IMG/VR virus record: IMGVR_UViG_3300029162_000080 | Origin: a virus | Lineage: Duplodnaviria; Heunggongvirae; Uroviricota; Caudoviricetes | Direction: 5' to 3' (one strand) | Length of the DNA: 23,008 nucleotides | In this document: positions 1 to 23,008 of the stretch, one piece after another | How positions within the stretch are numbered: the stretch's first letter is position 1 | How the letters are laid out: each line of letters starts with the position of its first letter | Notes under the pieces: model-generated | Told to the model about the DNA's origin: nothing | What the model saw: only the letters and a program-made list of their open reading frames with translations | The model's database searches: none | Position numbers and translations under genes: made by a program

Positions 1-126
1 CTGACGGCGCTTAGTGCTGAATTCACTATCGGCGAAGGTGAGTTGATGGCTCATGATGTCCCTCTGGGATGCGCTCCGGATGAATATGATGATCTCATAT
101 CAGGAACTTGTTCGCACCTTCCTTAG
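1..126 (+). CDS. 3' end of an unidentified ORF entering from the left window edge (partial)
   Basis: Frame 1 is open from nt 1 to a TAG at 124-126 (…GEGELMAHDVPLGCAPDEYDDLISGTCSHLP*). No homolog recognised; may be a junction remnant. Confidence 0.2.
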   Translation: MTALSAEFTIGEGELMAHDVPLGCAPDEYDDLISGTCSHLP

Positions 127-415
127 CATTCCTGTATACCTGAAACGACAATGTTTATCTACGAACTTTAAGAACACCCAAGATAAAAATTGTCAACTAT
201 ATCATATATAACACATTACTAATTCGAGGCTATATGAACAGCATACTGATAATCACATCTCTCCTTATCATATTCAGCATTTTTAGTCATGCCCTAATAA
301 AATTAGGGATTGGCATATCCAATAACCCAGACAAAACCGATGTATAAGTCAACATATCCTGAATCAGACATACAATATCGCAATGAAAATCAATAATATT
401 TTAAGGAATATCTTC

Positions 416-649
416 ATGAAATCAAAAGACACCCTAAAGTGGTTCCCTGCGCAGCTTCCTGAAGTAAGAATTATCCTAGGGGATGCTGTAGTGGAAGTAG
501 CAAAACAGGGAAGACCTATCAATACCAGAACATTGCTTGATTACATTGAAGGAAACATAAAGAAAAAATCATGGCTGGATAACAAAGAATTATTACAAAC
601 AGCGATATCAGTTCTTAAAGACAACCAAAATTTAAATGGTAAAATGTAA
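416..649 (+). CDS. ydfK: Cold-shock-induced small protein YdfK/YnaE family (77 aa)
   Basis: Translation MKSKDTLKWFPAQLPEVRIILGDAVVEVAKQGRPINTRTLLDYIEGNIKKKSWLDNKELLQTAISVLKDNQNLNGKM matches my recollection of K-12 YdfK/YnaE. AAGGAA Shine-Dalgarno about 9 nt upstream of the ATG at 416; the ORF-track start at 383 is probably too early. Confidence 0.75.
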   Translation: MKSKDTLKWFPAQLPEVRIILGDAVVEVAKQGRPINTRTLLDYIEGNIKKKSWLDNKELLQTAISVLKDNQNLNGKM

Positions 650-965
650 TATAATAAACTTACTTTTTTATCATTTTTCCACTTTAACAACATTTTGCTC
701 CACTTTTCCACGACCAAACAACTTGAAATCTGGTTAAAATAACACGCAACACTATTCTTCTTCCTTGAGTCCGCCCGGAACTCGAAAAACAAACCGAGTT
801 AAAGCCATTTTTCACAAAATCGATTTTGGGTCTCACCAAAATTACGGGGTTGCATACGCATTCGTTTATTTTCGAACGTGTACATACAAATATGCACAAA
901 AATAATCAAAATTATTTTCTGAGATGCATTATGATATGAACACCAATTTCGTATAGAGTCTCACT

Positions 966-1556
966 ATGTCTCGAATTTTTGCTTACTGTCGGATATCAAC
1001 GCTGGATCAGACCACCGAAAATCAACGCCGGGAAATCGAAAGTGCAGGTTTTAAAATCAAACCTCAGCAAATAATCGAAGAACACATTAGCGGCTCAGCA
1101 GCAACCAGTGAGCGTCCTGGTTTTAACCGGTTGCTTGCTCGCCTGAAATGTGGTGATCAATTGATTGTGACAAAACTGGATCGCCTTGGTTGTAATGCAA
1201 TGGATATCAGGAAAACAGTGGAACAACTGACCGAAACAGGTATCAGAGTGCATTGCTTAGCATTGGGGGGCATTGACCTGACCAGTCCAACAGGAAAAAT
1301 GATGATGCAAGTAATTTCAGCAGTCGCTGAATTTGAACGAGACCTTTTACTTGAACGCACTCATTCCGGGATAGTAAGAGCCCGGGGCGCAGGGAAACGT
1401 TTTGGTCGACCACCTGTGTTAAATGAAGAACAGAAACAGGTGGTATTCGAACGAATTAAGTCAGGTGTAAGTATAAGTGCCATTGCCCGGGAATTCAAAA
1501 CCTCGCGGCAAACCATTTTAAGAGCCAAAGCAAAACTTCAGACACCTGACATATAA
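966..1556 (+). CDS. Serine recombinase, Pin/resolvase-invertase family (196 aa; PinQ/PinR-like)
   Basis: N-terminal catalytic-serine motif ([11 protein letters not shown]), central KLDRLG motif, C-terminal HTH ([19 protein letters not shown]). Sits next to tfa/stf as in Pin-type tail-fibre inversion systems. The conserved Arg after KLDRLG is Cys here (see findings). Confidence 0.85.
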
Positions 1557-1653
1557 AAAATAATCTCGGTGTGAGATGCTTTACGTCTTCCAAGCCACCT
1601 TCCTTGCCGTAAATGGAAAGATACATCTAATTATAGAATTTATATGTTTTACC

Positions 1654-2229
1654 CTACGGCAGTGCTGGCCATTCAATATCCTGTGCAGTTGACGTATCAA
1701 CACGGTTCAGCAATACCCGATACTTTTTCCATGCTTCCAGCAACGAGATTTCTTCCTCCGTTGCAATTTCCAGATCTGCAGCATCCTGAAGCGGCGCAAT
1801 ATGCTCACTGGCTACCTGCATCAGGCTGTTTTTTGTTTCTTCCGCCTCCCGGATCCGGAACAGTTTTTCTGCTTCCGTATCCTTCACCCAGGCTGTGCCG
1901 TTCCACTTCTGATATTCCCCTTCCGGCGATAACCAGGTGACATTTTCCGGTAACGAGCCAAGTTCAGAAATAAATAACGCGTCGCCGGAAGCCACGTCAT
2001 AAACCGTTTTACCCCGATGATCTTCAACGAGATGCCACGATGCCTCATCACTGTTGAAAACAGCCACGAAGCCTGCCGGAATATCTGGCGGTGCAATATC
2101 GATACTGTTTGCTGGCAGACCTGTATGAGGCGGAATATATGCGTCACCTTCACCAATAAATTCATTAGTTCCGGCCAGCAGATTATAAATTTTTATGGTC
2201 CGTGGTTGTTCACTCATTCTGAATGCCAT
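1654..2229 (-). CDS. Tail fibre assembly protein (Tfa family, 191 aa)
   Basis: Immediately downstream of and overlapping the tail-fibre ORF. Sequence resembles lambdoid Tfa chaperones and has the length expected for TfaQ/TfaR-type proteins. Confidence 0.8.
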
Positions 2230-3596
2230 TATGCAAGCCTCACAATATAGTTAAATGCGATGTTTTTGACGGTGTTTTCCGCGTTACCAGCAGCGTTAAC
2301 GGTGATGGTATGTCCATGTGAACCAATCGCAACGGAGTGCGTATGAGCACCAATACCGACAGTATGTGCGTGTGCACCTGCGCTTGCAGCAGTACCCGAT
2401 ACAGAGTGCGTATGAGCGCCTGCAGAAGAAGTGTTAACACTGTATTTAGAATAATCAGGTGATCCACTTCCCGGAGCACCACTGGAACCACCTGAAACAA
2501 ATGTCATCGAATGGGTATGTGCACCGGCTGAAGCAGCTGTACCGCTAACACTATGGGTATGCGCACCAGTGTTATTCGTGGATTTAGTGCCGTAATCAAA
2601 CGACGATGTGGTTTTCGTCCCCAAATCCGTACTGGATACGCTGGCGCTGTGGGTGTGTGATTTAATGCCGTCCTGTTCCTGAGACAATACGGCTCGATCA
2701 CTGGCGGGCTTGCCCTTAATCGTCCAGCCACGCATATCAGGGATCACGCCTGACGGATAAGCGGCTGCAAGTTTCGGGTAAGCAGATTTGTCAAAAGTCT
2801 GCCCCTGCATCAGGGCATAACCAGACGGAACGGTATCTGATGGCCACGGGATTGGTGCACCGACTGGATAAAACTCTGCAGGAGGATGAGCCGAGGTGTA
2901 AAGCTGCGCCCACGGCGACCAGTTTGCGTCGGTCGTATCCCGTCGTGAACGAATAAATGCCGGAGCATGAGCACCGCTTGTACCACTCCAGCCGATGAGT
3001 AACTCACCTTCGCCAACGGCTGTCATCCCTTTCAGGTGAATGATATTTCCATACGCTGTTGGATATCCGTTGTTATACACCTCGTATAACTCAAGACCTG
3101 TTGCCCCCTGCGTATTGTCTGTCAGCGCGGTTATGCGCCCGGAAACCATCTGGGCAAACACCTCACCATCGCGCAGCCAGGTACGCAGCATCAGACGTTC
3201 CAGCATCGGACGGGTAAACTGCCCGGTGACCTCCGGACTGACAGACCATTCACTCCATCGGGTACGTATCTCCGCTGCCAGATCACGGGCAATGGCCCCA
3301 TTGCGTAATACCGGATGTGGCTCGACAATAATCCCGTTTTTCCCCACCACCCGTTCTTCCAGCTTGTCAAATACACCAATAACCAGATCGTGGTTGTTAT
3401 CAAGGTAACGGGCCTGCTCACGTAACGACACGGCCCCGTACTGGCTTAACTGGTCGGCAGTTCGGTTCTCCCGTCGGGCTTTGTGTGTCCGCGTCGTTTT
3501 TACGGCCTCATAAGCCTGGATCACCGCACGGGAACGCAGCCTTGCCGCTTTCCATCCTGGTGAAAAAACGCCAATCACATCATCAAGAATTGCCAT
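2229..3596 (-). CDS. Fusion ORF: portal-protein N-terminal fragment joined to side tail fibre C-terminal domain (stf-like)
   Basis: The C-terminal two-thirds carries the characteristic side-tail-fibre sequence ([33 protein letters not shown]…) with repeated GAHTHS/HxH motifs and the …[11 protein letters not shown] end. The N-terminal ~165 aa (…[19 protein letters not shown]…) occupy the position directly after gpW where the portal gene belongs, and resemble the lambda gpB N-terminus. Start taken as the ATG at 3596 overlapping the W stop; the ORF track extends to 3668. Confidence 0.7.
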
Positions 3597-3814
3597 CAGA
3601 ACCTCGCCAGCCGGTACCCGGGATGCCCACGTCGTCGTGTAATCAGAGCCGCAAGGCGGCGCTCCCACTCCTGCCGCCCCTGCCGGATCTCAGATAAGTT
3701 TTCCATGGTCATCTGCTGACCATTAAAAGTGACGGATTTTCCGTCCAGCACCGCCATTTCAGCTTCCGTATAACGCTGAATCATGGCTTCAATATCATTC
3801 TGATTCATAACCAT
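3596..3814 (-). CDS. Head-tail joining protein gpW-like
   Basis: 72-aa ORF between large terminase and the portal fragment. C-terminus …[15 protein letters not shown] resembles the lambda gpW end (…QRRRGPAGFYV). Overlaps the terminase stop. Confidence 0.6.
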
Positions 3815-5904
3815 CCTCCGGAAGTCAGCCAGGGGTTAACATCGTCAGTTACTGTTTTCTTCCGTTTTTGTTTTTTAACAGGCGTGGATACCGGTTCCGG
3901 TGAGGGTGACGGTTCGGTACTGTCCGGGACACACTCCAGCCAGGCTTCCCGGCTCGCCCACTCCGGTGCATCCGGCCAGCGGATCTTTTCGTATCCATGC
4001 AGAATGACCAGAGCCTCGGCATACACCATCAGGTCAAAAGCTTCGTTGGCACCGCGACCCGGCTTACTCCATTTCCCGTCACTGCTCCGCTCTTCATACG
4101 TCAGTTCGTCGTAAAACCAGCTCCCCAGCCAGTCAGGGAAATGCACATAGCCGGGACCTGGCGAGTCACGCCATAACGCGTTATTCACCCGGTCTTTCAG
4201 GGCATCCGTCTGAAGAAGCCAGAGCGGCACATCACCTGCGGCCTGCGCCCGTCGGCCCGTTCGTCCGGTGTTATCAGGGAATGTACGGGTTATCAGTTTT
4301 GCGCGCCGGATGCTGTCGCCCTTAAACAGGTAAATACGTTTACCAAGGCCATCACGACGGCAACGACGCCAGAATTTATAGGCATTATCAGTGACCCCGT
4401 CTTCACCGCCGGAGTCCACCGCCATTGCCATCAGTCGCATTTGTTGAGAAGGGTCGGAGGCCAGCGGCCAGCTTTTATGAAAAACATCCGTCAGCAGGAC
4501 ATCCCAGTCTTCCGGATAGCTGGCTGGATCAATTCGCTGGCTCTCCCCGTCGCTGTCACCGCGCAATGACTGCGTGATGTTGTAACGATCAATAATCCAG
4601 CGTTCGCCACGGCCGCCATAGCCCGTTACCTGAACCACAAAACGGCGATGACGTCCCGCCTGCACATCCACTGTCGCCACAAGGAAATTAACGCCATCCG
4701 GCACACTGCGGGAAGGAACTGGCTCTGCCCGCTGCTCAAGCAATTCACTTTTTCGTTGCTCCATGCTGGCACGAGGAAGATAAGGCAATCCCCAGTCGGT
4801 GTTGATAACCGCCCTGAGTGTTTCTTCGCTTCCTGTCGCTTCATACTCCTGTTCTGCAGTCAGTAATTTGTAAACCAGTTGCGCCCAGGTCTGATACGCA
4901 GCAGCTGGCCCTTCCATCCAGAAACTGGCGATACGGGAGCGGCGCGGTTCACCGGAAACGTTGCCGTTACGATCAATGACCTGCCCTTCACGCAACCAGA
5001 CTCCTGCACTATTGAGCTCACGCTTTTTCTCCGCAGTGATAATGCCGCTGCAGTGCGGGCAAAGTAGATACGCCGCCTCACTGGCTTTAAAGGGATCCGG
5101 TTCATTACGGTAGCCGGTCATGGCATCCATGGCTGGCTGAAAATATTCACCGCAGTGCGGACATGGCCAGTACCAGCGGCGGCGGTCACCACGATTGTAA
5201 AGGGAAAGAATACCAGTCGTCGGTGGCGCTTCATGAGGCGACTTACGTCGCCATTTGCTGTCGCAGATGTCACGTCCCGGCGAGCTCTCCACCAGAGTCA
5301 TCCCGGCGGACATAAATGTGGTGGTACGTTTTGAGGCCAGGGAGAAACCATCACCCTCGCTGTCGATATTCTCCGGAAAACGGTCGTAATCGGTTAAGGC
5401 GACAAACCGGTAATCCGACGACGACATAATGTTGACCGAGGGCCAACCAATTTTAAGGAACGAGCCATCCCTGAACGTCTTATCATGGACATTATTGTCG
5501 TTACGACGTGGACTCATTCTTTTCTTTACCGCCGCACTGCTTCTGAACGTTCTGTCGAGGCGCTTTTTAGAATGCTCGCGGGCCTTATCTTCGGTCATCT
5601 GCACAACGAGCATGTCCGAAGGATCGCAAACGATGGTATAGACAATCCATCCATCGATCAGACCAATGGTCTTCCCTGTTCGCGCAGGACCAACAAAAAT
5701 CACCGCATCGTATTCACGCGATGCCAGGCAGTTCATGGGCTCAATGATGTAGGGTGTCAGTTCAGGATCCCATGGCACCGAGTTACCAGCCCCCTTGGGA
5801 ACACGCATGAATTTTTTAACAGCCTCCGAAATCGGCATGCGACGTGGTGGGGAAAATCCTGCCGATATGTCCCTTCCCAAATTTCGGGCTGATGAAAAAC
5901 CCAT
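3805..5904 (-). CDS. Terminase large subunit (lambda gpA family)
   Basis: 699-aa ORF with a Walker-A-like GPARTGKT and a CPHCG zinc-finger-like segment (WYWPCPHCGEYF, cf. lambda gpA ACPHCGEE). Located between the small terminase and W; overlaps the upstream gene end. Start may be an internal Met. Confidence 0.8.
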   Translation of the reverse strand: MGFSSARNLGRDISAGFSPPRRMPISEAVKKFMRVPKGAGNSVPWDPELTPYIIEPMNCLASREYDAVIFVGPARTGKTIGLIDGWIVYTIVCDPSDMLVVQMTEDKAREHSKKRLDRTFRSSAAVKKRMSPRRNDNNVHDKTFRDGSFLKIGWPSVNIMSSSDYRFVALTDYDRFPENIDSEGDGFSLASKRTTTFMSAGMTLVESSPGRDICDSKWRRKSPHEAPPTTGILSLYNRGDRRRWYWPCPHCGEYFQPAMDAMTGYRNEPDPFKASEAAYLLCPHCSGIITAEKKRELNSAGVWLREGQVIDRNGNVSGEPRRSRIASFWMEGPAAAYQTWAQLVYKLLTAEQEYEATGSEETLRAVINTDWGLPYLPRASMEQRKSELLEQRAEPVPSRSVPDGVNFLVATVDVQAGRHRRFVVQVTGYGGRGERWIIDRYNITQSLRGDSDGESQRIDPASYPEDWDVLLTDVFHKSWPLASDPSQQMRLMAMAVDSGGEDGVTDNAYKFWRRCRRDGLGKRIYLFKGDSIRRAKLITRTFPDNTGRTGRRAQAAGDVPLWLLQTDALKDRVNNALWRDSPGPGYVHFPDWLGSWFYDELTYEERSSDGKWSKPGRGANEAFDLMVYAEALVILHGYEKIRWPDAPEWASREAWLECVPDSTEPSPSPEPVSTPVKKQKRKKTVTDDVNPWLTSGGWL

Positions 5905-5912
5905 TATTCCTC

Positions 5913-6452
5913 CTAGAGACTCTCTCCTTCCTCATCAGGAATTATTTCAGCAGCACAAGCCTCGTAGGATTTTTCCTGAAGAGTGTATCGCAGGTCATCA
6001 ATGGCCTGCTGTACAACGCCGACGGCCTGAGGAGTCAGGGCGCAATCGCGTTCAAGAACATCCGGAATTGTCTCCAGAACCTGGACGACAGCCTTTCTCA
6101 TGGACGAATAGACGATGACTACTTCATCAACGGGGATGAGTTTTCGCTGCTCCTTTTCCAGCTTGATTCTTTCATTTTCAGACTGGTACCAGTCCTTTCT
6201 CTCTTTCGGCTCCATACGGGATGGATCATGAACAGAGTCTGCTGCCTCATGCTTCACACTAAACAGGGCAGGCCCGACATGCTGCAGGGCGTAAACGGGG
6301 TTCCCCCTGACAGTCGCAGCCACAGGAGTGTTGGCCGCGAGGAGCCGTTTTTTTACTGTGTCCCGGTGAAGCCCAAAGGCCTCGGCGATTTTAAAAACAC
6401 TCCAGTAATAAGCATCACTGATCCCGCTCACATTTGACATAAGCAACTCCAT
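5913..6452 (-). CDS. Terminase small subunit (putative)
   Basis: 179-aa ORF immediately upstream of and overlapping the large terminase, with an N-terminal HTH-like segment (DAYYWSVFKIAEAFGLHRDTVKKRL). Lies about 190 nt downstream of the cos-like site, as in lambda Nu1. Confidence 0.6.
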   Translation of the reverse strand: MELLMSNVSGISDAYYWSVFKIAEAFGLHRDTVKKRLLAANTPVAATVRGNPVYALQHVGPALFSVKHEAADSVHDPSRMEPKERKDWYQSENERIKLEKEQRKLIPVDEVVIVYSSMRKAVVQVLETIPDVLERDCALTPQAVGVVQQAIDDLRYTLQEKSYEACAAEIIPDEEGESL

Positions 6453-6617
6453 CTGGCAGGTGAAAATCAGGTTTATTTATATATTTCAATTAATTGCAAA
6501 CTGGTCTAATGACAGGGAGAAAAAAATATTGTACAGGTGAAAAGAGAAATAACTTTTAATTATCAATAAATTACCAAACATGCTGCCGCCGCCATGGAAA
6601 TGCAAAAACTAGCCTTT

Positions 6618-6642
6618 TTCCGCGACGCTCCCGCCCCGTGGC
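6618..6642 (-). other. cos-like cohesive-end site (cosN-like)
   Basis: Minus-strand reading ACGGGGCGGGAGCGTCGCGGAAAAAGGCTA aligns with lambda cosN ACGGGGCGGCGACCTCGCGGGTTTTCGCTA (recalled from memory), with the same spacing to the small terminase start. Confidence 0.5.
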
Positions 6643-7002
6643 AGGGACCCCCACTGGGAGGACCCGACAGCCTGACAACCGTGACGAGCATCTGAAACAG
6701 AGCGTTACATAATGGCATGGGGATAATTCAGAAGGACATCACAGCATGCCCACACAAATTAGTGTGAGTGTCCTGTTTCTTACTACGCGCAGGACTGACG
6801 AGCATGAGGGGAAAATACGCGAACCGAAATGCCTTATCTTCAGAAATGCAGCCGGCATCCGAACTGGACGATATTGTAAATTCACCTAAATACGAGGCAT
6901 TGCTGTAGTTGAATTGCAGTACTGTATTAGCCTTACAGTGACAGAATACGATATTGACTCTGTCACTTGTGAAATGGTCAGAATGGTTAGCAGTTATGGT
7001 GA

Positions 7003-7209
7003 TCAGTCAACCACCAGGGAATAATCCTTCGTATTCTTATCGTGCTTTACTAACGCGGCCTCAATTGCCCTGAATGCTTCCAGAGATACTTGATGTTCTA
7101 TACATGCAATTACAACATCCGGGTAACCCATCGAAATGGTGCTATTAAGCATAGTTTTTACACGAACCTGCTCCTGGGAGGGGGCATCAGTGTATTGATC
7201 TTTATGCAT
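7003..7209 (-). CDS. Hypothetical small phage protein (possibly YnfO/YbcW-like by position)
   Basis: 68-aa ORF between terminase and gnsB; assignment by synteny with K-12 Qin/DLP12 only. Start may be the internal Met ([10 protein letters not shown]…). Confidence 0.4.
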
Positions 7210-7504
7210 TTTGTCGCTCCATTCGTTTGCTCTTCACTTGCGGCTAAAAATATAACGTCAAATCACTCAGCATGAAAGAGTGAAAGTTTCAGCGCGTTTC
7301 CCTTACATAATCTGTCGTTTGTATTCTCTTCAGGCATACCGGAAAGACTAGGTATTGTCACACAACCAATACCATCGACAATCGAGATTTATATCTATTC
7401 GGTAATGTTTAAATATAACAAAACCCCGTAAAAACGAGGTTTATGGGTAATTTGTATTGTTGAATAGCATCTGATGAGAAATTGATGCTAATACTATAAA
7501 CATG

Positions 7505-7678
7505 CTAGATTAAATCAATCTTGATATCATAGCTTTCAAGACCAGTCATTTTTTCCCGTGCAGTAAACTGGATACTGGTAACTTCTTTCCCGGTCTTTTT
7601 CTTAAGCTCAATGATTTTTTTTGTTATATATTCAGAAATATCTGCTTCTGCTTTTGTTTTTAACTCTTCAATGTTCAT
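7505..7678 (-). CDS. gnsB: GnsA/GnsB family protein (57 aa)
   Basis: Translation MNIEELKTKAEADISEYITKKIIELKKKTGKEVTSIQFTAREKMTGLESYDIKIDLI matches the GnsA/GnsB family from memory. GAGGAA Shine-Dalgarno directly upstream of the ATG at 7678; the ORF-track start at 7771 is probably too early. Confidence 0.8.
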   Translation of the reverse strand: MNIEELKTKAEADISEYITKKIIELKKKTGKEVTSIQFTAREKMTGLESYDIKIDLI

Positions 7679-7850
7679 CATTTCCTCTTTTAGTCTGTTA
7701 TGACTGTCCTGGTACACAGTAGTGTCAATTATATGGAGCAAACGTATAAAAGATAAGATGAAACATCGCAATAATCAACATACGACGGTCTAAATTTCAC
7801 ACAAACAGATAAAGATGATTATCATTTATTATCAATGCATTAGAATCAAA

Positions 7851-8081
7851 TCAATTCAAGAGTCTCATTGCTGCTTCCAGAATTTCTTCTGAAGTTACAT
7901 GTCGATCCGCTGCTACATAAATGACTTTATGATCTCCGGTCAGAGATGGAAACCCTGCAGCCATTACAGTGAGGTGTGTTGTTTCGCCATTTGGATATTC
8001 ACGCATGATGGTGTTAACTCCGGTCATCACTGGCACTACCATTGCTGGTTCAGAGTTAAAAAAAACTATTATTTTTTTCAT
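7851..8081 (-). CDS. Hypothetical protein (76 aa; occupies the ynfN position)
   Basis: ORF between gnsB and cspI. Start taken at MKKIIVFF…; no family recognised. Confidence 0.4.
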   Translation of the reverse strand: MKKIIVFFNSEPAMVVPVMTGVNTIMREYPNGETTHLTVMAAGFPSLTGDHKVIYVAADRHVTSEEILEAAMRLLN

Positions 8082-8352
8082 AATGTTACCGTAATATGTG
8101 AGTATCCATCGACTAGACACTAAGCAAAAAAGCTCCCGAAGGAGCCTTCATTTTCACTTTCTTAAATCTAACGACAGATGGCTAACATTTAAGTATTGTG
8201 AAATATTATCAAATGTAATCATCATTGATTTACAAAAGATACATTTTGCCCCGAAAGGATTTCTGTCAGAAACATCAAAAGATGATGTTCTATACTGAGA
8301 ACCATGGCAACACGGGCATCTAAAGTGAATATGGTTTGTAATATTTTCTACC

Positions 8353-8565
8353 TCAAAGTGCCACTACATGAACAGCTGCAGGGCCTTTAGGTCCGTTCTC
8401 AATACCAAATTCGACTTCCTGATTCTCAGTTAACGTTTTGAAATCGTTGCTCTGAATAGCTGAGAAATGCACAAACACATCTTTGCTACCATCTTTCGGC
8501 GTGATGAAACCAAAACCTTTTTCAGGGTTAAACCATTTCACTAAACCAGTCATTTTGTTAGACAT
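8353..8565 (-). CDS. cspI: Cold shock protein, CspA family (CspI-like)
   Basis: [70 protein letters not shown], with RNP1-like KGFGFI and RNP2-like VFVHF motifs. Long AT-rich 5' leader upstream, as in csp genes. Confidence 0.9.
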
Positions 8566-8928
8566 CATTATTACCTTTTGAAGAAGTTAGCCCTTGGGCA
8601 GAATGGTCCGAAAAAAAATATCAGAGAGAAAAACCAACAAGGAAATCTCAAGAGGTACAAATAATAAAATTATAACAATGACTGCTTCAGATAATTTTGT
8701 AACAAACCAGAACACCATTAACGCATGATTAACCAACCATAGCAAGGATTACTTTTGTAAAGAAAAACACACGAATGAAACAATAGCTTTATTTATTAAT
8801 AAAACGTGTCATTCTGTCTAATGACCTTTTATCTTACCCTTAAGATTTCAAGGATTTTGACTCATGGAAGAGTCCTTTTTATTTAAATTTCACATTCAGC
8901 GCTAAAAATAATCCGATTTAATATTAAT

Positions 8929-9435
8929 CTACATCTGATATTTTTTATCTCTTAAAGATTCATAAATCCGTTGACAAGTCACTCCTGCGATGTAGCGTTT
9001 GTCAGCAATTTCAGCAATTTCAGCATAAAGCTGAGCTTCTGCTGCAATATCTCCGAGCATGTTGGTGAGCATTCCTTCGGCGGCTTTGGTTGTTTTGCCT
9101 CTGACGGCAGCGGCAAGATTTGCGGTATGCTGCGCTGCGTCAAGGCGTATGGCATATTTTGTTGCTTCGGCACGCAGCTGGTTAACACTATCAGACAGAT
9201 CAGCAGCCCTGGCAGAAATTTCAGCGGCTTTCTGTTGTGCATCTTTAACAGCCTCATCACGGGATATACTTCGCCCCTGTTCAATTATTCGAGCAGCAAA
9301 TTGGACATTTACCTCTTGAGATAATTCGGCAGCATCACGCTCCGCCCATTTTTTTTGCCATCCTCTGTCGCTCCAGACATTACCTACGACAAATCCTACC
9401 AACACGAGCAAAATCACCGTGAATATCTGATTCAC
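8929..9435 (-). CDS. Spanin inner-membrane subunit (Rz-like i-spanin)
   Basis: 168 aa with N-terminal TM ([15 protein letters not shown]) and a coiled-coil-rich periplasmic part. Directly downstream of the endolysin with a 4-nt overlap; contains an embedded +1-frame lipoprotein ORF. Confidence 0.85.
8979..9257 (-). CDS. Spanin outer-membrane lipoprotein subunit (Rz1-like o-spanin), embedded in Rz
   Basis: Alternate-frame ORF wholly inside Rz. Signal peptide with lipobox (…[11 protein letters not shown]) followed by a Pro-rich mature region. Start ambiguous (ATG at 9257 or 9242). Confidence 0.7.
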
Positions 9436-9965
9436 TGTTCTATCCCCCAGCAGGTTAATGCACTCTCCTGGTCACGACGAATAACCTGACCGTAACAATT
9501 ATTTGAACGAATGCGGCAATCACGTCCACCGTCCTTTATCCACCAGCGAATCGCCTCGCATGCGCCTTTACGATCACCGGCATTAAGCCGCTTATAAAAC
9601 GTCGACGGAAAACACTTACCAGGGCCAATGTTATAGGGACAGAATGACGCGATACCGGCTTTCTGTGGCTCGGTCAGTGGAACTTTTATATTGCGCTCCA
9701 CCCATGCCAGCGCCTTATCACGCTCAATGGCGTTGACCTGGTCGCATTTTTCCTTCGACAGTTTCATATTGGGAAAAACGTTTTTTCCATCCACCACTGT
9801 GGCACCCCGACAGATGGTCCATATGCCAGAACCATCGCGGTATGCCATTGTGTGGTTACCTTCTTTTTCGTCCAGAAACTGGTCAAGTATCTGAGGAGCA
9901 GATGCGCCAGCACCAATCAGCGCCAGAACGGCAGCCGACAGGCCGTACCTGATTTTTGTGTTCAT
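9432..9965 (-). CDS. Endolysin, phage lysozyme (T4-lysozyme-like) with N-terminal SAR domain
   Basis: 177 aa with a weakly hydrophobic Gly/Ala-rich N-terminus ([16 protein letters not shown]) typical of signal-arrest-release endolysins, followed by an E…D…T catalytic pattern ([20 protein letters not shown]). Position between the YdfR-like gene and Rz. Confidence 0.85.
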
Positions 9966-10273
9966 ATATATTTATGATGAGGACGCTCGTGCTTATTGGC
10001 AGGATTTTCAATCTTAAAGGAGTACTGATGCTGCAGATAAGACTCAACTTTTTCTGACGATTTTTCTGCTACTTCCAGGAAGACTTGCCGGACGCTCCTT
10101 CTGGCTGCTGCCTCATAAAACTCCAGCGCAGCTCCTTCAACACGGTCCATGGCGACATCCAGGTCAAAAATTTCACCGTCAAAGCGTTCTTTGTCCTGTA
10201 AGGCTACAGTTACCGTAACTTTATTCTCAAAATTACGGACTCCTTTCACAACCAGTTCATAGTCTTGAGTCAT
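9962..10273 (-). CDS. Hypothetical protein in lysis cassette (YdfR-like by position and length, 103 aa)
   Basis: ORF between holin and endolysin with ATGA overlap to the endolysin; same position and length as K-12 ydfR. Confidence 0.6.
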   Translation of the reverse strand: MTQDYELVVKGVRNFENKVTVTVALQDKERFDGEIFDLDVAMDRVEGAALEFYEAAARRSVRQVFLEVAEKSSEKVESYLQHQYSFKIENPANKHERPHHKYI

Positions 10274-10277
10274 TGGA

Positions 10278-10493
10278 TTACTCTCCTCTCGCAGCCTTAC
10301 GCCTGTCTTCTTTAATCTTGAAATAAAGATTTGTCAGATACGTCAGCAGGCCAAAAACCAGGCTACCCAGCACACCGATTGCAGCCCACTGTGACGGAGT
10401 TACTTTATCGAGTAACTGCAATGCCCAGAAACCAGCATTACCCGCCGATGTGCCATAGGCAACACCTGTTGTTAACTTATCCATTGATTTCAT
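10278..10493 (-). CDS. Holin, phage 21 S-type pinholin family, dual-start (71 aa)
   Basis: [71 protein letters not shown] resembles S21 pinholin, with the Met1-Lys-Ser-Met4 dual-start motif and two TM helices. GGTGAGGA Shine-Dalgarno upstream. The ORF-track N-terminal extension to 10568 is probably not translated. Confidence 0.85.
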
Positions 10494-10712
10494 ATCCTCA
10501 CCCCGATGTACACGGATGGTGCAATATGTTTGAAAAGATCGGAGTCTACGGGGTAGTTTTGACAGCACACGCTGTTCTCAACGGCGCTAAAGAAACATAC
10601 ACATTAAAAATGTGAGTAATTATTTTGAAAGAAAGTCATATATAAAATAATAATACGAGAAATGTTTTCATATTTAGTGTACTGTATACGGCCATTTATA
10701 CAGGAAAAGCCT

Positions 10713-10883
10713 ATGTCAGAACGTAAAGACTCAAAATCACGCCGTAATTATCTCGTTAAATGTTCCTGCCCAAACTGCACCCAAGAGTCAGAACACAGTT
10801 TTTCAAGAGTACAAAAAGGTGCCCTTTTGATCTGCCCTCATTGCAACAAAGTATTCCAGACAAATCTTAAAGCTGTAGCCTGA
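10713..10883 (+). CDS. Small zinc-ribbon protein (hypothetical, 56 aa)
   Basis: Two CxxC pairs (CSCPNC … CPHCNK). AGGA about 9 nt upstream of the ATG at 10713. Oriented against the late operon (moron-like) and followed by a hairpin. Confidence 0.45.
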   Translation: MSERKDSKSRRNYLVKCSCPNCTQESEHSFSRVQKGALLICPHCNKVFQTNLKAVA

Positions 10884-10930
10884 TTGATTTTATTAGTAAC
10901 AAGTATTTTTTATATTTTAATAATATATTT

Positions 10931-10955
10931 AAAGCAGATAATAAAAAACCCGCCT
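10931..10955 (-). terminator. Rho-independent terminator (minus-strand reading; hairpin usable from both strands)
   Basis: Stem AAACCCGC / GCGGGTTT with loop CTGA; on the minus strand it is followed by TTTTTTAT. Confidence 0.6.
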
Positions 10956-11246
10956 GAGCGGGTTTGAGATTGTGGTGCTTTTTGTGGGAGTCATCCACTT
11001 ACGCACTTTGTTTTGCCATGCCAGCAGTTAGCTTCTGCTGTAAAACTATTCATGCAGCAAACCTGCACTTCACCACAATGGTTAGCATACTTTTCCTGAT
11101 TAAGATTTTGCCAAATATGCTGGCCATTGTTTCATGTATTGGACCTCCTTAATTTTTATTAAAGAAATCCAATATTCACTACTCTGTCCGTATCTCTACT
11201 CAGGCATCAGCCTTCTTCGTTATCGTATACAGACGAGCGATGAATT

Positions 11247-11462
11247 TTAATCAGTAATGATGACATTTGCTGCTGCAGGACCTTTAGCACCACTCTCTAT
11301 AGAGAAGGTAACCTTTTGACCTTCAAATAAGGTTCGATAATTATCATTCTGAATCGCAGAAAAATGCACAAACACATCTTTACTACCATCAACAGGAGAA
11401 ATAAAGCCGAAACCTTTATCAGCGTTAAACCATTTTACTAAACCAGTCATTTTATTTGACAT
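11247..11462 (-). CDS. cspB: Cold shock protein, CspA family (CspB-like)
   Basis: [71 protein letters not shown]; divergent from the adjacent cspF-like gene, as in K-12 Qin. Confidence 0.9.
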
Positions 11463-11762
11463 TCTACATTCCTTAACTTGAGCCTTTCGGCATAAATGGT
11501 TTGCATAACAGAAACGACTTCGTACTTAATTGGAGAGACTCAAAGAAGGAATAAGTGAATAACACCTGAAATGAGAACTGCTTTAGTAAACTACTTCGTA
11601 TATCGTCTGTTCTTCAAACCGACGCAATCATTAACGCATAGTTGAACATATGAAGCAATGTTTATTTTAGACATCCAGCCATCTTCAACCCCATCAAAAA
11701 ACTATAGCTTTCTTCAGGAACGTGTGTATAGTGCGCCAAGTTATCAGTATTAAGGAATTTTT

Positions 11763-11975
11763 TTGTCCCGTAAAATGACAGGAATTGTCAAAACCTTTGA
11801 CGGCAAAAGCGGCAAGGGTCTTATCACCCCATCCGATGGTCGTATCGATGTCCAGCTTCATGTTTCAGCGCTCAATCTCCGCGATGCAGAAGAAATTACC
11901 ACCGGATTACGCGTGGAATTTTGCCGGATAAATGGTCTGCGTGGCCCTTCAGCTGCCAATGTTTACCTTTCATGA
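11763..11975 (+). CDS. cspF: Cold shock protein homolog, divergent CspF/CspH type
   Basis: [70 protein letters not shown]. The annotated start is a TTG; an in-frame ATG follows at 11775. Confidence 0.85.
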
Positions 11976-12266
11976 GCTATATTAAAGCTTTAATTTCAGG
12001 CCCCATCGGATCACACATGGAGAGTTTTTATGAATAACCCCGTCTGTCTTGATGACTGGTTGATTGGCTTTAAAAGCTTATGCTGTACTTTGGCCGTAAT
12101 AGCTCTGCTAATAATATAATAAGCAGACTCATTGTGTTTAGGGACATTGTACTGGAAGAAAACATTTTAAACATCAGGCAAATAACCAAGTCACCAGCTA
12201 AATAATAAGTTAACAGACATGAGTCCCGGGATGAGATTCAACATTACCATTGCCCCATTTAAAGCA

Positions 12267-12300
12267 CAAAAACCCGCTTATAAGCGGGTTTTCTACTTTT
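12267..12300. terminator. Bidirectional rho-independent terminator (perfect 24-nt palindrome), candidate tR' for the late transcript and terminator for cspF
   Basis: AAAACCCGCTTATAAGCGGGTTTT is self-complementary; T-rich tracts follow on the plus strand (TCTACTTTTTTTC) and U-rich sequence follows on the minus strand. Confidence 0.7.
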
Positions 12301-12323
12301 TTCTAAACATCGGATACACAAAG

Positions 12324-12368
12324 CCCATCGTTGAGAAAATCTTATCCATGTTTTTTGAAAAATGCAAA
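12324..12368 (-). promoter_or_regulatory. Late promoter pR'-like with qut-like element downstream of Q
   Basis: Minus-strand reading TTTGCA, 18-nt spacer, TAAGAT, then 5 nt and CAACGATGGG, which parallels lambda pR' (…TAAATT tgact CAACGATGGG…) as recalled. Lies between the Q stop and the palindromic terminator. Confidence 0.5.
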
Positions 12369-12398
12369 CATCATGTCGCCATCTTCAGCAAAAATCAT

Positions 12399-13151
12399 TT
12401 ATCTCGTCACCTTCCTCAATTGCGCTTCCGCGTATGCTTCTTCCTGCCAGCACTTTGTTACCAGTTTACCAATGACGTCCGCATACCCCTTATACCACTG
12501 ATAATCGGTCAGGTCTGGTACCAGCTTCTGGACATGACGTCGTGCCAGCGTGGTCGGTAAACGACTAAACCGGTTTCCATTACAACGCCCACAAATCTTA
12601 TATACCGGTACGCCATGAAACCGGGTTCTTTTTTCATCCAGAACAATCCCTTTACCCTTACACCCTCTGCACGCTGTGCTGACTTCGCCCTTACCATGGC
12701 AATGCTGATATAGTTCCTTCACCCATTCTTCCTTGATTACAGATTCCCCGCGTCTGTAGTGTTTCACCACTTCGCGCAATACATTATAAAATCCCGTACC
12801 TGAACAATGCTCACAGCGAGCCTTACTTGCCGCAGACCTGGAGTAATCAGCAAAGGCAAAATTCACGAGGTAAGGAATAATCTGTAACCGGATTTCTTCA
12901 CTCAATTTGTTCAATGTCGGGTTATCCAGTGCCATCGCGTAATTTAGCAGGCCTTCAATCGCAAACTGAGCGTCCTGAACACCAACTTTTGCCAGAAATA
13001 AGGCCAACCCAAGTGGTGCTTTCGACTGCACCATCCCCTGCGCTGCCATTACATCCGTAATTGTTAAACAACCGGTGCCTGTCGCTGGAGCGTCATCGCT
13101 CAATTTTGGAGATTTTGGGGAGTAATATTTTGGTAAGGCTTCAAGGTTCAT
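12399..13151 (-). CDS. Late-gene antiterminator Q (phage 82/21-type; QuuQ-like, 250 aa)
   Basis: Cys-rich zinc-binding segments (CEHCSGTGF, CRGCKGKG, CGRCNGN). Immediately upstream of the pR'-like promoter, terminator and lysis genes. Start taken at MNLEALPKYY (ORF track extends to 13181). Confidence 0.75.
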   Translation of the reverse strand: MNLEALPKYYSPKSPKLSDDAPATGTGCLTITDVMAAQGMVQSKAPLGLALFLAKVGVQDAQFAIEGLLNYAMALDNPTLNKLSEEIRLQIIPYLVNFAFADYSRSAASKARCEHCSGTGFYNVLREVVKHYRRGESVIKEEWVKELYQHCHGKGEVSTACRGCKGKGIVLDEKRTRFHGVPVYKICGRCNGNRFSRLPTTLARRHVQKLVPDLTDYQWYKGYADVIGKLVTKCWQEEAYAEAQLRKVTR

Positions 13152-13164
13152 GCTCGTTCTCCAC

Positions 13165-14214
13165 TTACGCCAGTACGCCAATTGCCAGCGCGCGATCGAT
13201 AAAACGAAATATCAGCTCCAGTTGGGAGCCATACTTCTCTTCAAATGCTACTGTATCCGTATGCAGCTCGTTGTGATGCTTTCTGCACAAAGGCAACACA
13301 AAGAGATCATGTGCTTTTGTTCCCATTCCGCCCTGCCCGTGACCAATCAGATGATGCGGATCGTCGGCTGGCATACCGCAGCAAGCACACGGCTGTGTCT
13401 TAACCCAACGTGTGTATTTCTCCTTAACCCAGCGGCGACGTTTAGGCAGCTTCATGAAAGATTCCGGAGTCTCTGGATCAACGGTGATGCTTACCACCGT
13501 CTTTTCCTGTGGTGTTTTTTGTTGCTGGTGGGCGTAAGGCAACGGTGCAAGATTTTTTGTGCGTTGTTTCAATATGCTGGTGGCGGTCTGCTCTCCCGGT
13601 ACGATGTCGCTTTCGCGGTACACCGAGCAGATTTTTTCCGCTGGTAATCCCAGCGAACGACGCGATACAGCCTCAGGTAGTGCATCCACCACCTGATTGC
13701 AGACCGCCCACCAGGATAATTCAGCCAAAGATAATTCCCGCTCCTGCGTACCGCTTATTGCGTGACGGATGACGTCAATCATCCATGCTGACAAGTTTTG
13801 GTGAGCAAGTTGCTCAAGTGATTCGGAGGTCTGGTCACGCAACTGGTTGTCGCAGTACCAGCACAACACCATTGCGCCGGTACCATAACGGTGAATGACG
13901 GTTTCACTGTGGTGATAATCGCCGTGTGGCCACTGGCAGGATTTAATATGGCGCAACAGCCAGTCAGACAATGCACCAGCACCACCAGCAGCACGAATCA
14001 CCCGTGCGTTACTGAAAAACGGCAGCAATGTTTTGTCTTCCACCAGCGGCTGGCGAACGGCAGGAACGACCCCGGACGGCAGATTACGCATGCTTTTCGG
14101 TTCCGGCTCCACCAGTACCCGGGTATTGTGGAATACCGGCATGGATTCACGGCCCGGCTTAACGATCACCAGCCCGAGTTCCGGTACCAGAACAGGTCGA
14201 AGTAATACCCGCAC
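13165..14214 (-). CDS. YdfU-like protein (349 aa) with C-terminal HNH-like Cys/His motif
   Basis: Same length and position as K-12 ydfU (upstream of Q). C-terminal CACCGMPADDPHHLIGHG … CRKHHNELH resembles an HNH/zinc-binding motif. Confidence 0.6.
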   Translation of the reverse strand: MRVLLRPVLVPELGLVIVKPGRESMPVFHNTRVLVEPEPKSMRNLPSGVVPAVRQPLVEDKTLLPFFSNARVIRAAGGAGALSDWLLRHIKSCQWPHGDYHHSETVIHRYGTGAMVLCWYCDNQLRDQTSESLEQLAHQNLSAWMIDVIRHAISGTQERELSLAELSWWAVCNQVVDALPEAVSRRSLGLPAEKICSVYRESDIVPGEQTATSILKQRTKNLAPLPYAHQQQKTPQEKTVVSITVDPETPESFMKLPKRRRWVKEKYTRWVKTQPCACCGMPADDPHHLIGHGQGGMGTKAHDLFVLPLCRKHHNELHTDTVAFEEKYGSQLELIFRFIDRALAIGVLA

Positions 14215-14215
14215 G

Positions 14216-14494
14216 TTACCTCCAGATCCGTTGCTGGTATGTGCGGGATGAACGCGGTGGGCGTTCGGAGTAAGGGAGTCTGACTGAGATTATCCAGTGA
14301 CGGTAGTCGAGGCTAAGAGCTTTCTTAACCTCGTATCCGCGCCTGCGGTAACACTGAATTATCCATTCCGCCTGCTCTTCAGTGCATGGAGGATGCTGGA
14401 ACCAGTCTGATTTGAATGCGTGAAAACGCCGTCCGCACCTACTGGCAAAGACGGCAGAATCATTAGAATTGTGTAATTTGGTATCGTGCGCCAT
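14216..14494 (-). CDS. Hypothetical protein (92 aa; occupies the rem position between hokD and the ydfU-like gene)
   Basis: ORF MAHDTKLHNS… tightly packed (1-nt gap) with the downstream ydfU-like gene. The upstream part of the ORF-track entry (to 14623) overlaps the hokD terminator and is unlikely to be coding. Confidence 0.5.
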   Translation of the reverse strand: MAHDTKLHNSNDSAVFASRCGRRFHAFKSDWFQHPPCTEEQAEWIIQCYRRRGYEVKKALSLDYRHWIISVRLPYSERPPRSSRTYQQRIWR

Positions 14495-14562
14495 CGGTTG
14501 TCTCTGCTGGCGCAGCAGGTGCCAGTTGTTCAGGCTGGCGTGCGAATTGTAAACCAGAATGC

Positions 14563-14593
14563 CAGGAAAAAACAAAACCCGCCGAAGCGGGTT
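14563..14593 (-). terminator. Rho-independent terminator downstream of hokD
   Basis: Stem AACCCGC / GCGGGTT with loop CGAA, followed on the minus strand by TTTTGTTTTTTCC. Confidence 0.75.
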
Positions 14594-14661
14594 ACGTGCG
14601 GGTGCGTTGAGGATGCCTGACACATCAGAGGTGGCGAGGGATTTCTCCCTCGCCGGGTCTC

Positions 14662-14817
14662 TTACTCCTCAGGTTCGTAAGCTGTGAAGACAGCGACCTC
14701 CGTCTGGCCGGTTCGGATTCGTACCTCGCAGAGGTCTTTCCTCGTTACCAGTGCCGTCACTATGACGGTTAAACAGATGACGATCAGGGCGATTAACATC
14801 GCCTTTTGCTGCTTCAT
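14662..14817 (-). CDS. hokD: Hok-family type I toxin (HokD/RelF-like, 51 aa)
   Basis: MKQQKAMLIALIVICLTVIVTALVTRKDLCEVRIRTGQTEVAVFTAYEPEE matches HokD from memory: single TM helix followed by the conserved Hok periplasmic tail. Confidence 0.85.
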   Translation of the reverse strand: MKQQKAMLIALIVICLTVIVTALVTRKDLCEVRIRTGQTEVAVFTAYEPEE

Positions 14818-15856
14818 AGCCTGCTTCTCCTTGCCTTTCGGCACGTAAGAGGCTAACCTAGATTTGCCGTTCATAGATTGAGCCTCAGATTAATGTTAAG
14901 CGTCTTGCAGGACGCGTAATGTTAACTGGGGCTTTTCTCTATCTGCCTTTGGTGTTCATGCCTGAGACAGATAGCCTCAAGCACCCGCAGCCATTCTACT
15001 TAACTCCCGTTACCTCGCCAATATGAAATCAGTCAGAAAGGCGATCCATAAGAACAACAGCAAGGCAATAAATTGCCATTACAGCAGCAATAGCCAGCGC
15101 ACATTTGAGAACCAGCACCACAACCTCCTGTATTGGACGTACACCAGTCCTGATAAATATGAGGCTGTCTCGTCAGTGATTCAATACAACTATTGGGTAT
15201 AGTTTCTGTGATTTTGTTCTGTAGAAATGGAACATAATAACCTGTCACCACCAGCACTTCTTTAAATACGCCAAGTCCGACGCAAGCTAACCTTCTAGCC
15301 CGCTTTGAGCGAAGAACGGACTGAGTAATTCAGGCCGTTAGCGACACTATGACATCATTAGCAACCAACTAGGAGTTGGTAATAGATGAGTTAATTAATT
15401 GATTAAAAACCGACGATTTTACTAGATTACGGGAAGAAGAAAGGCCGCTGGTACGGCCTCCCAGAGACTAGTCTATTGTTATGCTTAGAAACGCTTTTCT
15501 ATCTCTTTTTCTCTTTCGTTTATTGCATCGTCAATGATTTTTTTTTGCTGAATTAATTTGTGGTGTTTTTTCTGGTAATACATCTTCAAGATCTTTGGCA
15601 ATTTTCTTTAATTTATCGATTTCTTTAGTTAAATCAGTTACAGATTTATCCGCTATTGACTTTGTCATTTTTCTATATTCCATTCAATTTATTTATCAAT
15701 CAGTTACCCGTAAACCTTATCATGGATTCCAATTATCGACAGCTGGGATTTTTACTTTCTTGATCTGCCCCAGGCGAATGACATATCCCCATTAACCAAT
15801 GTCCGCTCCTAGCACTTAGTAGACATTAATAGATTGTAAGCGTTCCCGTCATGTAG

Positions 15857-16237
15857 CGGTCACCGATTGGTGATGAATTGAAGCGGATCATTGATGAAAG
15901 TCGCAATAACGTGGCCAGCCCATTTATCGTTCACCAGATCCCGGAACGGCAGGTTAAACGCAGCAAAGAAGTTTCTCATCCCACTCAAGTTGCACCAGAC
16001 TATTTGAGTCGGTCGTTTTCAGCTACGCGTGACAAGCTGGGTTTATATGACAAACGGCCGATGGATGAAAGGCCAACCTTTCACGAAATTCGCGCCTTAG
16101 CAGCACATCTTTTTGATCAGCAGGGCATCGATCCACAAGGACGAATGGCACACAGCGATGCGAAATCAACTAAAATCTACACGCAAAACCATATCGACTG
16201 GGTTGTAGTTCCACATGGAGAAATTAAAGCCAGCTAG
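15857..16237 (+). pseudogene. Tyrosine integrase 3' fragment (C-terminal ~125 codons only; intK-like remnant)
   Basis: The frame opens immediately after a stop codon and aligns with the lambda Int C-terminus (…TFHEIRALAAHLFDQQGIDP…AHSDAKSTKIYTQ… versus lambda …TFHELRSLSARLYEKQ…GHKSDTMASQY…). No N-terminal or central catalytic domain upstream. Confidence 0.7.
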
Positions 16238-16342
16238 CACCAAGTAAGGCATAGAATTTTATTAACCAAGGAGCATATGACCAGTAATTAATTCTTACCG
16301 GAAAGTTAGCCCTGCTAAAATTAATATTAACAAATAAAAAAA

Positions 16343-16375
16343 TAGGGGCAAATATTTATATTTGCCCTCGCAACA
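16343..16375 (-). terminator. Rho-independent terminator ending the nucleotidyltransferase/2-TM operon
   Basis: Stem GGGCAAATA / TATTTGCCC immediately after the TAA stop at 16379-16381, followed on the minus strand by CTATTTTTTTATT. Confidence 0.7.
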
Positions 16376-16378
16376 TAT

Positions 16379-16960
16379 TTATCTTCTTTTCAGTTCCTTG
16401 GGAAGAAAAGCATCTATTTCTTCTTCAGAAAATGTTAAATCTTCTTTGTTTTTTAATGCGTCCTGTGCTTTTTTATAAGCTTCAAATGTTGTACTAGGAG
16501 AGCCTGAATACACTGAATGTAAACTCTCGAGTAACGAATCCCGCTCTGACTGCAATTGCTCGATTGGTTTTTCACCCATTGCTAAGTCTGTAAGCAATGA
16601 TAAATACTTTTCTCGGATTAACCAGATCTCATTTGCAGCCTGCTTATGTTTTTGCGCCAACTCACCAAGGTCATAATCTTTGGTATAAGCGTTAAGAATG
16701 AGAAGCAGTGTTGATACAACAATCCCAACCCCCGTGCCTACTTCACCCGCGCCGAAAAAAGTTGCTAGAAAGCCTCCAGTAGTTAAGGCGGAGAGAATTA
16801 TTTGCCAAAACTTTATAGAAGATAGTCGAGATAGGAGAATGTCTGAGCATTTTTCATGCGTCTTATGTGAGTAAACGACCCGACCATAACACTCTCTGAT
16901 CTGCCCTTCTAAAACCCTTCTAGATTCAGGTGTATCCTTAGTCTGGAAATGTTGATCCAT
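16379..16960 (-). CDS. Two-TM membrane protein, SLATT-like predicted effector (about 193 aa)
   Basis: Two adjacent hydrophobic helices (IKFWQIILSALTTGGFLATFF and GTGVGIVVSTLLLILNAY) followed by a charged helical C-terminal region. Start taken at the ATG at 16960 with a GGAG Shine-Dalgarno; the longer ORF-track start is 17017. Overlaps the upstream nucleotidyltransferase gene, suggesting translational coupling. Confidence 0.6.
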   Translation of the reverse strand: MDQHFQTKDTPESRRVLEGQIRECYGRVVYSHKTHEKCSDILLSRLSSIKFWQIILSALTTGGFLATFFGAGEVGTGVGIVVSTLLLILNAYTKDYDLGELAQKHKQAANEIWLIREKYLSLLTDLAMGEKPIEQLQSERDSLLESLHSVYSGSPSTTFEAYKKAQDALKNKEDLTFSEEEIDAFLPKELKRR

Positions 16961-17819
16961 AAATCTCCCGCCATTTTTGCTTAGCCGACCATTCGCGTTT
17001 TGGGGTCGCCATTTCATGCTCTATAGCTTCGAGTGAAATGTTATAGCACCGTTTTGCTTTATATTGGAAAAGCCCTTTACCATAGACATACTGACCACTT
17101 CCTGGCGCTTTCCAATACTCCTTACTCGTATCTTGATCAGCCATCCATTTGAAGAAATCACGACTCATGAAATCGTAGTAAAGATACGACTTATCTCTAT
17201 GCGCCCAATTTTCAATGAATTGATACGCAAGCGTATCAATGAGTAAACCACTTATAGGTACATCCCATTTACGCTTCCAAGCTCTTGCCATTCTACAAAG
17301 TTGCACCAAATTGTTATTGGTAATATTATTTCTTAACCTCATTGCAGAAATTTCTGGCTTTGGATTTGTAATCCTCCAACGGCCACCACCGTTCGCATCA
17401 GGAAATGTGTAACTATCACTAACATTGAGGAAAGCTGGAACGACTTCAAATGTAATTCCATCATTGAACGGTACAAGGATCACTTGACCGTCACCTCTAA
17501 TACTAGTGGTAGCATAGGTTTTTTCAATAGATCTCTTAACCGCTTGAAGCAATGCTGACTGCCCATTTCCTAAGTAGCTATTGTATTTTTGATACTCGGA
17601 ATATGGTAGCTGAAAAATCATATCCAGATCGCTCAAGCCTTGCGTAGCTGTGTTCCGACCATATGATCCAACGTAGAGACTATGAGAAGTATCAGAACTG
17701 CTATCCCAAAAATCCGTATTTAAACGCTTCGTTATATTCCTATATCTAGTTGAAATTGTTCCACCATCTTTTACAGTAAGATTGGAGCAAAATCCGCAAA
17801 ACCACTCAGCTAAACCCAT
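16938..17819 (-). CDS. cGAS/DncV-like nucleotidyltransferase (CD-NTase / SMODS-type), about 293 aa
   Basis: Nucleotidyltransferase signature …YVGSYGRNTATQGLSDLDMIF… (GS-x11-DxD) with further acidic residues downstream (FNDGITFEVVP). AAGGAA Shine-Dalgarno before the ATG at 17819. AT-rich coding sequence relative to the flanking phage genes, by eye. Confidence 0.65.
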   Translation of the reverse strand: MGLAEWFCGFCSNLTVKDGGTISTRYRNITKRLNTDFWDSSSDTSHSLYVGSYGRNTATQGLSDLDMIFQLPYSEYQKYNSYLGNGQSALLQAVKRSIEKTYATTSIRGDGQVILVPFNDGITFEVVPAFLNVSDSYTFPDANGGGRWRITNPKPEISAMRLRNNITNNNLVQLCRMARAWKRKWDVPISGLLIDTLAYQFIENWAHRDKSYLYYDFMSRDFFKWMADQDTSKEYWKAPGSGQYVYGKGLFQYKAKRCYNISLEAIEHEMATPKREWSAKQKWREIYGSTFPD

Positions 17820-18173
17820 GCTCAATTCCTTTTCTAAAATCTAATGAAAAATTCAAGGGCGCATGTTCCATGCATCATTGATAACTTTTTTCAGTCAGCT
17901 AGAGCAACATAATTGATACTAACTAGCTGTTTCTTCAAGTGAGTAACCTACTTTAGCATCAAGGTATTATACCTACCAAGCATGGGGAGAAACCACCACT
18001 TAAGCCATTGAAGTATATAGAGCAGATTTTGTTGAAAAAGCACTGTTTGTTTATACATATGAATAGTGCTTTTAACCAGCAATAGCGCGGCTCTCAGCGT
18101 TTTACAAGCAGTGTCATGGGGTGTCGGGGATCGGAAGTTCAAATCCTCTCGTGCCGACCCAAAAGATTATATA

Positions 18174-18199
18174 AACCAGCCTGTTATTGCTGGTTTTTT
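18174..18199 (+). terminator. Rho-independent terminator on the plus strand with no annotated upstream plus-strand ORF
   Basis: Stem AACCAGC / GCTGGTT with an 8-nt loop, followed by TTTTTTA. Confidence 0.5.
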
Positions 18200-18386
18200 A
18201 TGCCTACCTTCCTGGTAGGGAAGCTATGGGGAATTACTGGGGAATCCCCCCTTTACCTGCTCCCATTAAACTAACATAGCACGATGTAAGCAACTTCCGC
18301 TTCTGGCACAAAGCGGACAACCACGCTAGCTCTACCCTGTGCCACAAAATGTCAATTTACATCTGAACTAATGCACTTTAATCTCG

Positions 18387-18809
18387 TCACTTCAAAAAAT
18401 ACCGAACATCCCCCTGATAAAACGACAATATCCGCTGCATAACTTCGCTTTTACGACACTCAGTACAAATTATATTATGACGCCTGTCGTAACGACGTAT
18501 TTCTCCATCAGGTAATGACCAGATAAGGTCCGGATCAACCGCAGATGGTTTCTTCAGCTTTGCCCTTGAGAGCTTTTTACGGGCATTTTGCCAGTCCTTA
18601 CGCGCCTCTTCAGACGGGAATAACCCGTAACCAGAGTTGTATACATCGCCACTGGCAACCAGCTCTCTGGCCAGAACGCTCATCAGATATCTTGTTGCCC
18701 CAGTTTTAGCTTCCAGTTGTCGTAACGTCTCGCGCCCACTCTGGCGTACGAGTTCAAGAACCTGCCCTTTAATTTTTTCCCGCTCTTCTTGTGTAAAAAC
18801 TTTTGCCAC
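18387..18809 (-). CDS. Hypothetical protein (140 aa) with HTH-like segment
   Basis: ORF with a candidate helix-turn-helix (…ETLRQLEAKTGATRYLMSVLAREL…) and a basic region; downstream of the 288-aa ORF on the same strand. Confidence 0.45.
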   Translation of the reverse strand: MAKVFTQEEREKIKGQVLELVRQSGRETLRQLEAKTGATRYLMSVLARELVASGDVYNSGYGLFPSEEARKDWQNARKKLSRAKLKKPSAVDPDLIWSLPDGEIRRYDRRHNIICTECRKSEVMQRILSFYQGDVRYFLK

Positions 18810-18849
18810 AAGCCCTCCTGAAAATTACCTCATGACCAGAAATACACAC

Positions 18850-19716
18850 TTACCCCCTGAAGCCCGGTGGAATTTCGGTATCCGGTTCAGAAATATGATT
18901 CACACAACGCTGGTTGTTCGTACCGCTTACCGGGAGCAACCAGGGGTTTTCAAAATTCCGGTCCGGTCCAAAAAACGTCGTCGCTCGCTGAACAAATTCC
19001 GTTCCCGTTTTCCCGGTAGCCGCCAGGTATCTTGCGTAACGCCTCACACCATCCAGCATGGCCTCTGGTGGCACCCCCTCGCGTAATCTGGCCTTCCAGG
19101 CACTGAAAGCGGATTTCTTCGGGTTTGCCCCAGCACGCAACGGGTATTCCCGCCAGACCTGTTCGAACACATCCGGATAATCTACTCGCCCCACAGGCTG
19201 CCCGGTGTTTTCCGGGACTACCCGATCGGCTTCCCGCTGAATGGCGGAATCGGCTTCAGGCTGCTGCAGTTGGTGTGATTGCTCCGGCCTTGCGGTCATC
19301 ACCTGCTGCACAGCGCCCGAATCGGCTTTCAGCGCATACGCTGAATCGGCTTCCGGTGTCGTGCCTGCTGGCTGACCAGGATTGACGGTCTGAACATCCC
19401 CTGCCTGGTTCGTGGCGTTTTTTACGCCATGGACCATAGTGTTTTGATCTTCTTGATCTGTATCTTTATCTGTATCTTTATCTGTCGTGACTCGTCGTGA
19501 CATGTGCGTGACATTTCGTGACGCGCCGTGACAATCGCCATTTTGTTCCCGCTTTCTTTCCCTCTCTCGCTGCGCCCTCTTGCGCTCTGCAGGAGATTTT
19601 GCGGTTTGCGAAATATTGCCGTTGTCTTCTTTAAGCACCTGGCGTTTTTCCCATCCAGTGATTACGCTCTCTGGCCTGGTGATGTGGATGCCGGAAACAT
19701 TGACGGCAGCATCCAT
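18850..19716 (-). CDS. Hypothetical early-region protein; start uncertain (in-frame ATGs at 19716, 19503 and 19437)
   Basis: The C-terminal ~190 aa look protein-like (…FEQVWREYPLRAGANPKKSAFSAWKARLREGVPPEAML…). The N-terminal ~93 codons overlap the repeat array and the 5' part of the divergent plus-strand ORF, so the real start is probably internal. Confidence 0.45.
   Translation of the reverse strand: MDAAVNVSGIHITRPESVITGWEKRQVLKEDNGNISQTAKSPAERKRAQRERERKREQNGDCHGASRNVTHMSRRVTTDKDTDKDTDQEDQNTMVHGVKNATNQAGDVQTVNPGQPAGTTPEADSAYALKADSGAVQQVMTARPEQSHQLQQPEADSAIQREADRVVPENTGQPVGRVDYPDVFEQVWREYPLRAGANPKKSAFSAWKARLREGVPPEAMLDGVRRYARYLAATGKTGTEFVQRATTFFGPDRNFENPWLLPVSGTNNQRCVNHISEPDTEIPPGFRG
19459..19532. 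repeat. Direct-repeat array: two tandem 12-bp units (TGTATCTTTATC) followed by five CGTGAC hexamers phased at 10-11 bp
   Basis: CGTGAC starts at 19486, 19496, 19507, 19517 and 19527 (read directly from the sequence), preceded by TGTATCTTTATC at 19459-19470 and 19471-19482 and by two GATC sites. Confidence 0.8.
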
Positions 19717-21369
19717 CGCTGGGCAAAAAATGAAGTTATCGACAACGACCGCGAAGACTGGAAGCGTATCTCGGCATCAATGCGCAAACAGCCTGATGCC
19801 CTTCGCTACGACCGCCAGACTATTTTTGGCCTTGTCCGTGAACGTCCGATCGACATTCACAAAGACCCTGTGGCACTGAACAAATACATTACTGAATACC
19901 TGAATACAAAGGGCGTGTTTGAAGATGAAGGAACAAATCAGAGCGCAACTGATACTCTCTCGTCGCCAGTACCAGAAACTGATGCAGTGGAAACGGCAAT
20001 TCCAGACAACGAAAAAACCGAATGCAAAGTGGAAGTCGAACCATCTGTAGAACGTGAGGGGCCGTTCTACTTCCTCTTCACCGACAAGGATGGCGAAAAA
20101 TACGGTCGCGCAAACAAACTTTCTGGTCTGGATAAGGCGCTGTCTGCTGGGGCTACTGAAATCACGAAAGAAGAATATTTCGCCCGCAAAAACGGTACAT
20201 ACTCAGGTTCACAACAAAATACTGGTGCATCTGACACGACCGCACAACCAGGGTCAGTAAAAGTTACCGCTGACGAAGTAAACAAAATTATGCAGGCAGC
20301 CAATATCAGCCAGCCTGACGCCGATGAACTGCTTGCAGTATCACGTGGTGAATTTGTTGAAGGGATTAGCGACCCGAATGATCCGAAATGGGTTAAGGGG
20401 ATCCAGACCCGCGATTCTGTGAACCAGAACCAGCAAGAAACGGAACAGAACGACCAGAAAGCGGAACAAAACAGCCCAAATACGCAACAAAACGAGCCAG
20501 AAACGAAACAACCTGAACCAGTAGTGCAACAGGAACCGGAAAAGATCTGCACCGCCTGCGGTCATAGCGGTGGCGGCAACTGCCCTGATTGTGGTGCGGT
20601 GATGGGTGACGCAACATACCAGGAAATATTCGATGGAGAGAATCAGCCTGAAGTTCAGGAAAATGATCCGGAGGAAATGGAAGGCACTGCGCATCAGCAC
20701 AAGGAGAACACTGGCGGCAATCAGCATCATGCCAGCGATAGTAAAACTGGCGAGGCGTCAGATCCCTTAATTAAGGCGAACGGTCATCATAATCTCACAT
20801 CCACCAGCAGAGCGGGGATTCATCTGATGATCGACCTTGAAACCATGGGAAAAAATCCCGATGCCCCGATTATCTCAATAGGTGCAATATTTTTCGATCC
20901 GCAAACCGGAGATATGGGACCGGAATTTAGTAAGACTATCGATCTGGAAACTGCTGGCGGAGTCATTGATCGGGACACCATTAAATGGTGGCTTAAACAA
21001 TCACGCGAAGCGCAATCTGCCATTATGACCGATGAAATCCCGTTAGATGATGCACTGTTACAATTGCGGGAATTTATCGACGAAAACTCCGGTGAATTTT
21101 TTGTTCATGTCTGGGGAAATGGAGCCAACTTCGACAACACGATTTTGCGCCGTTCATACGAACGGCAGGGGATCCCCTGCCCGTGGCGTTACTACAACGA
21201 TCGCGATGTACGCACAATCGTTGAGCTGGGGAAAGCCATAGACTTCGATGCCAGAACGGCTATTCCATTCGAAGGTGAGCGCCATAATGCACTTGATGAC
21301 GCCCGTTACCAGGCAAAATACGTTTCAGTTATCTGGCAAAAACTGATCCCGAGTCAGGCTGATTCTTAA
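19528..21369 (+). CDS. Exonuclease-like protein: C-terminal DEDDh-type 3'-5' exonuclease domain, central C4 zinc ribbon, low-complexity Q/N/E-rich linker
   Basis: C-terminal motifs MIDLETMG (Exo I), HVWGNGANFDNTIL (Exo II) and ERHNALDDARYQAKY (Exo III, His-type). Zinc ribbon CTACGHSGGGNCPDCG. Directly upstream of xis-int in the same orientation, as for recombination genes in lambdoid pL operons. The ORF-track start at 19528 is a GTG inside the repeat array; the true start is probably further downstream (in-frame ATG at 19780). Confidence 0.6.
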   Translation: MTIAILFPLSFPLSLRPLALCRRFCGLRNIAVVFFKHLAFFPSSDYALWPGDVDAGNIDGSIHRWAKNEVIDNDREDWKRISASMRKQPDALRYDRQTIFGLVRERPIDIHKDPVALNKYITEYLNTKGVFEDEGTNQSATDTLSSPVPETDAVETAIPDNEKTECKVEVEPSVEREGPFYFLFTDKDGEKYGRANKLSGLDKALSAGATEITKEEYFARKNGTYSGSQQNTGASDTTAQPGSVKVTADEVNKIMQAANISQPDADELLAVSRGEFVEGISDPNDPKWVKGIQTRDSVNQNQQETEQNDQKAEQNSPNTQQNEPETKQPEPVVQQEPEKICTACGHSGGGNCPDCGAVMGDATYQEIFDGENQPEVQENDPEEMEGTAHQHKENTGGNQHHASDSKTGEASDPLIKANGHHNLTSTSRAGIHLMIDLETMGKNPDAPIISIGAIFFDPQTGDMGPEFSKTIDLETAGGVIDRDTIKWWLKQSREAQSAIMTDEIPLDDALLQLREFIDENSGEFFVHVWGNGANFDNTILRRSYERQGIPCPWRYYNDRDVRTIVELGKAIDFDARTAIPFEGERHNALDDARYQAKYVSVIWQKLIPSQADS

Positions 21370-21441
21370 TGTTCAACTGTCGCCGGTTGTGACTGGTATT
21401 CTGCAACCGGCGCTCGTCTGATGTAAGAGATAAAGAAATCG

Positions 21442-21693
21442 ATGAGCGAAGTAATCATGATTGTCTCTCCCGGCAAATGGGTATCCGAAGAGCAGTTAAT
21501 TGCGCTGAAAGGAATAAAAAAAGGTACGTTAAAAAAGGCCCGGGAAAAATCGTTTATGGAAGGAAGGGAATATAAGCATGTCGCTCATGACGGTATGCCA
21601 TGGGATAACAGTCCATGCTTTTACAACCTGGAAGAAATTGATCGCTGGATTGAGCGCCAGGCATCAGCAAGACCAAGACGTCATCTTACTTGA
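21442..21693 (+). CDS. Putative excisionase (Xis-like, 83 aa)
   Basis: Small ORF immediately upstream of and co-oriented with int; size and position typical of lambdoid xis. Family not verifiable without a search. Confidence 0.5.
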   Translation: MSEVIMIVSPGKWVSEEQLIALKGIKKGTLKKAREKSFMEGREYKHVAHDGMPWDNSPCFYNLEEIDRWIERQASARPRRHLT

Positions 21694-21712
21694 CTAAAAG
21701 CCACACTAACTA

Positions 21713-23008
21713 ATGAGAGAAGTTGAAATGAAATATCCGACAGGCGTGGAAAACCATGGAGGGAAATTACGTATCTGGTTTGTTTATAAAGGCGTAAGAG
21801 TCAGGGAAAACCTGGGGGTTCCTGATACAGCAAAAAACAGGCGCGTTGCAGGTGAGCTACGCGCCTCTGTTTGTTACGCAATAAAAACTGGCGTTTTCGA
21901 CTATGCAAAACAGTTTCCCTCCTCACGCAATCTGGAAAAATTTGGTGAGGCCCGACAAGATTTAACCATAAAAGAACTGGCTGAAAAATTCCTGGCACTG
22001 AAAGAAACTGAAGTCGCAAAAACATCACTCAACACATACCGTGCCGTCATCAAAAATATCCTGAGCATAATCGGTGAAAAAAATCTTGCCTCATCGATTA
22101 ATAAAGAAAAATTACTGGAGGTTCGTAAAGAGCTACTGACTGGATACCAGATCCCCAAAAGTAACTATATTGTTACACAACCAGGGAGATCGGCTGTAAC
22201 TGTAAATAATTACATGACAAATCTTAACGCCGTGTTCCAGTTTGGTGTTGATAACAGTTACCTGGCAGATAACCCGTTTAAGGGGATCTCGCCATTAAAG
22301 GAATCAAGAACCATTCCGGATCCTCTTTCGCGGGAGGAATTCATCCGTCTTATCGATGCGTGCAGAAATCAGCAAGCCAAAAATTTATGGTGTGTTTCTG
22401 TTTATACTGGCGTTCGCCCTGGTGAGCTGTGTGCACTTGGATGGGAGGACATAGATCTGAAAAATGGAACAATGATGATCAGGAGAAATTTAGCAAAAGA
22501 CCGTTTCACGGTACCAAAAACACAGGCGGGAACCAATCGGGTCATTCATCTTATTAAGCCAGCAATCGACGCTCTCCGGAGTCAGATGACATTAACGAGA
22601 CTGAGCAAAGAGCATATCATTGATGTTCACCTCAGAGAGTATGGCAGAACAGAAAAACAAAAATGCACCTTTGTTTTTCAACCTGAAGTGTCAGCGAGAG
22701 TAAAAAATTATGGTGACCATTTTACCGTTGACTCAATAAGGCAGATGTGGGACGCAGCGATAAAACGTGCCGGACTCCGCCATCGAAAATCATATCAGTC
22801 GAGACATACTTATGCCTGCTGGTCGCTGACAGCTGGTGCTAACCCGGCATTTATAGCAAACCAGATGGGCCATGCAGATGCGCAAATGGTATTTCAGGTA
22901 TACGGAAAATGGATGTCTGAAAACAATAATGCACAGGTAGCTTTGTTAAATACACAGTTAAGCGAGTTTGCCCCAACCATGCCCCATAACGAAGCAATAA
23001 AAAATTAA
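21713..23008 (+). CDS. Tyrosine integrase (lambdoid/Rac-type), apparently full length (431 aa)
   Basis: N-terminal PTGVENHGGKLRIWF motif shared with Rac/Qin-type integrases (recalled). C-terminal catalytic region with R…HxxR…Y pattern (…SRHTYACWSL…GHADAQMVFQVYGKW…). The stop codon coincides with the window end. Confidence 0.85.
   Translation: MREVEMKYPTGVENHGGKLRIWFVYKGVRVRENLGVPDTAKNRRVAGELRASVCYAIKTGVFDYAKQFPSSRNLEKFGEARQDLTIKELAEKFLALKETEVAKTSLNTYRAVIKNILSIIGEKNLASSINKEKLLEVRKELLTGYQIPKSNYIVTQPGRSAVTVNNYMTNLNAVFQFGVDNSYLADNPFKGISPLKESRTIPDPLSREEFIRLIDACRNQQAKNLWCVSVYTGVRPGELCALGWEDIDLKNGTMMIRRNLAKDRFTVPKTQAGTNRVIHLIKPAIDALRSQMTLTRLSKEHIIDVHLREYGRTEKQKCTFVFQPEVSARVKNYGDHFTVDSIRQMWDAAIKRAGLRHRKSYQSRHTYACWSLTAGANPAFIANQMGHADAQMVFQVYGKWMSENNNAQVALLNTQLSEFAPTMPHNEAIKN

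What the first reader, a model, noticed from the sequence alone, without database searches (positions are those of the whole stretch)
2229..3814. Portal-N-terminus::tail-fibre-C-terminus fusion ORF marks deletion of the entire head/tail morphogenesis block
Directly after gpW, where the portal gene begins in lambda-like phages, the ORF starts with a portal-like N-terminus, but after roughly 165-190 codons (junction near nt 3100-3170) it continues in frame as a side-tail-fibre C-terminal domain with GAHTHS/HxH repeats, followed by tfa. Head, tail-tube, tape-measure and J genes are therefore missing. The terminase genes and cos are retained, which differs from my recollection of K-12 Qin. The fusion keeps an intact frame and could be expressed.
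Basis: partly seen in the sequence, partly recalled or inferred. Interest (0 to 1): 0.45.

Follow-up and report, generated by a model that had tools for sequence, protein, structure and literature searches.

The report
Portal–tail-fibre fusion at deletion hotspot
This ORF is a leftover chimera made when a defective Qin-type E. coli prophage lost about 18 kb of head and tail genes; that is ordinary prophage decay, but the tail-fibre end of the deletion falls on the same nucleotide as at least 17 other independent deletions, including the one in E. coli K-12.

Summary

**The fusion.** On the minus strand, a 455-aa CDS (2229-3596) joins two gene fragments:
- Residues 1-155 come from a lambda-family portal. 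They are 98.7% identical to an intact 502-aa portal.
- Residues 708-1007 come from a side tail fibre. They are 99.7% identical to an intact 1007-aa Stf.

The join lies at a shared TA (window 3132-3133). tfaQ and pinQ follow the CDS. A W-like gene, an intact gpA-type large terminase and a DUF1441 small terminase precede it.

**The locus.** This is the Qin cryptic prophage at ydfJ. All head, tail, J, lom and stf-N genes are missing, roughly 18 kb.
- K-12 Qin differs: it fuses nohA (Nu1) to stfQ.
- This exact junction is absent from 5,426 complete E. coli genomes.

**Unexpected result.** The stf-side breakpoint (…TA|ACCGCGCTGACAG) is nucleotide-identical in at least 18 independent deletions. Their other ends lie in Nu1, terminase, portal, protease, capsid, Z, tape measure, lom or intergenic DNA.
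- Only 5 large deletions end elsewhere in 2.9 kb of stf-N.
- No inversions were found.
- No invertase (pix), att, IS or cos site, CRISPR-spacer match or hairpin explains it.

**Reading.** The chimera is an accidental in-frame pseudogene; across the deletions, fusion frames are spread 4:6:4. The hotspot's mechanism is unresolved.

The parts
966..1556 (+). pinQ, a serine DNA invertase, convergent with tfaQ
   Evidence: Pfam Resolvase (E = 2.5e-36) plus HTH_7. Annotated pinQ in the syntenic loci.
1654..2229 (-). tfaQ, tail fibre assembly chaperone, 191 aa
   Evidence: Pfam Caudo_TAP, E = 1.9e-43. 98.9% nucleotide identity to the K-12 tfaQ region.
2229..3596 (-). Chimeric portal'::'stf CDS of 455 aa. 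The ATG at 3596 overlaps the W stop codon.
2229..3131 (-). stf-derived part: Stf residues 708-1007 plus the stop codon. It carries the Collar domain and the HxH fibre repeats.
   Evidence: 99.7% aa identity to the ATCC 8739 Stf. Nucleotide homology to K-12 stfQ and to L282 ends at 3133/3134.
3132..3133 (-). TA dinucleotide shared by both parents. This is the crossover point and the recurrent stf deletion hotspot.
   Evidence: The native portal reads ...GGGCGCA TA AACAGCC. The native stf reads ...GGTCGGG TA ACCGCGC. The same stf nucleotide is used in at least 18 distinct deletions.
3134..3596 (-). Portal-derived part, covering portal residues 1-155 of 502
   Evidence: Pfam Phage_portal_2, profile positions 3-125 of 354. 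98.7% identity to the intact APEC O78 portal.
3596..3814 (-). gpW-like head-tail joining gene, 72 aa
   Evidence: The position between TerL and portal is conserved in APEC O78, KV7 and SCU-115. The only Pfam hit is a weak one to DUF6148.
3805..5904 (-). Large terminase, gpA family, intact at 699 aa
   Evidence: Pfam GpA_ATPase (E = 4e-81) plus GpA_nuclease (E = 5e-86). Same length as the annotated homologues.
5913..6452 (-). DUF1441 protein in the small-terminase position
   Evidence: Pfam DUF1441, E = 1.7e-44. Synteny shown.

Best explanation
**What it is.** The ORF is a by-product of prophage decay.

**Shown:**
- The window is a Qin-family cryptic lambdoid prophage at the E. coli ydfJ locus.
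- One deletion of roughly 18 kb joined portal codon 155 to stf codon 708. It removed the rest of the portal, the protease/capsid, connectors, tail tube, tape measure, tip/J, lom and the N-terminal 70% of stf.
- The join is non-homologous. It occurs at a TA dinucleotide present in both parents, with weak flanking similarity (portal TAAaCagCCTGAC, stf TAACCGCGCTGAC).

**Inferred about the product:**
- The 455-aa chimera is in frame by chance.
- It cannot act as a portal, because it has only the first 31% of that protein.
- It cannot attach to a virion, because it lacks the Stf N-terminus.
- At most it would be made, together with TfaQ, as a free receptor-binding fragment if late transcription from the Q-dependent promoter reads through.

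**Shown about the stf-side end:**
- It is not random. The same nucleotide (…GGTCGGG-TA|ACCGCGCTGACAG) is the end of at least 18 independent leftward deletions, including K-12's nohA|stfQ, and of one rightward deletion.
- All junctions fall within a 2-bp register.
- Most partner sites carry TA.

**Inferred about the mechanism (about 0.4 confidence for this step):**
- These deletions start with a site-specific strand break or strand exchange at that TA, within the near-palindrome CGGgTAaCCG.
- The freed end is then joined, guided by the 2-nt TA, to look-alike sites elsewhere in the late operon.
- The responsible activity is not identified.
For: **Identity of the two halves and the junction**
- Pfam gives a partial portal, then Collar and the fibre repeat.
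- BLASTP gives 98.7% and 99.7% identity to the intact portal and Stf.
- Nucleotide alignments break exactly at 3133/3134.

**Locus identity and missing genes**
- Synteny ydfK-pinQ-tfaQ-…-gnsB-cspI-rzpQ-…-intQ matches K-12, APEC O78 and ATCC 8739.
- ATCC 8739 carries the full late operon.

**Uniqueness**
- No complete E. coli genome covers at least 80% of a 301-nt junction probe.
- The junction is absent from the IMG/VR, GTDB and metagenome scans.

**Hotspot**
- Ten E. coli loci with different partners share the breakpoint.
- 183 anchored sites gave 19 non-native contexts, which collapse to about 17 partner positions, and all are joined at the same base. L154, found via the +320 anchor, adds one more.
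- In the collinearity survey, about 18 distinct junctions lie at -2..0, against 5 deletions over 1 kb that end elsewhere in 2.9 kb of stf-N.
- Deletion sizes range from 2.2 to 21.1 kb.
- One rightward event uses the same TA.
- TA is present in 11 of the 14 reconstructed native partner sites. Its background frequency is 3%.
- The four junctions whose reconstructed partner lacks TA carry either parent's dinucleotide: L005 TG→TG, L154 CA→CA, L053 TT→TA, L006 TG→TA.
- Partner sites resemble the stf site more than random lambda TA sites do, on both sides (P about 0.003).
- Fusion frames are spread 4:6:4, so there has been no selection for an open frame.
Against: - No enzyme, site family or DNA structure explaining the hotspot was found.
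- The 2-bp register could also arise from TA-microhomology joining after a replication stall. The data do not separate that from enzymatic exchange.
- Sampling was partly anchored right next to the hotspot. Endpoints to its right were therefore seen only through other probes, which did find some (+61, +64, +373).
- Native partner sequences for several junctions are taken from relatives (lambda, ATCC 8739), not from the actual ancestors.
- No intact relative with the window's own head module was examined. The roughly 18 kb size is therefore inferred from the lambda-type relative, where the equivalent portal-to-stf distance is 18.6 kb.
- Expression of the chimera was not tested.
Confidence: 0.88

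Rival explanations
1. The chimera is a domesticated, functional gene. A free StfC receptor-binding fragment, folded with TfaQ, would be kept because it blocks adsorption of other phages. The deletion endpoint would then be shared because that product is selected.
For: PinQ-driven inversion in prophage e14 creates a short chimeric Stf fragment (StfE2) that blocks T2 adsorption (PMC12529663). The stfC-tfaQ-pinQ block is retained at 97-99% identity in many strains. The window ORF has an SD sequence and an ATG coupled to the W gene.
Against: Junction frames are spread 4:6:4. Many junctions put a stop codon (TAA) at the join or shift the frame, so StfC is usually not translated from the upstream gene. 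Selection cannot fix an endpoint to the nucleotide, because any endpoint further upstream in stf-N would keep the same product. There were no PADLOC hits.
Confidence: 0.07
2. The deletions were made by the neighbouring DNA invertase (PinQ, or PinR/PinE acting in trans). It would recombine a crossover-site-like sequence in stf with quasi-sites, as Sandmeier proposed for tail-fibre module exchange.
For: - pinQ lies 1.6 kb away and is an active recombinase (PMC12529663).
- The hotspot sits just upstream of the Collar domain, the same relative position as the crossover sites of invertible tail-fibre segments (PMC4134206).
- The exchange is confined to 2 bp and partner sites share the dinucleotide. 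This is typical of serine recombinases and of Cin quasi-sites (Iida and Hiestand-Nauer 1987, cited in PMC4134206).
- A stretch 5 bp upstream matches gix at 15 of 26 positions (my own alignment).
Against: - Centred on the observed TA, the site has almost no similarity to the 26-bp TTnTCnnAAACC-nn-GGTTTnnGAnAA consensus.
- The gix-like alignment puts the centre at TC, 5 bp from the real junction.
- There is no pix-like site and no second copy of the motif in the window or in the intact locus.
- There are 0 inversions among about 19 events, whereas invertases favour inversion.
- The hotspot is also used in a prophage with no adjacent pin (L008).
Confidence: 0.07
3. Replication-arrest template switching. 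Forks or repair synthesis pause at this position in stf. The nascent 3' end, which ends in …GGTTA, re-anneals at short look-alike sequences ahead and skips the DNA in between. This would resemble the deletion hotspots described at Ter sites.
For: - Only deletions are seen, never inversions.
- One end is fixed and the other is variable.
- Similarity to the stf site extends into the deleted side of partner sites: TAtCCG, TAACCGCGtTG and TAAaCagCCTGAC.
- There is a precedent for a fixed endpoint at a fork barrier (Bierne, Ehrlich and Michel 1991, from memory).
Against: - No predicted stable structure exists at the site (z = -1.0).
- Similarity to Ter is limited to GTAAC (my own alignment).
- Similarity is also seen on the retained side of partner sites, which this model does not require.
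- L005 and L154 join with no terminal homology at all.
Confidence: 0.25
4. The hotspot is not real. The shared endpoint would reflect common descent of one old deletion plus later recombination, or a bias in how the loci were collected.
For: Many records are clonal; for example, K-12 derivatives dominate the nohA-type hits. Several scans used an anchor immediately to the right of the site.
Against: - Eighteen different partner positions lie in at least 10 different genes and in two unrelated head-module types. They cannot derive from one another without re-creating the same endpoint.
- The anchor-based scans can see any endpoint to the left of the site, yet found only 5 other large deletions in 2.9 kb.
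- An independent probe centred on the site gave the same picture in complete genomes.
Confidence: 0.03

Closest known systems
E. coli K-12 Qin cryptic prophage, nohA (nohQ)-stfQ-tfaQ-pinQ segment
   Same: - Same chromosomal locus (ydfJ).
- Same stfC-tfaQ-pinQ-ydfK block at 96-99% identity.
- Same stf breakpoint nucleotide.
- Same kind of object: a truncated stf left by deletion of the morphogenesis genes.
   Different: - K-12 joins lambda-type Nu1 codon ~177 to stf, out of frame, and lacks the terminase large subunit, W and portal.
- The window has a different packaging module (DUF1441 plus gpA-type TerL), keeps it intact, and joins portal codon 155 in frame.
- Window 14832-21848 (early region) also differs from K-12.
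Lambda-family portal protein (gpB, Pfam PF05136)
   Same: The first 155 residues match profile positions 3-125 and are 98.7% identical to an intact E. coli prophage portal.
   Different: Only 31% of the protein is present. About 230 of the 354 profile positions are missing, so it cannot be a working portal.
Lambdoid side tail fibre Stf (StfR/StfQ, mEp460-type) with Tfa chaperone
   Same: The C-terminal 300 residues are 99.7% identical to intact Stf and include the Collar domain, the HxH repeats and the adjacent tfa. The same sequence occurs in isolated phages such as mEp460 and PhiR26_1.
   Different: It lacks the N-terminal 707 residues that include the tail-attachment domain and the repeat-rich shaft.
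Fixed-endpoint deletions made by a site-specific activity: Int-promoted lambda b-region deletions ending at attP, Cin recombination with quasi-cix sites, and Ter-site deletion hotspots (all from memory; the Cin work is cited in PMC4134206)
   Same: One endpoint is fixed to the nucleotide, the other is variable with only partial resemblance, and the short crossover sequence is shared.
   Different: The stf site matches none of the corresponding recognition sequences. The Qin att core is GAAATCCATAA. The 26-bp invertase consensus is given. Ter was compared by my own alignment. No responsible protein is known.

Membership tests
Phage portal protein, lambda family (PF05136) | Significant match to the family profile | tested here: met
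   E = 8.1e-23, 81.6 bits against a cut-off of 32.9.
Phage portal protein, lambda family (PF05136) | Full-length domain (about 354 profile positions; about 500-aa protein) able to form the dodecameric ring | tested here: not met
   Only profile positions 3-125 are present. Only residues 1-155 of a 502-aa homologue remain. This is a fragment, not a member in the functional sense.
Lambdoid side tail fibre (Stf) | C-terminal receptor-binding region with the Collar domain and HxH fibre repeats, followed by a Tfa chaperone gene | tested here: met
   Collar E = 3e-12. Phage_fiber repeat present. 99.7% identity to Stf 705-1007. tfaQ lies directly downstream.
Lambdoid side tail fibre (Stf) | N-terminal tail-attachment domain and shaft (a full-length protein of about 1000 aa) | tested here: not met
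   Residues 1-707 of the 1007-aa reference are absent.
Qin cryptic prophage of E. coli | Integration at ydfJ with the flanking order ydfK-pinQ-tfaQ-stf … gnsB-cspI-rzpQ-rrrQ-essQ-cspB-cspF-ydfT-ydfU … intQ | tested here: met
   Collinear blocks at 95-99% identity to K-12 1632779-1644601 and 1651549-1652708. Annotated synteny appears. ydfJ itself lies outside the window.
DNA-invertase (Din: Gin/Cin/Pin/Hin) crossover site | 26-bp imperfect palindrome TTnTCnnAAACC-nn-GGTTTnnGAnAA with strand exchange at the central dinucleotide | tested here: not met
   There are no AAACCnnGGTTT or TTCTCCCAAACC matches near the junction. Centred on the observed TA, the half-sites do not match the consensus.
DNA-invertase (Din) crossover site | A second site in inverted orientation, with inversion products observed | tested here: not met
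   The window holds only one copy of the motif. All 19 rearrangements are deletions.
Integrase secondary attachment site | Resemblance to the prophage att core | tested here: not met
   The Qin att core GAAATCCATAA is unrelated to GGTCGGGTAACCGCG. The hotspot is used in prophages at other integration sites.
Type I-E CRISPR self-targeting deletion | A chromosomal spacer matching the protospacer next to the AAG 8 nt upstream of the TA | tested here: not met
   A 35-nt PAM-plus-protospacer query hit only stf genes (one weak 28-nt hit in a hypothetical gene) in 5,426 genomes. Other registers and strands were not tested.

The most novel reading that the evidence does not exclude
The TA inside CGGGTAACCG of this widespread stf allele would be the target of a so far unrecognised site-specific DNA breaking or joining activity. 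Candidates are a nuclease, a type IA topoisomerase-like cleavage (there is a C four bases 5' of the cut on both strands), or a recombinase with loose partner choice. This activity would repeatedly amputate the morphogenesis genes of lambdoid prophages while sparing stfC-tfa-pin. On this reading, decay of Qin-, Rac- and DLP12-type prophages, including K-12's, is partly a directed process rather than random erosion.
Probability: 0.3. Interest if true: 0.7.

Novelty: new member of a known kind. Interest (0 to 1): 0.4.

Why it matters
The fusion on its own is just one more allele of prophage decay. Its main practical value is as an annotation warning, because RefSeq labels similar chimeras 'phage portal protein'.

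The shared breakpoint is the more interesting result. If confirmed, it would show that loss of head and tail genes from lambdoid prophages in E. coli is channelled through one nucleotide position. That points to a specific DNA transaction that can be tested in the laboratory using available phages and strains. It would also explain the long-known structure of K-12 Qin (nohA next to stfQ).

Tried and rejected
- **Pin/pix crossover site.** Pattern searches found nothing at the junction. The literature consensus does not fit.
- **Repeats around stf.** No inverted or direct repeat pairs with the site.
- **Hairpin or cruciform at the site.** The DNA fold is unremarkable: -14.1 kcal/mol, z = -1.0.
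- **Lambda cosN.** No match in the window. A 6+6-nt resemblance of the site to GGTTAC…CGACCT has the wrong spacing.
- **Qin att core as a secondary Int site.** The sequences are unrelated.
- **IS element at the junction.** None of about 19 partner flanks is an IS end. The IS2 and IS903B copies in some strains lie elsewhere.
- **CRISPR spacer against the site.** None found.
- **Module boundary in intact fibres.** Lambda stf does not share the boundary. All but one of the stf-N flanks continue into the same stf-C.
- **KV7 junction in a second stf family.** It turned out to be a 10-14-nt homology event, which is uninformative.
- **Other comparisons by eye.** Ter, dif/XerC, RuvC, IS608 TTAC, integron GTTRRRY and BstEII-type sites did not fit.
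- **Sandmeier, Iida and Arber 1992.** The paper could not be read.
- **Literature searches.** No prior description of the shared breakpoint was found.
Full report
**1. The observation**

The feature lies on the minus strand. The ORF listing reports an ORF at 2229..3668 that begins at an upstream GTG. The biological start is the ATG at 3596. It overlaps the stop codon of the preceding 72-aa W-like gene (TGATG) and has a GAGG Shine-Dalgarno sequence 6 nt upstream. The CDS is therefore 2229-3596 and encodes 455 aa.

Pfam finds three things:
- A lambda-family portal match restricted to profile positions 3-125 of 354 (E = 8e-23).
- A Phage Tail Collar domain (E = 3e-12).
- The HxH 'Phage_fiber' repeat.

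Against intact relatives:
- The N-terminal part is 98.7% identical to the start of the 502-aa portal of E. coli APEC O78.
- The C-terminal part is 99.7% identical to residues 705-1007 of the 1007-aa side tail fibre of E. coli ATCC 8739.

At nucleotide level:
- The sequence is portal-derived down to 3134.
- The TA at 3133-3132 is present in both parents.
- The sequence is stf-derived from 3131.
- The product is therefore portal 1-155 plus Stf 708-1007.

**2. Context**

Downstream of the fusion lie tfaQ (1654-2229) and the convergent invertase gene pinQ (966-1556). Upstream lie the W-like gene, an intact gpA-family large terminase (3805-5904) and a DUF1441 protein in the small-terminase position (5913-6452).

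The window is collinear with the K-12 Qin prophage at three stretches:
- 123-3134, covering ydfK to stfQ.
- 7368-14831, covering gnsB to hokD.
- 21849-23008, covering intQ.

Window 3135-7367 and 14832-21848 have no K-12 counterpart. ATCC 8739 carries a lambda-type version of this prophage with the complete late operon from nohA to stf-tfaQ-pinQ. This shows what has been lost here. By analogy the deletion is about 18 kb; the equivalent portal-to-stf distance in ATCC 8739 is 18.6 kb.

Three corrections apply: the strand, the inclusion of gpW in the interval, and the unverified status of cos (no lambda cosN match).

**3. Uniqueness**

No complete E. coli genome out of 5,426 covers at least 80% of a 301-nt probe across the junction. 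The junction is also absent from the IMG/VR, GTDB-representative and metagenome scans. Other strains carry other junctions at this locus.

**4. The unexpected finding: a shared stf breakpoint**

I aligned the stf side of several strains. In each, the stf-C sequence starts at the same nucleotide, while the upstream partner differs:

| Locus | Upstream partner |
|---|---|
| window | portal |
| APEC O78 | ClpP protease |
| strain 81 | Nu1 |
| NT1F34 | TerL |
| strain 33-6 | lambda-type portal |
| ET729 | lom |
| P377 | capsid |
| GDSC2227PM | intergenic DNA |

K-12 MG1655's own nohA|stfQ junction is at the same base.

I then scanned IMG/VR, GTDB and metagenomes with the 28-29-mer immediately to the right of the site.
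- This raised the total to 183 sites.
- 150 of them have the native stf context.
- The non-native contexts, plus L154, collapse to about 18 distinct partner positions.
- The partners are Nu1 (two positions), lambda A (two), gpA-type TerL, lambda portal (two), window-type portal, ClpP protease, capsid E (three), Z, a V-like region, tape measure, lom (two) and intergenic DNA.
- Deletion sizes range from 2.2 to 21.1 kb.
- All partners are in the same orientation as stf, so these are deletions. No inversion was seen.

Further support:
- A collinearity survey of all anchored loci against ATCC 8739 found only 5 other deletions over 1 kb that end anywhere in the 2.9 kb of stf-N, at -2313, -771, -696, -637 and -575.
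- One deletion uses the same TA in the opposite direction, joining stf-N to the middle of tfa.
- A probe centred on the site shows 807 genomes with an intact site. Most partial matches start exactly at the TA.
- Endpoints to the right of the site exist but are scattered, at +61, +64 and +373.
- Isolated phages such as mEp460 and PhiR26_1 carry the intact site.

**5. Anatomy of the junctions**

In every case the partner contributes sequence up to position -3, and stf contributes from position 0 (ACCGCG…).

The two bases between are TA in almost all products.
- Reconstructed native partner sites carry TA in 11 of 14 cases. TA has a frequency of only 3% in the lambda late region.
- Where the reconstructed partner dinucleotide differs, the product carries one parent's or the other's: L005 TG→TG, L154 CA→CA, L053 TT→TA, L006 TG→TA.
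- The exchange is thus confined to a 2-bp register.

Partner sites also resemble the stf site (CGGgTAaCCG) more than random lambda TA sites do, on both sides (P about 0.003).

The reading frames of the 14 coding-partner junctions are spread 4:6:4. This spread shows no selection for open fusions, so the window's intact frame is best read as chance.

**6. Mechanism**

What is shown is a non-homologous deletion joined at a shared TA, with a recurrent and nucleotide-precise stf endpoint.

What is inferred is that these events start with a site-specific break or strand exchange at that TA, followed by TA-guided joining to look-alike sites.

I tested and rejected the following explanations:

| Candidate | Result |
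|---|---|
| Neighbouring invertase | No pix or gix-like site at the crossover, no second site, no inversions; hotspot also used without an adjacent pin |
| Secondary Int site | att core GAAATCCATAA is unrelated |
| IS elements | None at any junction |
| CRISPR spacer | None found |
| cosN | No match |
| Stable hairpin | Fold unremarkable |

PinQ itself is an active recombinase on the e14 pix sites (PMC12529663).

A replication-pause and template-switch model remains a serious rival.

I noticed one further pattern. Both strands carry a C four bases 5' of the putative cut (CGGG↓TA and CGGT↓TA). This is the known preference of type IA topoisomerases (from memory). I could not test it.

**7. Comparison with known systems and verdict**

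The object is a new allele of a well-known kind: a deletion remnant in the Qin cryptic prophage, equivalent to K-12 stfQ.
- It is a fragment of a portal and a fragment of a tail fibre, and a functional member of neither family.
- The fusion itself deserves low interest.
- The shared breakpoint was not found described in four full-text searches. It deserves a systematic census and a simple laboratory test.
- My overall interest score is 0.4.

Noticed in passing
window 16379-17825 (minus strand): A two-gene CBASS-type anti-phage system sits in the prophage early region. It consists of a SMODS oligonucleotide cyclase (16938-17825; Pfam E = 2e-50; PADLOC cyclase E = 5e-144) and a SLATT_4 two-transmembrane effector (16379-17017; E = 6e-74). 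This region has no counterpart in K-12 Qin.
   Followed up: partly
window 14832-21848: This early/immunity region differs from K-12 Qin, which has relBE, flxA, dicCA, dicF and dicB there. The window instead has a DUF977 protein (18387-18809), a 613-aa protein with a C-terminal Rv2179c-like 3'-5' exonuclease domain (19528-21369), and strong AT-skew swings at 19000-21000.
   Followed up: partly
window 21713-23008 and 15878-16237: The ORF of an IntQ-type tyrosine integrase is open for 431 aa and runs to the last base of the window. K-12 intQ is a pseudogene interrupted by IS2. A second, short integrase fragment (119 aa) lies at 15878-16237.
   Followed up: partly
L005 1780-3114 (NZ_CP050031.1) and L286 930-2828 (NZ_CP054368.1): Other in-frame portal::stf chimeras are annotated in RefSeq as ordinary 'phage portal protein' (WP_094322473.1 and WP_250884555.1). 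K-12 stfQ (b1547) is likewise annotated as a 320-aa protein whose first codons come from nohA-derived DNA. These names mislead.
   Followed up: partly
L282 (ATCC 8739), about 575-770 nt upstream of the hotspot: A looser second cluster of homology breaks and deletion endpoints (-575, -594, -614, -634, -637, -696, -717, -727, -771) lies in the repeat-rich shaft region of stf-N. It probably mixes repeat-number mosaicism with true deletions.
   Followed up: no
L123 (IMG/VR), at the hotspot position: A diverged but intact stf allele reads GGTCGGCTGACCGCC at the hotspot, so it has no TA. It is a natural control allele for testing whether the TA is required.
   Followed up: no
L206 (JAEWTL010000011.1): A contig of a MAG labelled 'Bacillota bacterium' carries the exact E. 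coli lambdoid stf 28-mer. This is most likely contamination or mis-binning.
   Followed up: no
window 3134-3144 (minus strand): The portal-side flank GGGCGCATAA matches the XerC arm of dif (GGTGCGCATAA, from memory) at 9 of 11 positions. Other partner sites do not share this, so it is probably coincidence.
   Followed up: no

What the first reader, a model, noticed from the sequence alone, without database searches (positions are those of the whole stretch)
16343..17825. Candidate minimal CBASS-like anti-phage module: cGAS/DncV-like nucleotidyltransferase plus two-TM SLATT-like effector
Two overlapping minus-strand genes form a compact operon with its own terminator. The first product (about 293 aa) has the nucleotidyltransferase signature GSYGRNTATQGLSDLD (GS…DxD) in the form typical of cGAS/DncV-like CD-NTases (SMODS). 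The second (about 193 aa) has two adjacent TM helices and a helical C-terminus, the architecture of SLATT-type membrane effectors predicted to partner SMODS enzymes. There are no ubiquitin-like or HORMA accessory genes, so it would be a minimal (type I-like) arrangement: a nucleotide-second-messenger synthase that activates a membrane-disrupting effector to abort infection. The cassette is visibly more AT-rich than the flanking phage genes and lies in the early region of a cryptic prophage, a common location for defence morons. Identity rests on motif recognition only.
Basis: partly seen in the sequence, partly recalled or inferred. Interest (0 to 1): 0.85.

Follow-up and report, generated by a model that had tools for sequence, protein, structure and literature searches.

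The report
Two-gene CBASS anti-phage operon in prophage
This is a real but already catalogued two-gene bacterial antiviral system: an enzyme predicted to make a nucleotide alarm signal, plus a small membrane protein predicted to kill the infected cell, carried inside a decayed E. coli prophage.

Summary
The observation and the interpretation both hold. Two overlapping minus-strand genes encode a 293-aa SMODS/CD-NTase nucleotidyltransferase (17819..16938) and a 193-aa SLATT_4 membrane protein with two transmembrane (TM) helices (16960..16379). A hairpin plus T-run terminator follows them.

- **Family matches:** both proteins match their families over the full profile length. Pfam gives SMODS 2e-50 and SLATT_4 6e-74. 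PADLOC gives CBASS cyclase 5e-144 and 2TM effector 1e-84.
- **Catalytic residues:** G51-S52, D64/D66 and E125 are invariant in 20 close homologues (78-96% identical).
- **Pairing:** the pair, with the same 23-nt overlap, recurs in all 17 related loci examined, down to 59% identity. dN/dS is 0.02-0.14.
- **No accessory genes:** none are present, so this is a type I CBASS.
- **Location:** it lies in a 3-kb AT-rich insert (15322-18303) in a Qin-like cryptic prophage. The insert is a relic of another phage's end: an att core (tRNA-Pro fragment), the CBASS pair, and a truncated integrase.

It is not new. Identical proteins are in RefSeq with these domain names, on at least 1000 contigs and in 47 of 5426 complete E. 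coli genomes. Related type I CBASS operons with SLATT6 effectors have been shown to defend E. coli. The nucleotide product, the trigger, and how a SLATT_4 protein without a known sensor domain reads the signal remain unknown.

The parts
16938..17819 (-). cdn gene: 293-aa SMODS / cGAS-DncV-like nucleotidyltransferase (CD-NTase). Predicted catalytic residues G51-S52, D64, D66, E125. An alternative TTG start lies at 17825.
   Evidence: Pfam SMODS 2.1e-50 and PADLOC cyclase PDLC00786 4.7e-144, both full-length. 100% identical to RefSeq WP_000521772.1-type proteins seen on >=1000 contigs. Catalytic residues invariant in 20 homologues and aligned to the GS, DID and SVD motifs of P. aeruginosa CdnD.
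16379..16960 (-). Effector gene: 193-aa SLATT_4 protein with a cytosolic N-terminal helix, a TM hairpin (about residues 51-70 and 73-92), and a cytosolic helical C-terminal region.
   Evidence: Pfam SLATT_4 6e-74 and PADLOC 2TM effector PDLC00696 1.4e-84. Hydropathy profile. All-helical AF2 model, pLDDT 74.5. Homologues are nearly all 193 aa.
16938..16960 (-). 23-nt overlap of the two reading frames. A GGGAG Shine-Dalgarno sequence at 16969-16965 suggests translational coupling.
   Evidence: Read from the sequence. An overlap of the same length is conserved in Klebsiella, Citrobacter and environmental viral loci down to 59% protein identity.
16336..16367 (-). Intrinsic terminator of the operon: 9-bp stem, 4-nt loop, T-run.
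   Evidence: Terminator scan and the sequence itself.
17827..17831 (-). AAGGA Shine-Dalgarno sequence, 7 nt upstream of the cyclase ATG.
   Evidence: Read from the sequence.
15322..18303 (.). 2982-bp AT-rich insert (40% GC) that replaces a 1.25-kb DUF5677 gene segment found in a related Qin-like prophage. This is the variable slot between hokD and the replication genes.
   Evidence: Homology breakpoints against L002, NZ_LR882493.1. GC content.
15850..16237 (+). Truncated tyrosine integrase: only the C-terminal ~120 aa remain. It is a relic of the phage that originally carried the cassette.
   Evidence: Pfam Phage_integrase, profile positions 110-168 of 172 only. PGAP annotates it as a 'recombinase' pseudogene. 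Collinear with the 3' end of an intact 392-aa int gene in Klebsiella prophages.
18113..18200 (+). 3' 52 nt of a tRNA-Pro gene (18113-18164) followed by a terminator-like hairpin. Read as the att-site core of a tRNA-Pro-integrating phage.
   Evidence: 94% identity to annotated tRNA-Pro genes across E. coli genomes, with weaker matches extending to 18199. ARAGORN and Rfam find no complete tRNA. Collinear with the prophage edge in Klebsiella and Citrobacter.

Best explanation
This is a type I CBASS abortive-infection operon carried as a prophage moron.

Proposed mechanism (inferred by analogy): the 293-aa CD-NTase is made together with the membrane protein and stays quiescent until a phage infects the cell. 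It then uses its pol-beta-type active site (G51-S52, D64, D66, E125) to condense NTPs into a cyclic di- or tri-nucleotide. That signal binds the cytosolic helical parts of the SLATT_4 protein, which sits in the inner membrane through a two-helix hairpin, probably as an oligomer. The complex opens or rearranges into a pore or ion channel. The membrane potential collapses, and the cell dies or stops growing before the phage completes its cycle, which protects sibling cells and the resident prophage.

Shown here: family membership of both proteins, intact catalytic residues, the TM hairpin, the conserved overlapping operon, purifying selection, absence of accessory genes, and the mobile-element context.

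Inferred: signal synthesis, the identity of the signal, ligand gating, pore formation and the anti-phage phenotype.
For: - Full-length, high-scoring matches to Pfam SMODS and SLATT_4 and to PADLOC CBASS cyclase and 2TM-effector models.
- Nearest solved relatives by sequence are CD-NTases: CdnD at 2.3e-12, with EfCdnE and the cAAG synthase CdnD only marginal at E 0.14-0.15. Top Foldseek hits are CdnD, CdnC, CdnE, CdnG, DncV and cGAS.
- GS, DxD and the third acidic residue are invariant in 20 homologues and align to the CdnD active site.
- Two adjacent hydrophobic helices flanked by helical cytosolic regions.
- The cyclase-SLATT_4 pair, with a 23-nt overlap in the four loci where it was measured, occurs in 17 of 17 related loci in Klebsiella, Citrobacter and uncultured viral contigs.
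- dN/dS is 0.07-0.14 for the cyclase and 0.02-0.07 for the effector.
- No conserved third gene.
- The position between att and int of intact Klebsiella prophages is a classic moron slot.
- Literature: two-gene type I CBASS operons, including E. coli CdnF-SLATT6 pairs, give >=10,000-fold phage restriction in E. coli (10.1101/2023.05.21.541620). SLATT4 is listed among CBASS membrane effector classes (PMC12480259). The TM effector Cap14 is a cyclic-nucleotide-gated ion channel (PMC10402079).
Against: - No experiment exists on this subfamily that I could find, and neither RefSeq accession appears in the searchable literature.
- The cyclase scores only 117 bits against NCBIfam CBASS_cyclase_b (cut-off 200), so it is not an equivalog of that curated model.
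- The AF2 model of the cyclase is poor (pLDDT 56.5, TM about 0.3 to the hits), so structural support is weak.
- The effector has no recognisable nucleotide-sensor domain (no SAVED, STING or beta-barrel) and no solved structural relative. Ligand gating is therefore an assumption.
- No convincing promoter was found.
- The host prophage is decayed, with its immunity region deleted. Expression in this strain is unproven.
Confidence: 0.82

Rival explanations
1. Inverse (guard-type) signalling, as in Panoptes. The cyclase would make its nucleotide constitutively, and the nucleotide would hold the SLATT_4 protein closed. Phage sponges or phosphodiesterases that deplete the signal would release the effector and kill the cell.
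For: Type I systems have no known sensor or regulator genes, and the trigger is unknown. Some CD-NTases are constitutively active in vitro (PMC10402079). Inverse signalling with a small TM effector is documented for mCpol-2TM-beta systems (PMC12657218 and PMC12657230, listed). The effector lacks a canonical activating sensor domain.
Against: Panoptes uses a minimal Cas10-type polymerase, not a SMODS enzyme. The cyclase here falls into PADLOC CBASS cyclase models. Tested type I CBASS operons, including SLATT6 ones, were described as conventional CBASS.
Confidence: 0.07
2. A selfish stabilisation or exclusion module rather than an immune system. The SLATT_4 protein would be a membrane toxin and the nucleotidyltransferase its regulator, so that the pair mainly promotes retention of the mobile element. 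It lies beside hokD, another membrane toxin, in a slot that holds relBE in K-12.
For: The slot between hokD and the replication genes carries different cargo in related prophages: DUF5677 in L002 and relBE in K-12 (my own knowledge). The pair spreads widely by horizontal transfer, with 78-80% identity in Ignavibacteria, Brocadiaceae and other phyla.
Against: The intact catalytic centre of a signal-synthesising family and its strict conservation fit an enzyme, not an antitoxin. The same architecture is experimentally anti-phage in related operons. Addiction and abortive infection are not mutually exclusive.
Confidence: 0.05
3. A silent relic: the genes are intact but not expressed in this decayed prophage, and contribute nothing to the host.
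For: The prophage has lost its immunity region. The cassette is a fragment flanked by a truncated integrase and an att remnant. No promoter was recognised.
Against: Both ORFs are complete and 100% identical to proteins seen on >=1000 contigs. The Shine-Dalgarno sequences, the overlap and the terminator are intact. Strong purifying selection applies across the family, although near-identity within E. coli means that selection in this host is not itself demonstrated.
Confidence: 0.05

Closest known systems
Type I CBASS with SLATT-class effectors, e.g. E. coli EcCdnF04-SLATT6 and EcCdnF05-SLATT6 (Richmond-Buccola et al., bioRxiv 10.1101/2023.05.21.541620)
   Same: A two-gene operon of a CD-NTase plus a small SLATT-superfamily TM protein, with no accessory genes. 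It is found in E. coli, and related operons give strong broad defence.
   Different: The effector here is the SLATT_4 family (PF18186), not SLATT6. The CD-NTase clade could not be assigned: the nearest solved relatives are clade D, and no clade F structure was available for comparison. I found no experimental test of this exact subfamily.
SMODS-SLATT conflict systems predicted by Burroughs and Aravind (source of Pfam PF18144 and PF18186)
   Same: Exactly this domain pairing. Both proteins pass the Pfam gathering thresholds over the full profiles.
   Different: None in architecture. That work was purely computational, as is this one.
CdnB-Cap14 (Saf-2TM + SAVED), a 2',3'-cGAMP-gated chloride channel (PMC10402079), and Cap15 (2TM + beta-barrel)
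   Same: Type I CBASS with a CD-NTase signal acting on a small inner-membrane effector. This is the probable functional analogy: nucleotide-gated channel or membrane disruption.
   Different: SLATT_4 has no SAVED or beta-barrel sensor. Pfam finds only SLATT, and the model is all-helical. The ligand-binding site must therefore lie in a helical cytosolic region with no characterised counterpart.
P. aeruginosa CdnD (PDB 6p8u/6p82) and the CdnD of a Cap9/Cap10 system (9ntn)
   Same: The best sequence and fold matches. The GS, DxD and third-carboxylate motifs align.
   Different: Similarity is remote (phmmer E 6.7e-09, profile E 2.3e-12; about 16% identity to 9ntn CdnD by Foldseek). As I recall, the P. 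aeruginosa enzyme works with HORMA/TRIP13-type regulators; the 9ntn CdnD was solved in complex with Cap9/Cap10. No such genes are present here.
Panoptes (mCpol + 2TM-beta) and Pycsar (PycC + PycTM)
   Same: A nucleotide-synthesising enzyme plus a small TM effector in a two-gene operon.
   Different: The enzyme families differ (Cas10-palm polymerase and class III-type cyclase, respectively). The cyclase here is SMODS and hits only CBASS cyclase models in PADLOC.

Membership tests
CBASS, type I | Gene for a cGAS/DncV-like nucleotidyltransferase (SMODS/CD-NTase) | tested here: met
   Pfam SMODS E 2.1e-50, profile 1-164 of 164. PADLOC cyclase PDLC00786 E 4.7e-144, profile 1-292 of 293.
CBASS, type I | Intact catalytic motif: GS, [DE]x[DE] and a third acidic residue | tested here: met
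   G51-S52, D64-L-D66 and E125 are invariant in 20 homologues. They align with GS, DID and SVD of P. aeruginosa CdnD.
CBASS, type I | Effector gene adjacent in the same operon | tested here: met
   23-nt overlap and a shared terminator. The pairing is conserved in 17 of 17 loci. PADLOC 2TM effector model E 1.4e-84.
CBASS, type I | No ancillary genes (Cap2/Cap3 E1-E2/JAB, HORMA/TRIP13, Cap9/Cap10-type) | tested here: met
   Neighbours are an integrase fragment, noncoding DNA and phage DUF977 and replication genes. No conserved third gene in the Klebsiella, Citrobacter or viral loci.
CBASS, type I | Synthesis of a cyclic oligonucleotide that activates the effector | not testable with these tools
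   Needs enzymology with LC-MS and binding assays.
CBASS, type I | Protection against phage by abortive infection | not testable with these tools
   Needs phage challenge. Related type I operons do protect (10.1101/2023.05.21.541620).
SLATT_4 (PF18186 / NF033632) | Profile match above the curated threshold | tested here: met
   247.7 bits against a cut-off of 27 (Pfam). 150.3 bits against a cut-off of 55 (NCBIfam).
SLATT_4 (PF18186 / NF033632) | Two-TM hairpin within a helical protein | tested here: met
   Hydropathy peaks centred at about residues 60-63 and 76-84. Helices 11-61 and 73-95 in the AF2 model.
SLATT_4 (PF18186 / NF033632) | Pore-forming or cell-suicide activity | not testable with these tools
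   This is a prediction in the literature only. There is no solved SLATT structure in the PDB copy searched.
NCBIfam CBASS_cyclase_b equivalog (NF041117) | Score at or above the curated cut-off of 200 bits | tested here: not met
   116.9 bits. It is related, but not a member of that curated equivalog.
CD-NTase clade D | Closest to clade D reference enzymes in a CD-NTase phylogeny | tested here: inconclusive
   The best solved relatives are CdnD enzymes. No reference set for all clades, notably F, was available, so no tree was built.
Cap14 / Cap15-type TM effectors | SAVED (Cap14) or beta-barrel (Cap15) nucleotide-sensor domain fused to the TM segment | tested here: not met
   The Pfam scan at E<=1 finds only SLATT_4 and SLATT_5. 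The model is entirely helical.

The most novel reading that the evidence does not exclude
The cytosolic helical region of SLATT_4 may be a previously undescribed kind of cyclic-oligonucleotide receptor that directly gates a minimal two-helix pore. The region is marked by residues conserved across 48 distant homologues: H105, R116, D125, R140, P155, Y162 and E181. The partner CD-NTase subfamily may also make a signal not yet characterised. The evidence does not exclude this, because the protein has no SAVED, STING or beta-barrel domain and no solved structural relative. This would be a property of the whole, already catalogued SLATT_4 CBASS family, not of this locus.
Probability: 0.35. Interest if true: 0.5.

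Novelty: already known. Interest (0 to 1): 0.2.

Why it matters
For genome annotation the result is routine. PADLOC-type tools should call this type I CBASS, given the full-length PADLOC model matches, and RefSeq already names both domains.

It is useful in two smaller ways. First, it gives a clean, natural E. coli example of the SLATT_4 branch of CBASS. That branch's product, trigger and effector mechanism are still uncharacterised, while membrane effectors are the largest CBASS effector class. Second, it shows how such cassettes travel. Here a piece of one phage's att-moron-int end, still carrying a tRNA-Pro att core and one third of its integrase, has been captured in a variable slot of an unrelated cryptic prophage.

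Tried and rejected
- **Cyclase structure.** The alignment of 20 sequences is shallow (78-96% identity), and the model was poor (pLDDT 56.5). The Foldseek hits are all CD-NTases but at TM about 0.3, so I treat them as weak support only.
- **Effector fold search.** Foldseek against the PDB returned only generic long-helix proteins at E > 0.1. The afdb50 library was unavailable.
- **Clade assignment.** Neither RefSeq accession appears in the searchable text, and no supplementary tables are held for the two relevant papers. The clade is left unassigned.
- **tRNA-like piece at 18113-18164.** I first suspected a complete tRNA or an sRNA. ARAGORN and Rfam found nothing. BLAST showed it is the 3' 52 nt of tRNA-Pro.
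- **L20-leader Rfam hit** at 16334-16431 (E 0.82). Rejected as the operon terminator hairpin matching by chance.
- **Promoter.** The scan gave no more sites than shuffles, and none in the 5' region. By eye there is a perfect TATAAT at 17971-17966 (-) with a poor -35, which I do not claim as the promoter.
- **Longer 212-aa form of the effector** (start at 17017). Rejected, because homologues are 193 aa and the 23-nt overlap geometry is conserved.
- **Retron/DRT-associated SLATT.** Rejected: only a weak hit (E 0.01) and no RT gene.
Full report

Yes. The six-frame ORF list shows two minus-strand ORFs. One is 16938..17825 (295 aa from a TTG; 293 aa from the ATG at 17819). The other is 16379..17017 (212 aa as the longest ORF; 193 aa from the ATG at 16960). 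RefSeq gene models in near-identical E. coli DNA use the 293-aa and 193-aa forms. Almost all homologues have exactly these lengths.

With those starts the genes overlap by 23 nt, and a GGGAG Shine-Dalgarno sequence lies 4 nt before the second ATG. An AAGGA lies 7 nt before the first ATG. A 9-bp-stem hairpin plus T-run (16367..16346, -) follows the second stop codon by 12 nt.

The motif GSYGRNTATQGLSDLD is at residues 51-66 of the 293-aa form. The second protein has two adjacent hydrophobic segments (about residues 51-70 and 73-92 by Kyte-Doolittle). Its predicted structure is entirely helical (pLDDT 74.5).

GC content is 39.9% across the finding, against 51.3% and 50.2% in the flanking phage genes. 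Other AT-rich stretches exist in the window.

**2. What is it?**

The first protein matches Pfam SMODS over the whole profile (E 2.1e-50). It matches a PADLOC CBASS 'oligonucleotide-cyclase' model end to end (E 4.7e-144). The second matches Pfam SLATT_4 over the whole profile (E 6e-74) and a PADLOC CBASS '2TM effector' model (E 1.4e-84). NCBIfam agrees for SLATT_4 (150 bits against a cut-off of 55). It gives only a sub-threshold match to its CBASS_cyclase_b equivalog (117 against 200 bits).

By sequence, the nearest solved structures are CD-NTases. P. aeruginosa CdnD (6p8u/6p82) scores E 6.7e-09 with the single sequence and 2.3e-12 with a family profile. Another CdnD follows at 2.1e-05, with only marginal hits to the cAAG synthase and EfCdnE (E 0.14-0.15).

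In that alignment G51-S52, D64/D66 and E125 fall opposite the GS, DID and SVD motifs of CdnD. All are invariant in 20 homologues of 78-96% identity.

The AF2 model of the cyclase was poor (pLDDT 56.5). Its top Foldseek hits in the PDB are nevertheless exclusively CdnD, CdnC, CdnE, CdnG, DncV, CdnB and cGAS. I count this only as weak support.

The effector has no solved relative by sequence or by fold.

**3. Is the pairing meaningful?**

I examined 17 related loci:
- four Klebsiella loci (88% identical cyclase);
- two Citrobacter braakii-type loci (95%);
- eleven IMG/VR viral contigs (100% down to 59%).

In every one, the cyclase gene is immediately followed by a SLATT_4 gene. The 23-nt overlap has the same length in the four loci measured, down to the 59%-identity environmental contig (L016, TTG start). 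No third gene is shared among these contexts.

Pairwise dN/dS against the Klebsiella and Citrobacter copies is 0.07-0.14 for the cyclase and 0.02-0.07 for the effector.

The family is large and mobile:
- 6854 cyclase and 4304 effector homologues at E<=1e-5 in the 90%-clustered database, with 78-80% identity even in proteins labelled Ignavibacteria or Brocadiaceae;
- 1252 SLATT_4 clusters at 50% identity.

Across 48 divergent SLATT_4 proteins, the best-conserved residues are cytosolic. They are H105, R116, D125, R140, P155, Y162 and E181, plus a YxHKTHEK-like motif in the consensus before TM1. I suggest these as a candidate ligand site. This is inference only.

**4. Surroundings**

The window is a Qin-like lambdoid cryptic prophage of E. 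coli. A close relative lies between ydfJ and rspB.

The cassette lies between hokD/DUF968/Q-antiterminator on one side and DUF977 and the replication initiator on the other. Compared with that relative, homology breaks at 15321/15322 and 18303/18304. A 2982-bp, 40% GC insert replaces a 1.25-kb DUF5677 gene segment.

Within the insert, 18205..15850 is collinear (80-82% nt identity) with the very edge of intact Klebsiella prophages. Their gene order is: host gene, ~225 bp of noncoding DNA, cyclase, SLATT_4, then an intact 392-aa integrase on the opposite strand, followed by a small ORF in the excisionase position. In the window only the last ~120 codons of that integrase remain (15850-16237).

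The noncoding piece contains the 3' 52 nt of tRNA-Pro (18113-18164, 94% identical to annotated tRNA-Pro genes), followed by a terminator-like hairpin. ARAGORN and Rfam find no complete tRNA.

The simplest reading is that the CBASS pair was a moron between att and int of a tRNA-Pro-integrating phage. A fragment of that phage end was then captured by recombination in the variable slot of the Qin-like prophage.

The same 1.8 kb occurs at >=99% identity in 47 of 5426 complete E. coli genomes, always chromosomal. It appears in at least two different lambdoid prophage backgrounds.

The prophage in the window is further decayed. A deletion joins the replication gene (N-terminal ~85 aa missing) to a truncated exonuclease gene at 19663/19664, removing the cI/cro-dicB region.

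**5. How it most likely works**

Established knowledge of CBASS applies here, summarised in PMC10419184 and the primary work cited there. On infection the CD-NTase makes a cyclic oligonucleotide. The signal activates the co-encoded effector, and the cell dies or arrests before phage release.

Here the effector is a small inner-membrane protein. Both termini are predicted cytosolic, with a short GAGEVG periplasmic turn between the TM helices. The expected output is therefore membrane permeabilisation or ion leakage by an oligomer. Cap14 (a cGAMP-gated chloride channel, PMC10402079) and Cap15 provide the analogy.

Two-gene type I CBASS operons from E. coli with SLATT6 effectors give >=10,000-fold restriction across five phage families (10.1101/2023.05.21.541620). 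SLATT4 is listed as a CBASS membrane effector class (PMC12480259).

Several things are not shown for this subfamily: the product, the trigger, ligand binding by a protein with no known sensor domain, and pore formation.

Rivals, each given 5-7% probability:
- inverse, Panoptes-like signalling;
- a mainly selfish addiction role;
- a silent relic.

**6. Comparison and novelty**

The system meets every computationally testable criterion of type I CBASS and of the SLATT_4 family. It is not a member of the NCBIfam CBASS_cyclase_b equivalog, and it is not a Cap14/Cap15-type effector.

The CD-NTase clade could not be assigned. Among solved structures the nearest are clade D, but no clade F structure or reference set was available. 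Type I operons with TM effectors mostly carry clade D, E or F enzymes.

The system is already known:
- identical proteins are in RefSeq as 'SMODS domain-containing nucleotidyltransferase' and 'SLATT domain-containing protein';
- the PADLOC models match them end to end, which suggests that close relatives of this subfamily were in the model-building set.

I found no paper that tests this exact subfamily.

**7. Verdict**

The novelty rating is 'already known' and interest is low (0.2).

The residual interest lies in the uncharacterised SLATT_4 sensing and pore mechanism, which is a family-wide question, and in the cassette's travel history.

Noticed in passing
window 18113-18200 (+): The 3' 52 nt of a tRNA-Pro gene (94% identical to annotated E. 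coli tRNA-Pro), followed by a terminator-like hairpin (AACCAGC-CTGTTATT-GCTGGTT-TTTTT). It sits inside the prophage, about 300 bp upstream of the cyclase gene. I read it as the att core of the phage that originally carried the cassette. Similar ~100-140-bp pieces hit many Klebsiella plasmids and the end of Gifsy-2 at 77-87% identity.
   Followed up: partly
window 15850-16237 (+): A truncated tyrosine integrase with only the C-terminal ~120 aa. It is collinear with an intact 392-aa int gene next to the same CBASS pair in Klebsiella prophages L003-L006.
   Followed up: yes
window 15322-18303 versus L002 18876-20130: The slot between hokD and the DUF977/replication genes is variable among Qin-like prophages. 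It holds the CBASS insert here and a DUF5677 gene in NZ_LR882493.1. From my own knowledge, K-12 Qin has relBE upstream of hokD. This may be a cargo or defence hotspot of this prophage family.
   Followed up: partly
window 19663/19664: A deletion junction. The replication initiator ORF (18850..19716, -) lacks its first ~85 aa (phrog_3729 positions 86-356). It abuts an N-terminally truncated exonuclease gene (19528..21369, +). About 4.1 kb present in relatives is missing, covering the ydaT-like, cro/cI-like, ydfA-C, dicB and ydfD genes.
   Followed up: partly
window 14662-14874 (-): An intact hokD (Hok/Gef family membrane toxin, Pfam 3e-23) lies about 1.5 kb from the SLATT_4 gene, so two small membrane-toxin genes sit close together.
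   Followed up: no
window 15531-15683 (-): A small Lys/Glu-rich ORF (50 aa here; a 60-aa hypothetical protein in RefSeq) lies inside the 3-kb insert. It has no Pfam or PHROG match.
   Followed up: no
L017 7464-7730 and L018 7487-7744 (+): In two environmental viral contigs (59% identical cyclase), an 85-88-aa gene (MNYLITYDLN...) directly follows the SLATT_4 gene on the same strand. It is absent from L016 and from the enterobacterial loci, and its function is unknown.
   Followed up: no
homologues P0100, P0106, P0192, P0198: Both proteins are 78-83% identical to copies labelled Brocadiaceae, Ignavibacteria, Sphingopyxis and Vicingaceae. This is unusually high conservation across phyla and implies recent, wide horizontal spread of the pair.
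   Followed up: no
window 7000-9000 and 10500-12000: Other AT-rich stretches (31-39% GC) occur in the prophage. In the close relative they correspond to the cold-shock gene cluster (cspB, cspF, cspI and others) and to lysis-region morons. Low GC is therefore not specific to the CBASS insert.
   Followed up: no

What the first reader, a model, noticed from the sequence alone, without database searches (positions are those of the whole stretch)
19440..19535. Helically phased array of five CGTGAC direct repeats plus tandem 12-bp repeats in a divergent control region
CGTGAC occurs five times at 19486, 19496, 19507, 19517 and 19527 (spacing 10, 11, 10, 10 bp), which puts all copies on one face of the helix. 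Immediately upstream are two tandem copies of TGTATCTTTATC and two GATC (Dam) sites. Such phased direct repeats are characteristic of cooperative protein-binding arrays (iteron-like origins, centromere-like sites, operator arrays for filament-forming regulators). The array lies between the divergently oriented early genes and the exonuclease-xis-int operon, so it is a candidate operator/promoter or origin-like element. I do not recognise the motif as a known operator.
Basis: seen in the sequence. Interest (0 to 1): 0.5.

Follow-up and report, generated by a model that had tools for sequence, protein, structure and literature searches.

The report
Orphaned phage replication origin repeats
The five phased CGTGAC repeats and the A+T-rich repeats beside them are most likely the replication origin of a decayed lambda-like prophage, sitting (as in phage lambda) inside the phage's own replication-initiator gene, which a deletion has truncated here; this is a real but ordinary kind of element, not a divergent promoter/operator region.

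Summary
CGTGAC occurs five times at 10/11-bp steps (19486-19532). Next to it are a 12-bp tandem repeat and two GATC sites. No such chain appears in 300 shuffles. The array lies inside the coding sequence of a minus-strand phage "replisome organizer" (replication initiator) gene. That gene has lost its first 85 codons, and a roughly 4-kb deletion (junction 19663/19664) has fused it to a 5'-truncated exonuclease gene. The "divergent control region" is therefore a deletion scar.

Full-length relatives carry the same GTCACG array in the linker-coding part of the gene, followed by GATAAA/GATACA repeats. They also carry a second GTCACG cluster in codons 43-55, which is missing from the window. The motif is kept in 26 loci from Enterobacterales to Burkholderiales, with all three reading frames running through it. 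In more distant relatives it changes to GTAACG or CGAACGC in both clusters together. Coliphages that share only the C-terminal half of the protein lack it.

This matches the known design of phage lambda, P22, L and SPP1 origins: iterons plus an A+T-rich unwinding element inside the initiator gene. It is a new member of a known kind, and probably inactive in this window unless an initiator is supplied in trans.

The parts
19486..19532 (-). Iteron cluster B. Five direct copies of GTCACG on the gene's coding (minus) strand, read as CGTGAC on +, at 10/11-bp steps. These are the putative binding sites of the phage initiator's N-terminal domain.
   Evidence: Searches give positions and chance. Searches show conservation in 26 loci, use of all three reading frames, spacers with only 0.05-0.44 bits, and covariation with cluster A.
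19440..19485 (-). A+T-rich block, the putative DNA-unwinding element. It holds the 12-bp tandem repeat GATAAAGATACA (coding strand; 2.9 copies at 19451-19485) and two GATC sites (19446, 19455).
   Evidence: TRF; the least stable 40-bp duplex in the gene remnant is 19442-19481, at -43.4 kcal/mol against a mean of -57.8 (sd 4.0). GATAAA/GATACA repeats follow the iterons in nearly all relatives, even where the iteron sequence differs; copy number slips between 1.5 and 5.5 units among near-identical relatives.
19406..19436 (.). Imperfect palindrome immediately after the A+T-rich block. It may be a third part of the origin, but its role is uncertain.
   Evidence: One search finds a 13-pair stem allowing G-T. 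One search gives a DNA fold of -8.7 kcal/mol, z = -3.68, with 0 of 200 shuffles as good. The same palindrome is kept in PhiR5_2 and POCJ13, which have a different N-terminal domain. Enrichment in distant relatives is only weak.
18850..19664 (-). Remnant of the phage 'replisome organizer' / replication-initiator gene, corresponding to codons 86-356 of a 356-codon gene. It lacks most of the N-terminal domain and iteron cluster A. The in-frame extension of the ORF to 19716 is antisense exonuclease-gene sequence.
   Evidence: phrog_3729 'replication initiation protein', profile positions 86-356 of 356, E = 1.6e-193. Searches give full-length relatives. One search gives the translations.
19663..19664 (.). 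Deletion junction with 2-bp TA microhomology. Relative to phage Tritos, about 4.1 kb is missing: the exonuclease 5' part, ydfD, dicB, DicF, ydfCBA, cI, cro, ydaT/Rha and initiator codons 1-85.
   Evidence: Searches align both sides. One search gives the Tritos gene order. The size is inferred from coordinates.
19663..21369 (+). 5'-truncated exonuclease gene with an Rv2179c-like 3'-5' exonuclease domain. The ORF start at 19528 is spurious and overlaps the array in antisense.
   Evidence: Pfam PF16473. (phrog_2082, profile positions 256-822 of 823); the relative is annotated 'missing N-terminus'.
18387..18809 (-). DUF977 / Ren-like gene downstream of the initiator gene. It is context only and is not required for the array.
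   Evidence: PF06163, E = 7e-29. (phrog_142). It is absent next to the array in Pseudomonas phage phita81A.

Best explanation
The array is the surviving half of the replication origin of a Qin-like lambdoid prophage. In intact relatives the origin is embedded in the phage's own initiator ('replisome organizer') gene.

Proposed mechanism, by analogy with lambda O, P22 and L gp18, and SPP1 G38P (inferred):
1. The initiator's N-terminal domain binds the 6-bp GTCACG cores. These recur once per helical turn, so they all lie on one face of the DNA.
2. The resulting nucleoprotein array stresses the adjacent, easily melted (GATAAAGATACA)n block and opens it.
3. The initiator's C-terminal domain, which ends in a DnaT-like tail, brings in the host helicase machinery.

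Intact genes also have a second cluster of four GTCAC(G) copies plus one inverted copy about 230 bp upstream, in codons 43-55. This cluster probably binds the same protein.

Shown here: the location inside the gene, selection on the motif at the DNA level, covariation of the two clusters, the low duplex stability of the adjacent block, and the absence of any other such cluster in a complete phage genome.

Inferred, not shown: that the initiator is the binder, and that replication starts here.

In this window a deletion has removed the initiator's N-terminal domain, cluster A, and the immunity and pR region. The origin is therefore an orphan that could fire only if a related phage supplied the initiator in trans.
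For: 1. The array lies inside an initiator gene. The ORF matches phrog_3729 'replication initiation protein' at positions 86-356 of 356. Full-length 356-aa genes annotated 'phage replisome organizer' or 'DNA replication protein O' occur in E. coli prophages and in the isolated phages Tritos and Evi.
2. In full-length genes GTCAC occurs at nt 129/139/149/160 and at nt 389/399/409/420/430, followed by GATAAAGATACA repeats.
3. Pseudomonas phage phita81A shares only the N-terminal 138 aa (69.5% identity) and has a different C-terminus and different neighbours. It keeps GTCAC at nt 129-160 and nt 388-418, followed by TAGATAAAGATACAGA. Coliphages that share only the C-terminal half have no such array.
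4. Twenty-six of 39 loci from Enterobacterales, Pseudomonas, Bordetella, Acidovorax, Chromobacterium, Gilvimarinus and others (gene G+C 42-68%) have at least 3 copies in both clusters. The core is conserved while spacers carry 0.05-0.44 bits, all three frames are used (28/36/35), and spacing is 10 bp in 61 cases and 11 bp in 9.
5. In more distant relatives the motif changes in both clusters together: GTAACG in L107, L111, L116 and L120, and CGAACGC in L113, L115 and L118. The downstream GATAAA-type repeat stays.
6. The adjacent block is the least stable duplex in the gene remnant.
7. In the 46-kb genome of phage Tritos the only GTCACG clusters are these two.
8. The array-coding segment maps to a predicted disordered linker, residues 128-244 with pLDDT below 50. 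Indels among relatives fall in the repeat segments.
9. Published precedent: lambda ori has 4 iterons plus a 39-bp high-AT region inside O (PMC6022878). P22 gene 18 contains four ~20-bp repeats, and phage L gene 18 contains six 11-bp repeats taken as the likely origin (PMC8022706). SPP1 oriL has direct repeats plus an A+T-rich unwinding element inside gene 38, bound by gp38 (PMC6316719).
Against: - There is no experimental evidence for this family, and I found no paper describing this repeat set.
- The conserved core is only 6 bp, much shorter than lambda or plasmid iterons.
- The N-terminal domain could not be assigned to a DNA-binding fold. The PDB fold search gave nothing significant (best E = 2.6). 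Matches to Phage_rep_org_N are below cut-off, at E = 0.024 and 0.097.
- Co-inheritance of cluster B with the N-terminal domain could partly reflect physical linkage.
- Two clusters inside one gene is not the lambda pattern, so one or both could be control sites rather than the initiation site.
- No DnaA box or IHF site lies nearby. This is neutral for a lambda-type origin.
Confidence: 0.8

Rival explanations
1. The repeats are initiator-binding sites, but they act in control rather than initiation. Possible roles are autoregulatory roadblocks, titration, or 'handcuffing' between the two clusters, like the incA control iterons flanking repA in P1 or the control iterons of F and RK2. Replication would then start elsewhere.
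For: There are two clusters about 230 bp apart in the same gene. An inverted copy is present at nt 193. Transcription of the gene must pass through both clusters.
Against: Cluster B is always followed directly by a conserved, easily melted A+T-rich repeat. No other GTCACG cluster exists in a complete phage genome that could serve as the true origin. The lambda, P22, L and SPP1 precedents place the origin itself at this position in the gene. A mixed role, with B as the origin and A as a control site, is not excluded and is compatible with the main explanation.
Confidence: 0.09
2. This is the first reader's reading: an operator/promoter array in a divergent control region, bound by a neighbouring regulator such as the 140-aa DUF977 protein, controlling the early genes and the exo-xis-int operon.
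For: One promoter-like match overlaps the array on the + strand at 19508-19535, with 9 of 12 positions matching. The flanking ORFs look divergent.
Against: The divergence is a deletion scar. Both flanking genes are 5'-truncated and join at 19663/19664. In intact relatives the array is about 390 nt inside a gene, co-directional with its operon. One promoter-like site is no more than chance gives (0.6 expected). The array persists in a Pseudomonas phage that has no DUF977 or ydaT neighbours.
Confidence: 0.03
3. The repeats are a by-product of a repetitive or low-complexity peptide linker, or of neutral duplication and gene conversion, with no function at the DNA level.
For: The region encodes a disordered linker with a DKDT repeat. 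The 12-bp repeat number slips among close relatives.
Against: A 10/11-bp period cannot encode a peptide repeat, and the motif is read in all three frames about equally, 28/36/35. The linker peptides of E. coli and Pseudomonas phages do not align, while the DNA motif and GATAAAGATACAGA are identical. Gene conversion would homogenise the spacers too, yet spacers carry 0.05-0.44 bits against 2 bits for the core. The motif is retained across gene G+C of 42-68%.
Confidence: 0.03
4. The array is a centromere-like partition site or a packaging/recognition site for a protein other than the initiator.
For: Phased 10-11-bp direct repeats resemble parC-type centromeres. This resemblance rests on general knowledge and was not tested here.
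Against: No partition genes lie in the window or in the relatives examined. These are integrating phages with int and xis. The terminase and cos region lies elsewhere in Tritos. The array tracks the N-terminal domain of the initiator.
Confidence: 0.02

Closest known systems
Phage lambda ori inside gene O (also P22 gene 18 and phage L gene 18)
   Same: In both, initiator-binding direct repeats lie in the middle of the initiator's own coding sequence, in the part that links the N- and C-terminal domains. An A+T-rich unwinding region follows immediately on the downstream side. Repeat specificity goes with the N-terminal domain type. The genomic place is also the same, in the early-right operon after cro and cII-like genes. 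Phage L's six imprecise 11-bp repeats are the closest in unit size.
   Different: The protein does not match the lambda O family in Pfam. Lambda iterons are about 18-19 bp with internal dyad symmetry and are bound by O dimers. Here the conserved core is 6 bp without dyad symmetry, at 10-11-bp steps. Intact relatives have a second cluster within the N-terminal-domain coding region, which is not described for lambda. No P-like, DnaC-like or helicase gene follows; the next gene is DUF977.
Bacillus phage SPP1 oriL inside gene 38 (replisome organizer G38P)
   Same: Both origins consist of direct repeats plus an A+T-rich unwinding element located within the replisome-organizer gene (PMC6316719). NCBI annotates the relatives as 'phage replisome organizer'. 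The N-terminal domain aligns end to end with the Phage_rep_org_N models, although only weakly.
   Different: The domain matches are below the curated cut-offs, at E = 0.024 and 0.097. SPP1 has a second, distant origin (oriR), whereas phage Tritos has no GTCACG cluster outside the gene. SPP1 encodes its own helicase loader and helicase downstream, and the window-type module does not.
Iteron-controlled plasmid origins (P1 RepA incC/incA, F, RK2, pSC101)
   Same: Both have phased direct repeats bound by a replicon-specific initiator next to an A+T-rich unwinding element. Two sets of repeats flank or lie near the initiator gene, one of which could act in control. This comparison rests on general knowledge and on PMC4081077 and PMC2647930, which were seen only in search results.
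   Different: Plasmid iterons are typically 17-22 bp and intergenic. Plasmid origins usually carry DnaA boxes, and none is found here. No homology to Rep winged-helix initiators could be shown.

Membership tests
Lambdoid-type origin embedded in the initiator gene (architectural class: lambda, P22, L) | Array of direct repeats inside the coding sequence of the phage replication-initiator gene | tested here: met
   The array lies at gene nt 389-435 of a 1071-nt initiator gene in full-length relatives. The window ORF matches phrog_3729 at positions 86-356.
Lambdoid-type origin embedded in the initiator gene (architectural class: lambda, P22, L) | A+T-rich, easily melted region immediately downstream of the repeats | tested here: met
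   Positions 19442-19481 form the least stable 40-bp duplex in the gene remnant, 3.6 sd above the mean. GATAAA/GATACA repeats are conserved in relatives.
Lambdoid-type origin embedded in the initiator gene (architectural class: lambda, P22, L) | Repeat sequence specific to the initiator's N-terminal (origin-binding) domain type | tested here: met
   The array is kept with the N-terminal domain in Pseudomonas phage phita81A and in 26 loci. It is absent from coliphages that share only the C-terminal half. The motif changes together in both clusters in distant relatives. This evidence is comparative only.
Lambdoid-type origin embedded in the initiator gene (architectural class: lambda, P22, L) | Initiator binds the repeats and replication starts there | not testable with these tools
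   This needs EMSA or footprinting, plasmid replication assays, or marker-frequency mapping.
Lambda O protein / lambda-type iterons (strict family) | Initiator homologous to lambda O (Pfam Phage_rep_O N-terminal domain) | tested here: not met
   Pfam scans of two full-length proteins at E <= 0.1 returned only weak hits: PF09681 for one and HTH_Crp_2 for the other. There was no lambda O family hit.
Lambda O protein / lambda-type iterons (strict family) | Iterons of about 18-19 bp with hyphenated dyad symmetry | tested here: not met
   The core is the 6-bp GTCACG with unconserved 4-5-bp spacers, and there is no dyad within units. The lambda definition is taken from PMC6022878.
SPP1 G38P-type replisome organizer with oriL | N-terminal Phage_rep_org_N domain (PF09681 / TIGR01714) | tested here: inconclusive
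   Residues 5-125 align to the whole model, but at E = 0.097 (13.1 bits, cut-off 23.3) and E = 0.024 (14.8 bits, cut-off 49.8).
SPP1 G38P-type replisome organizer with oriL | Origin (direct repeats plus A+T-rich unwinding element) within the organizer gene | tested here: met
   The SPP1 description comes from PMC6316719.
SPP1 G38P-type replisome organizer with oriL | Second, distant origin copy (oriR) bound by the same protein | tested here: not met
   In phage Tritos (46,360 bp) the only GTCACG clusters are at 32233-32296 and 32493-32534, both inside the replication gene.
SPP1 G38P-type replisome organizer with oriL | Dedicated helicase loader and DnaB-type helicase genes downstream | tested here: not met
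   The next gene is DUF977 in the window, in L001 and in Tritos. Some relatives with other C-termini do have DnaC-like or primase/helicase neighbours.
Iteron plasmid origins (RepA/RepE/TrfA type) | Winged-helix Rep initiator | tested here: inconclusive
   The AF2 N-terminal domain is helical with pLDDT 64-86. Foldseek against the PDB gave no significant match (best E = 2.6), and there were no PDB sequence hits to Rep proteins.
Iteron plasmid origins (RepA/RepE/TrfA type) | DnaA boxes in the origin | tested here: not met
   No TTATNCACA match with up to 1 mismatch lies between 18905 and 19735.
   The array lies inside a coding sequence. The divergence is created by a deletion junction at 19663/19664.
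   One weak sigma-70-like match (9 of 12) was found, against 0.6 +/- 0.6 expected in shuffles.

The most novel reading that the evidence does not exclude
In intact relatives, the second iteron cluster (A) lies in the codons for residues about 43-55 of the initiator's own N-terminal domain. The peptide encoded there changes whenever the iteron sequence changes: ASRNVTRGH...VT with GTCACG, NVTRDENGVTLHSVT with GTAACG, and NATERGRTQN with CGAACGC. If that segment is part of the DNA-recognition surface, the binding site and the specificity determinant are written in the same nucleotides. A change of origin specificity could then arise in one step and spread to cluster B. A second, weaker possibility concerns the orphan origin in this window. 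It lies 1.7 kb from a SMODS-SLATT defence-like cassette, and it could be fired or titrated by the initiator of a superinfecting related phage, acting as a decoy or as a local gene amplifier.
Probability: 0.12. Interest if true: 0.7.

Novelty: new member of a known kind. Interest (0 to 1): 0.33.

Why it matters
- **Annotation:** phased repeats next to an apparent divergent gene pair can be an origin stranded by a prophage deletion, not a regulatory region.
- **A testable origin:** the initiator cluster has more than 5,700 member sequences in E. coli alone, and relatives occur in many Proteobacteria. The analysis gives this module a concrete origin: a 6-bp GTCACG core once per helical turn, a conserved GATAAA/GATACA repeat, and two clusters whose motif covaries.
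- **Natural specificity classes:** GTCACG, GTAACG and CGAACGC types could be used to study how origin-initiator specificity evolves, or to build compatible phage-derived replicons.
- **For this window:** the prophage has lost its immunity region and its initiator. It cannot replicate on its own, but it keeps a site that a related phage's initiator could still recognise.

Tried and rejected
- **tRNA and RNA families:** ARAGORN found no tRNA in the window. Rfam at E <= 1 found nothing in 17800-20000. An RNA element is therefore not indicated.
- **Promoter/terminator scan:** the results are at chance level.
- **Host-factor sites:** there is no DnaA box (up to 1 mismatch) and no IHF consensus in 19400-19540.
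- **Fold of the N-terminal domain:** the AF2 model is only moderate (mean pLDDT 61.5; N-domain 64-86). Foldseek against the PDB gave no significant match, only weak HTH, MarR and sigma-4-like resemblances at E >= 2.6. I therefore do not claim a winged-helix fold.
- **PDB sequence search:** only the C-terminal 22-24 residues match DnaT.
- **Palindrome as a universal third element:** it is significant in the window and kept in PhiR5_2 and POCJ13. Across distant loci the best stems are only slightly longer than in controls, 6.6 against 5.7 pairs, so I treat it as uncertain.
- **My first automatic locator for the A+T block:** it misfired on the upstream Lys/Glu/Arg-rich purine-rich codons. I replaced it with de novo detection of phased chains.
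- **Literature:** searches for the motif, literal sequence strings and 'replisome organizer' plus iterons found no description of this origin. The library lacks most subscription-journal papers, so prior description cannot be excluded.
- **Peptide-repeat and gene-conversion explanations:** rejected on frame usage and spacer divergence.
Full report
**1. The observation**

The sequence is as described. CGTGAC occurs on the + strand at 19486, 19496, 19507, 19517 and 19527, with spacing 10, 11, 10, 10. The other eight copies in the 23-kb window are isolated. Tandem Repeats Finder reports a 12-bp repeat of 2.9 copies at 19451-19485 and a 10-bp-period array at 19484-19533. Two GATC sites lie at 19446 and 19455. 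A chain of five identical 6-mers at 10/11-bp steps is the longest in the window. In 300 dinucleotide-preserving shuffles the longest chain was 2 in 296 cases and 3 in 4 cases.

**2. Where the array really is**

The array is not intergenic. It lies inside minus-strand ORF 18850-19716.
- That ORF matches PHROG 3729, 'replication initiation protein', only from profile position 86 to 356 of 356 (E = 1.6e-193).
- The opposing exonuclease ORF matches its PHROG only from position 256 to 822 of 823.
- Megablast shows that homology to the replication gene stops at window 19664 and homology to exonuclease genes starts at 19663.
- Aligning both sides against a relative gives the junction ...CCAGTGATTA|CGCTCTCTGG... 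with a 2-bp TA microhomology.

Intact relatives include E. coli C5 (locus L001) and the isolated phage Tritos. They have the order int - xis - exonuclease - ydfD - dicB - DicF - ydfCBA - cI - cro - ydaT/Rha - replisome organizer (356 aa) - DUF977. By these coordinates the window lacks about 4.1 kb, including the immunity region and the first 85 codons of the initiator (inference).

Strain O177:H21 has a different, independent deletion in the same region. None of 5,426 complete E. coli genomes shows the window's junction as a single aligned piece.

The rest of the window is a decayed Qin-like lambdoid prophage. It carries pin, a portal::tail-fibre fusion ORF, terminase, lysis genes, Q, DUF968, SMODS plus SLATT, and DUF977. 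The 'divergent control region' is therefore a deletion scar.

**3. What the array is**

On the gene's coding strand the order is:
- five GTCACG cores
- then (GATAAAGATACA) x 2.9 with two GATC sites
- then an imperfect palindrome at 19436-19406

Full-length genes have the same array at nt 389-435. They also have a second cluster upstream, with GTCAC at nt 129, 139, 149 and 160 and an inverted copy at 193. That cluster lies in codons 43-55 of the N-terminal domain. It is deleted from the window.

Four lines of evidence show selection on the DNA motif rather than on the peptide.

(a) *A natural domain swap.* Pseudomonas phage phita81A shares only residues 1-138 (69.5% identity) and has a different C-terminus and different neighbours. 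It keeps GTCAC at nt 129/139/149/160 and nt 388/398/408/418, followed by TAGATAAAGATACAGA. The linker peptides of the two proteins cannot be aligned. Coliphages PhiR5_2, POCJ13 and Ayreon share only the C-terminal half and have no such array.

(b) *Breadth of conservation.* A genome-collection scan with the N-terminal 128 residues gave 38 loci from many Gamma- and Betaproteobacteria. Together with L001 and phita81A, 26 of 39 genes have at least 3 GTCAC in both clusters.
- The core is followed by G in 88-94 of 99-108 units.
- Spacers carry only 0.05-0.44 bits.
- The three reading frames are used 28/36/35 times.
- Spacing is 10 bp (61 cases) or 11 bp (9 cases).
A 10/11-bp period cannot be a peptide repeat. 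Gene conversion would have homogenised the spacers as well.

(c) *Covariation.* In more distant relatives the motif changes in both clusters together. It is GTAACG in Pantoea, Enterobacter, Marinobacter and Sphingomonas loci, and CGAACGC in L113, L115 and L118. The GATAAA/GATACA repeat after cluster B is retained.

(d) *Uniqueness in a complete phage.* In the 46-kb genome of phage Tritos, the only places with at least 3 GTCACG within 60 bp are these two clusters.

Supporting details:
- The A+T-rich block at 19442-19481 is the least stable 40-bp duplex in the gene remnant, at -43.4 against -57.8 +/- 4.0 kcal/mol.
- The palindrome folds better than all 200 shuffles, with z = -3.68. It is kept in PhiR5_2 and POCJ13. 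Support across distant loci is weak.
- An AlphaFold2 model of the full-length protein (mean pLDDT 61.5) puts cluster B, the A+T block and the palindrome in DNA that encodes a disordered linker (residues 128-244). Cluster A encodes the end of a long helix and a loop.
- Indels among relatives fall in these segments. One is a 7-residue (21-nt) insert, equal to two repeat units.
- Among 76 near-identical viral contigs, the five-copy array is unchanged in 71. The 12-bp repeat varies from about 1.5 to 5.5 units.

**4. How it most likely works**

The best-supported reading is that this is the phage origin of replication, built like other origins embedded in initiator genes. The proposed steps are inferred by analogy:
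1. The initiator's N-terminal domain binds the GTCACG cores, one per helical turn, on one DNA face.
2. The assembled array stresses and opens the neighbouring A+T-rich repeat.
3. The C-terminal domain recruits the helicase machinery. It matches 'DnaD-like helicase loader' PHROGs, and its last 22-24 residues match the C-terminus of DnaT in PDB 6aep, 2ru8 and 9zbt.

What is shown: the location, the DNA-level selection, the covariation, the low duplex stability and the uniqueness in a complete genome. What is inferred: the binder and the start site.

In the window the initiator's N-terminal domain, cluster A and the upstream promoter region are gone. The origin is an orphan and could respond only to an initiator supplied in trans.

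**5. Comparison with known systems**

Published descriptions fit the architecture:
- Lambda ori has four iterons and a 39-bp high-AT region inside gene O (PMC6022878).
- P22 gene 18 contains four ~20-bp repeats (PMC8022706).
- Phage L gene 18 has six imperfect 11-bp repeats, taken there as the likely origin (PMC8022706).
- SPP1 oriL has direct repeats plus an A+T-rich unwinding element within the replisome-organizer gene 38, bound by gp38 (PMC6316719).

On membership:
- The protein is not a lambda O homologue by Pfam.
- Its similarity to Phage_rep_org_N is below the curated cut-offs.
- The repeats are much shorter than lambda iterons and lack dyad symmetry.
- There is no oriR-like distant copy.
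- No dedicated helicase or loader gene follows.

So it works like these origins without being a demonstrated member of either protein family.

**6. Rivals**

- A control-only role for the repeats, of the handcuffing or roadblock type, is the main alternative. It may apply to cluster A.
- The operator/promoter reading is contradicted by the location.
- The peptide-repeat reading is contradicted by frame usage.
- A partition or packaging role has no supporting genes.

**7. Novelty and verdict**

I found no paper describing this repeat set, though the library is incomplete. The element is a new member of a known kind: an initiator-gene-embedded phage origin.

The window itself holds only a truncated, probably inactive copy. 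The comparative pattern is the more interesting by-product, but it lies largely outside the window. That pattern is two covarying clusters, one inside the codons of the presumed DNA-binding domain, with at least three motif classes across Proteobacteria.

Interest is about 0.33. Confidence in the origin reading is about 0.8.

Noticed in passing
window 19663-19664 (and L002 about 5175-5192): The junction is an illegitimate-recombination deletion with 2-bp TA microhomology. It removes about 4.1 kb holding the immunity region, dicB, DicF, ydfD and related genes. E. coli O177:H21 has an independent deletion in the same region with different end points, which suggests recurrent loss of this segment in Qin-like prophages.
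   Followed up: partly
L001 5462-5494 (gene nt 129-165 and 193); Tritos L125 32233-32296: A second GTCAC(G) cluster (A) lies inside codons 43-55 of the initiator's N-terminal domain in intact relatives and is absent from the window. Its motif covaries with cluster B across motif classes (GTCACG, GTAACG, CGAACGC), and the encoded peptide changes with it.
   Followed up: partly
L004 (phage PhiR5_2) gene nt 183-215 and 440-468: An initiator with an unrelated N-terminal domain shows the same two-cluster layout with its own motif. AAGGGGCTTC repeats lie in the N-domain codons and inverted GAAGCCCCTT repeats lie in the linker. A (CAGGAA)n run follows, then the same palindrome as in the window.
   Followed up: no
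window 18850-18921 (last 24 codons of the initiator remnant): The C-terminal tail ...SEPDTEIPPGFRG closely matches the C-terminus of the host replication-restart protein DnaT (PDB 6aep, 2ru8, 9zbt; NCBIfam NF002770). This hints that the phage initiator mimics DnaT to engage the host primosome or helicase.
   Followed up: no
window 16379-17825 (minus strand): A two-gene SMODS nucleotidyltransferase plus SLATT_4 transmembrane effector cassette (Pfam E = 2e-50 and 6e-74) is inserted as cargo between the hokD region and DUF977. It looks like a defence system. The same cassette is in E. coli C5 (L001), but other genes occupy this slot in O177:H21 and Tritos.
   Followed up: no
window 2229-3668 (minus strand): A single 479-aa ORF joins an N-terminal lambda-type portal fragment (Phage_portal_2, profile positions 3-125 of 354) to tail-collar and tail-fibre repeats. 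This points to a second large internal deletion that removed the head and tail genes.
   Followed up: no
window about 18120-18205: A tRNA-like 3' fragment (GGGGATCGGAAGTTCAAATCCTCTCGTGCCGACCCA) is followed by a terminator-like hairpin and a T-run, in the 560-bp non-coding gap between SMODS and DUF977. ARAGORN and Rfam report nothing there.
   Followed up: partly
window 19451-19485; loci L007-L086: The 12-bp GATAAAGATACA repeat, which encodes DKDT, is a length-polymorphic microsatellite among 99%-identical relatives (about 1.5 to 5.5 units; protein 354-368 aa). The five-iteron array next to it is almost invariant.
   Followed up: yes
loci L003, L089, L093, L094, L096, L097, L107, L111, L121, about 20-60 nt after the A+T block: A motif of the form C5-6 N3-5 C5-6 N2-6 G4-6 recurs, for example CCCCCCTTACCCCCCTGAGGGGG, encoding PPxPP..G. 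It takes the place of the window-type palindrome in many non-E. coli relatives. It could be a DNA hairpin or a peptide motif.
   Followed up: no
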